NCBI GenBank assembly: GCA_002269645.1
Contig: NIVC01002053.1
Location: forward strand, 62,001-126,000
Direction of reading: 5' to 3'
DNA from: Macrostomum lignano
Taxonomy: Eukaryota
Length of the DNA: 64,000 nt
The notes below the pieces were generated by a model, which did no database searches, was not told the DNA's origin, and worked only from the letters and a program-made list of their open reading frames with translations. How positions within the stretch are numbered: the first letter of the stretch is position 1; each line of letters starts with the position of its first letter. This document shows, piece after piece, positions 1 through 64,000 of the stretch. The position numbers and the translations under genes were made by a program.

Positions 1-786
1 AGGGACATCAGGGACAGTAAGTGACATTAGTGACAGTAGAGTAACATTAGGGACAGTAGAGTGACATTAGTGACAGTAGAGTGACATTAGTGACAGTAGA
101 GTGACACTAGGGACAATAGAGTAACATTTGGGACAGTAGAGTGACATTAGGGTCAGTAGAGTGACACTAGGGACAATAGAGTGACATTAGTGACATTAGA
201 GTGACATCAGGGACAGTAGAGTGACATCAGGGACAGTAGAGTGACATTAGGGACAATAGAGTGACATTAGTGACAGTAGAGTGACATTAGTGAAAGTAGA
301 GTGACATTAGGGACACTAGAGGGACATTAGGGACAGTAGAGTGACATTAGAGACAGTAGAATGACATTAGGGACAGTAGAGAGACATTAGGGACAGTAGA
401 GAGACATTAGGGACAGTAGAGTGACACTAGGGACAATAGAGTGACATTAGTGACAGTAGAGTAACATTAGTGAAAGTAGAGTGACATTAGTGAAAGTAGA
501 GTGACATTAGTGAAAGTAGAGTGACATTAGGGACACTAAAGGGACATTAGGGACAATAGAGTGACATTAGTGACAGTAGAGTGACATTAGTGACAGTAGA
601 GTGACATTAGAGACAGGAGAGTGACATCAGTGACAGTAGAGTAACATTAGGGACAGTAGAGTGACATTAGGGACACTAGAGTGACTATGGGGACAGTAGA
701 GTGACATTAGGGACACTAGAGTGACATTAGGGACAGTAGAGTGACATTAGGGACAGTAGAGTGACATTAGTGACAGTAGAGTGACA
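1..786. repeat. 20-bp minisatellite (GTGACATTAGGGACAGTAGA)n
   Basis: Direct inspection; intronic. Confidence 0.97.
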
Positions 787-794
787 TGAAAACC

Positions 795-3092
795 CTAGCC
801 AGCCCTACTGCATGCTGCTGGTTAGAGCCCCTCTCGCCGCCTGCGCCAGCACTTGACTGTCGTTGCCGCCGACGCGATGAGCCGCCGCGAGACTGCGCCG
901 ACGAACTGGACGGCGGCATTGGCGGCTGCGGCATCTCCTTCTCGTGCGCGTAGAGCGTGTACCAGCGCGGCTGATTGTCCATCAGCTTGCGGTCTGAGGG
1001 AAGACAGGGGTAGCTAGGGACATCTAGAGACACGTAGAGACAGCCAGAGACATCTAGAGACATCTAGAGACAGTCAAATGCATCTAGAAATAATCAGTGA
1101 CGTCAGTGACATCTAGAGACAGTCAGAGATATCTAGAGACAATCAGGGACATCTAGAGACTCTTAGAGACAATCAGAGACATCTAGAGACAATCAGGGAC
1201 ATCTAGAGACAATCAGGGACATCTAGAGACTCCTAGAGACAAGCAGAGATATCTAGAGACAGTCAGAGACATCTAGAGACAATCAGAGACATCTAGAGAC
1301 AGTCAAAGACATCTAGAGACATCTAGAGTCATCTAGAGACATCTAGAGTCATCTAGAGACAGTCAAAGACAGCTAGAGACAGTCAGAAACATCTAGAGAC
1401 AGCCAAGGACATTTCGAGATATTTCGGGAAATCTAGAAACAACCCGAGACGTCTATAGACATTAAAAAACTACAGGCAACTACGTATGTCTGTAGAAAAG
1501 TCAGATTCATCTAGAGATGTTTAAAAAGACAACCAGATGCATCTAGAGGCTTTCAGAGATAGCCAGACAATCCACGAAAGCAACGGACATAATCAGAATA
1601 TCTTAATTTGGAAAGCCCGAACCCCAAACCAGCCTCACCCAGCCGAATGACGCAGCGCCCCATAAAGTCGTTAGTCTTGAGCCGGTCATAATCCCACACC
1701 GAGATGTCCAGCCAGTGCTTTTTCAGTTCCCGTTTGGGCACGTCCATGAACACCACAGTCTGCTGCCAGTCGGGCTCCAGCGTGTTAGGCAGGTACTTGA
1801 TCTGGCGCTGCAGGTCCGCACTGGAACAGAAGGATTATTGTGCTGATTGCAGCTGTATATAATGTATATGAGACCCGATCCCAGCTCAACTCAATCTGAC
1901 TCTTGTTCGCTGTGGCTGCCTTGAGGGGTAGCACGGAAAGCCTATTCAACTGCAAACTAACCGCTTCCATCTCTGCTTAACCTGCAGTGTTGGCTGGCGA
2001 ATGCGCTAACCCATTCGGATACCGACTTTATTTTTACGTTAATCAATTTTCAGTGCCTAAGAGTACAGCGTCTCACCTGTCAATCAATCTTCAGTACCTA
2101 AGAGTACAGCGTCTCACCTGTCAATCAATTTCCAGGACCTGAAACCGCAGCGTCTCACCTGTCAGTCGGATCCGGCATCAGCCGCACCTTAACAAACGGA
2201 TCGGCCAGCCCGTTCAAGTCCATCGGCGGCAGTCCTCGAGCTCTGGCGATGTGCACCGTCAAGCTGGAATCGTAATCGTCAAAGTGCAGCTGCACCGATA
2301 TTTCCCCCGCCGTGTCGTATTGGAACTGTTCCGCCGCTGCGACCGCGCCGTCAGCTGCGCCGATGGATGCTTGCGACTGCAGCGAAATCGATTGTTGAGG
2401 CTGAAATTGCTGCATCATCGCCTGAGGCTGCTGCTGGAAGGCTTGTGGTTGCTGGTGCTGTTGTTGAATATGGGGCTGTTGCAGTGCGGGAGGCTGTTGT
2501 AACGACTGAAGCGGTTGTTGCAGAGTCTGCGGTTGTTGCAGAGTCTGCGGTTGTTGCAGAGTCTGCGGTTGTTGCAGAGTCTGCGGTTGTTGCAGAGTCT
2601 GTGGTTGTTGCAGAGTCTGCGGTTGTTGCAGAGTCTGTGGTTGTTGCAGAGTCTGCGGTTGTTGCAGAGTCGGCGGTTGTTGCAGAGTCTGCGGTTGTTG
2701 CAGAGTCTGCGGTTGTTGCTGCTGAAAGTGCTGGGGTTGTTGAATCTGCTCTTGCTGCAGTGCGGGAGGCTGTTGCAACGTTTGAAGCTGCTGTTGCAGA
2801 ATCTGTGGTTTCTGCTGCTGCTGTAAGCTCTCCACCCCAGCGGAAATGCCAGCGAAGGGCACCTGGCCCAGACTGGACGAGGTTGGCGGCGCGAACGGAT
2901 CGGCTCCCCGGGACCCGGCGGCGAAGCGTTCGAAAGGGAATTCAGCCGCGCCAACGAAGACCTCTTTGGGCGGCGCCGAGTCGCCAGTCGGACTTGACGG
3001 CACAGGCGGGCTGGCCGAGGTTGGACGAAGGCGTCCGAGTCCGCCGCCAAGTAGGCTGTGCTTTGTCCGAGACTGGCCGGTAGGGTCGAGCG
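795..3092 (-). CDS. QQPQTL-repeat exon and C2A domain exons (~3092-2159, 1820-1639, 993-~795)
   Basis: GEISVQLHFDDYDSSLTVHIARARGLPPMDLNGLADPFVKVRLMPDPTD-SADLQRQIKYLPNTLEPDWQQTVVF...WDYDRLKTNDFMG...DNQPRWYTL; junction phases consistent. Confidence 0.88.
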
Positions 3093-6000
3093 CTGTGGAT
3101 AGTAGCATGGGTTTTTGAACTTTAGGATTCAGTTTTTGTTCTAGTTTTTTGTACTCTTATATTTGGTTTTTGCACTTTTAGATTTGATTTTTGTACTTTA
3201 GGATTCAGTTTTTGTTCTAGTTTTTTGTACTCTTATATTTGGTTTTTGCACTTTCTTTGCAATTTCTTAGCCAAGATACATGTACCGTCCCGGGAAAATT
3301 TCTGATCGAACAGTGCAAATTCGAACAAAATCGGTCAAGCCATTCAGGAGAAAATCGATTTCGTACATACAAGAATACAAGCAAGCAATATTTTCATTTT
3401 TAGTATATAGGATTTTTGTACTTTAGGATTCTGTTTTTTTGTACTACCTTGAAGGTTGATCATACCTACGAGCTAAATATACACGACAGAGAGCCAGCAA
3501 TCACCGAACGCCTTACAATAATATGATAAAATTTGCATGAAAATGTTGAAAAAATCCCCTACAGAATGCCTCACCCTGGCCATCAGGGAAGCTGTTGTGA
3601 CGCGCAGTCTGTTGCTGTACTGTTGTTGAGCCTCGACTGAAAAATTGCAATAAAGTGCAGGTGGTCGCATGCGTACAAATTCTATTTTCAAAAAGTAACT
3701 GCACTTAGTAGTTTTCCATTGAAGAAGTTTTAAAAGTGAGTCAGCATGGACAACTAAAGTAGAAGGACTAAAGAGTGTCTGGATAAGCCTTGGACAACTA
3801 AAGCAGAAGGACTAAAGAGTGTCTAGATAAGCCATGGTCAACTAAAGCAGCACTAAAGAGGGTCTAGATAAGCCATGGACAACTAAAGTAGAAGGACTAA
3901 AGAGTGTCTAGATAAGCCATGGACAACTAAAGCAGCGCTAAAGAGTGTCTAGATAAGCCATGGACAACTAAAGCAGAAGGACTAAAGAGTGTCTAGATAA
4001 GCCATGGACAACTAAAGTAGAAGGACTAAAGAGTGTCTAGATAAGCCATGGACAACTAAAGCAGCACTAAAGAGGGTCTAGATAAGCCATGGACAACTAA
4101 AGCAGAAGGACTAAAGAGTGTCTAGATAAGCCATGGACAACTAAAGCAGCACTAAAGAGGGTCTAGATGAGCCATGGACAACTAAAGCAAAAGGATTAAA
4201 GGGATTATAGATAAGCCATGGACAACTAAAGCAGGACTAAAGAGGGTCTAGATAAGCCATGGACAACTAAAGCAGGACTAAAGAGTGTCTAGATAGCCAT
4301 GGACAACTAAAGTAGAAGGACTAAAGAGTGTCTAGATAAGCCATGGACAACTAAAGCAGAAGGATTAAAGGGATTATAGATAAGCCATGGACAACTAAAG
4401 CAGAAGGATTAAAGGGATTATAGATAAGCCATGGACAACTAAAGCAGAAGGATTAAAGATATTATAGATCATGGACAACTAAAGCAAAAGGATTAAAGGG
4501 ATTATAGATAAGCTATGGATAACTAAAGCAGAAGGATTAAAGATATTATAGATCATGGACAACTAAAGCAAAAGGATTAAAGGGATTATAGATAAGCCAT
4601 GGACAACTAAAGCAGAAGGATTAAAGGGATTATAGATAAACCATGGACAACTAAAGCAGAAGGATTAAAGGGATTATAGATAAGCCATGGACAACTAAAG
4701 CAGAAGGATTAAAGGGATTATAGATAAGCCATGGACAACTAAAGCAGAAGGACTAAAGAGTGTCTAGATAAGCCATGGATAACTAAAGCAGAAGGATTAA
4801 AGATATTATAGATCATGGACAACTAAATCAAAAGGATTAAAGGGATTATAGATAAGCCATGGACAACTAAAGCAGAAAGATTAAAGGTATTATAGATCAT
4901 GGACAACTAAAGCAAAAGGATTAAAGGGATTATAGATAAGCCATGGACAACTAAAGCAGAAGGATTAAAGGTATTATAGATCATGGACAACTAAAGCAAA
5001 AGGATTAAAGGATTATAGATAAGCCATGGACAACTAAAGCAGAAAGATTAAAGGTATTATAGATCATGGACAACTAAAGCAAAAGGATTAAAGATATTAT
5101 AGATAAGCCATGGACAACTAAAGCAGAAAGATTAAAGGTATTATAGATCATGGACAACTAAAGCAAAAGGATTAAAGGGATTATAGATAAGCCATGGACA
5201 ACTAAAGCAGAAGGATTAAAGGTATTATAGATCATGGACAACTAAAGCAAAAGGATTAAAGATATTATAGATAAGCCATGGACAACTAAAGCAGAAGGAT
5301 TAAAGATATTATAGATCATGGACAACTAAAGCAAAAGGATTAAAGATATTATAGATAAGCCATGGACAACTAAAGCAGAAGGATTAAAGATATTATAGAT
5401 AAGCCATGGACAACTAAAGCAGAAGGATGTTTAAATACTCTTGAATTCCAGCTTTTGCTACTTTTTTGTGAATTTCTTGCTGCTCCTATTTGTCTATGAT
5501 GAAGCCCAATTTTTCAAGGATAGCGAAAAAACAAATCTTTGCAAAATCCGTTCAAAAAGTTGGAAAATTGTTTTGAATTTTTTGTGTCTTCAAAGACTCC
5601 TAATGCTTTCACTTTTACGGTCTTCTGGCAGTTTGCAATATTTCTCAATGTTTTACAGTTTTCTGGCACAAAACAGCGCAAGTTTTCTATGTACATGCAT
5701 ATGGCTTCTCTGCTTAGTTTTGTTGTTTTAAAATATTGTTAAAGTCCATTAAGTATATCCTCGTAATTCCATTAAAAAAATCACTGCTTGATTGTCTTTT
5801 AACCAGAGAGAGCAGAGCCGTCTGTGAATAACTTAACTGTACCAGCCAGTAGAATTATAGAATTCGTTCTGATGTGAGTGACCGGTGAGTCCCAAATGAT
5901 CACCCCGAGTTTTGATCAAAGAACCTCTGCAGACGAACCAATCTTTTCCATATCTTCACTCATGTCTACAATGAGTCTGAGTCATTCTGATTCAGTTTCC

Positions 6001-9000
6001 CACGACCCCCCCCCCCCAACGCTGCCATCAGCGGCTCTCACACTCTGACGACAACTTCGAATTCGTCGGCCTCCCAGGCGGTGGCCAGCGCCCTGTGCAG
6101 CTCCCGCGGCCCCAGCCCGACCAAGCAGTAGCCGTTCCATTCCACCACTTCGTCGCCTTCGCCTATCTCAGCGCGCAGACGGTCGCAGACGCTGCCAGGC
6201 AGGATGTCCTGAACTACAGCGGCTGGCAGACCGTCCTCCTGCGAGACGCCGGCCTCCACGACCAGACCGACGCCATAGCCTGCGAGCGACACCGGGGGGG
6301 GGGTAATACTGAGATACTCTCTATGGCACTCGTGGGACACTACTGAGATACTCTCTATGGCACTTGTGGGACACTACTGAGATACTCTCTGTGGCACTAT
6401 GGGACACTACTGAGATACTCTATATGGCACTCGTGGGACACTACTGAGATATTCTCTATGGCACTCGTGTGACACTACTGAGATACTCTCTATGGCACTC
6501 GTGGGACACTACTGAGATACTCTCTATGGCACTCGTGTGACACTACTGTGATACTCTTTATGGCTCTTGTGTGATACTACTGTGATACCACTGAGATACT
6601 CTTTCAGGCACTCGTGAGGCACTACTGAGTACTCTTCATGTCACTAATGTGACACTACTGAGCACTCTTGATGGCACTCATAGCGCACTGCAGGCCATCA
6701 AAAGTACACAGCAAAAGTGGTGACTCCGTCTTAAATCAAGCAAGCAATTCAAACCCTGCATCGCTGGTCAGGTTGAGCGCCAAAACTTTTAAAGCTTAAG
6801 AAACCGATGATAAAAGTACATTTTTTAACTTTAGGCAATTCAATCCCCTTAATAGAGAAGAACTGGACCAGAAGGGGCCGTTGAGAGGCCGTTTTCTCGT
6901 CCGACTGGCTTCGTCTCTTCCTCTCAGCGTCCACTCTGGCCGGGTCCTGATTAATCATTTAAAGCAACTTAATTTGCTGCCTTTTACTCGTAAGTCGCCA
7001 AGCCTTTGAGTAAACTTTCGGTGCTTCTTAGCTTCTTGACTTCAGACTTCGGGTTGGCAAAGTTGAAGACAAAAATAAAGAAGTGAAGAGCGTCACTGAA
7101 AGAGGAGGCGCTTTTTAATAATAGAAGTCCTAGGAGGGGGTCAGTGCAGAGATTAGGGGGTCGGCCTTACCTCGGTTTGATTTGTCCCTCGTGTCCCTGG
7201 TCAGCAGCAGTCGCTTCACCTGGAAATCGTAGCCACCTGTCCTCTGACGCTCCTTCAGCAGCTGTACAATATGGGCGGAGGGCGGATAACGACAGGTAAA
7301 CAATGCATTGATAGAGGAGCAGACAGTGAGAGGTAGACAGGGATAGGGAAGCAGATAGTGAGAGGTAGACAAGGATAGGGAAGCAGACAGTGAGAGGTAG
7401 ACAAGGATAGGGAAGCGGACAGTGAGAGGTAGACAAAGATAAGGGAGCGGACAGTGAGAGGTAGACAAGGATAGGCAAGCAGACAGTGAGAGGTAGACAA
7501 GGATAAGGGAGCAGACAGTGAGAGGTAGACAAGGATAGGGGAGCAGACAGTGAGAGGTAGACAAGGATAGGGAAGCAGACAGTGAGAGGTAGACAAGGAT
7601 AGGGGAGCAGATAGTGAGAGGTAGATATGATTTGATGAGATTAACAACAAACTATGAGATTCCTAATTGTCGGCCGCATCTCCTGTTTGAGTCTGCACTT
7701 CTCCCAGCAGCAGTTTTTCTCTCTTCTGTTTAGCTATAAAACTGGCGCGCCTCTCGCAGGCCTACAAACTGATTAAATTCATCTCCACCCCCTCTGCCCA
7801 GCGGCCAGCCCAGCTCAAAATCGTACACAGTACAGGCATATAGGTGAGTCCTAAAACGATTGGGTGAATTGGATGGGGCTTTGAGGACTCTGATGGAGCT
7901 CAATAATAGATTGATTGTCACGCCATCGGCCGCTGAGCTGGGCCTGAAGTTCTTCTCTCAGCTGGTCAAACGAAGAAAGACATGGCGGATGTTTTTAGCA
8001 TTGTGAATGCGCTGTTGTAGGCTAGCCGTACTGCTATGAGATTGTCTTTATTAGCCGGGTAGAGAGAGACGGGGGAGAGATCAACCCAGCGGTCCCCCCA
8101 TGGCAGTAGTTCGCTTGGTAGATTCCAGATATCCGCGTCCAGCATCCCAGTTCATCTCCATCAACCCAGTTTGCCCAGGTCCCCCCTCCCTGCTCCCAGA
8201 TGTCAAACTTCAGGCTCCCTGTCCCCACTCTGGAGCTCTGCTATCGTTTCCCCTGCACATGACGCAGTTCAAACATTGTCTCCGCTTCCAAGCGGCAGGA
8301 CAGGGAGGGTACGTAAATATGCAAATATTCATATCGTATTGTCTATAGTTTATCCCCTCACTTGTAAGGCAGTACTCACAGCCTCCAGACTGGGCGGCTG
8401 CTGGCCGGGCTGACGGACATCGCCTCCGCCACTCTCGTAGTGATGCTGGTAGTAGGAGGCTGCGAAGCGGATGATTGTTCAGTTTGATTGCATGATTATG
8501 CTTCACTTCAACACGGAGGCTGTGTCAGGATATTTCTCCTGGCAAAGACATCGAACCACAAATCTATTGCATCGCTGTGGATTGTGCTATCTCGCGTGGA
8601 AACACTTCCTGACTCTTCCATCAGTCCGAAATCCTGATTCTTCTGTGTACACCACCCCTGATTCTTCTTTGTGTACACCACCCCTGATTCTTCTATGTAC
8701 ACCAACCCTGATTCTTCTGTGTACACCATCCCCGAATCTTCTGTGTACACCACCCCTGATTCTTCTTTGTGTACACCACCCCTGATTCTTCTATGTACAC
8801 CAACCCTGATTCTTCTGTGTACACCATCCCCGAATCTTCTGTGTACACCACCCCTGATTCTTCTGTGTACACCACCCCTGATTCTTCTTTGTGTACACCA
8901 CCCCTGATTCTTCTGTGTACACCACCCCTGATTCTTCTTTGTGTACACCACCCCTGATTCTTCTGTGTACACCACCCCTGATTCTTCTTTGTGTACACCA

Positions 9001-12000
9001 CCCCTGATTCTTCTGTGTACATCACCCCTGATTCTTCTGTGTAAACCACCCCTGATTCTTCTGTGTACACCACCCCTGATTCTTCTGTGTACACCACCCC
9101 TGATTCTTCTGTGTACACCACCCCCGATTCTTCTGTGTACACCACCCCTGATTCTTCTGTGTACACCACCCCTGATTCTCTGTGTACACCACCCCTGATT
9201 CTTCTGTGTACACCACCCCTGATTCTTCTGTGTACACCACCCCTGATTCTCTGTGTACACCAACCCTGATTCTCTGTGTACACCAACCCTGATTCTTCTG
9301 TGTACACCACCCCTGATTCTTCTGTGTACACCATCCCCGATTCTCCTGTGTACACCACCCCTGATTCTTCTGTGTACACCACCCCTGATTCTTCTGTGTA
9401 CACCACCCCTGATTCTCTGTGTACACCAACCCTGATTCTCTGTGTACACCACCCCTGATTCTCTGTGTACACCAACCCTGATTCTCTGTGTACACCACCC
9501 CTGATTCTCTGTGTACACCACCCCTGATTCTCTGTGTACAACCACCCCTGATTCTCTGTGTACACCACCCCTGATTCTCTGTGTACACCACCCCTGATTC
9601 TCTGTGTACACCACTCGATGATTCTGCGAGCACTCTTCGTGAAAACACCCGGATCCTGGTGCAGACACCCCAGTCCAACTGCACGAGTCTCTCCAGCTCA
9701 TAAAGATGGCAAGCAAAGCGCACCTGCCGCCCCGCTGGAGTGCTGCCGGTACAGAGAGCTGTGCCCGGCGCTGCCGAGGCCTCTCTGGTAATCGTCGAAC
9801 GAATGCGGCGGCTGCAAGCCACGAGCAGAGGCTGCCACATCAAAAGAAGCCGCGCCGCTGTTATTAACGAGTCCGGCTAATTGGCCTCGGACAGGTGTGC
9901 CGACGTGTCCGACTGCGGCGATCGGGTTGTACCGCTGTTGCTGGTACATCAGCCGTCTGCTGTCGGCCACTGGCTGAAATTCGAGCTGCTGACCACTGCT
10001 GGCCGCCTGCTGCCACCACCAGTTTGGCGGCTGGGCGCCATGCTCCGCGCGGCGCGACTCCTCCTGGCAGCGAATTGCGTCATCGATTTGGCGCCTGCGT
10101 CGTTCGATTTCGCGCTCCAGCTGAACGATCCGCGTCTCCTTGCGCATCAACTCGTAGTCGAAGCTGCTGAGGAGGCCACCGCCGCCGCCGCCTCCTCGAA
10201 GATGCCAGTCATGCGCTAAGTGCGGCGGCGGCGGAGGCGGTAGAAGCTGCTGAGGCATCATCGATCGGCTCCGCTGCTGCTGCTGCTGCTGATGCAGGCT
10301 GTGGAGAGGCTGGCCGCGGTTTAGCGGCATTGCGGCGAGCTGCTCGCCAATGGCATCCAGCTGAGCTCGTTCCATGCGCCGCAGGGTGTCCAGCTGCTCC
10401 TCCAGCTGGCGTGTCAGGCGCAGATGCTCGAGTTGACGTCGGCGATTTCGCGTCACCAGGAGCAGCTCCTGCAGCACCAGGTAGTGCCGGTTTTGCTGCT
10501 TTTGCTGCTGGCCGCTGCTGGTGCTGGTGCTGTTGCTGCTGCTGTTGCTGCTGCTATTTCTGCCTTGGAATCGGCAAAGTTTCTTCCGTTGCTGCCGCCG
10601 CCGCTGCTGCTGCTGTTGCTATTAAAAATGAGGCGGGATTTGGGGAGTGACGGGTAGTAGGGCAGCTCAGGCTCAGTCGCTATTGGCTTACTGCAGTTTT
10701 ATGATGCTTTTGCCCAGTCAGGCCCCGGCTGGGCCTCAGCCATGGAGATCGTGAAATTCTGGTTCAAGTTTTCCTTGGCTCAGCGCCAGGGAGAAGGAGA
10801 GGGAGAGAGTCGGCCTGAGGCGCCAAGGGATTGGCAATGGTTTCATTGCCAGGGCGAGCAATAAATCCGCTTGTAAAACGCGGTACCGCAATAAAACAGG
10901 GTATCGAACCGTATTGGTTTCCACCTACTTATCAGATGGGAGGCCAAAATGGCTTTAAGATGATTGAGCATTGCTGGCTAATATAGATAGATGGCAACGG
11001 CTGATGTAGATAGCTCGTGAATGATTTGTTGAATATCGCGACAAAGACTGCATGTACATCAGACTGACGGTATTGGGACGAAGATTACATCAGGCTGAGG
11101 ATATTGATACAAAGACTACATCAGGCTGAGGATATTGGAACAAAGAATACATCAGGCTGAGGGTATTGAGACAAAGACTGCATCAGGCTGAGGGTATTAG
11201 GACAAAGACTATTAGCTTTATTAGTAACAACAAACGATACTTTAATGCTAATCCAACTGATTCCAACTATCAAAGCAGACTGATAATTTGTTCTCAGACA
11301 GGGGTATCTGTAGCAGCAAAAGTACATTAATCACAGGGCATTACCTATTCGGATGAGTGCAGAAAAGCATTAGCTATGGAGCATTCACTAAAAGCGGCTT
11401 CACTAAAATTAATAGTATAGCTGGGAGGGCCAACTTCCAGCCAATATTTCGAGAGGAAATTAATAATAATAAAAATAAAAATAAAACTCAGAGGTTTTCA
11501 TATCCAGATAATAACTTCAGTATTATTCTTTTTTTATTTTTCGCGCCTAAAGATTACCCTTCCAGACTCTCCTATATGCGGTTAGTCCCCGGGTTTGCCC
11601 CCCCCCCTCGAAGGGTTACCAGCGAGTGCAGCAGGGGAGAAGCAGAGTGAGAAGCTGGGGAGGCCGCAGACGCGGTGGCAGCAGTGTACACTATGGAGGG
11701 TAGAAAAGTGCGCGCGCCCGCTCGGAAGGTTTGGCCCGGGGCTGAGAGGAGCAGCGAGAGAGTGGAGGGAGGGAGAGAAAGGGAGAGGAGGCCAGCGGGA
11801 GGCACCAGGAGCGGCTCTGAGAGTCCGTTTCGGACGCCTCCACCTTCGCTGCCGGACTGGACTGTGTTGGTAGGCGAGGCGGCGGCTGACGGGGCGAGAT
11901 GTTGTGATAAAATGAGAGAGGGAGCGCGAGAATTCCGGGATAAAGTGGGAGAAGCATAGCAGCTTAGAGTAGATGCTGGTAAGGAAAGGCCGCCCGCTTG

Positions 12001-15000
12001 CCTAAGAAAGTTGTGGTGTGACGAAGCTGGCGAAAAATAAAATTGTTGGCCAAAACAGCTGCGGGCACTCTTATGTTTTCCTGCCCTATATGGGCGTATA
12101 TCTTTCCTGCTTGGAACTTTCTGCTCTCTCTTTTCGATAGCAAACCGAGTTTTTATTGGCGCTTGAACCGAATATCTTAAACTATTTCGACGTCTAACAT
12201 ATTGTGTCGAACATCTCTGCGTCCAACATCTGTGTCTAACATCTGTGTCTAACATCTGTGTCTAACATCTGTGTCTAACATCTGTGTCTAACATCTGTGT
12301 CTACATCTCTGTGTCTAACATCTGTGTCTAACATATGTGTCTAACATCTGTGTTTAACATCTGTGTTTACATCTCTGTGTCTAACATCTGTGTCTAACAT
12401 CTGTGTTTAACATCTGTGTTTACATCTCTGTGTCTAACATCTGTGTCTAACATCTGTGTCTAACATCTGTGTTTAACATGTCTAACATATCTGTGCCGAA
12501 CATCTTTATTGCTAGCATATATGTGTCTATCATCTTTGTGTCTAGCATGTGAAGTACTACTCCTTCTCGGGTTCTTGAAGATGTTCCTAGAAATAGAACC
12601 CGCTGCTCCTGAAGTAGCTAGATAGCACCGTTGTACTACCTATCGATTTGCCTGAAAATGAACCTAAAACGTTAGCCTTGACTTGGTAGGGTTGCTGCCA
12701 CCTTGGTGTGCGGACTCGACGCGTCGGCAGAGTTGTCTATCCGTCACCTGAAATAAAATAACGAAGTCGCTCGGAGCAAAGGCAAATCTGAAAAATGTCT
12801 CGACAGTCGATCGTCCTAGTAGAATGCTGCTCGAACCTGAAAACCTGAAAACCTGAAATGAGAGAGGAGAGCTCGGAGGCAGAGGCAGCTCCAGTCGAGG
12901 AAGCTCCCGAACGCGGCTCACGACCTGGAGAAAAACGGCTCTCAGATGCTCCGTATTTATAGCCGAGCGGACCCCCAAAAGTCACGTGAGTTTCATGCGG
13001 TGAGCGCGTGAAACTTCCTTATTTGGTCACTAAAATCATGCGAGCGGTGCGTGATTCAAGGCCAACTTCCAAATAAGGCAACCCTGTCACGCAGTAGTGG
13101 CGTGACTCAAGGTCAGTGGCCACGCACAAGTGTGCGTGCACAGTCACGTGCTTATTCTGTGCTAAAAATAGAACTTGGGCGGATGAGTCATCCTGTTTAC
13201 TCCCTCTAGGCAGCCATTACACTCCGTAGACATAGAGTGTGGCTGCCCGCGCCTACTCAGGCGATGAGTCATCGGGCAGTAAACACAAAGGCCCAGCACA
13301 GGGTAACTCTCTCACTAGATCAGGTGGACTGAGCTACTGTGCAGCGGATCACAGCACTCTTAGGGAAAGCTTGTGAATACTGCTGAATATCCAGTTAGCA
13401 GCCAGTCACTACACATGAGTGTCTAACATCTGTGTCTAACGTCAGTGTCTAACATCCGTATCTAACATCTGTATTTAACATCCGTATCAAACATCCATAT
13501 CTATAATCTTTAACTAACATCCGTATCTAACATTTGTATATAACATCTCTATCTAACATTCGTATCTAACATCCGTATCTACATCTTGTCTAACATTCGT
13601 ATCTACATCTTGTCTAACATTCGTATCTAACATCTGTATTTAACATCCGTATCTAACACCCGTATCTACATCTTGTCTAACGTCTATCTAACATCTGTGT
13701 CTAAGATCTGTGTCTTTGTGTCTAACGTCAGTGTCTAACATCCGTATCTAACATACATGCAGCTGTGTCGAACTTATCTGTTTAACAGCTTATTATCTAG
13801 CAGTTGGTTGATAGGAATTGTCTGAGAACACATCAAGGACAAAATAACAGGCTGCTCCTGATCAAATATTTGTTTATAAGCTTCCTTTTAAGCCATAGAG
13901 ATAGGAAGGGGCAACATCAAGTTAATTAAGTGCCGGCAGAAATGAAACACCCGAGACTGAAACTCAGCCTCAGCCAAGCCAAGAAGTACACAGAGCACTT
14001 CAGTGCCCTGGGATAGCCGAAGAGCCCGACTCAGGCGTATCGAAAACTGGCCAGACATGGGCATGAGCTAGCAAGATTCTTTATGGCCTCCAGCTTATTA
14101 AGTGGGCTGCTGGCTGAGTGCAAATATGGAGTGTTGTGCCCGGCCACCCCACTCTCCCTGCAGCTCCCCTGCTTTGCACTCTTGCTCCCGTCTCCTGCCG
14201 TGCCTTCCCCTTCTCCCCTTCCTATCTGCTCACATCACCTCATCTCTGCCGATGTCATCCCCATCTCTACCGATGCCATCCCCATCTCTACTGATGTCAT
14301 CCCCATCTCTACCGATGTCATCCCCATCTCTACCGATGCCATCCCCATCTCTACCGATGTCATCCCCATCTCTACCGATGCCATCCCCATCTCTACTGAT
14401 GTCATCCCCATCTCTACCGATGTCATCCCCATCTCTGCCGATGTCATCCTCATCTCTACCGATGTCATCCCCATCTCTACCGATGCCATCCTCATCTCTA
14501 CCGATGCCATCCCCATCTCTGCCGATGTCATCCTCATCTCTACCGATGCCATCCCATCTCCCTCACACATCACCCCATCTCCCTCACACATTACCCCATC
14601 TCCCTTACACATCACCCCATCTCCCTCACACATCACCCATCTCCCTCACACATCACCCATCTCCCTCACACATTACCCCATCTCCCTCACACATCACCCC
14701 ATCTCCCTCACACATTACCCCATCTCCCTTACACATCACCCCATCTCCCTCACACATCACCCCATCTCCCTCACACATTACCCCATCTCCCTCACACATT
14801 ACCCCATCTCCCTCACACATCACCCCATCTCCCTCACACATCACCCATCTCCCTCACACATCACCCATCTCCCTCACACATCACCCATCTCCCTCACACA
14901 TTACCCCATCTCCCTCACACATCACCCCATCTCCCTCGCACATTACCCCATCTCCCTCACACATCACCCCATCTCCCTCACACATCACCCATCTCCCTCA

Positions 15001-18000
15001 CACATTACCCCATCTCCCTCACACATTACCCCATCTCCCTCACACATCACCCCATCTCCCTCACACATCACCCATCTCCCTCACACATCACCCATCTCCC
15101 TCACACATTACCCATCTCCCTCACACATTACCCCATCTCCCTCACACATTACCCCAACTCCCTCACACATCACCCATCTCCCTCACACATCACCCATCTC
15201 CCTCACACATCACCCCATCTCTCTCACGCTCGCCATCCCCAGATTGCCCCACCCAACAGCCAGTTTCTATCTCTTATCACTCAGGCCATTGATTTCTCCG
15301 CCTATATTTAAATAATGATCTCATTCCTCTCCCCTACAGCCCCCGTTTCAATCCGGCTGCATGTGTTTCTCCAATTTGTGCAGCAAAGCCCCAATCCAGG
15401 CCGGGATGCGAGCCCAAGACTAGCGAGCATGAACAGGAGCGCCTCCATTTTCCCTGAGGATTTTCCGCGGGCCTGTCAATTTTGTTCCTCAGCGCCGGGA
15501 TGTCCTCATTATCGCACAGGAACAGGCGCGGCCTGGGGACTCTGCATCTCTAAGTAGGGTCTTCTTCTTCTTCTTCACTTTTCCTCTCTTATTTTCTGTT
15601 GATTGGTTCCGCCCAGCGCCTGGCTACTTGAACAAGATTGCCCCCCCTGCGCGCCGAAAGTTTGTATTTTCATGCCAGCATGCGAGCTGTAGATACGGTG
15701 AGCAGAATCTTCATCGACCGAGCAGTCCAACGCTGCTGGTTTGCTGTTTCTGCTGCCGGGGCAGGGAGAGAAAGCCAAGCGTTTGAAGGAGAAGCGAGCG
15801 AAGAGAGGCGAGAGAGGATGGATCAGGGGGGGGGCAAATAGAGTAGGAATGCCAAAAAGACTGGCTCTCCCAGTAGGTCTCGGCCGAATCAATATTCAAT
15901 TTTTGCCTTTACTTATTCATAAGCTGGGCGAGCACTAGGGGCAATGATACTGGCTGAGATAGTGTGCATTATAGATAAGATATAGGTGCTGTGTCATTAT
16001 CCTAGCCTCTGGGCCGGCTTTTAAGTATAGAAAAATTTCTAATCAATATTTGTACAGGTCTCTACTGTTTCATAGTCCCCATGGTACCCCCCACTGTGTC
16101 TATGACCCCTAAAGCCTATATGACTCCTTCACAGTCTATGACTCCCCCACAGTCTCTATGACTCCCCCACAGTCTCTATGACTCCCCCATAGTCTCTATG
16201 GCTCCCCCATAGTTTCTATGGCTCCCCCATAGTCTCTATGGCTCCCCCATAGTTTCTATGGCTCCCCCATAGTCTCTATGACTCCCCCCATAGTCTCTAT
16301 GACTCCCCCGCAGTCTCTATGACTCCCCCGCAGTCTCTATGACTCCCCCACAGTCTCTATGGTTCCCCCATAGTCTCTATGACTCCCCCCATAGTCTCTA
16401 TGACTCCCCCGCAGTCTCTATGACTCCCCCGCAGTCTCTATGACTCCCCCACAGTCTCTATGGTTCCCCCATAGTCTCTATGACTCCCCCACAGTCTCTA
16501 TGACTCCCCCGCAGTCTCTATGACTCCCCCGCCGCAGTCTCTATGACTCCGCCACAGTCTCTATGACTTCCACACAGAGTCCATGACTAACCACAGAGTC
16601 TATGACTCCCCCACAGTCTCTATGACTCCCCCATAGTCTCTATGGCTCCCCCATAGTCTCTATGACTCCCCCACAGTCTCTCTGACTCCCCCACAGTCTC
16701 TATGACTCCCCCGCAGTCTCTATGGCTTCCCCATAGTCTCTATGATCCCCTATATAGTGTCTATGACTGCCTACAGTTTCTATGACTCCCCACAGTCTTT
16801 ATGCGTGACTCACGCTGCCATCGCGGACTCTCTCAGCCCCGAGCTCCGCACTGGCCCGCGCGGACATCTCGGGCGACGCCAAGTCCGAGTCGTACTTTAT
16901 CATCGGCGGGCTGGACTCCCGCTTGTTCTCAACCTCAGCTGCAGTGTCTTTAGCAGCCTCCTTATCGGATGAGCAGCTGTCGCTGGACTCTTGCTTGGAT
17001 TCTTCCGTGATCAGCTGCTTGACAATTTCCTGGCTCTCTGCTTTTGCATCCGTAGCAATGGAGTTCTTCTGCTCAGCATTCGGTTCCGCTGTGCTCAAGA
17101 GACTAAGCTGAGCAGACAGCGACTCCGCACCGGATGCCACGCTGGCTGCGTAGGCCGCCAGGTCCATCGCTGGAGGTTCTTCACATTTGTTGCTGTCGGT
17201 GGGCGATGAGGGCAGCTGCTGTTGCTGAGCTGGCGGCTCAGCCTGCGGCGTCTCGGCCTCCGCTGCAGCCGGAGACGGGTGCGCCTCATCGTAGTGCGGC
17301 CTGGCCGGAGGCAGCAGGGGGCTGCTGGGCCTGCCCTCCGTTGCGGATGACTGCGGTGTGGAGGTGCGGCAGAATGTACTTTGTTCGCGTGTGTCTGTGT
17401 GTGTGGATCTGCTATTTGCAGCTGTCTTCTGTCGTTTTCCCTGAAAGTAAAACAACTTTTTGGAATGCCGATTCCATAAGCTCTACTGGCAGACAGTACC
17501 ATGGCTAGATCATTTTGAGTAGACATATTGTGACAATCTTTGTCAAGAAGTCTTTGCTGATTGGGCATCGCTGATCTTCAATTGTCCCATTTCCATCTCA
17601 TCTCACCGCTGCAGATCCAATTCGATCTATCCTTGCTCTTCTCCCTCTTCATCTCGTCTCACCGTTGCACATATCATCCCTCCCTCTCTCGTCTCATCTC
17701 TACTTCCCAATCTCTTGTCTCCCTGTCCCTGTAATCATACACCCCAATTCATCCCCATAACTCTAGTCACTCCGCTCCCCTCACAAAATCTCCCATCTCT
17801 GCATCCTCAAGCAGGCTGCTGATGCTCACGTGACCCCGGACCAGGGTGTTCATCATGGCCGCGGACTGGTGGTGCCGCAGCCCGTGGAACCAGGAGCCGC
17901 TGCTGGCAGCCAGATGGCGCCGCTGCTGGCAAACCGCGCATATCCACTCGGCGAACTTGAAATCGAATAGAAAATTGAAAACCGTTAGTCTGTGATGTAT

Positions 18001-21000
18001 AAAAATTTTAAACTGATCACTTTAGCTGAATTTAATTAGTCTAGGGCCGAATGCGAAATGTCTGTGGCCAAGACCCGATAACTCACCCGGTGTCCGAACT
18101 CTTCGGCCTTCAGTAGCTAGAATTCATTCGGACACCCGATGACTCACCCGGTGTCCAAACTCTTCGGCCTTCAGTAGCTAGAATTCATTCGGACACCCGA
18201 TGACTCACCCGGTGTCCGAACTCTTCGGCCTTCAGTAGCTAGAATTCATTCGGACACCCGATGACTCACCCGGTGTCCGAGTTCTTCGGTCTTCAGTAGC
18301 TAGAATTCTTTCGGACACCCGATGACTCACCCGGTGTCCGAGTTCTTCGGCCTTCAGTCATCTGGTGGCTAGAATTCATTCGGTAGCTAGAATCTGGTAG
18401 CTAGAATTCATTCGGACACCCGATGACTCACCCGGTGTCCGAGTTTTTCAGCCTTCAGTAGCTAGAATTTATTCGGACACCCGATGACTCACCCGGTGTC
18501 CGAGTTTTTCAGCCTTCAGTAGCTAGAAGTCATTCGGACACCCGATGACTCACCCGGTGTCCGAGTTTTTCAGCCTTCAGTAGCTAGAATTTATTCGGAC
18601 ACCCGATGACTCACCCGGTGTCCGAGTTTTTCAGCCTTCAGTAGCTAGAAGTCATTCGGACACCCGATGACTCACCCGGTGTCCGAGTTTTTCAGCCTTC
18701 AGTAGCTAGAATTTATTCGGACACCCGATGACTCACCCGGTGTCCGGTATCTTGGCAGAAGCTGCCACAGTCGTAGCAGACCAGCCTGCGGCATTCGCGG
18801 CACCGGTAATCGTCTCTGGTCGAGTTCACCGGATTCTCCGCGCACAGCGGGCAGCTGCTGGACTGGCATCCGCCTGCCGACTGGCGCTTTGACTGCACCG
18901 ACTGTTCCAGGATGCTGCAGATGAGGCACGGTGGGGGAATGGTCAGCTTCTATGAGTGAGTGACTGAGGGGGATTGATATCCTTCAGTGAGTGACTGAGG
19001 GGAAATGATATCCTTCAGTGTGTGACAGAAGGGAAATGATATCCTTCAGTGAGTGACTGAGGGAAAATGATATCCTTCAGTGAGTGACTGAGGGGAAATG
19101 ATATCCTTCAGTGAGTGACTGAGGGGAATTGATATCATTCAGTGAGTTACAGAAGGGAAATGATATCCTTCAGTGAGTGACAGAAGGGAATTGATATCCT
19201 TCAGTGAGTGACTGAGGGGAAATGATATCCTTCAGTGAGTGACAGAAGGGAAATGATATCATTCAGTAACTTACAGAAGGGAATTGATATCCTTCAGTGA
19301 GTGACTGAGGGGAATTGATATACTTCAGTGAGTGACAGAAGGGAAATGATATCCTTCAGTGTGTGACAGAAGGGAAATGATATCCTTCAGTGAGTGACTG
19401 AGGGGAAATGATATCCTTCAGTGAGTGACAAAGGGGAAATGATATCCTTCAGTGAGTGACAAAGGGGAAATGATATCCTTCAGTGAGTGACAAAGGGGAA
19501 ATGATATCCTTCAGTGAGTGACAAAGGGGAATTGATATCCTTCAGTGAGTGATAAAGGGGAATTGATATCCTTCAGTGAGTGATAAAGGGGAATTGATAT
19601 CCTTCAGTGAGTGACAAAGGGGAATTTATATCCTTCAGTGAGTGACAAAGGGGAAATGTTCAGCTCTGATAGATAAAAAAGGCTTTATATTTAGCAAAAT
19701 TCTCTTAATCACGAACAGCCATTAGACAAAGCATATCAGTTTTCTGGCTAAGCGCCAGAGCCAATCAGTAAGGGGGATAATCTTGCTTTTGTTAAGGCCG
19801 CGAATATTAGTCACGAATAACTGCGATAATTGCTCCTCCACTGCTCAGCTGTACACAGGTACGCCTGATAGTTAATAACCCCCCCTATCCCTGGCACAGG
19901 AGCCGACAGGTGGCAGACAGAGCCTTCATTGAGTCTGGAATCCGGGACGCTGGCCTCTTTTCAAACAGGCTTCAGACACAGCGGCTAACTGAAGCAAGAC
20001 AAGGAACTAAACATATTCATCCCCTTTGTCGCTTTTTCTCTCTCTTTTCGCAATCCTCTAAGAACTGCCAACCCCAACGAGCTTTCCCTGCTTTTCCTCT
20101 CCGAGTTGTCCCCACCGAGTTTCCCCACCGAGTTTCCCCACCGAGTTTCCCCACCGAGTTTCCCCACCGAGTTTCCCCACCGAGTTTCCCCACCGAGTTT
20201 CCCCACCGAGTTTCCCCACCGAGTTTCCCCACCCAGTTTCCCCACCGAGTTTCCCCACCGAGTTTCCCCACCGAGTTTCCCCACCGAGTTTCCTCACCGA
20301 GTTTCCCCACCGAGTTTCCCCACCGAGTTTCCTCACCGAGTTTCCCCACCGAGTTTCCCCACCGAGTGTCTTGAATACACTGGCGCTTATGGGAAAAATC
20401 CAACCTTCTAGCAGAATCGTTGAATGTCTCGACTGGACCTGGGTTCGGCTCGATGTCACCGGCCCTGAGCAGGAGCGTGGAGAGCCGGCGGGCCTCGCTA
20501 CCAGTGAGTTGCGCACCTTATTTGAGAAGGTGCGCAACAAAAAGTTAGGCCGTGTTCTGGAATTTCGTGTGCCTGCGTTGCTTCGTTCCGGCGTAGCAAA
20601 AAACTTGTCGAAGGGGGGACCCCCTCTGGGTAGATTAACGGGCGGAAAATGGCGTATTTCTACTGTTAATGATTTTAGGATTCTCCGGATTTTTTAGTAT
20701 TTAATGACGATTCAACCGACTCGAATAGAATGGAAGGCGCTGGTTTCTGCGTACGGAAGGCCAGTGAGGAAGTGGCGGCAGAGAATCATACAGTTGACAA
20801 ACATCAGGGCAGCAGCTAGGTGGCTGAACGAAAAGTTGGGAAGCTGGCAGGACGCGACGCGACGGTCACTCCAGCGTCCCAGGCGATGAACGCGCCGACA
20901 TGCTTGCAGCTCTCGACCGGCCTGGAAGGGCCCGGGCGGGAAGCAGTCAAAGCTCCGGTGACTGCGTGGCTCTGGAGGCCTAGGACCCGGACCCAGGAGC

Positions 21001-23911
21001 ACCCGGCTAGCAGCGACAAACTCCGACCCCACGATCTTCACGGACGGCTCCGTCCGTGAGGCCGAGGCTGAGCAGATTTCAGCCAGAACCAGAGCTGGCC
21101 GGACCAGGATTCTCGTCGACACAGGCTGAGCTCGCCGCCATCAGAGCAGCACTGCAGCGGCTCGAGCGATCGCGAATAACATACGGCTAGGGAGGCCCCT
21201 GGCCGAACCTGACAGACTGGCCAGTGGCCAAGCAGACCGACTCCCTGCGCTTTCAAGTCGGTCACCACAGCGCAACCTAGGGCCTTGCACGGCTCAGCGA
21301 CCTATGCCGTAGTTTTCGGCCTTAAGTTGCTAAAAATAGAAACAAACAACAGCAACAGCAGTAAAAAATCAACAGACCAGTTCGCCTGACATCGGTCTAC
21401 GCTAAGCTCATGGAAGAATGGTGACAAATAGGCTGTATTACGAGGGGCGTACTGAAAGTTTTGAGATACGCCGAAACCACAAATGTCTGAAGCAAAATTT
21501 CTGTCACAATTTTTCAAAGTAGTTGTCAACATCTTGCACGCATTTCTTCATCCGGTGAAACCACTGCGTTCAGGCTCCAGCCCACTATTCTTCTGGCACT
21601 GCTGACACCACCCGCTCGAACTCGATTCTTGCTGCTTCAGGACTCTCAAACTGAGTCCCACACAGTTGGTTCTTCTTCAAAGGGAAGAGAAAGAAGTCGC
21701 AGGGTGTCAGGTCAGGGAATATGTGGGATACGTCACCAACTGGACTCCATTCTCGGCCAGAAATGCCAAAGATGCAGCAGCCGTGTGCACACTGGAGTTG
21801 TCGTGGTGCAGCAGCAGGCCACGAAGTCAGGTGCGCGGCCGGCGTCTGCGCCACGCATCGAACACGAGCGGCAGGCACTGGTTAGTAGACCAGTCGGCAT
21901 TGACTGTTCGCCTGTCTTGGAGCGCTACAGTCGCCAGGTGGCCAGCCTGTCTGAAGAAAGTCGCCACCATCTGCTTCCCGACGCTGCGGGCCCGCTTGAC
22001 CTTCGTTGGGGTGGCATCGTCCGGAAGAAGCCAAACTACGACTGCTGCTTGGTTTCCGGGTCATACTACTGGCAGACCAAGGTCTCATCGCCTGTGATGA
22101 TCTCCCAGTATCACTTCGAGGTCCCAGAATCGAATCTTTCGAGCCTAAAGTCGCACCAGCACACCCCTCCGCTTTCTGGTCCTCCACCAGGTTGTGGGGC
22201 ACCCAGCGGGCGCACCGCTTGGAGGCTGCCAGCTGGCCATGCAGGATGGTCGTAACCGCTGCCGATCCAATGCCGAGAGCCTCTCTGATCTCGGCACAGG
22301 TCACTCGCCGGTCCTCGTCAATCATTCTTCAGACAGCAGCAATTTTTTCTCCGTGACAGCGGAAGCTGGACGTCCCGTCCAAGGTTCATCATCAAGGCGG
22401 CTTTGGCCCCACATAAATTCCCGGTACCACCGAAAAAACTGTGGTACGTGAAGGGGCTTGGTCTCCAAAGGCAGCATGTAAACTTTCAACGCACTGCTCC
22501 TACGTGAGACCTTTTTGCTGGCTGTAAACAATCATGGCATGAAAGTCGCGTTTTGCCAACTCCATTGGAGCAAGTACAGTTCGGTAGGGGGTATTGACTT
22601 TAAAGAGTGATTGTGAAAACTTGACAAGACCGCAAAGGCTGAAAATTAATACTCAATCATCTTAAAGGTGATAGAGTATGTATATAAAAATTCGTGCAGT
22701 TATAACTTATGAGTCAGCCATATCTCAAAACTTTCAGTACTGGCTTGAGGAAAACAACATCATCCGGCTTTGGCAAGCTGGTTCCCAGAGAGGTAGAAGC
22801 GACCAGGGACTACTCAAACATCGGGACGGGAAACTAGGCAAATCATGGCGAAGTTTTTACGAGGCTGGTTAAATCTATGGCCGCGCCAATGCAGCAGTAG
22901 CTATTTCAATATTTCAATAAATATTCAATAAATTTTATATCTGTGAATTTTAATATTCAGGTGCTTTTATAAACTGTGTATATTTACTTGAAAGTTCATT
23001 GGAAAAATAGTTTATAAAACATATAAGGTAACATTGAGGGCTATTTGCAAGGGGTGAATAGTGAACATGGAACAGACGAACAATAAAAAGTTCACTCACA
23101 CAGTGGATGTGAGCATTAAAATATGTGAAGTTTGAACATATATATGTTCATGTTTGAGTAGTCCCTGGAAGCGACTTGAAAATTGAGCTAACCCTAGGAA
23201 AATGCGAATCCTGCCTCTACAGTAGGGTTACGAGGGACAGGAACCTACGGTCACGCCTCCAGATCAACGGTCGTCGGCAAAGACACTCTAAAGTTCCTGG
23301 GAGTGCGCATCGATTGAGGTCTAAATTTCTAGGTATTTAATTGACGGCTCGGTGCAGCAACAGCAACAACAGCAGCCTCACCGCAGACGCTCCTCCTCCT
23401 CCTGCTCGCTGGTGCGCAGCCGCATCAGCACTTCGGCAATCTGGCGCCGCTCCGCGTCGGTCAGACCGCTGAGGTCCGGCTCCGGCGGCGTCACTGGCGA
23501 GTCGCAGGATTCATCCGAGTCGACAACGGCGCCTCGACGCTCAGAGTCGTCATCGTCAGCATCGAGTAGGTTTTCGTTGGCTTCGACTTGCTTTGGCGAC
23601 GCTTTTCTGCCGGACGAACCGCCGGATGCGCCGATGGTCGACAGGACGCGGGCAGCCGGCGACAGAAACTGCAGCAGAGAGTCGCCGCCGCCTCTGCCGC
23701 CTTCGGCATCGTCTAGCGACAATTTCCGAGGCAATCGTTTTCGCCGCCGCTCGCGGCTTTGATATCCTCCGACACCTTGCGGCAGCGGCAGTGGCGGCGG
23801 CGTTTCCCTTTGATCTTTGCCAGCTTCGGGTTCTGTAGATTTCGGCTCGGCCGCCTGAGCGGCTGCAGTGTCGGACAGCGAGCGCGACCAGATGCGCCTG
23901 ACGAACTGCAT
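795..23911 (-). CDS. Piccolo/Fife/RIM-family presynaptic active-zone scaffold gene, multi-exon, 3' end continues beyond the left edge of the window
   Basis: Exons (minus strand) with GT-AG junctions: 23911-23382, 18914-18737, ~17956-17830, 17440-16814, 10618-9724, 8459-8380, 7261-7171, 6279-~6044, ~3092-2159, 1820-1639, 993-~795. Domains in order: Rab-binding helix, Zn finger, coiled coil, PDZ, C2A. C2A end 'ISVWDYDRLKTNDFMGRCVIRLDRKLMDNQPRWYTL' and PDZ start 'YDFQVKRLLLTRDTRDKSNRGYGVGL' resemble Piccolo from memory of the family. Possible extra exons between 16814 and 10618 and near 7960 are unresolved. Confidence 0.85.
1020..1460. repeat. 10/20-bp minisatellite (GACATCTAGA-based)
   Basis: Direct inspection; intronic. 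Confidence 0.93.
2510..2720 (-). repeat. Coding 18-bp repeat encoding (QQPQTL)n
   Basis: In frame within the exon upstream of C2A. Confidence 0.93.
3275..3412 (+). mobile_element. Possible 3' remnant of a non-autonomous Helitron-like (Lep1-type) element
   Basis: AAAATCGGTCAAGCC...CATACAAGAATACAAGCAAGC...TTTTAGTATATAGGAT interrupts a local tandem repeat; resemblance from memory only. Confidence 0.3.
3745..5428. repeat. ~44-bp minisatellite (ATGGACAACTAAAGCAGAAGGATTAAAGGGATTATAGATAAGCC)n
   Basis: Direct inspection; two variant blocks. Confidence 0.97.
6044..7261 (-). CDS. PDZ domain exons (7261-7171 and 6279-~6044)
   Basis: LLKERQRTGGYDFQVKRLLLTRDTRDKSNRG-YGVGLVVEAG...VVQDILPGSVCDRL..GEGDEVVEWNGYCLVG; phase-1 junction G|GC. 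Confidence 0.85.
6305..6690. repeat. 34-bp minisatellite
   Basis: ACTACTGAGATACTCTCTATGGCACTCGTGGGAC. Confidence 0.95.
7320..7625. repeat. 32-bp minisatellite
   Basis: GCAGACAGTGAGAGGTAGACAAGGATAGGGAA. Confidence 0.95.
8635..9612. repeat. 23-27-bp minisatellite
   Basis: GTGTACACCACCCCTGATTCTTCT. Confidence 0.97.
9724..10618 (-). CDS. Coiled-coil/Q-rich exon of the active-zone gene
   Basis: Open 895-nt frame; LQELLLVTRNRRRQLEHLRLTRQLEEQLDTLRRME and YELMRKETRIVQLEREIERRRRQIDDA; phase-1 donor AG|GTGCGC at 9724 fits the exon at 8459. Confidence 0.75.
11050..11215. repeat. Short ~33-bp degenerate tandem repeat
   Basis: CAAAGACTACATCAGGCTGAGGATATTG. Confidence 0.8.
12195..13760. repeat. 13-bp minisatellite (GTGTCTAACATCT)n, split by the solo LTR into 12195-12545 and 13418-13760
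   Basis: Same unit on both sides of the insertion. Confidence 0.9.
12550..13413 (-). mobile_element. Solo LTR (864 bp) inserted into a 13-bp minisatellite
   Basis: TG...CA ends with imperfect terminal IR (TGAAGT vs TGTAGT), 4-bp TSD CATG (12546-12549, 13414-13417), TATAAATA on the minus strand at 12961-12954. Confidence 0.65.
14240..15230. repeat. Compound 21-bp/20-21-bp minisatellite
   Basis: GATGTCATCCCCATCTCTACC followed by CACCCCATCTCCCTCACACAT. Confidence 0.96.
16110..16795. repeat. 20-21-bp minisatellite adjoining the donor at 16813
   Basis: AGTCTCTATGACTCCCCCAC. Confidence 0.95.
17830..18914 (-). CDS. FYVE-like Zn finger split over two exons (18914-18737 and ~17956-17830)
   Basis: CPLCAENPVNSTRDDYRCRECRRLVCYDCGSFCQDTGHR | FAEWICAVCQQRRHLAASSGSWFHG: eight Cys plus the RIM-type SGxWF motif; phase-0 junction. 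Confidence 0.85.
18075..18745 (-). repeat. 61-bp minisatellite containing the exon end and 5' splice site (11 copies of GGACACCGG|GTGAGT)
   Basis: Counted directly. Confidence 0.97.
18945..19660. repeat. ~31-32-bp minisatellite upstream (sense) of the acceptor at 18915
   Basis: CCTTCAGTGAGTGACTGAGGGGAAATGATAT. Confidence 0.96.
20108..20368. repeat. 13-bp minisatellite (CCCCACCGAGTTT)n
   Basis: Direct inspection. Confidence 0.97.
20720..21120 (-). mobile_element. Possible degenerate retrotransposon gag fragment
   Basis: GC-rich intronic island; 'GRWSDRRVASCQL' and 'ILCRHFLTGLP' loosely recall gag motifs. Confidence 0.25.
21441..22740 (-). mobile_element. Decayed mariner (Tc1/mariner) DNA transposon
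   Basis: TA then TIR CGAGGGGCGTACTGAAAGTTTTGAGATA (21441-21468); inner 20 bp of the other TIR at 22721-22740; transposase remnants RWVPHNL, PDLTPCDFFLFP, GRPA, with frameshifts. Confidence 0.9.
23382..23911 (-). CDS. First coding exon with RIM/rabphilin-type Rab-binding helix
   Basis: PDLSGLTDAERRQIAEVLMRLRTSEQEEEERLR; donor CG|GTGAGG at 23382/23381; phase 2 joins the acceptor at 18914. Confidence 0.85.
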
Positions 23912-24729
23912 GCCGCTAATTGGGCCTGGCGGGGTCGCGGGGGGGGCAAGCTTTTATTTCGGTGAGAATTTCAGCTACCGCGAATTTTGAGCCATTCCTT
24001 GCGCATACAAATGTACTTTTAGTCCCGAGAGCCAATTAGTCCGTTGAATCAGTTGATTAACTATTAAACTGGGGAACTCTTAGCGAGCAAAGTCTCGACA
24101 CCTCATCTAATCTTCCCTGTCCGCTTCTCAACATCTCATCTCTCGCTCCACCCCGCCCTACCTCTCCCCAGCTCATCTCTACTTTCACTCTGACGTGACT
24201 TGCAGTCTTCCCTTTCTCCATCTGATCCCTACATGTAATTTATTATTCAGCGTGACTCGTTCCTTCTTATCCTTCTTAATGCATTAATATAATTTACAGA
24301 AGTTCAACACAACCCGCTCAATACGAAATTGGCTCAATTATCAACTGTCGATAGTAGCCAAAACCAGAGAAAAATGGAGCAAAAAAATAATTCAAAAATT
24401 CCCTTCATAGAATTTTAATATCTCGGAAAAAATTTTCTCTCCATACTGCAAACTCACATTCTTGGCGGTACAGCAGAGGTTTCTATAAAATATAGATTAT
24501 ATAGAAATCATGCAGAATCACGATTGCAGAGCTTATGATTCCAGTTGAATGTCAACCGGGGCTGTTTCACTGCGCGCCCAGCTCTGTATTCCTGCCTATT
24601 TTTTATTAATCTACTCAATTTTCCCTGGGTGCCTTTGAGCAGTGGCTGAGGAAAAAGCTAATCAAGAAGGTTCTACGAGATTTGCCCACCTACGAGCTGC
24701 GTCTGAGTTTTTGCCGCACTGCCAAATAC

Positions 24730-24905
24730 AGACAGAGGCAGCCAGCTGCAGACAGAGGCGCCAGCTGCAGACAGGCGCCAGCTGTACAGACAGAGGCGCC
24801 AGCTGCAGACAGAGGCAGCCAGCTGCAGACAGAGGCGCCAGCTGCAGAGAGAGGCAGCCAGCTGCAGACAGAGGTGCCAGCTGTACAGAGAGAGACGCCA
24901 GCTAA
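24730..24905. repeat. 19-bp minisatellite (GAGGCGCCAGCTGCAGACA)n; related arrays at 26550-26765, 36903-36955 and inverted at 43130-43182
   Basis: Direct inspection. Confidence 0.9.
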
Positions 24906-25004
24906 AATTTAAGCCTGTACGCTCTGTACGCTCAGCTTCAACAAAACTACAATTCAATTTAGACTGTTCAAATTTTTAGTCAGGTTATTTTTAGACTTTC
25001 ACTC

Positions 25005-25280
25005 CGGCAGTCAATCTAAACAAACTGCAGTCAATCTAAACAAACTGCAGTCAATCTAGACAAACTGCAGTCAATCTAGACAAACTGCAGTCAATCTAAA
25101 CAAACTGCAGTCAATCTAGACAAACTGCAGTCAATCTAAACAAACTGCAGTCAATCTAGACAAACTGCAGTCAATCTAAACAAACTGCAGTCAATCTAGA
25201 CAAACTGCAGTCAATCAAGACAAACTGCAGTCAATCTAAACAAACTGCAGTCAATCAAGACAAACTGCAGTTAATCAAGA
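25005..25280. repeat. 20-bp minisatellite (CAAACTGCAGTCAATCTAGA)n
   Basis: Direct inspection. Confidence 0.96.
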
Positions 25281-26029
25281 CAATTACATATATTTTGATG
25301 AAAACGCTCTTACCTCATGGCCGAGTTTTTGTCGAGCATTTCAAAGCAACTACTCTAGGTATTCGAAGCCCGTCCCCTAGTAGCAGCAGACACTGCTGGA
25401 AACTCTTCCATTTCAAAGAGCGTACAGTTAGACATAAGAGACAAGGGCTGTCACAATGGTCGGCTAAATCAATGCAGCTTTTATTTTAAGCAACGAATTA
25501 TAGTGTCCTTGACAACTCAACATCTCTAACGCCGGCTGCAGTGCTCAAGCCGCGTCTCTTATTAATCTGTCTGCTCTTCCGCCCAGCCGCTCTCCTCCAT
25601 CTCCCTGTCTCTCCCGTCTCAGTATCTGTAGCGCAGGGGAGTGGCTGCTGCTGAATAGGATGCGCGACCCTCTGGTGCTGCCTGTGAGGCTGGGCGAGAG
25701 TGCGGGTACAGGGGAAGGGGGCTATTGTAGCCCTCAACTAGGCATCTCAGGTCGTGCAAGCACGGGGATAGGAGGGCGATTCGTATAGAATCTATATATG
25801 TGGCTAGGCCTCGCTGAGCTAAGGAATTGCAATGAAGGGGGAGAGAAAACAGTTCGGGGAGAAAAAGTGGACTGCCCCTTTTCACTGTCAATAAGTAGCT
25901 AAATGCTCAAACCCTCATCCGTTCTTGTCTTGATAACAGTTCAGCTGCGCCTGCCACTTGTCTGCAGTGAATTCCCAGCCCGATGTATGGCCAAGGGAGA
26001 TTTTCCTGTCTGCTTTAAATGGGCGATAC

Positions 26030-26765
26030 AAACAGAGGGGTTGCCTGCTACAGAGGGGTTGCCTGCTACAGAGGGGTTGCCTGCTACAGAAGGGGTTGCC
26101 TGCTACAGAGGGGTTGCCTGCTACAGAGGGGTTGCCTGCTACAGAGGGGTTGCCTGCTACAGAGGGGTTGCCTGCTACAGAGGGGTTGCCTGCTACAGAG
26201 GGGTTGCCTGCTACAGAGGGGTTGCCTGCTACAGAGGGGTTGCCTGCTACAGAGGGGTTGCCTGCTACAGAAGGGGTTGCCTGCTACAGAGGGGGTTTCC
26301 TGCTACAGAAGGGGTTGCCTGCTACAGAAGGGGTTTCCTGCTACAGAAGGGGTTGCCTGCTACAGAAGGGGTTGCCTGCTACAGAAGGGGTTTCCTGCTA
26401 CAGAAGGGGTTGCCTGCTACAGAAGGGGTTTCCTGCTACAGAAGGGGTTTCCTGCTACAGAAGGGGTTGCCTGCTACAGAAGGGGTTTCCTGCTACAGAA
26501 GGGGTTTCCTGCTACAGAAGGGGTTGCCTGCTACAGAAGGGTTGTCTGCTACAGAGAGAGGCGTTAGCTGCAGAGAGAGGCCCCAGCTGCAGAGAGAGGC
26601 CCCAGCTGCAGAGAGAGGCCCCAGCTGCAGAGAGAGGCCCCAGCTGCAGAGAGAGGCGCCAGCTGCAGAGAGAGGCGCCAGCTACAGAGAGAGGCGCCAG
26701 CTACAGAGAGAGGCGCCAGCTACAGAGAGAGGCGCCAACTGCAGAGAGAGGCCCCAGCTGCAGAA
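26030..26765. repeat. 18/19-bp minisatellite grading from AGAGGGGTTGCCTGCTAC to AGAGAGAGGCGCCAGCTGC
   Basis: Direct inspection. Confidence 0.96.
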
Positions 26766-27137
26766 GTCCTTGCGGGTATAGAATCATAAAACCCCACGCG
26801 AGTAAAAATATTGATAGCACAGTTGCAAAAATCGGTGGCAACATTTTCTGTATAGCGAAACTGTTTTGGTTTAATTTAATGAAAAATCAGGACTGAAACT
26901 GCTCCAAGCTATTCTTAGCTTTTCAGAAGAAGAGCCTGATGGCATCCCATGCAGTCTACTATGCGCATGTTATATGTAAAGCATTTTAGCAGTGGTCGAA
27001 CATTGATTTTAGTCTCTTTTTAAATAAGAGCAGCGCTCACATGTAGCTAGCCTGGATATGTAGCTCTTCTTCTCATTCCACCAGCTGTAAGAGTGATTAG
27101 AGTTAGGATGCTCTCTCCTAGTTCAGCTCCAGTCACA

Positions 27138-28085
27138 TGATGCTTTCGAATAGCTCACATGATGCTTTCGAATAGCTCACATGATGCTTTCAAATAGCTC
27201 AAATGATGCTTTCGAATAGCTCAAATGATGCTTTCGAATAGCTCACATGATGCTTTCGAATAGCTCAAATGATGCTTTCGAATAGCTCAAATGATGCTTT
27301 CGAATAGCTCACATGATGCTTTCAAATAGCTCAAATGATGCTTTCGAATAGCTCAAATGATGCTTTCGAATAGCTTAAATGATGCTTTCGAATAGCTCAA
27401 ATGATGCTTTCAAATAGCTCAAATGATGCTTTCGAATAGCTCCAATGATGCTTTCGAATAGCTCAAATGATGCTTTCGAATAGCTCAAATGATGCTTTCG
27501 AATAGCTCAAATGATGCTTTCGAATAGCTTAAATGATGCTTTCGAATAGCTCACATGATGCTTTCGAATAGCTCAAATGATGCTTTCGAATAGCTCAAAT
27601 GATGCTTTCGAATAGCTCAAATGATGCTTTCGAATAGCTCAAATGATGCTTTCGAATAGCTCAAATGATGCTTTCGAATAGCTCAAATGATGCTTTCGAA
27701 TAGCTCAAATGATGCTTTCGAATAGCTCAAATGATGCTTTCGAATATCTCAAATGATGCTTTCGAATAGCTCAAATGATGCTTTCGAATAGCTCAAATGA
27801 TGAATTTCGAATAGCTCAAATGATGATTTCGAATAACACAAATGATGCTTTCGAATAACACAAATGGTGATTTCGAATAACACAAATGATGATTTCGAAT
27901 AACACAAATGATGATTTCGAATAACACAAATGATGCTTTCGAATAACACAAATGATGATTTCGAATAACACAAATGATGATTTCGAATAACACAAATGAT
28001 GCTTTCGAATAACACAGATGATGATTTCGAATAACACAAATGATGCTTTCGAATAACACAAGTGATGATTTCGAATAACACAAAC
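27138..28085. repeat. 22-bp minisatellite (TGATGCTTTCGAATAGCTCAAA)n
   Basis: Direct inspection; inverted counterpart at 43480-44085. Confidence 0.97.
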
Positions 28086-29259
28086 TCGTGCTTTAATAAA
28101 TACGAGTGTAAATCTAAAAGTGATTCAAATAACCCAGGAAGATGCGCGAACTGACTTATTCTAAAATAGTCACATTATGTCACCGGATAAAGTAATAATG
28201 CCTCACCCACAATGTCACATCCACAGACAGGGCAGGGCCGCAGGATGCAGGTACTACACATCCTACACAAAATCCTTTCTGATATTTCATTCGCATTTCC
28301 CAGCAGCACTGTTCCCATTCTCGGCAGTCTCTCGGACACGCAGCTTCGGTCAGCTGTATAATCGGCTGTCAAGGACTGGCCGCATCTGCAGAAGTGCTGC
28401 ATGGAAACACACATGTGTTATGCATGTGTATTTTTAGCGCCTACTGATACTGGAGACTCCCGTCCACAAGAGGGGGTGGTCCTTCCGACCGCGCTTCCTT
28501 CTTAGCTAATGGATTTCATAGCTGGAGCAAAAGGAAATGTTTAGTTGACTAAAAATTGCTATTCTGTATTTTCTCAACTACAGTCAATTCAACAGGTGAA
28601 GTAGAAGGACGCGATGTACTTAAAATCAGATACAAAGAGCAGATGTTTGCAGACTTTGCTTAATGAACTTGGTAAACTGGTGAACTTGCCAGAAGACTCT
28701 GGCAAAGGGAGAATTAGGCAGATAATTAGGGATTTTCGAGGCACCAGGGCAACGGAAGAATTAGGTAATTAGGGAACTTTGAGGCGCCAAGGCAACGCGA
28801 GAATTAGGCAGGTAATTAGGAAACTTCGAGGTACAGAGGCAACGGGAGAATTTAGGTGATTCTTGGGAATCAGTAGCAGCATGTAAAATCCCAATGGCTG
28901 CGGCAGGAGTTAACAGGTGCCAACAACACTGCCATCCAGTTTATTTTTACTTCACAACAATGGCCCTGGAGGATTTTCTCACTACTATTTCTAGCCTCTG
29001 TGCAGTAGGACCGTAAAACACCACCAAAAGGAAACCCGGGCAGTTGCATAAGGGAATTCCGGGACGTAATAGTCGCTATTGTTTTCTATTTTAAGCTATT
29101 TGCGATGTTGGCTTTTCCCCGGCAATCTTGCTCGAGCCGGAGCCAGATAATATAAATTGAAGCAGATTCGGGCAGAAAATTGTATAGCAAAATTGATTTA
29201 TAAAATCTGATTTGGTGAAATATTTGACAACACGTATCAGCTGAGCAGTTTGCTGTAGG

Positions 29260-29757
29260 ATGCAGTTTTTCTGCTTAATCTCCCCTCTGCTGGCCCTCTG
29301 GATTTTCCCCGCTCCCATTCTCGCAGCGCCCCTCGGAGCCGGCGACCTCTTCAGGTCGTGCAGCGCCTCGGTGCCCGGCCTGTCGCAGGACAAGCTGGCA
29401 TCGGGCCAGCAGATTTTCTCTCTGGCCCCACCGGCCGAGCTGCGAGGCGGCCCAGCAAGCGTGACCGAACCGCCTGTGGGCGACGGCGACTCTCCGTGCC
29501 CGTTCGCTCAGACGAAGAACTTCACCTTCGAGGGCAAGCCGTGCCTTGGCGGCGCTCCCTGCTTCACGGACCGGGTCTGCCTGTCCGCAGAACCGAAGTC
29601 TCTGGATGGGGATAGGTACCGCTGCAGCAAGGGCATCCGGCTTGAGGAGTTCAGCCAGGTGGCTTTTGTGTACATTGGCTCATGCAGGGGCTTGCACCTG
29701 TATGAGCGAGTGATAGTGCACCCACAGATGTGCGTACTGCTAACACTTGAGCATTGA
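29260..29757 (+). CDS. Cargo ORF/exon, copy A: putative secreted Cys-rich protein (likely true exon 29260-29658 ending at a GT donor)
   Basis: N-terminus MQFFCLISPLLALWIFPAPILA is signal-peptide-like; GC3-rich codons in an AT-rich context; six Cys after the leader; CAG|GTGGCT donor at 29658/9. Family not recognised. Confidence 0.55.
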   Translation: MQFFCLISPLLALWIFPAPILAAPLGAGDLFRSCSASVPGLSQDKLASGQQIFSLAPPAELRGGPASVTEPPVGDGDSPCPFAQTKNFTFEGKPCLGGAPCFTDRVCLSAEPKSLDGDRYRCSKGIRLEEFSQVAFVYIGSCRGLHLYERVIVHPQMCVLLTLEH

Positions 29758-30803
29758 ATCTGTTTGTAATTACATGTATTCCTGCTGCATGTCCAGCTAC
29801 ATACTCAGGTGCTTTTCTACCCTGTCAATCAATGTTTTTGCAGTTACAGCACCTCTTTTTTATCCAAGCACTGAATAATTACAATGGTTTTTTCTACTTT
29901 TACACTTGTTTTTGTAATGCTTTTCATAAATATGTAAATAAATTAAGCGGATTTTCATCTGGTCTGGTCTGAGCCTGATTGGCCCAGAAATTCAATGAAA
30001 AAAGGAAACCTTAAGCTGAAGGCTTTAATAAACATTTTCTAAGGAAAAATATTCGTACACAAGGGTATGCATGGATTTGTGTGCAGACATATAGTTGGCA
30101 ATAGTTTATAGTCTAATAAACTGCATGGACTACTCACAGTTTAGCTGTCCATGTCAGCTAGCCCCCGATATCGTATGTACCTGTATGAAGAATTGTTGCG
30201 CACGTTAGACACAATTAAAACAGTGCATTGCTTGCTCTTCAACATTGCCCTTATTGAGCAGTATAGTATCGATGCAGTCCCAGAGCAGGTTCTGCATTTT
30301 CGTGACGTACACCACACACCTGCAGTTATGCACGCGGGAATGCCGCAAAAAGAATTCGCGACGTGTTTTCCGCGCGTTTCATGCATCTCAGATTCAGTTG
30401 CTGAATATGGAAGCAGAAAAAATGCATGGGAATTCCGTTTGCATTCTTTCGTTTCCGGTCATCCCAGATGTTGTGAAACTCGAAGAACGCTTTATTAAAT
30501 GCTCGAAAAGTTAAAAATATTGCTATTTTACATGTATATCAATTTTTATATCGGATGCCCTTTTACCGTCCTTTACCGGAGAAGTACCAGTACACTGGAT
30601 GCATGGCATGCAGCCCACGAAGCAGGTGTCTCTGCAGTCTGAGCCTTTTTGCGACCACGAGACTATTTGAAGCTTAGGGATTATCGAATTTATAAGTGGC
30701 TGATGGATATTTACATTTTGTATCTACTGTAATATGTATAGGCGTACACACAGGGACTACTAAATTCTGTCAGTAGTCCCTGGGCGTGCATGCTATATAC
30801 AGT

Positions 30804-32805
30804 ATGTTTAACAAAAGATAAACAATCAAAAGAAATAAACAAAAGAAAAGGTAAACGGAAGTTTATCTGGGGATGTGAACAACAATCGGCCTTTGACCGC
30901 ATAAAACGAATACTTCAGGAACGTCTGGAACTGGCCATTTTCGATCCTAACCTGCCCACGATTTTGACAACAACCGACGCTTCAGATGTCGGTATCGGTG
31001 CAATTTTGTCACAAACACAAGCCGAAACCGAGGTTCCAATAGCATTTGCATCCCATGCACTTTCCGAGCGGGAACAAAACTACGCTGTGGACGAGCGCGA
31101 AGCACTTGCCTCTGTCTGGGCATGTGAACACTTGGCAAAATACGAGCTTTTTGCTGGGACGACATTTCATTTTACAAACTGATCATTCTGCACTAACGAG
31201 CCTCCTACGACATCACAGTAACAAGAAGAAGTAAAAAAAATTCACACGTCGGTAGGTTCGGCTGTCCGAATTCGACTACGACATAGTCTACAAGCCCGGA
31301 AGCACCAACTAAGTGGCTGATGCCCTATCCAGACTACCAGTCGTCGATGGACTGGACAGTAAGGATAACGAAGACGATACTACTATCCGCAGCATTCTGC
31401 TTGCAAACGATATTGACACCCCTTCTACAAGAAACCTGCAGAAGCTAACGAGCACATACATGTATACCATAATCCAGGAGGTTATGAAGGCCGTCCAAAG
31501 CTCCCAAACAATTGATAAAAAGAAGACAGAGCTCAAGGCCTTTGCACAGATACAAGACGAACTGACGATAGAAAACGGAATCCTGATCCGTGGTGAACAA
31601 ATCGTGCCGCCCAGCAGCCTAGTCAAGACAATCCTGAAGCGTGCCCATGAAGGACACCCGGGAATCGTACGAATGAAACGACTTCTGCGATCGGCATACT
31701 GGTGGCCAGGTATGGATAGCGCCATAACGAACTATGTCAAGTTCTGTCTACCATGCCAGGACAGTGCTAAGTCGCACAAAATTATCGTGCCAAACGGTGG
31801 ACCGGTTGAAAAGCCTGACCGACCCTGGTCAAAGCTCGCGATTGACATCACCGGGCCGTTTGCAATCGCTCCACAAAATCAACGATTCATTGTCGCGCTC
31901 ATTGATTACTACTCGTCATATCCCGAGATCCTTCTCACTGGAGACACGAGATCACCAAGGCTGATCCACTGGCTGACAGAGGTTTTCAATCGCTTCGGCA
32001 ATCCTGATACCTTGGTATCTGACAATGGAAGCAACTTTGTCTCCAGAGAAATGGAGGACTTTCTCGCTTCATGAGATATCCGACACGAATGTGTCCCACT
32101 GTATGAGCCAAGACGAAACGGCAAGGTGGAAGTCTTCAATCGAACGCTGAAGCATGCGGCACAAATCTTCGAGGTTGAGCGGAAGAGTTTCGAAGAGGGC
32201 ATGCAACAGAATATATTCAGCTACCGCACAACGCCGAATGAGAACGGAGACACACCTGCAAAACTGCTATTTGGCCGCGACATAAGATCAAATTTCCAGC
32301 CTCGCAGAGCAACCGAGGTCAATGAAACACAGAACGAGCTAGTGACCACATTAAAACAAGAACCGCACCAAGTATTCAAGCGACACTTCAAGGTCGGTGA
32401 TCTGGTACGTGTTCGTTTGCCACATGTGCCAAAGGGCAGGTCCCCTTTCACCTCTCCATTCAAAGTCATCAAAGTGGTTGGCAACATCACATACCGATTG
32501 GACAATGGAAAGGTTTGGACTGCGCGCAATTTGGTACCATTCAGACAACAAGCGATAGATCCAGTCGAGATACAGTCAAGTGGAGCGCGCCAACACCAAC
32601 AGCATGTCCGTCGGTCTAAAAGACAAAACAAAGGAATGCCACCTAAGCGACTGATTGAGGAAATATGAACAACCAAGTGAAGAGTGCTCTATGAAGAGGG
32701 CTCCTATACGATAACGGATTATTTCCTCTCCCTTTTGTTAGCACAAATATACGATTAGACGGAACGAACCGTCTTAGGAATACACATCAGCTATATACGC
32801 TCGTA
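30804..32805 (+). mobile_element. Degenerate Ty3/Gypsy LTR-retrotransposon pol fragment (RNase H, integrase)
   Basis: TTDASDVGIGAILSQ, FASHALSEREQNYAVDEREALA, TDHSAL, ADALSRLP, HEGHPGIVRMKRLLRSAYWWPGM..C..C, AIDITGPF, LVSDNGSNF, NGKVEVFNRTLK; frameshifts and stops. Confidence 0.93.
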
Positions 32806-33932
32806 TTCAAGGACCATTAGGAACTTTAGTAGTCCTTGACTATGTTATGTGCATGTACGAACGGTACACTGTATATAGCACGTACGCCTAGGGACTACTG
32901 ACAGAATTTAGTAGTCCCTGTGTGTACGCCTATACATATTACAGTAGATACAAAATGTACATCCATCAGCCGCTAAATAATATTCGATATATAGTCATAA
33001 ATTCGATAATCCCTAAGCTTCAAATAGTCTCGTGGTCGCAAAAAGGCTCAGACTGCAGAGACACCTGCTTCGTGGGCTGCATGCCATGCATCCAGTGTAC
33101 TGGTACTTCTCCGGTAAAGGACGGTAAAAGGGCATCCGATATAAAAATTGATATACATGTAAAATAGCAATATTTTTAACTTTTCGAGCATTTAATAAAG
33201 CGTTCTTCGAGTTTCACAACATCTGGGATGACCGGAAACGAAAGAATGCAAACGGAATTCCCATGCATTTTTTCTGCTTCCATATTCAGCAACTGAATCT
33301 GAGATGCATGAAACGCGCGGAAAACACGTCGCGAATTCTTTTTGCGGCATTCCCGCGTGCATAACTGCAGGTGTGTGGTGTACGTCACGAAAATGCAGAA
33401 CCTGCTCTGGGACTGCATCGATACTATACTGCTCAATAAGGGCAATGTTGAAGAGCAAGCAATGCACTGTTTTAATTGTGTCTAACGTGCGCAACAATTC
33501 TTCATACAGGTACATACGATATCGGGGGCTAGCTGACATGGACAGCTAAACTGTGAGTAGTCCATGCAGTTTATTAGACTATAAACTATTGCCAACTATA
33601 TGTCTGCACACAAATCCATGCATACCCTTGTGTACGAATATTTTTCCTTAGAAAATGTTTATTAAAGCCTTCAGCTTAAGGTTTCCTTTTTTCATTGAAT
33701 TTCTGGGCCAATCAGGCTCAGACCAGACCAGATGAAAATCCGCTTAATTTATTTACATATTTATGAAAAGCATTACAAAAACAAGTGTAAAAGTAGAAAA
33801 AACCATTGTAATTATTCAGTGCTTGGATAAAAAAGAGGTGCTGTAACTGCAAAAACATTGATTGACAGGGTAGAAAAGCACCTGAGTATGTAGCTGGACA
33901 TGCAGCAGGAATACATGTAATTACAAACAGAT

Positions 33933-34430
33933 TCAATGCTCAAGTGTTAGCAGTACGCACATCTGTGGGTGCACTATCACTCGCTCATACAGGTGCAAGC
34001 CCCTGCATGAGCCAATGTACACAAAAGCCACCTGGCTGAACTCCTCAAGCCGGACGCCCTTGCTGCAGCGGTACCTATCCCCATCCAGAGACTTCGGTTC
34101 TGCGGACAGGCAGACCCGGTCCGTGAAGCAGGGAGCGCCGCCAAGGCACGGCTTGCCCTCGAAGGTGAAGTTCTTCGTCTGAGCGAACGGGCACGGAGAG
34201 TCGCCGTCGCCCACAGGCGGTTCGGTCACGCTTGCTGGGCCGCCTCGCAGCTCGGCCGGTGGGGCCAGAGAGAAAATCTGCTGGCCCGATGCCAGCTTGT
34301 CCTGCGACAGGCCGGGCACCGAGGCGCTGCACGACCTGAAGAGGTCGCCGGCTCCGAGGGGCGCTGCGAGAATGGGAGCGGGGAAAATCCAGAGGGCCAG
34401 CAGAGGGGAGATTAAGCAGAAAAACTGCAT
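33933..34430 (-). CDS. Cargo ORF/exon, copy B
   Basis: 165-aa ORF identical to copy A except I>V (GGCATC>GGCGTC). Confidence 0.55.
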   Translation of the reverse strand: MQFFCLISPLLALWIFPAPILAAPLGAGDLFRSCSASVPGLSQDKLASGQQIFSLAPPAELRGGPASVTEPPVGDGDSPCPFAQTKNFTFEGKPCLGGAPCFTDRVCLSAEPKSLDGDRYRCSKGVRLEEFSQVAFVYIGSCRGLHLYERVIVHPQMCVLLTLEH

Positions 34431-34987
34431 CCTACAGCAAACTGCTCAGCTGATACGTGCTGTCAAATATTTCACCAAATCAGATTTTATAAATCAATTT
34501 TGCTATACAATTTTCTGCCCGAATCTGCTTCAATTTATATTATCTGGCTCCGGCTCGAGCAAGATTGCCGGGGAAAAGCCATCATCGCAAATAGCTTAAA
34601 ATAGATAACAATAGCGACTATTACGTCCCGGAATTCCCTTATGCAACTGCCCGGGTTTTCTTTTGGTGGTGTTTTACGGTCCTACTGCACAGAGGCTAGA
34701 AATAGTAGTGAGAAAATCCTCCAGGGCCATTGTTGTGAAGTAAAAATAAACTGGATGGCAGTGTTGTTGGCACCTGTTAACTCCTGCCGCAGCCATTGGG
34801 ATTTTACATGCTGCTACTGATTCCAAAGAATCACCTAAATTCTCCCGTTGCCTTGGCGCTTCGGGAATCTCTAATTACGTCATTCTACTGTTGCCTTGGT
34901 GCCTCATAAATCCCTAATTAACTAATTCTCCCGTTGCCCTGGTGCCTCGAAAATCCCTAATTACTTGCTTAATTCTCCCTTTGCCAG

Positions 34988-36574
34988 TCTTTGACTTACT
35001 TTGACTTAGCTGCAGGGCTGTCCTGGGGGGACACAGCGGGAAGGCGCGAACGCCCATTCCGCTAATCCCTGAACGGCCGACGCGTCGCTATGGACGAAGG
35101 GTTGGCGCCGCCCAGGGAGGTCCCCCAGTGTCGCCAGCAGCTATGGTGCTCTCTGGAAAGGAGAGTTCAGCCCTGCGGGTTTGCACGCTTCAGTAATAGA
35201 TGTGTGTGGCCCGAGGTAAGTGAGTCTGGCTCGCGTAAAGGCGGGACAGATGCTGACGAAATTCTCAACGGTTTCGTCACCTGAGTTACAGAAACTGCAG
35301 ATGGCGTTGGTGGCGTTGCCCTGCAGGTACTGGTGCCTAGAAGCAGCCGTGACCTGAGAGGGTCATGGTGGCAGCCCGGATGTCTCTGCGCGAGAGGCGC
35401 AAGAGGAGCTTCCGGGGCTGGTGAGAGGGCTGAGGGACAGCGCTTCTGGATTGTCTGCAGGTAGTGCAGTTCACCAAAGTCGAGCGGTGCTGGGTCCTGA
35501 TCCACGCTTTGATGCGCGAGTCGATGACACAGCCAGAAATCGGGACAAGGGGTTCGGGACCGAGAGAGGAGCCGGAGGCGCCAACTTTTGCAAGGGCGTC
35601 AGCCAACTCATTTCCTCGGATCCCCACATGCCTCGGAACCCACTTAAGGGTGATTTTGTTGGTGGAGCCCAACATGTTGAGGAGTTTGATACAGTCGAGG
35701 ACTGTAGCAGAATTGGTACTACAGCCACTGATGGTGTGCAAGGCAGCTTGGCTGTCCGAATGGAAAATGATGTTCTTACCGGTTACGCCAGTGGCGAGAA
35801 GCTTTGCAGTGCAGGAGCTGATGGCCAGAACTTCATTTTGGAAGACACTGGAGTTGACCCCAGTGTACTGAGCGTGGGTTGCGATGACCCTCTCGTTCAG
35901 GAAGATTCCAACATCAAAACCGGTGTTGGCTGACTGCTTAGAACCGTCGGTGTAGCAATGAAGCTCACCAGGGTTCCAGTGGTCATTGATGGTATCGCGC
36001 GAGTCGATAGCTACGGAGTAGCGTTGTCTCAGGTTGAGCGTTGAGGCAATGCCATCGGTGAAGACGCGATTGGCCTGACACTCGTTGAGAAAGTTGAGGC
36101 ACAGGTCGCTATGCGGGACGAGGTTCCGCTTAGCAGGTGCCCTCATGTAAAGGAATTTGACACCAGCATCAAGTAAACGCCGCGTCGTTCTAGCCGCCTC
36201 ACCCCTGACGAAGAGGTCGAGAGGCGGTAGATTAAGGAAGGCCCCCCATGCCGGCAAAGGGCGTGGACCTGGTGGCGTTGCAGATAAGCCTACACGCTCT
36301 GCCCTGGATCGTGTTGAGCAAATCTGCATGGCTTTTGACCTGGGTAGCGCTAACTCAGACAACCGAGGCCTACGTAATGGCAGGTCTAACTACGGAAGTG
36401 TAGGTCCACCAAAGCCGCTTTGGGGAAAGACCCCAAGAAGTGCCAAGTACTCGTCGGAGCTGGGCCAGGATGGCTGAGGCACGCTTGGCTTTTGCTTTCA
36501 CGTGAAAGGACCAGTTGAGCCGGTGGTCAAGTATGACCCCGAGACATCTGGCCTGGTGCGCGAAAGCAATATCT
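34988..36574 (-). mobile_element. 5'-truncated LOA-clade non-LTR retrotransposon (RNase H region, 3' UTR, AAGTC/TAAG tail)
   Basis: CYTDGSK, SVFQNEVLAI, FHSDSQAAL, WVPRHVGIRGNELADALAKVG; tail reads ...CTGCAGCTAAGTCAAAGTAAGTCAAA on the minus strand; short or imperfect TSD (CAG[AG]TCT). Confidence 0.88.
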
Positions 36575-36808
36575 CAGAGTCTTCTGGCAAGTTCACCAGT
36601 TTACCAAGTTCACTAAGCAAAGTCTGCAAACATCTGCTGTTTGTGTCTGATTTTAAGTACATCGCGTCCTTCTACTTCACCTGTTGAATTGACTGTAGTT
36701 GAGAAAATTCAGAATAGCAATTTTTAGTCAACTAAACATTTCCTATTGCTCCAGCTATGAAATCCATTAGCTAAGAAGGAAGCGCGGTCGGAAGGACCAC
36801 CCCCCTTG

Positions 36809-36890
36809 AGGGCTAGCCGAATGGGCGACCCTCGCCTCCCTGCTGTGTCTACGGACCCACCCTGCAGCTAAGTCAAGTAAGTAAGTCAAG
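36809..36890 (+). mobile_element. LOA LINE extreme 3' end (starts AGGGCTAGCCG, ends in AAGTC/TAAG tail)
   Basis: Homologous to 40637-40716. Confidence 0.8.
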
Positions 36891-37551
36891 GGGTTTCCGC
36901 TACAGACAGAGGCCCCAGCTGCAGAATGAGGCGCCAGCTGCAGAGAGAGGCGCCAGGAAATCCCTATTAGGTAATTAGGGATTTTCGAGGCGACAAGGCA
37001 ACGGGAGAATTATGTAATTAGGAATTTTCGAAGCGCCAAGGCGTGGGGAGAATTATGTAATTAGGGATTTTCAAGGCGCCAAGGCAACGCGAGAATTAGG
37101 CAGGTAATTAGGAAACTTCGAGGTACAGAGGCAACGGGAGAATTTAGGTGATTCTTGGGAATCAGTAGCAGCATGTAAAATCCCAATGGCTGCGGCAGGA
37201 GTTAACAGGTGCCAACAACACTGCCATCCAGTTTATTTTTACTTCACAACAATGGCCCTGGAGGATTTTCTCACTACTATTTCTAGCCTCTGTGCAGTAG
37301 GACCGTAAAACACCACCAAAAGAAAACCCGGGCAGTTGCATAAGGGAATTCCGGGACGTAATAGTCGCTATTGTTATCTATTTTAAGCTATTTGCGATGA
37401 TGGCTTTTCCCCGGCAATCTTGCTCGAGCCGGAGCCAGATAATATAAATTGAAGCAGATTCGGGCAGAAAATTGTATAGCAAAATTGATTTATAAAATCT
37501 GATTTGGTGAAATATTTGACAGCACGTATCAGCTGAGCAGTTTGCTGTAGG

Positions 37552-38049
37552 ATGCAGTTTTTCTGCTTAATCTCCCCTCTGCTGGCCCTCTGGATTTTCC
37601 CCGCTCCCATTCTCGCAGCGCCCCTCGGAGCCGGCGACCTCTTCAGGTCGTGCAGCGCCTCGGTGCCCGGCCTGTCGCAGGACAAGCTGGCATCGGGCCA
37701 GCAGATTTTCTCTCTGGCCCCACCGGCCGAGCTGCGAGGCGGCCCAGCAAGCGTGACCGAACCGCCTGTGGGCGACGGCGACTCTCCGTGCCCGTTCGCT
37801 CAGACGAAGAACTTCACCTTCGAGGGCAAGCCGTGCCTTGGCGGCGCTCCCTGCTTCACGGACCGGGTCTGCCTGTCCGCAGAACCGAAGTCTCTGGATG
37901 GGGATAGGTACCGCTGCAGCAAGGGCGTCCGGCTTGAGGAGTTCAGCCAGGTGGCTTTTGTGTACATTGGCTCATGCAGGGGCTTGCACCTGTATGAGCG
38001 AGTGATAGTGCACCCACAGATGTGCGTACTGCTAACACTTGAGCATTGA
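37552..38049 (+). CDS. Cargo ORF/exon, copy C
   Basis: 165-aa ORF, same protein sequence as copy B. Confidence 0.55.
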   Translation: MQFFCLISPLLALWIFPAPILAAPLGAGDLFRSCSASVPGLSQDKLASGQQIFSLAPPAELRGGPASVTEPPVGDGDSPCPFAQTKNFTFEGKPCLGGAPCFTDRVCLSAEPKSLDGDRYRCSKGVRLEEFSQVAFVYIGSCRGLHLYERVIVHPQMCVLLTLEH

Positions 38050-38505
38050 ATCTGTTTGTAATTACATGTATTCCTGCTGCATGTCCAGCTACATACTCAG
38101 GTGCTTTTCTACCCTGTCAATCAATGTTTTTGCAGTTACAGCACCTCTTTTTTATCCAAGCACTGAATAATTACAATGGTTTTTTCTACTTTTACACTTG
38201 TTTTTGTAATGCTTTTCATAAATATGTAAATAAATTAAACGGATTTTCATCTGGTCTGGTCTGAGCCTGATTGGCCCAGAAATTCAATGAAAAAGATGAA
38301 ACTTTAAGCTGAAGGCTTTAATAAACATTTTCTAAGGAAAAATCTTCATACACAAGGGTATGCATGGATGTGTTCAGACATAATAGTTGGTTGGCAATAG
38401 CCCCGTTTATAGTCTAATAAACTACATGGACTACTACTGTTTAGCTGTCCATGTCAGCTAGCCCAGTATATCGCATATGCATGGTGAATCGTTGCGCACG
38501 TTAGA

Positions 38506-40716
38506 GAGACTGGTGCTCTGGCGCCTACTCTCTGTGGAACTGAAGAACAAGCCGCTCAGTGAGAACCAGCACGCCTTTCGGGCAGGCAGGTCCACGGAGA
38601 GCGCGCCACACGTTTTGGTTGACATGCTGGAGAAAGCCGTTCTTGATAATGGCTACGCTCTCGCTGTCTTCCTCGACATTGTTGGAGCCTTCGATAATGT
38701 CCTCTTTGAGGCTTTTGACAGAGCTCTACGTGCTAGAGGAACCCACTCGCACCTCACCCGGTGGATCATGTATATGATCAGCCACCGTACTGCCACCGCA
38801 CACCTGTTGGGCCACCAACGGACGGTAACCGTCTGCAAAGGCAGCCCCCAGGGCGGTGTCCTCTTTCCAGTTCTCTGGAATATGGTCATCGATGAGCTCC
38901 TCCAGGACAGCCATCTTGACCCCATCCTCAAGGTCGGTTACGCCGATGATGTCACAGCCGTGGCATCCGGACAGTCACCTGAAACCCTTAGGGACCTTCT
39001 GCAAAACTTTATTTGCTCTGCTGAACGATGGGCGGACAGGTGCGGCCTCAGGCTCTCTGAGACGCGATCATGTTCACCAGCAGGGTAAACTGGCGTATTC
39101 GCCCACAAAGCTTTACGGGGTGGAAATTCCATCCTGTAAGCAAAACAAGTGTCTCGGCGTTACGCTGGACCACCGGCTGAGCTGGTCCACCCACGTCCAG
39201 GCCAAAACCAAAAAAGCCCTCGCGATTCTTGCGCAGCTGCGCAGAGCCGTCGGCACCACCTGGGGCCTCACCCCAAAACGGCTCTGGTGGATCTACACCG
39301 CAATGCTCCGACCGGCCGTTACCTACGCCGGCCTGGTCTGGACCAGCGCCTTGCAGATTAAAACCTGCTACGAAGCCCTCAAAAAGGTGCAGGGACGCGC
39401 GTGCCGCATGATCCTGAATGCCCCGCTCTCTGCTCCCTTTGACGGCCTCAACGCCTTTCTTTGCCTCCCGCCTCTGGACATCTTTGTCCGTCGCGAGGCT
39501 GCTAAAACCACCCGCCGGCTCATCGAGGCTGGCGTTAGCTTCAAGCCACAAAGAGCGATGGCGAAGCGCAAGCTCCTGCCGCACTCTGACCTGTGCCTTA
39601 AAGTTCTGGAGGAGAGTGGGAGTGCGGCTGTCCTTTCGGACGCTGAGCCGCGCTCCCTCAGTCTCTACCAACGCTTCAAGGTCACTATCCCCTCCAGGGA
39701 GAACGCCAACGACAGCTGGGCCCCTCAGGAGGTTCACTGCTTTACTGACGGATCCTCCAAAGACGGTTTATCCTTACCAACGGCCGCGTGATTGCTACTC
39801 ACGCCCAACACACTGGCAGACTCTCCAGCGTCTTCCAGAATGAAGTCCTTGCCATCAGCTCCTGTGCAGCTGAGCTCCACTGCAGGGACTTCAAGGACAG
39901 AAGAATCTTCTTCCACTCTGACAGCCAGGCCGCTTTACAGGCCCTGTGTCACATCACTACGAATTCCCGAACAGTCCGCGACTGTATCGGACAGCTTAAC
40001 AAGCTGGCTCGGAGGAACACCGTCCGGCTCACGTGGATCCCAGGACACGCCGGCTTTAAAGGTAACGAGCTCGCCGACTCCCTCGCTAAGGCGGGCTCTT
40101 CCGGCTCGCCCCTTGGCCCCGTGCCCCTGGCCCCCATCCCCGCCACAGTCATTAATCGTCAGATTAACGACTGGGCGGATATCCTGCACTTGCGCAGATG
40201 GGATGGTATCTCCAACTGCCGCCAATCTCGTGCGGCAGTGCCCAATCCATCCCTCAAGCTGCGGAGAATCCTTTTGAACCAAAATCGAAAAGATATCCGC
40301 GCTCTCACTATGACCTTCACAGGTCACGATTGCCTTGCCAGGCACTGTTTCCTCCGAAGTGCCCGCCGGAGCGAACTCTGCCCTTTCTGCAACCCCGAGA
40401 ACGAAGACGCCAAGCACTTCGTCTGCTACTGCTCGGCCTTCAACCGAGACCGGCTCAACTACCTCGGGCCCAACCCGTCCCTGGTCGACGTTTGCTGGCC
40501 TGAGAACATCCCACGGCTCATCCGGTTCCTCCGGGCCACCAAGCGAGCCTCCGTCTTCTCTACCGAAGACAACGCTGCAGACAGGACCGGCAGACCTCCC
40601 TGACCGGCCCCGCGCCCTAGCCTATGCGGGTCTTTCAGGGATTAGCGGAATGGGCGACGCTCGCCTCCCCGCTGCGTCTTCGGACCGCCTGCAGCTAAGT
40701 CAAGTCAAGTAAGTCA
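38506..40716 (+). mobile_element. 5'-truncated LOA-clade non-LTR retrotransposon (RT, RNase H, C-terminal Cys motif), frameshifted
   Basis: FLDIVGAFD, KGSPQGGVLFPVLWN, GYADD, CLGVTLDHRLSW, CFTDGS, FFHSDSQAAL, WIPGHAGFKGNELAD, CPFC; 80-bp flanking duplication; clade call from motif similarity to Lian-Aa1-type elements as remembered. Confidence 0.92.
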
Positions 40717-41679
40717 ATGGACTACTACTGTTTAGCTGTTCATGTCAGCTAGCCCAGTATATCGCATATGCATGGTGAATCGTTGCGCACGTTAGACACA
40801 ATTAAAACAGTGCATTGCTTGCTCTTCAACATTGCCCTTATTGAGCAGTATAGTATCGATGCAGTCCCAGAGCAGGTTCTGCATTTACGTGACGTACACC
40901 ACACACCTGCAGTTATGCACGCGGGAATGCCGCAAAAAGAATTCGCGACGTGTTTTCCGCGCGTTTCGTGCATCTCAGATTCAGTTGCTGAATATGGAAG
41001 CAGAAAAAAATGCATGGGAATTCCGTTTGCATTCTTTCGTTTCCGGTCATCCCAGATGTTGTGAAACTCGAAGAACGCTTTATTAAATGCTCGAAATGAG
41101 GCCAGGTGAAAAGTTCAAAATGTTGCTATTTTACATGTATATCAATTTTTATATCGGATGCCCTTTTACCGTCCTTTACCGGAGAAGTACCAGTACACGG
41201 GATGCATGGCATGCAGCCCACGAAGCAGGTGTCTCTGCAGTCTGAGCCTTTTTGCGACCACGAGACTATTCGAAGCTTAGGGATTATCGAATTTATAAGT
41301 GGCTGATGGATGTACATTTTGTATCTACAGTAATATGTATAGGCGTACACACAGGGACTACTAAATTCTATCAGTAGTCCCTGGGCGTGCATGCTGTATA
41401 CAGTACTCGTATGTACATGTAGATAATATTGCCAAGGACAACTAAAGTTTCTAACTACCCCTAAATATGTATAGCATACATGCAGTAGATAGTAGGGACA
41501 TTATAAATAATTGCATCACTGTATACCAGGTAAAGGTAGCGAAGAAATATAAAACTTATAATGAATGAAGTTTCTTGCAGTTTTGACAACGAGAAAACGA
41601 AACGTACATCATTTATAGACGTATGTATAGTACAGTTTAGTAGGCGAGTGTAGATGTCAAGGGAGTGCTCTCCCTCAAA

Positions 41680-42610
41680 GTACATGATGTAAATGACCCG
41701 CACTACTGAGAGCATAGTGATGTAGCCATGAAAGTCTAACGACCCATGAGCCATGAGCCATGGCAGGAGCCATGTGTAGGAGTTAAAAATCTAGTGCTAA
41801 GCGACATGTGTTTGTGTTTAGCAAAGCCTTGTCTTCTTCTAGATTTCAGCAGGTTCAGGTTCAGATTCAGATGTCGGTATCAGGCTGTAAAACGGATAAA
41901 ATGCCTAATTGGCATTAAGAATAAAGGTGAAAGCAAGGACCATTGCTGTAGAGTGGTCTACAACAGTGGTCCTTGGTGAAAGGCCTGTGTAAACATACAG
42001 GCACTGTCGATTTTCACTTTCAATTGGGGCCAACACCGACATGCGTGACGATGAGAACTTAACGTTTAGCTTGTTATACAGTTATTGTTATTTAAATAGC
42101 CGAGATAAATAATAATTAACTTAATAGTAGATTATTCCGGCTTTCCAAAGGATATGAGAAAAACACATTTTATTTAATGTACTCCACGCGAAAGCAAATT
42201 TCAGACGAATTAAAATTATTGTTTCGCAGAAAACTACAGATCTAATTATTTAATAAAAAATGAATATCCGGATGTAGCTAAGCTAAGGTTGCTATGCTAA
42301 GGTGCAAGGTGTAACTAAGTTTTGAGAATTAAGGTCAACAGTTAGCAGTAGACTATATTACTTAGACTACTCACGGCGGGTTCTAGTAAATCTCTTTGTA
42401 AATTGGTCAATCGATAATATCAATATGTAAGATCGAGGTCAAAGATGATGAATATAGCATTGGGCCTCCAACTTCAATTGATAAGAAAAGCTTTTTATAG
42501 GAAAACTAAAGCCGTTTGTATTCCAATGTTCAATTTCTCAATAAAGACTGCATTACTTTAGCATTTTTTCCAATAGCCATAAGCCATAGGCTAGCTAGCA
42601 ATACCTACAG
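41680..42610 (+). repeat. Dispersed ~0.95-kb repeat R, copy 1
   Basis: Diverged direct repeat of 44755-45720 (shared GAAAGTCTAACGACCC, CAACACCGACATGCGTGACGATGAGAACTTAA, CACGGCGGGTTC). Confidence 0.75.
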
Positions 42611-42634
42611 TGTATATTTAGTACTGTATATTAA

Positions 42635-43196
42635 TAGCCCTGTTCCCCCCGTCCCCATCTTTCGACGGTCATCAATCGTCAGATCGATGACTGGGCTGAC
42701 TCCCATGACAGGGACAGATGGGCGGGCACCCAAAACTGCCGGCAATCTCGTGCCGCAGTTCCGTGCCCCTCTCGCAGGCTCAGGAACGTCCTTCTGAACC
42801 AAACTCGGAAGGATATTTGAGCCCTTGCCATGACCTTTACCGGCCATGGCTACCTCGCCAGGCACTGCTTCATCCGAGGCGACCTCGAGAGTGAGCTTTG
42901 CCCCTTTTGCGAGTACGACAATGAAGTTGCTCAGCACTTTGTCACTTCCCTTTCTTTACCAGAGACCGGCTACGCTACCTCGGGCCTAACCCGTCCATTG
43001 ACGAGGTCTGCCAGCCCGACAAGCATCCCACGGCTCATCCGGCTCCTCCGGGCGACAAGACGAGCCAATTTTTCCCCACGGAAGATCACGCTGCAGGACG
43101 GACCGGCGGACCACCCTGACCCGGCGGACCGCCTCTCTCTGCAGCTGGGGTCTCTGCATGTAGCTGGTGCCTCTGCCTGTCTGCGGGCCTTCAGGG
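42635..43196 (+). mobile_element. LOA LINE fragment (C-terminus and first 3' UTR hairpin), ends at ...TTCAGGG
   Basis: Homologous to 40125-40640 (MTFTGHGYLARHCF...ELCPFC). Confidence 0.85.
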
Positions 43197-44085
43197 ACGG
43201 GAGTCTCCTGCATCAGTAGGCGCTAAAAATGTGTTTCCATGCAGCACTTCTGCAGATGCGGCCAGTGCTTGACAGTCTATTATATAGCTGACTCAAGCTG
43301 CGTGTCTGAGAGACTGCCGAGAATGGGAACAGTGCAGCTGGGAAATGCGAATGAAATATCAGAAAGGATTTTTTTATTACGTGTATAGTACCTGCGATCT
43401 GCGACCCATCCCTGCCTGTGGATTAGACATTCGATGAGGCATTATTACTTTATTCAGTTCAGTCATATAGTTAGTATATATCATTTAACTTCATTTGAGT
43501 ATTCGAAAGCTGCATTTGAGTTTTTCAAAAGCATCATTTGAGCTATTGGTACTAATCATTTGAGTACGAGCGTATTCGAAATCATCACTCGAGTTATTCG
43601 AAATCATCATTTGAGTTATTCGAAAGCATAATTTGAGTATTCGAAATCATCATTTGAGTTATTCGAAAGCATCATTTGAGTTATTCGAAAGCATCATTTC
43701 CATTTGAGTATTCGAAATCATCATTTGAGTTATTCGAAAGCATCATTTGAATATTCGAAAGCAGAATATTCGAAAGCATCATTTGAATATTCAAAAGCAT
43801 CATTTGAATATTCGAAAGCTGCATTTGAGTTGTTCGAAAGCATAATTCAAGATATTCAAAGCACCTTTCGAGTTATTCGAAAGCATCATTCAAGCTATTC
43901 AAAAGCACCTTTCAAGTTATTCGAAAGCATCATTCAAGCTATTCAAAAGCACCTTTCAAGTTATTCGAAAGCATCATTAAAGCTATTCAAAAGCACCTTT
44001 CAAGTTATTCAAAAGCATCATTCAAGCTATTCAAATGCACCTTCCGAGCTATTCAAAAGCATCATTTGAGTTTCGGAATCATCAT
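43195..44085 (-). repeat. Distal part of the right arm (unique segment plus 22-bp satellite, inverted relative to 27138-28465)
   Basis: 43195-43460 is a diverged reverse complement of 28170-28465; 43480-44085 is (TTTGAGCTATTCGAAAGCATCA)n. Confidence 0.75.
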
Positions 44086-44164
44086 TTAAATAATGTATGC
44101 ATGTTACTTAATAAGTAATTATACATGTTAAGTATTTACAAGTTAAGTAATTATACATGCCTAC

Positions 44165-44680
44165 TATATTTCAAGGACTAATAGGAACTTTAAGTCCTTG
44201 ACTATATTATCTGCATGTACGAACGGTATACACACTGTATGAAGCATGTGTACGACCAGGACCACTGACAGAATTTAGTAGTCCCTGTGTTCGCCTATAC
44301 ATATTACAGTAGATACAAAATGTACATCCATCAGCCACTTATAAATGCAATAAATGCGATCCCAAAACTTCGAAAAGTCTCGTACGTGGTCGCAAAAAGG
44401 CTCAGACTGCAGAGACACCAGTTGTTTCGTGGGTTGCATGCCATGCATCCAGTGTACTGGTACTTCTCCGGTAAAGGACGGTAAAAGTGCATCCGATATA
44501 AAAAAATGATATAAAATAGCAACATTTTGAACTTCGCATCTGGCCTCATTATGTCTGCACATGTCTGCCAACTTTATGTCAGCACACATATGCATACATA
44601 CCCTTGTGTATGAATATTTTTCCTTAAAAAACATTTGTAAAGGCCTTCAGCTTAAGGTTTCCTTTTTCCATTGAATTTAA
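44165..44680 (-). mobile_element. Element copy D, internally deleted terminal fragment
   Basis: Matches 32806-33180 and 33590-33700, includes both terminal hairpin positions, lacks the cargo exon. Confidence 0.7.
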
Positions 44681-44754
44681 ATATATCATTAGGCACAGAA
44701 TTCAGTAGGCGAGGGCCGATGTCAGAGGGAGTATATAGCTAGTGCATTTTCTTA

Positions 44755-45720
44755 AGTGCATGACGTAAATGACCCGCAATACTATTTAAGAGCATACTGA
44801 GTACCGATGTAGTCATGAAAGTCTAACGACCCCATTTTCCTTGGCGCAGCTAGGAGCCAGGATGTGTGGGAGTTAAAAAATCTAGTGCTTTAAGCGATAT
44901 GTGTTTGTGTTTAGCAAAGTCTTGTCTTTTTCTAGATGTCAGGTTTAGGTTCTTTTTTTAGGTTTTTAAGGGTTTAGGTTCAGATTCAGATGTCGATTTT
45001 AGGCTGTAAAACGGAAAAATCCCTAATTGGCATAATTGGCATAAAGAATAAAGGTAAAAGGCGCCCTGATTTTCACTTTTGGTTAACGCCAACACCGACA
45101 TGCGTGACGATGAGAACTTAATCTTTATATCTTGTTATATATTTATTGTTATTTTGATAGCTAGGATAAAAGATTTTTATTTCAATAGTGGCCTTCAACT
45201 TGCCAAAGGATATGAGAAAAATGCACTTGATTTAATGTAGTCCACGCTAAAGCAAATTTTAGACGAAATAAACTTCTTGTTTCGTAGAATACTACAATAG
45301 TTGATAAAAGATAAAATATATTACGACGTAGCGTAGCTAGCTTAGCATGCTATGCTATGCTATTGCTAATTTGCTAAGGTCTAACTAAGGACTAAGGCCA
45401 ACAGCCAGCAGTCAGCTAGGCATAACTCCGCGCCAAAACTATAATTCAATACTAGTAGGCTATTTACTTAGACTAGTCACGGCGGGTTCGAGTAAATTTC
45501 TTTGTAAATCGGTCAATCGAGTTCGAGTAATATTGATATGTGAAAATGTGAAATCGAGGTCAAAGATGATGAAGACATAGGGCTCCAACCCCAATTGGTG
45601 GGAAAAGCTATTTATAGGAAAAACTAAACCCTTTTAAATTCCAAAGGTCAATTTCTCAATAAAGTCTGTATTGCTTTAATTTTAGTATTTTTTCCTATAA
45701 CCATAGGCTAGCAATACCTA
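44755..45720 (+). repeat. Dispersed repeat R, copy 2
   Basis: Aligns to 41680-42610. Confidence 0.75.
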
Positions 45721-48700
45721 TAATCTAAATCTTCATCTTATACCATACTATACTAGGCCCCTATGCTATACTTAGGGGTTGGACAAGATCTTTATCTTGA
45801 TTGTCAAGATCTCGGCACTTTTCTTAATCTCAATCTTTTTTTAAGATCTCTAAAAAAGTCAATATTTGTGACTATATGACTAGGCCTATTGGTGACTACA
45901 ATATTATCATATTTATGTTTGATATAGGCCTACATCTAGTTACCAACAAGCTCAATATTAATAATTGTTTTTCCTTCTATTATGATCATTGTACCATCTT
46001 ATTGTTATCATGCAGCCATCTAGTGTATTCCTTACAGATTCAGCAAAATACTTAGGTCCATCTCTATTAACAACCTAGATGGAATTGATGACTAACAAGC
46101 CCTAACTATCTACTCATATGGATACAATAAAAGAACTGCAGCCATTGCCTACATCATCCGTCACTATCATTGAGTGCTACCACTACCAAATTTGCCTCTG
46201 TTGTATTCGCCTTTGTCATTTGATCCAAAGTATGCCATTTAATTGTCACAATTAGCACTAATAGATAGAATAGTGTAAACAGGCCTACTAGATGCTAATT
46301 AAATTAGGCTTAATCTCAAATCTTAATTGAATCTCAATTGTCTTGAAAGCATAGATCTTGAGCCTCAAAAATCTCAAAATGTGATATTGTCTAACCGGCT
46401 AACCCCTAACTATATTATATATTGATAGCTATACAGCTATTTAAAATTTAGTTTATTTAAGTCATTCAAAAATTGATATGCCCTGTTATTTGTAGCAGAA
46501 TATATAAAATCAAAAAATGTTTAAATAAAAGTAGATCTTATAATTAGTTTAAAAATCAAATATTACAATATATATAGTCTATATAATTATTATTTAAACT
46601 AATAGACATTTAATAATTTTATGGCCTATTCATAGGGCCTAGTGTTAGTGTTTTTGAGGTAGGGCAAAGAAATAAAGATTATTTTCTCGCTTGTGGCTTG
46701 GTTGGCTGATACCAAATTGGGGTGGTTCTAACTTTTAAATTGTCACTGGCATTGAGCTCACACAAATTAAATCTGAAAAATGGTGCAAACAAATCCCAAC
46801 AAAATTTCTCCTATAATACTCTGGCTGCCAGGGTCCTCAATTCTGGGGGAAGGATAGTTTTGTTGTTAGTGAGCAGTCTCCATTAGGCACAGTTGTTCAG
46901 AGTGGGTCCTTAGACACCGAATTGGATGTACATCAAATGCTTCAAATGCTTAAATGGTTACTATGAGTAGCCTAGTGCTGCCACCATTGTTATTTTTATA
47001 TTATAGAATGTTGAGGTCTCAGAGCTTTCTTTGAGATGAAACTTGGTTATTTTATGCCCCATGGGCAAATGACTCAATATAGGCTATGGTTCTGATTAGT
47101 TAATTTGTGATTAAAGATTGTTTAATGTTTATTAATAGTACTGAGAACTAAGGAAAATATTAGCTAGATTAAACAAGGTGACTTATTAATATTATTTTGT
47201 CAACCTAACAATCAGATGATAGTTGGCAGTACCGCGGGTGCACTAATAAATGTTAAGCAAAAGTTACACACAAGCTAATAGACTCAATCAAGTTGTACTA
47301 AAGGTTAAGTATTAATAATCAGTTAAAGTTATGAGAAAGGGAAGGGAAAGAAAAGGCAAGGTCAAGACAAGGTCAATGCCAGGGAGCATCATTAAATAGA
47401 ACAAAAAGAGCAGAATGTAGACAAACAGGGACAAACACTGGGGACAAAACATGGACACAAAAGACCAAACATGGAAATAGAATTTTGAAATGCAGTCAAA
47501 CATAGAAAAACAAAAAATAACCAAATGGGGGATGCACAAAACCAGGGAAAGGAGCAAGGAGGCCAAACCCAGGAAGCAAGAAAATGATGAAATTTCGCCA
47601 TTACGGGGCATCTTATGGTAGACAAAATGGGCCAACCCAGGTAACAGAAAAAGGAGGGTCACAAGATGGTCTGGAAAATTAATTTCTTAGCAGAAATTTT
47701 CAGTGCATAGTAGTGCATATCAAAAGCTAACAACAAAATGAAACATCATGTATAGTACAGAATCAAATTGACATCAAGCTGACCAGTTGGAAGCAACCAT
47801 CATATTTTTTACCAATTGCTAATTTTAACTCTCAAACTGAAAAGTGCATAATGCAATAGAAAGTTTTAAATTAAAAAGCACCAATAAAAGCCAAATGTTT
47901 TATTACTTTGATTTAGTCCACATTTTACTAGATCTTCTAGTGCCACTGCATTTTTGCTATGAATTTGTCAATAACAAATATAGGGCTTGATGTAGAACTT
48001 TGTACTTTAGCTTCATGCATAGCATATGCCAAAAATATATTAAAATGTAGGCCTATTCCTGCATACACACAACACTTTCCTTCAGGGAGTATGGAGGCCT
48101 AGTAGCCAAAAAGTCCCAAAATCCTAATGTAGAAAGTATATTAATCCTAGTAGTATAATCATGTATTGATTAGTTCTACTTGTTTAAAATTAAAAATAGT
48201 TATAAAAGCCTAACCAATTACCAATTTCTCAGAGAAATTATCAAGGTTCCATTTTCTAAATAAATTGCACCTCCCCTCTCCATCTCCTGTTTCCCTCCCT
48301 CTGTGTCTCTTGGCCTTCTCTCTATCTCCTTGTCTGTTTAACCACAATAATAATGGAAATTGGCATCCCAAAGAATGAACTACACAAAATATATCTCATA
48401 TTTAAACATGAGCAATAAATATTTTCTCCATGATAAGCAATCTTAACATGCATAGAAACATTGTTATTCTATTATATTTGATAAAACAAACCTTTTTTGG
48501 TAAATAAAGCTCTCTTTTCATAGAAGTTAGAACAGTCTCTATAAAGTATAGATTAATTAAAAATTAAACATTGTCATAATTGAAACTCTTGTTTTAATAA
48601 CAATTTATCTAGAGTTCTGGATCTATAAAATACAACAATTATTTATAAAATTAGATATCTTTTCTTATTAGTCTCTATACCAGGGGTCCCTAACCTTCTA

Positions 48701-49330
48701 CAGATAGTAGGCCACATTTACAACTGGCTTAGGTATGTGGGCCACACGCTCCTTCACTTCCTTTATCCCCCTCAACCCTTTTAACCCGCAACCCCTATAT
48801 CCTTTACCTTGAATATTGATATTACCTAGCATTCCTTCTTACTTTTCACTTCAACTCTTGAATGCATATACATTTGTGCACTAGGAGTGGCTAAAATAGC
48901 AATCCAAATGAATTGAAGTGTCAGGAGCCACAGTGAAATCCAATGATAGACTCAGTGGGCTGAATGTAATGCAAACTTATTAAATAAAGTTTAAATAATG
49001 TTTCTTAATGAAAAGCTTCCATGTCTAAGGCTACTGGTATGTCCAAAAGAATAGTAGAATTACTATTAAAAGCAACAAATTAACTAATCATGGTACTATC
49101 AAGCATTTTAAAGAACCAAAATATTAAGTTGAATAATTGATAATTAAAATTTAATCTTATACTAATTATACTTTCAGGGCAAAACTAGTTTGAATTGCTA
49201 ATTACTAAATACAATTATTTGCATTTGGTATTGGAACTCCAAATATTTATTAATCACAGAAGTTTTTTATCGCTGGCTAACATTGAATCAGTGAATTGCA
49301 ACTCTGTCCAATGTGTGCTCTGTGGCATTC

Positions 49331-52300
49331 ATGAGTACACCAACAAGTGATATAGGAACTCTTACTGGTAAGTGAATATTTATTATTTTCAAGCAGGTCT
49401 TGCTCAATTCGCTAGTTTAATGTTAATGAAATAATTTATGATATTTATTTTTGTACCTTAAGTGAGTAGTATAATGATTTATTAGCATTTGAGGGAGACA
49501 TGTCACAGAGGTTTGAAAATTAGAGAAATTTTAGGATTCAGCTCATGTTTCTATTTAATTGCTGCTTTTAGATTTTTACAGTTGCTGCGTTGGTCATTTA
49601 GTCTTTGCTTTATTTTATTTTTTTAGTTCAAATGCAACAACATGCATGTTAAATACTTAAAATTTCTACCCAATTATGCATACATTGCTTATGCACTTAG
49701 TGTTTTAATTATATGCTTTGCACTTTGCAATCAATGTTAATGTATGAAATACATCATATATTTACATGTAATATTAGTAAATTTCTTTGTTATAATGTGT
49801 CCTTGTAGACTGACTGCACTTAGGATATTGAAATCAGAAGTCATCAATACCTTGAAATGTATGTTGACCAAATTAATTGCTATTAGTAATGTCCGTTTCT
49901 AACTATGAGCAGTCATACTTATACTTAGTTGTTATTGCAATGAACTTGCACTTTTTAACAATCTAGAGCTTTGTCTTACTCTTTAAACTGTCTCACTCTC
50001 AGCCTGTTGTTACTTTCATAGCTTTTTATCTTTGATAACAACTCTCTGTAGATGCTTTTTTGTCTCATGTAGCTAAGAGACGCCAATGTTAGACATTCTT
50101 GTTAAGCAGACTGCTAATAGTAGTGCAGTATGCTGTGCATACACATTTTTTCTCTAAATCTCACAATCATGTTTGCCCTCTAAAAACAGCCTTTGCTTTA
50201 ACAGAATCTAATTGAATAACTGACTCTAGCAGTTTAAGAGTTTTAAGTTCTTCCATCTGATGCTAAGAAGTGAGCAGATGCAAAGGCAAGTACAACACTC
50301 GCATAGGAGACATTGCTGCGCTCATAAGCGCCTATTTGTGCTAGCACTAACCTATCGCAATCTGATACCATACGTGGAATCGAACCCGGGCCCTCCTTAG
50401 ACTAGGCTTTGTTTTTATGTTAGAAACGTTTTTGTACATCAAAACTATCATCACTTTCCTAAATAACGATGAACTTTACAATTTGACAGTTTGACAATTT
50501 CTTTTACCTTTTAAAATGCTATCAAAATGTTCTTTCCTAGCCAGAGGCAACATGTGCATGCTAATAAGGGCAGGCAGGGGTGTGCGGTGAGTGAAGGCTG
50601 GCTAGATGATAAGAATTTGGAAAGTTTATTAGCCTGAAAACTGAGTGTCCGGCCCTACTCGACCGTCTCACAGCCTCGCTACTCAGTGTTAGTTTTTTCT
50701 CTTCTCTTAAACAAACTCCCCTAGCAGTACTTATTGTTTAATTCGGGCGAGCGATTTCCTACCTAACTGACAGCCCTAGCAACCAGCCGCACGTGTACTT
50801 GTGCGCACTCGCGCCCAGTAGAATCCAGAGCCCCCGTGGTGTGCGTGTGAGAGAGGCGAGAGACGAATGCCATACCGTGTGCTGTATTGTACGGGTATTT
50901 TGTGCGTAAACAGAAATTATATATAATAGCAGCGGTTAGCCTCTGACCCAAGAGTTTTATTAATTTATTATGCTAACAAAGACTAAGTCGTGTTTTATTC
51001 AGACACAAGGCTAGTTTTCTCTCACCCAAGCTCGATTATATATAATAACTAACTTGGCCTAGTAACTAACCGCCGTCTATGTATTTCCTGTCGCAGATGT
51101 TCACAGCAACGAGAATTTGGCCGAAGTAGAACTAGTCTCCTTAGTGACCGAGTCGCTGCCGCGTTATAAATTGCGCGCCGATCGGCTTGTTGAGCTGACC
51201 GGTTATGCTCACAAAGACTGGATAGACGTATCGCCTAGGCACAGACGGGCCTCCATCACAGCGGATCGGAAGGCCTCTAACGAGGCGTTGACTTATGAGC
51301 AGATTAGCAAATCGTTGGACTATTTTCTATTGTGCGGACTGAGAATTAGCCAGATGACTAAGGCTTATCATGACATCGAGGCGGTCACCAGGCTGTTGGA
51401 AGAGGTTCGTGTTTTTCTTGTTCTATGTTGCTTTTTTGATTTGAATTTTTCATTCCTGGTAGGGCTACTTTTGCATACTTGTATCTGTGCACTCTTAAAT
51501 CGTTTGTAGGTACCCTAGCAATTAAATCAGGGGGGTATGTAGGTTGTAGGACGTGATTGATGTACCCTAGTAACTAAACCAGAGGGTATGTGGTTTATAG
51601 GACGTGATTGAAGTACCCTAGCAACTAAATCACGGGGTATTTAGTTTGTAGGACGTGATTGAAGTACCCTAGCAACTAAATCGGGGAGATATGTAGTTTA
51701 TAGGACGTTATTGAAGTACCCTAGCAACTAACTCGGGGAGATATGTAGTTTATAGGACGTTATTGAAGTACCCTAGCAACTAAATCGGGGAGATATGTAG
51801 TTTATAGGACGTTATTGAAGTACCCTAGCAACTAAATCAGTGGATTTGTAGTTTGTAGGACGTGATTGAAGTACCCTAGCAACTAAACAGGTGGATATGT
51901 AGTTTGTAGGACGTGATTGAAGTACCCTAGCAACTAAACAGGTGGATATGTAGTTTGTAGGAAGTGATTGAAGGTACCCTAGCAACTAAATCGAGGAGAT
52001 ATGTAGTTTGTAGGAAGTGATTGAAGTACCCTAGCAACTAAATCGGGGAGATTATAGGACGTAGTTTATAGGACGTTATTGAAGTACCCTAGCAACTAAA
52101 CAGGTGGATATGTAGTTTGTAGGACGTGATTGAAGTACCCTAGCAACTAAACAGGTGGATATGTAGTTTGTAGGACGTGATTGAAGTACCCTAGCAACTA
52201 AATCGAGGAGATATGTAGTTTGTAGGAAGTGATTGAAGGTACCCTAGCAACTAAATCGAGGAGATATGTAGTTTGTAGGAAGTGATTGAAGGTACCCTAG

Positions 52301-55300
52301 CAACTAAATCGGGGAGATATGTAGTTTATAGGACGTGATTGAAGTACCCTAGCAACTAAACAGGTGGATATGTAGTTTGTAGGACGTGATTGAAGTACCC
52401 TAGCAACTAAACAGGTGGATATGTAGTTTGTAGGACGTGATTGAAGTACCCTAGCAACTAAACAGGTGGATATGTAGTTTGTAGGAAGTGATTGAAGGTA
52501 CCCTAGCAACTAAATCGGGGAGATATGTAGTTTGTAGGACGTGATTGAAGTACCCTAGCAACTAAATTTGTAGGACGTGATTGAAGTACCCTAGCAACTA
52601 AATCGGGGGGATATGTAGTTTGTAGGACGTGATTGAAGTACCCTAGCAACTAAATCGGGGGGATATGTAGTTTATAGAAGATTGAAGTGCCCTAGCAACT
52701 ATATCTGGGTTTATGCAACTTTTTTGATATTTAAATCGCCCCAATACACATTTTGTTATTCGCATTCGATGGCCAAATCTAATTATTCGAATCATACCGA
52801 ATTATGAATTTCCCACAAACTCCCCAGCGCGAAACCGACCTGGAGCTGGCCGCCAGGATAGGCAAAGAGCTGCTAGAAAAGAATCGCGATCTGCAAGCAA
52901 AATGCGACATATTAGACGAACAGCTAATGCAGGAACGAGACGTTGTAAGTAGTGTTAAGCGGGCTTTCTATGCAAAAAATCAAATGCCTAAAGATATTTT
53001 TGTGTACTATTTCAGGTGGCGCAGTTGCGACACGATTTGCATCTGAAGGAGGAGCTGCTGGCAATCTATGCTCAGAGCGAGGATTCCGAGGTCGCAGGCG
53101 CTTCGGCAAGCGAAGGGTATGTCAGAGTGCTGTGGGGCTGGTTGATTCTGTCACAGGAATGATGATCCATTCCCACCCTGTCAAAGATATGATTATCATA
53201 ACCCTCCCCGTTACAGAAATGATTACCCATTCCCTCTCTGTCACAGGAATGATTACCCATTCCCTCTCTGTCACAGGAATGATTATCCATTCCCTCTCTG
53301 TCACAGGAATCATTATCCATTCCCTGTCACAGGAATGATTATCCATTCCCTCTCTGTCACAGGAATGATTATCCATTCCCTCTCTGTCACAGGAATGATT
53401 ATCCATTCCCTCTCTGTCACAGGAATGATTATCCATTCCCTCTCTGTCACAGGAATGATTATCCATTCCCTCTCTGTCACAGGAATCATTATCCATTCCC
53501 TCTCTGTCACAGGAATCATTATCCATTCCCTCTCTGTCACAGGAATCATTATCCATTCCCTCTCTGTCACAGGAATGATGATCCATTCCCTCTCTGTCAC
53601 AGGAATCATTATCCATTCCCTCTCTGTCACAGGAATCATTATCCATTCCCTGTCACAGGAATGATTATCCATTCCCTCTCTGTCACAGGAATGATGATCC
53701 ATTCCCTCTCTGTCACAGGAATCATTATCCATTCCCTCTCTGTCACAGGAATCATTATCCATTCCCTCTCTGTCACAGGAATGATGATCCATTCCCTCTC
53801 TGTCACAGGAATGATTATCCATTCCCTCTCTGTCACAGGAATGATGATCCATTCCCTCTCTGTCACAGGAATCATTATCCATTTCCTCCCTGTCACAGGA
53901 ATGATTATCCATTCTCTCTCTGTCACAGGAATGATTATCCATTCCCTCTCTGTCACAGGAATGATGATCCATTCCCTCTCTGTCACAGGAATGATTATCC
54001 ATTCCCTCTCTGTCACAGGAATCATTATCCATTCCCTCTCTGTCACAGGAATGATTATCCATTCCCTCTCTGTCACAGGAGTGATGATCCATCCCTCCCC
54101 ACCCCTTCAGTGAGTCGCTGAGCCAGTCCGTGGGCAGTTTCGCCGGTGTTCACCTCACAAACCTGGAGCGCAAAGTGAAGCAGCTCGAAGAGGAGAACAT
54201 GCAGCTGCGGCTTGAGAAGTCCCGACTCAGCAGCGACACTGACGGCATGGAGGAGCGGGAGACGGCCTTGGTGAAGGACTGCATCAGGCAGCTGGCCGAG
54301 GCCAACCTGCACATCAAAGGCCTGTCTGACAATCTCAATCAGAAAACCGATTTGTACATTAGCCAGCAGACTGAGATTACCCAGCTGCTGACTAAAAATA
54401 TCGAATTGGAAAGCAAGATTAAGCGGGTGAGTCTTGTTTTGTTAGGGTTGCTAATTTAGCCTTTGGCAATGTGCTGGGTATAGTGGATTGCTAATCTAGC
54501 CTTTGGAAATGTGCTGGGTATAATGGATTGCTAATCTAGCTTTTTTGTCAATGTGCTGGGTATAATGGATTGCTAATTTAGCCTTTTTGCCAATGTGCTG
54601 GGTATAAAGGATTGCTAATCTAGCCTTTTTGCCAATGTGCTGGGTATAATGGATTGCTAATCTAGCCTTTGGCAATGTGCTGGGTATAATGGATTGCTAA
54701 TCTAGCCTTTGGCAATGTGCTGGGTATAATGGATTGCTAATCTAGCCTTTGGCAATGTGCTGGGTATAATGGATTGCTAATCTAGCCTTTGGCATTGTGC
54801 TGGGTATAATGGATTGCTAATGTGTTGGGTATAGTGGGTTGCTAATCTAGCCTTTTTGCCAATGTGCTGGGTATAATGGATTGCTAATCTAGCCTTTGGC
54901 AATGTGCTGGGTATAATGGATTGCTAATCTAGCCTTTGGCAATGTGCTGGGTATAAAGGATTGCTAATTTAGCCTTTTTGCCAATGTGCTGGGTATAAAG
55001 GATTGCTAATCCAGCCTTTGGCATTGTGCTGGGTATAGTGGATAGCTAATGTAGCGTAAAATAGATCAGCTATCGATTTTTTTATCGTCAATATGTAAAC
55101 AGCTTAAAAGTACATAATAGATTTTCGAAATGTATAGTAGTATTTAGCGGATTGCTAATCTATTCTGCAATAGTAATGCTAGCTGTATGAGCAATTTTAA
55201 GAACCAATCAACTCCACAGGTGGCAATGGAGCGCGACCTGCTTGACACCAGGCTAAGAGAAGCGCAGAATGCTCAACGTGCGCTCACTGGCGAACTGGGC

Positions 55301-58300
55301 GATCTGCACGATCGCTATGACGAGTGCCTCGGCATGCTGGACGAAGCGCAGCAGGAGATTCGCGCGTTAAAAAAGCGCCAAAAATCGTTGCGACTTGGCG
55401 CCGCCGGTGCTCATCTATTGGCTCCGCCGTCTGCCGCGGCCGCTACCACCGCCGACGCTTCCTCTGTGGCCGCTTCCGGGGCCCGCCTGTTGCCGATGCA
55501 CGCACCGGCTGTGCCGCCGCCGTACGAGCAGAGCCTCATGAGCGAGCTGGAGATGAGCTCGGCTAGGGTCGGCGGCGATCATCGGATGTGAGCGAGCTTT
55601 TGGGGAGTTGCTGGGACTGCTGTTATAAAGTACACGGGGCTCTGATGAAGCTTGTGGAATTCTATGGAAATTCTAAGGATGTCTTTAGGATTCTCTGATT
55701 GGTTGGTGAATAAGTCAATGGGATTCTCTGATTGGTCGTGAATAAGTCAATGGGATTCTCTGATTGGTTGGTGAATAAGTCAATGGGATTCTCTGATTGG
55801 TTGGTGAATAAGTCAATGGGATTCTCTGATTGGTCGGTGAATAAGTCAATGGGATTCTCTGGTTGGTCGGTGAATAAGTCAATGGGATTCTCTGATTGGT
55901 TGGTGAATAAGTCAATGGGATTCTCTGATTGGTCGGTGAATAAGTCAATGGGATTCTCTGATTGGCCAGCAAAGAAGAAACCAGTAAAATTTGTGCCATC
56001 CCACCCTCCCCAGCGCGGACAATCTCAAGGCCTTGGAGACGGTCAAGATAGTCAAAAGTGCCGCCGCCCAGGGCCTGCACGGCAGAGCTGGCATCAGGCC
56101 GACAGGCGCTGCCGCCGGCATAGCCCTCACCAGCACTAGCTTAGGCTACGCCACTACTCTCCGCGATCCTGTTGTTGCTATGGCGTCATTGGTTACACCT
56201 GGCGACGAGGAGCAGCGCAGCGGGGCGGCCAGTTCCGGCTATCGAGACGAATGCCTGTCAGAGTGAGTTTTTAGGGAGGCTGCTTGGGGATCAGCATTCA
56301 TATTGATGTTGGCTTTGCGCTGATTGATATATTCATATTTGTGTCTTCAGGTTTTCTAGTGACGTTTAAGATTTCCAAAAAATGCTCATTTCCTTACAAG
56401 CTGCACATTCCCCTGCAAACTGCACATTCCCCTGCAAACTGCACATTCCCCTGCAAACTGCACATTCCCCTGCAAACTGCACATTCCCCTGCAAACTGCA
56501 CATTCCCCTGAAAACTGAACATTCCCCTAAAGACTGCATATTCCCTAAGCTGAACATTCTTCAAACTGTACATTCCCTGAGCTGAACTATTTTCAATGTA
56601 GCAGTTAGAATTACAATTAGATTTTTTGAATTATTTCTGTTCCAGTCGCATGATGAAGCTGGAGTCTTATCTTACTCAGCCGTGGAAGTCTCTATTCAGG
56701 TTGGGCATAATTAAGCTTAGTTTTGTCTAATTTCTAATTTACAAAATAAGACTTCAATTCCAATTGAGGTGCAGATATCATCGGTGGTGATCTGAGAAAT
56801 CTAACTGGCACAATTTCAATGGAATTTCACTTGATTGCGAGCTTAAAAGTGGTGACTTTTGTTACTCATTATCACGCTTTGGGTCGGCTTCCTCTGATCT
56901 TTCTTTAAGTCTTGATCAGTGTTCTTTCGCTAATCTCAACCTGTTTGAAAAACTTGCGCTAACAGAAGCACTAGTGTCAAATTATACTAGCATTTGCACT
57001 ACTCTCGCGTGATTTGTTATCATAAATGACTCTTAAATTCTCTCTCATGACCCTATTCTCTCCCTGACCCTATTCTCTCCCTGACCCTATTCTCTCCCTG
57101 ACCCTATTCTCTCCCCTGACCCTATTCTCTCCCTGACCCTATTCTCTCCCTGACCCTATTCTCTCCCTGACCCTATTCTCTCCCCTGACCCTATTCTCTC
57201 CCTGACCCTATTCTCTCCCTGACCCTATTCTCTCCCTGACCCTATTCTCTCCCTGACCCTATTCTCTCCCTGACCCTATTCTCTCCCTGACCCTATTCTC
57301 TCCCTGACCCTATTCTCTCCCTGGCCCTATTCTCTCCCTGACCCTATTCTCTCCCTGACCCTATTCTCTCCCTGGCCCTATTCTCTCCCTGACCCTATTC
57401 TCTCCCTGGCCCTATTCTCTCCCTGACCCTATTCTCTCCCCTGACCCTATTCTCTCCCCTGACCCTATTCTCTCCCTGACCCTACTCTCTCCCTGACCCT
57501 ATTCTCTCCCTGACCCTATTCTCTCCCTGACCCTATTCTCTCCCCTGACCCTATTCTCTCCCTGACCCTATTCTCTCCCTGACCCTATTCTCTCCCTGAC
57601 CCTATTCTCTCCCTGGCCCTATTCTCTCCCTGACCCTATTCTCTCCCTGGCCCTATTCTCTCCCTGACCCTATTCTCTCCCCTGACCCTATTCTCTCCCC
57701 TGACCCTATTCTCTCCCTGACCCTACTCTCTCCCTGACCCTATTCTCTCCCTGACCCTATTCTCTCCCTGACCCTATTCTCTCCCTGACCCTATTCTCTC
57801 CCCTGACCCTATTCTCTCCCTGACCCTATTCTCTCCCCTGACCCTATTCTCTCCCCTGACCCTATTCCCTTTCGTCCTCTTTCTCAGGTATTTTCATTTC
57901 TCTCTTCTCGCTTCCCTCTCTCCCACTTCTTTCTTGTCTTCACCGCCGCTCACACCTGTCGATTCTCCGCCACCGCCACGCAGGTCGCTAAGCGTTGGCA
58001 ATCTGAGCGAAGCGAACGCCGGCTTCGCCGACATGAACCTGGTGATGAGCAAGCTCAAAAAGGAGCAGGAGCGACGCCGGAAAGCTGTCACTCAGCGTTA
58101 CAGGTAAGACGAAAACGTGCAAGTTTCAGATTTGCCAATGTTTAATTTAAAGTTCAGTTTCTCTTAAAATAAACTTTATTGGGACCTCGTCAGAGGCAGC
58201 TGTCTCGTCTCTCCTCGAGTGGCTGCTTTGAAAGGGTAACTCAACTAAAATAATTATCTTTTTTGTTATATTACTCAGCCACTAAGCTACTTATAGTAGT

Positions 58301-61170
58301 TTTTTATTTCGACCCTCAGTTGGTAATTAGGTCAAGAATTTTGCAGATTCTATCATTGCGCTTTCCATTCTCTTCAATCGGTTGGTTGATGATACCCGGG
58401 TGTGCAGAAGTGCGCCAAAAACGCTATTTCTTGTTTGTCTTAAAAAAAGCGAAAAAACGACCCAGAGTCGAACCCGCGACCTTCGAACCCCAGGTACGCA
58501 TCGGAGCAGTCGGCCGGCTCCACTAGTCCTCTGTCGGCTTCGAATCCCGAGCTGAGCTCGGCCGGCTCAAGTCCGCCTCGCAACTCGTGGGACGTGGCCG
58601 CCGCGGAGCCCGAGGTTGACGAGCCGCATGACGGACTGCCGCCGCCCCAGCAGCAGCCGCTGGCTCAGCAGCAGCATCATCATCAGCAACAGCAGCCGCA
58701 GCCGCAGTCCTCGCTGCAGCAGCATCTGCCGCTGCCAAAAGCGGCCAGCCGCATCGGGATGGGCATCGCCCCGGAGAAGCTGCAGCTGGTGAAGCCAATC
58801 GAAGGCTCCTTGACGCTGGCACAGTGGCGTAGGCTGGCCACGCCCGGCCTGCATGCTGTTGTTGTCGGCGACTTGCCCGGTGTTCAAATACGCGGCGGTC
58901 TGGAAGGCGATCCGATGCTCTGCGAACTCATGGGCGATGCGGTCTGCGGCCAGGGAGAGGCGGATAAGGCGCAGCTCAGCCTCAGCGACATCGAGGAGGA
59001 CGGTGAGGAACAGCAACAGAGGCTTGCAGATCCATGAGGATTGTATTGAGATCCATGAGGATTCTATTGAGATCCATGAGGATTCTATTGAAATCCATGA
59101 GGATTGTATTGAGATCTATGAGGATTGTATTGAGATCCATGAGGATTCTATTGAGATCCATGAGGATTCTATTGAGATCCATGAGGATTGTATTGAGATC
59201 CATGAGGATTTTATTGAGATCCATGAGGATTCTATTGAGATCCATGAGGATTGTATTGAGATCCATGAGGATTTTATTGAGATCCATGAGGATTGTACTG
59301 AGATCTATGAGGATTGTATTTAGATCCATGAGGATTCTATTGAGATCCATGAGGATTGTATTGAGATGCATGAGGATTCTATTGAGATCCATGAGGATTC
59401 TATTGAGATCCATGAGGATTGTATTGAGATCCATGAGGATTGTATTGAGATGCATGAGGATTCTATTGAGATCCATGAGGATTCTATTGAGATCCATGAG
59501 GATTGTATTGAGATCCATGAGGATTCTATTGAGATCCATGAGGATTGTATTGAGATCCATAAGGATATTAAGATCCATGAGGATTGCATTGAGATCCATG
59601 AGGATTGTATTGAGATCCATGAGGATTGTATTGAGATCCATGAGGATTCTATCGCGGCACACCAAAATTCTAGCGAGATCCTTTAAGATATGTAATTGCA
59701 GCATTACCTACATGCAAAATGCTTGTTACATTACATTACCATTACCTACATTAAATGATTAATCATACTTGCTTACAAGCTCACCATCAATCAAAACGAA
59801 AAAAAACTCGCAGACGATTTCTGCCGCATCAAGTTCAAAGACGCCGAGGCCTCCGGCCTGACCTATACATACACTAACTCGAAGGTGATGCACCCGACTG
59901 ACAGCTATGAGTTTGCCGCCCCGGCTCCACCTGTCGCTGCCACCTCGCCTTCGGCTGCAGCCGCTGGCAGTGCGTCGAAAATCGCTGGTGGCTCCCGGTC
60001 GGCGACCACGCTTGTGCCTGACGTGTCCAAGTGAGTGACGCTTCGGTGTGCGTGAGACAGGTAGACTGAGAGAGGGGGTGAGACAGGTAGACTGAGAGAG
60101 GGGGTGAGACAGGTAGAATGAGAGAGAGGGGGGTTAGACAGTTAGAATGAGAGAGAGGGGGTGAGACAGTTAGAATGAGAGAGAGGGGGTGAGACAGGTA
60201 GACTGAGAGAGGGGGTGAGACAGGTAGAATGAGAGAGAGGGGGTGAGACAGGTAGAATGAGAGAGAGGGGGTGAGACAGGTAGAATGAGAGAGGGGGGGT
60301 TAGACAGGTAGACTGGGAGAGTGGATGAGACAGGTGATAATGAGGGAGGCAGAGTAGCGTCAAGGAATTGGAATCTGTTGGTCTCAGATTTACTCAGGAA
60401 GGATGGGGAATTCAAACCTGTCAGTCACTAGAAAGCAACTCCTCAGTGTCCTGATGTTCCATTATAATTTCTGCAGAGCTCCGCCGGGCAAGCAGCCACC
60501 ATTTGCTTTGCAAATCGCCCGCACCCCGTCTAAACGGTGGCCGCAAGACGACGGCACATCGACATTTTCGTTGAGCTTCGGCCTCGCCGACGTACTGCGT
60601 GAACGCGGCGTCAGGAGCGCCGCCCCCGACGACATCGCCGCCAGCGCCTCGCTGCACCGGCTGCACCAGCAGCAGCAGCAACTGCCGCGGCGGCAGCGGT
60701 CCCGCCAGCCGAGCACCAGCGCCGGCCTGCCGTCGGCAGACGACGAATCCGCGTCTAGACAGCGATCGGCGTCGTCGTCGGCTTCTTCGACGGCGGACAG
60801 CAGCAACGCGGCGGCCTCGGCGTCGGCCGAAGGCGAGGAGGATGACGAAGCGACGCCGACGCACGACGGTTGGTTTTTGCCGACGCTGGGCGCCGGCCTG
60901 AGCGCCACCCTGCGCAACCTGCTGCAGGGCGTCAGCCTGGTCGCTGGCGGCCCCATGCCGCCGTCGTCCTCTTCGGATTCGTCGACCTCTTCGGCCAGCC
61001 CGCCGCTGCCGCCGGCCACCATCGCCGGATTGAATATCTTCGGCCAGACGACGGTCGAGACTTCTTCGATGGCTAACGCCTCCGCGGCGCCTGGCGCAGT
61101 CGGCGGCGGCGGCGGTATTGTTCATCGGGTGTCGTCGCTGAGCCCGGCTGACCTGGAGCCGCCCAGTTGA
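49331..61170 (+). CDS. TRAK: Trafficking kinesin-binding protein (TRAK1/2, Milton; HAP1_N plus Milton domains), 11 coding exons, 1000 aa
   Basis: Exons 49331-49367, 51097-51404, 52828-52944, 53016-53116, 54111-54426, 55220-55587, 56014-56262, 57984-58103, 58527-59002, 59814-60030, 60477-61170 sum to 3003 nt with consistent phases and GT-AG junctions. Motifs: DVHSNENLAEVELVSLVTESLPRYKLRAD, ETDLELAARIGKELLEKN, PEKLQLVKPIEGSLTLAQWRRLATP, TYTYTNSKVMHPTD, TFSLSFGLADVLRERGV. Confidence 0.93.
51510..52700. repeat. 51-bp minisatellite, TRAK intron 2
   Basis: GTACCCTAGCAACTAAACAGGTGGATATGTAGTTTGTAGGACGTGATTGAA. Confidence 0.96.
53145..54095. repeat. 30-bp minisatellite, TRAK intron 4
   Basis: ATTCCCTCTCTGTCACAGGAATGATTATCC. 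Confidence 0.97.
54445..55050. repeat. 40-42-bp minisatellite, TRAK intron 5
   Basis: GGATTGCTAATCTAGCCTTTGGCAATGTGCTGGGTATAAT. Confidence 0.96.
55690..55965. repeat. 33-bp minisatellite, TRAK intron 6
   Basis: GGATTCTCTGATTGGTTGGTGAATAAGTCAATG. Confidence 0.96.
56390..56580. repeat. 19-bp minisatellite, TRAK intron 7
   Basis: CTGCACATTCCCCTGCAAA. Confidence 0.93.
57045..57870. repeat. 17-bp minisatellite, TRAK intron 7
   Basis: CTGACCCTATTCTCTCC. Confidence 0.97.
59030..59650. repeat. 21-bp minisatellite, TRAK intron 9
   Basis: GATCCATGAGGATTGTATTGA. Confidence 0.97.
60050..60340. repeat. 26-28-bp purine-rich minisatellite, TRAK intron 10
   Basis: GACAGGTAGAATGAGAGAGAGGGGGTGA. Confidence 0.93.
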
Positions 61171-61289
61171 TTGACTTGAGGAGTCATGAATTAAAAAAAC
61201 TGGCTTACTGACTTCTAAAGTAGGAATACACGCTCTAGTTACACAAAGTTAGAGAATCGAAGTTTCTCTTAATTCGGCCTAAAAACGAT

Positions 61290-61925
61290 TTTTATTGGAT
61301 CGGCCTTCAAAAATCAAAGCTTCCTAAATCGGCCTTAAAAACTGAAATTACCTAAATTTACCTTCAAAAATCGATATTATCCTAATCGGCCTTCAAGAAT
61401 CTAAAATACCTAAATCGGCCTTCAAAGATCAAAATGACCTAAATCTGCCTTTAAGAATATAAAATACCTAAATCGGCCTTCAAGAATCTGAAATACCTAT
61501 ATCGGCCCTCAAAGATCAAAATGACTTAAATCTGCCGTTAAGAATCTAAAATACCTAAATCGGCCTTCAAGAATCTAAAATATCTAAATCGGCCTTCAAG
61601 AATCTAAAATACCTATATCGGCCCTCAAAGATCAAAATGACCTAAATCGGCCTTCAAGAATCTAAAATACCTAAACCGGCCCTCAAAGATCAAAATGACC
61701 TAAATCGGCCTTCAAGAATCTAAAATACCTAAACCGGCCCTCAAAGATCAAAATGACCTAAATCGGCCTTCAAGAATCTAAAATACCTAAACCGGCCCTC
61801 AAAGATCAAAATGACCTAACCTAAATCGGCCTTCAAAAACCGAAATTACCTAAATCAACCTTCAAAAATTAATATTACCTTAATCGGCCTTCAAAAGTCG
61901 AAATTTCCTAAATCGGCCTTCAAAA
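61290..61925. repeat. ~29-bp minisatellite downstream of the TRAK stop
   Basis: CCTAAATCGGCCTTCAAGAATCTAAAATA alternating with a variant unit. Confidence 0.93.
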
Positions 61926-63270
61926 AACTGCCAGTTGATTTGCTGGTTGGAGTCGTGCAGGATAAGATTTATTGAGACCAAAGCTCACTTTTATTTTTCA
62001 TCGCTTAGTTTATCGGCTTTTAAAAAACTCCTCACAGTTTGCGTTTCTTAATCTCGTTCATGTTTTGTAACTTTTTTTAGATTATTTTTTATTTAACTCT
62101 TAACTTAGATTAGGGCGTCGCAGCGCCGCGCTTTGCTGTTTGTTTTATCGTAATCGATTGGCGCGTATTTAAAATCTATAGTTTTCATATGCGTTCTATT
62201 TTAGCCAGTTAATTAGTAGTGTGTATAGGACATGCGCAGGCCCAGTATGTATAGTGAGACTTAATACTAGATGTAAATAGCCTGTCCATTGCAATTTAAT
62301 ACCTGTGTTTACTCTTAGAATCCTGTAAATTTGCAATATGCTTCCGAGCAGATGCATTGCCGCAATCCTGTATGATTATTACTATTGGTGATCTCTTAAA
62401 TGTGCGAATCAGGGGTCGGCAGCGAACTCCGGCCCTCGGGTCTTTTTAACCTTCACTGTGACACTCTAATTGTGTGACACTAAAATTGCGACATTTCTCG
62501 TGCTATGTGACAGATTTTACGGTTCAGATCTGTATTCTTCTACTTTTCTCAGTAGTTTTAGTAAACTTAGTAAGTCTTAGTAAACTTAATTACGAGGTCT
62601 TTGTTTTATCGCTTGTTCGCTCTAGATCGACGCATCTTTGTTTTTGATGCTGATTAAAAAAAGCTTTTGCCTTCCAGAATCCTGAGTTCTTCTCTGCGTT
62701 ACTTCAAGTATCTTGATGATGCTCTTTCATGCCGCAACTATTTTAACAGCCAACCATTACATTTGACTAACTGGATATTTACAACTCAATATTAGTAAAG
62801 ACTAATCAGTAGTGTTTGCTGCGCGCTATGTTTTAGATTTAATTGGCCAGTATTCTGTTATGCTTTGTAGATTATGGACAGACGTTATAGCTTAATTTTG
62901 TGAAAACTTTTGAGTCATCATTGCTGTTTTGCTTTGTAAGCTACTCTTAGTAGCACCAAAGATATCTAACGGACGCATCTTGATCAGTGTTTTTAATCGC
63001 GTTTCGCTCATGGCTTCGTATAGAAATAGCTTAATTTGCAATAAATACTACTAACGTGTATTCGCTGCTTCTGCACTTATATTTTTAAGACTGCACTGAA
63101 CTCACTGCTGTGTGAGATTGGTGAATCATATATTTTAGTCGTTGCACACTTGCCAGCCTAGCAAAGTAAAAGTTTCAAGTTGAGTCTAATTGTAGCCTAA
63201 ATATTTCACTCATTTTTGTTGAGCTGCAGGAGTTCAACTGACATTATAGAGCATCACAATCGTCATTAAT

Positions 63271-63478
63271 GGGGGGGGGGTTGTAGCCTAGTAGTTAGAG
63301 CGTCGGACTCATGACCTGAAGGTTGGGGGTTCGATTCCCGATCCCAGTTTTAACAATGTGTTATCTACAGCAAGACACTTAACGCTTCAGTTCGCCCAGC
63401 TGTAAAATGGGAGCCAGCATTAGCTGGGGTAATTGAGGCTGTGTGTGGCGACCTCCAGTCCTTGGACTGAACAGCCGT
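63271..63478 (+). mobile_element. tRNA-derived SINE with CORE-like central motif
   Basis: A-box-like TAGCCTAGTAGTTAGAG, B-box GGTTCGATTCC, then CAAGACACTTAAC...CAGCTGTAAAATGGG resembling the MIR/CORE domain. Confidence 0.7.
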
Positions 63479-63479
63479 C

Positions 63480-64000
63480 AGCTGGGGGTTCAACTGACAT
63501 TATAGAGCATCGCGGTGTCAGCTGGGAGCTCAACTGATATTATAGAGCATCGCGGTGTCAGCTGGGAGCTCAACTGATATTATAGAGCATCGCGGTGTCA
63601 GCTGGGAGCTCAACTGATATTATAGAGCATCGCGGTGTCAGCTGGGAGCTCAACTGATATTATAGAGCATCGCGGTGTCAGCTGGGAGCTCAACTGATAT
63701 TATAGAGCATCGCGGTGTCAGCTGGGAGCTCAACTGATATTATAGAGCATCGCGGTGTCAGCTGGGAGCTCAACTGATATTATAGAGCATCGCGGTGTCA
63801 GCTGGGAGCTCAACTGACATTATAGAGCATCGCGGTGTCAGCTGGGAGTTCAACTGACATTATAGAGCATCACAGTGTCAGCTGGGAGTTCAACTGACAT
63901 TATAGAGCATCACGGTGTCAGCTGGTGAGTTCAACTGACATTATAGAGCATCACAGTGTCAGCTGGGAGTTCAACTGACATTATAGAGCATCGCGGTGTC
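63480..64000. repeat. 40-bp minisatellite running off the right edge
   Basis: GCTGGGAGCTCAACTGATATTATAGAGCATCGCGGTGTCA. Confidence 0.97.

Follow-up and report, generated by a model that had tools for sequence, protein, structure and literature searches.

The window, as we call the whole 64,000-nucleotide stretch of DNA that was analyzed, contains a palindrome with an inserted block of 6388 nt (6.4 kb) inside one of its arms, and this block carries an extra copy of a small gene. The palindrome arm lies in a locus rich in duplications, conversions, and satellites. The features are listed below in order of position. Note that "LOA-like" is used only as a label for the LINEs and that all three copies (LOA1, LOA2, and LOA3) are 5'-truncated.

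28187..28701, minus strand: uninterrupted paralogous arm on the copy A side, collinear with 36576-36808 (97.4%) and 43197-43453 (88%)
28470-28461, minus strand: empty site in the copy A arm, CTTG-T-GGACG, in which T is 28466
32806..34987, minus strand: gene element copy B, inverted partner of copy A (28701-30810) and of copy C
34991..36575, minus strand: LOA1, a separate LINE insertion with a 341-aa open frame and RNase H, located where arm and element meet in copy B
36576..36808, plus strand: left half of the interrupted (B side) arm, its left limit being the LOA1 5' end
36809-43196: the block
36808/36809: junction 1
36809..36889, plus strand: block start, the final 81 nt of the 3' UTR of a LOA-like LINE, made up of the conserved 3' domain and TAAGTCAAG-type tail repeats
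36890..36956, plus strand: one unit of 19-bp satellite "a" and about three units of 19-bp satellite "b", homologous to the array boundary 26520-26764 left of the A side
36957..37153, plus strand: 43-47-bp satellite, found at the head of every gene-element copy
37154..38505, plus strand: gene element copy C, first part
37552-38049, plus strand: 165-aa ORF in copy C with a signal-peptide-like N-terminus
38506..40716, plus strand: LOA2, a 5'-truncated LOA-like LINE with reverse transcriptase and RNase H, frameshifted, inserted in copy C
40717..41525, plus strand: gene element copy C, second part; homology to copy B ends at about 41467 and to partial copy D at about 41525
41636..42636, plus strand: repeat R, reaching the 5' end of the LOA3 LINE body
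42637..43196, plus strand: block end, the LOA3 body of 560 nt, 5'-truncated, comprising the C-terminal coding region and 3' UTR up to ...CCTTCAGGG
43196/43197: junction 2
43197..43453, plus strand: the interrupted arm's right half, beyond which lies a degenerate 22-bp satellite (43491-44087)

Identity among the gene copies is mosaic. B and C do not differ from each other for about 1 kb, and copy C extends further upstream than either A or B, with the 19-bp satellites and extra 43-bp units, such that the 43-47-bp satellite is more extensive there than in the other two. This greater upstream reach suggests that copy C came from another, fuller unit. Repeat R is 68-80% identical to a second repeat, R' (44701-45730), located just outside the palindrome.

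The arm was cut at one point. When 36546-36808 and 43197-43490 were joined, the composite aligned over its full length with 28730-28150 of copy A, taken as the reverse complement, in agreement with the initial annotation, which had described a host arm cut once and contiguous in copy A. At the empty site copy A reads ACCACCCCCTCTTGTGGACGGGAG, and the interrupted arm reads ACCACCCCCCTTG, then the block, then ACGGGAG. The flanks of the block are contiguous at this empty site, indicating a single acceptor break, and the arm lost 1-3 nt at most. No target-site duplication was found when the flanks were compared with the copy A arm. Identity to copy A drops from 97% (97.4%) left of the insertion to 88% right of it, the step from 2.6% to 12% divergence falling exactly at the junction. 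Together with the identity of B and C, this step speaks for a genuine insertion that did not happen recently. Given the size of the step, polymorphism within the species would not be expected.

The two ends of the block are pieces of LINE 3' UTR. The first 81 nt (AGGGCTAGCCGAATGGGCG...TAAGTAAGTCAA) match the final 75-79 nt of LOA2 (40643-40717) with 88-89% identity. The right end (42637-43196), the coding part of which has an in-frame stop and a frameshift, terminates in ...TGCGGGCCTTCAGGG. The LOA3 body stops at the same 3' UTR point where the 81-nt tail begins, the ends overlapping by 2-4 nt (AGGG). LOA2 at 40625-40653 reads through the breakpoint (GCGGGTCTTTCAGGGATTAGCGGAATGGG), and all four intact relatives are contiguous across it: LOA1 (minus strand) and LOA2 in the window plus L003 and L004 on metagenome contigs. 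When the block end is placed before the block start, the sequence is ...GGGCCTTCAGGGCTAGCCGAATGGGCG, and it aligns with each of the four across the breakpoint. Relative to a LINE 3' UTR that is unbroken elsewhere, the block ends are circularly permuted. A LOA end of about 80 nt at the block start and a body stopping at the matching point had been reported initially, and both are borne out by the 81-nt tail, the 560-nt body, and the relatives that read through. The intact copy cited then, LOA2, has the sequence attributed to it, one base away from the assigned 40626-40654. It is contiguous through the point as claimed, although it lies inside the block and represents another LINE lineage than the pieces at the block ends (72% nucleotide and 54% amino acid identity).

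Extended homology is absent from the junctions, which show nothing beyond microhomology or small indels. Junction 1 is in effect a blunt join, and only junction 2 offers microhomology that could be used, a GG. The proposed CCTT.AGGG microhomology to the target needs revision: the CCTT similarity is offset by one base, and the GG at junction 2 is retained. The 4-nt repeat at the block ends (AGGGCTAGCC... and ...GCCTTCAGGG) is direct rather than inverted, and no terminal inverted repeats were found at these ends. As there is neither a target duplication nor a terminal inverted repeat, the junctions are the work of neither a transposase nor target-primed reverse transcription. LOA1 and LOA2 look like ordinary LINE insertions, having a 3' end at the downstream flank and a target-site duplication, which is the short AG(AG)TCT for LOA1 and 80 bp for LOA2 (38426-38505 = 40717-40796). 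In contrast, the block ends do not, because the 3' end of the tail adjoins the 19-bp satellite rather than the arm and the body has lost its 3' part where it meets the arm. Models that go through RNA (3' transduction, or a read-through transcript followed by reverse transcription) were rejected, as the right end has no 3' domain for priming and no target duplication is present.

Pfam places PF00078 in LOA2 and PF00075 in both LOA1 and LOA2 (reverse transcriptase, then RNase H), and the LOA3 body aligns to the region downstream of the RNase H. The closest relatives rank alike for body and tail, LOA2 first and LOA1 second: the LOA3 coding part is 72% identical to LOA2 and 56% to LOA1, and the tail 89% and 79%, respectively. 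The tail has CTAGCC where LOA1 and LOA2 share ATTAGCG, a difference indicating that the tail, like the body, belongs to a third lineage. These comparisons are consistent with body and tail being one element, LOA3, but fall short of proof because all lineages conserve the last ~85 nt of the LINE and the two pieces are not bracketed by a target-site duplication (the best candidate around the reconstituted LOA3 was no better than those in shuffled sequence). A homologue search with the LOA2 RNase H returned only five distant matches, none close to LOA3, and two of these gave intact 3' ends. The initial annotation had staked its reading on the two LINE pieces sharing a subfamily and on both flanks belonging together; our comparisons did not assign the pieces to different subfamilies, and both flanks come from one arm.

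The LINE breakpoint is at CAGGG, which pairs with CCCTG and forms the 5' side of the stem that closes the hairpin-rich conserved 3' domain, a domain common to all LOA-like elements examined (5/5). Elsewhere in the block, 28 sites match the arm 10-mer at 7/10 or better. With so many comparable patches, microhomology by itself does not account for both junctions falling at one LINE position and was rejected as the only cause of that coincidence; a single cut in a circle does account for it. Roughly estimated rather than computed, the chance that two independent LINE breakpoints fall within ~4 nt is ~0.2-0.5% in an element 2.2 kb or longer, and the similarly rough figure for two arm breakpoints within 3 nt in the 515-nt arm is ~1%.

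Re-integration of a DNA circle is the simplest and most economical explanation of the block, and we consider it the probable one. A paralogous unit of the locally amplified gene family, in the order LINE LOA3, 19-bp satellites, 43-bp satellite, 165-aa ORF, element 3' part, and repeat R, would have left the chromosome as a double-stranded circle of ~6.4 kb, or ~4.1 kb if LOA2 inserted later. A single break at the stem-forming CAGGG of the LINE 3' domain would have opened the circle, and end joining would have inserted the linear molecule where the B-side arm of the existing palindrome had suffered a double-strand break, bluntly at junction 1 and via GG at junction 2, with the loss of 1-3 nt of arm. 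A staggered break that was then filled in could have placed AGGG (2-4 nt of the circle) at both ends. The outcome would be the third gene copy, C, inverted relative to B. Copy C would later have exchanged sequence with B by gene conversion, and the insertion would have blocked A/B conversion outward of it.

The single cut in the arm, the exact permutation, the type of junction, and the mosaic identity of the copies can be read from the sequence, whereas the circle, the route by which it formed, and the timing are inferred. The R/LOA3 5' junction at ~42636/42637 has no target-site duplication and could be the point of circle closure; equally, two R copies in the donor could have recombined. Neither the unpermuted donor nor a circle-closure junction was identified within the window, and no second LOA3-type copy or further R copy was found there. 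Partial copy D together with R' (44120-45730) was considered as a remnant of the donor and rejected, being only 68-85% identical and inverted relative to R.

The same block could in principle arise with no free circle if the donor were a tandem duplication of the LOA3-satellites-gene-R unit, from which a full period was copied by break-induced or template-switch synthesis, or from which two equivalent breaks freed a linear unit that was end-joined. Such a product would be topologically identical to the observed block, MMBIR/FoSTeS has been discussed as compatible with junctions of this kind (PMC7450558), and the GG at junction 2 and a neighborhood full of duplications, conversions, and satellites are in keeping with it. 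However, entry and exit would have to hit the same LINE position within 4 nt although each unit offers 28 equally good microhomology patches, and junction 1 has no terminal microhomology to prime synthesis. Moreover, the window contains no tandem arrangement in which R lies beside 19-bp satellite "a". We regard a tandem donor as unlikely. The structural part of the original proposal, one insertion with permuted ends placed in a single cut, is supported; its mechanism, a circle opened in the LINE and integrated, is the most economical one, tempered by the identical product of a tandem donor and by the unproven origin of both LINE pieces from one element.

Chance could also have placed a dead-on-arrival LINE tail of 81 nt and an unrelated fragment of a LINE, truncated at its 3' end, at the two limits of a segment that was moved or built stepwise. 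Severe 5' truncation is common in LINEs, the truncation point coincides with the foot of a conserved RNA stem that might halt reverse transcriptase, and no target-site duplication links body and tail. Against this, the 3' end of the tail meets satellite rather than arm, so target-primed reverse transcription did not put it there, nor could that process produce a 3'-truncated body. Both LINE and both arm breakpoints would also have to agree to within a few bases, and we judge such a coincidence very unlikely. Chimeric assembly joins at both junctions are highly improbable: the locus is very repetitive, with three near-identical gene copies and many arrays, but neither junction lies in sequence common to the joined partners, mis-joins do not give two reciprocal junctions that are exact in both arm and LINE, and both the step in divergence found there and the tract of B/C conversion bear the mark of evolution. 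That the block is ancestral to the arm and was deleted from copy A is scarcely credible even though the window holds no outgroup arm to polarize the change, since deletion between the AGGG repeats would leave CTTGAGGGACGGG where copy A has CTTGTGGACGGG, and the permuted LINE would still need explanation.

To our knowledge, germline re-integration of eccDNA, although often debated, has rarely been documented at single-base resolution outside yeast, cattle KIT, and a few human segmental duplications. Yeast examples of amplification and translocation through circles include the wine-yeast region of Zygosaccharomyces origin and the CUP1 and HXT6/7 circles. As proposed for our block, the yeast circles form from repeated units and insert at new sites with permuted ends, but in yeast there was direct observation both of the circles and of multiple copies with different permutations. 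The serial translocation via circular intermediates that underlies color sidedness at cattle KIT has been summarized (PMC7450558). The flipped order relative to the linear reference, the single acceptor break, the junction microhomology of only 0-2 nt, the tiny deletions and duplications, and the breakpoints in interspersed repeats all resemble the present case. However, the cattle donor locus, circle-fusion junction, and phenotype are known and the segments are hundreds of kb rather than 6.4 kb, whereas the permutation here is judged against a LINE family and not against a donor.

Human segmental duplications can show a flip from A-B/C-D to B-A/D-C (PMC7450558), and eccDNA-mediated duplication has been described (PMC7188851). 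The diagnostic logic, permuted order together with non-homologous junctions, is the same. The human duplications are large and distant with both copies in hand, whereas the present block is small and lies beside its own paralogues in a palindrome. In new Rsp-like arrays of Drosophila simulans and D. mauritiana, the truncated first and last monomers together make one monomer (PMC7403614). There too the end repeats sum to one unit, which was read as a footprint of eccDNA re-integration, and the junctions have microhomology, but a short satellite monomer gives a weak signal, whereas here the point is unique in a LINE 3' UTR and the 6.4-kb unit is complex and includes a gene. The novelty claimed for this locus was thus overstated, the same footprint having been published for all three systems, and acceptance of the circle reading in those reports (PMC7450558, PMC7188851, PMC7403614) counts in favor of a circle here. 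The block is a clean example of a known footprint and not a new category of mechanism. Its value is that the unique LINE 3' UTR landmark makes the permutation unambiguous and that the empty paralogous site is in the same window. Should the donor be found, the locus would provide a compact case for circle formation (by R recombination or end joining), for opening, and for a new inverted copy joining palindrome gene conversion.

It is conceivable, albeit decidedly doubtful, that the opening point was not random and that the LINE 3' domain, whether extruded from a supercoiled circle in hairpin or cruciform shape or bound by LINE-encoded protein, is a preferred point of eccDNA opening and integration. 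If so, LINE tails would help circles to re-enter chromosomes and to spread lineage-specific genes.

Searches outside the window gave no convincing relative of the gene within the block. Exact-protein look-ups gave no match for either allele of the 165-aa ORF or for an integrase fragment, and the ORF has no Pfam domain and returned nothing in a homologue search. A metagenome scan yielded only two weak partial matches of 32-37 residues, which were judged irrelevant. The cargo of the block is a complete intronless ORF with its upstream satellites. Among the remaining long ORFs Pfam recognized only a C2-domain fragment, and Rfam detected one tRNA.

The 6388-nt block at 36809-43196 sits within a large palindrome, seen on self-comparison of the window, where it interrupts the B-side arm. 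The order on the right (copy B, arm, degenerate 22-bp satellite) mirrors that on the left, and the B side has two additional pieces relative to the A side: the block and LOA1, one of three copies of a LINE that we label LOA-like.

Features of the palindrome outside the block.
27133-28108, 22-bp satellite, A side
28187-28701, minus strand, A-side arm, ~515 bp
28701-30810, plus strand, gene element copy A
30810-32806, palindrome centre, 2-kb LTR-retrotransposon pol fragment (RT-RNase H, integrase zinc finger and core)
34987-32806, minus strand, gene element copy B, the right-side mirror of A
34991-36575, minus strand, LOA1 LINE, at the arm/element boundary of copy B
43491-44087, degenerate 22-bp satellite, B side

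LTRs are absent around the central pol fragment. LOA1 was inserted at the exact junction of the arm with the 43-bp satellite of copy B and is flanked by a short AG(AG)TCT target duplication (34986-34990 and 36576-36582). As it retains a 341-aa open frame, LOA1 is probably a young insertion. Within the 22-bp arrays the A side is homogeneous (95% matches) and its B-side partner degenerate (76%).

When 36546-36808 is joined to 43197-43490, the product can be aligned over its whole length to the reverse-complemented A-side arm, which bears out the single cut in the host arm proposed in the initial annotation. The empty site on the A arm reads ...ACCACCCCCTCTTGTGGACGGGAG... and the interrupted B arm reads ...ACCACCCCCCTTG, the block, then ACGGGAG..., with 1-3 bases lost and without target duplication. 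The first 81 nt of the block (36809-36889) have 88-89% identity to the end of LOA2, the LINE copy inside the block, and its last 560 nt (42637-43196) comprise the C-terminal coding region of a LINE with its stop codon and the 3' UTR up to ...TGCGGGCCTTCAGGG. We call this body and tail LOA3. Across the break point the uninterrupted elements read GCGGGTCTTTCAGGG-ATTAGCGGAATGGGCG (LOA2), GGCCGTTCAGGG-ATTAGCGGAATGGGCG (LOA1), TGCGGGCCTTCAGGG-GTTAGCGACATGGGCG (L003) and GCCAGGG-GCTAGCGGAATGGGCG (L004), the last two being LOA-like elements from metagenome contigs reached via only distant protein matches. Joining block end to block start gives GGGCCTTCAGGGCTAGCCGAATGGGCG, which is collinear through the break point with all four intact references and lacks no LINE nucleotides there, so that the LOA 3' UTR is restored as had been claimed. 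The sequence AGGG is common to both block ends, an overlap of 2-4 nt depending on whether three or four G were originally present. We estimate the probability that independent breakpoints would agree so well in both LINE and arm at ~1e-5.

It had been recognized that this argument would suffer if the two LOA3 pieces came from different subfamilies. The three LOA-like copies are the only ones in the window, have mutual protein identities of 42-55% and include no second LOA3-type copy to serve as reference.

Pairwise identities of the LOA-like copies.
LOA2-LOA1: coding 57%, last ~80 nt 84%
LOA2-LOA3: coding 72%, last ~80 nt 89%
LOA1-LOA3: coding 56%, last ~80 nt 79%

Set against the coding identities, those of the last ~80 nt indicate that the 3' domain is conserved across lineages, and the closer match of the tail to LOA2 (89%, against 72% for the body) does not point to a separate origin. 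The ranking of LOA2 and LOA1 by identity is the same for body and tail. Moreover, the LOA3 tail has CTAGCC where LOA1 and LOA2 both have ATTAGCG, and hence belongs to a third lineage, as does the body. The sequences are thus consistent with a single element and give no ground for the subfamily objection, although they fall short of proof as no target-site duplication was found around the reconstituted LOA3 (score 8; shuffles average 7.5).

The two new junctions keep orientation and the arm and LINE are exactly complementary across both, which requires insertion of a permuted segment. Inversion, unequal exchange and tandem duplication were rejected because each would create only a single new junction or give an incorrect orientation. 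Neither target-primed reverse transcription nor a transposase can be responsible, given the missing target duplication, a tail that faces satellite and a body 3'-truncated against the arm. We infer that the segment was probably inserted as a circle opened once within the LINE, since one cut of a circle places the same LINE position at both ends with no extra assumption. The main alternative, a tandem duplication at the donor with exactly one period copied or released, is less likely, as it needs entry and exit at an identical position. Microhomology cannot fix that position, since the arm 10-mer is matched no less well at 28 sites in the block than at the real one, and with junction 1 blunt as well the circle is favored. 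Coincidence, artefact or a deletion in A are minor alternatives. The circle would have been closed either by recombination of two copies of a repeat, R, flanking the donor unit or by end joining at the R/LOA3 boundary, and the latter would account for the missing LOA3 target duplication. A staggered break filled in before ligation would fit the 2-4 nt found at both ends. The circle may have been ~4.1 kb if LOA2 entered after the block.

Both footprint and reasoning agree with three published cases: the cattle KIT translocations, as far as they are summarized in PMC7450558, human segmental duplications in which the order of blocks is flipped (PMC7450558, PMC7188851) and Drosophila Rsp-like arrays (PMC7403614). 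Junction scars cannot tell end joining from replicative template switching (PMC7450558, PMC7188851), and the same limit is reached here. The block is a further example of an already described circle footprint, distinctive in its single-base resolution, the empty paralogous site in the window and the landing beside its own paralogues.

The last ~85 nt form a conserved domain in five LOA-like elements, two of them on unrelated metagenome contigs, and include a tail repeat of the TAAGTCAAG type. In their coding regions these elements share only 42-57% identity.

Conserved 3' domains.
36809-36889, LOA3
40636-40716, LOA2
34991-35075, minus strand, LOA1
1575-1663, L003
1207-1290, L004

An alignment fold of the five domains predicts that CAGGG at the break point pairs with CCCTG ~55 nt downstream in a stem enclosing two inner hairpins, with compensatory changes in two hairpin pairs. 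The break would therefore coincide with the base of an inverted-repeat structure conserved among these elements. Such a placement may be due to chance, and it seems highly improbable that the structure was a fragile or preferred opening point of the circle.

Comparison of the arms (28187-28701 versus 36576-36808 and 43197-43453) showed that identity drops stepwise at each insertion.

Identity of B-side segments to the A side.
Element 3' part: 100%, A and B without a single difference over ~800 bp
Left part of the arm, a 233-bp island flanked by LOA1 and the block: 97.4%
Right part of the arm, starting just past the block: 88%, with an additional 19-nt indel
22-bp satellite: ~82%

Most simply, gene conversion would keep the inner palindrome uniform, with the block and later LOA1 acting as barriers to it, and the steps give a relative order of events. 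Copy C, the gene element in the block, matches B without a difference over ~1 kb around the ORF, a stretch in which five differences are private to A (approximate spans A 28890-29890, B 34800-33800, C 37190-38190). In the 3' part (~800 bp) it is C that stands apart, with 25 private differences plus several indels, and A equals B. Hence C exchanged sequence with its inverted neighbor B, which implies a conversion tract spanning the new inverted repeat. The stepped identity and conversion patterns are signs that the block insertion is real and old.

After the tail the block carries a single unit of one 19-bp satellite and ~3 units of another (36890-36956), which match the boundary of the two long arrays that occupy 26032-26764 at the far left end of the A side. 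Those arrays have 28 and 11 units, and ~1.9 kb of unique sequence, 22-bp satellite and arm lies between them and the A-side gene element, as if inserted. Next in the block come a 43-47-bp satellite and copy C. As copy C extends beyond both A and B on its upstream side, it was not copied from either and is derived from a fuller unit absent from the window. All three copies have an intact 165-aa ORF.

Intact 165-aa ORFs.
37552-38049, plus strand, copy C
29260-29757, plus strand, copy A
33933-34430, minus strand, copy B

The proteins are hydrophobic at the N-terminus, have many cysteines and differ at one amino acid, in A. TATAAAT lies ~100 nt upstream and AATAAA ~180 nt downstream. No homologue turned up among 5.8 billion proteins, and Pfam detected no domain. 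LOA2 (38506-40716) is inserted within copy C with an unusually long 80-bp target-site duplication (38426-38505/40717-40796) that is present once in copy A (30125-30209). The two copies are 79/80 identical, which suggests that LOA2 entered later than the block. Beyond LOA2 lie the remainder of element C, a short spacer and R (41636-42636). The related repeat R' (44701-45730, plus strand) is 68-80% identical to R and adjoins D (44120-44678, minus strand), a partial, internally deleted fourth gene-element copy without the ORF, just outside the palindrome. D is inverted relative to R', whereas element and R are co-oriented in the block; D plus R' looks like an older rearranged unit.

Elsewhere, more than 25 unrelated minisatellite arrays (13-61-bp units, 0.2-1.7 kb each) occupy much of the 64 kb, among them 4-787, 3745-5428, 8633-9614, 14241-15227, 51510-52709 and 57037-57867. 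The sole Rfam match in the window is a tRNA gene (63277-63346, plus strand), and the ORF at 2155-3108 (minus strand) includes the beginning of a C2 domain.
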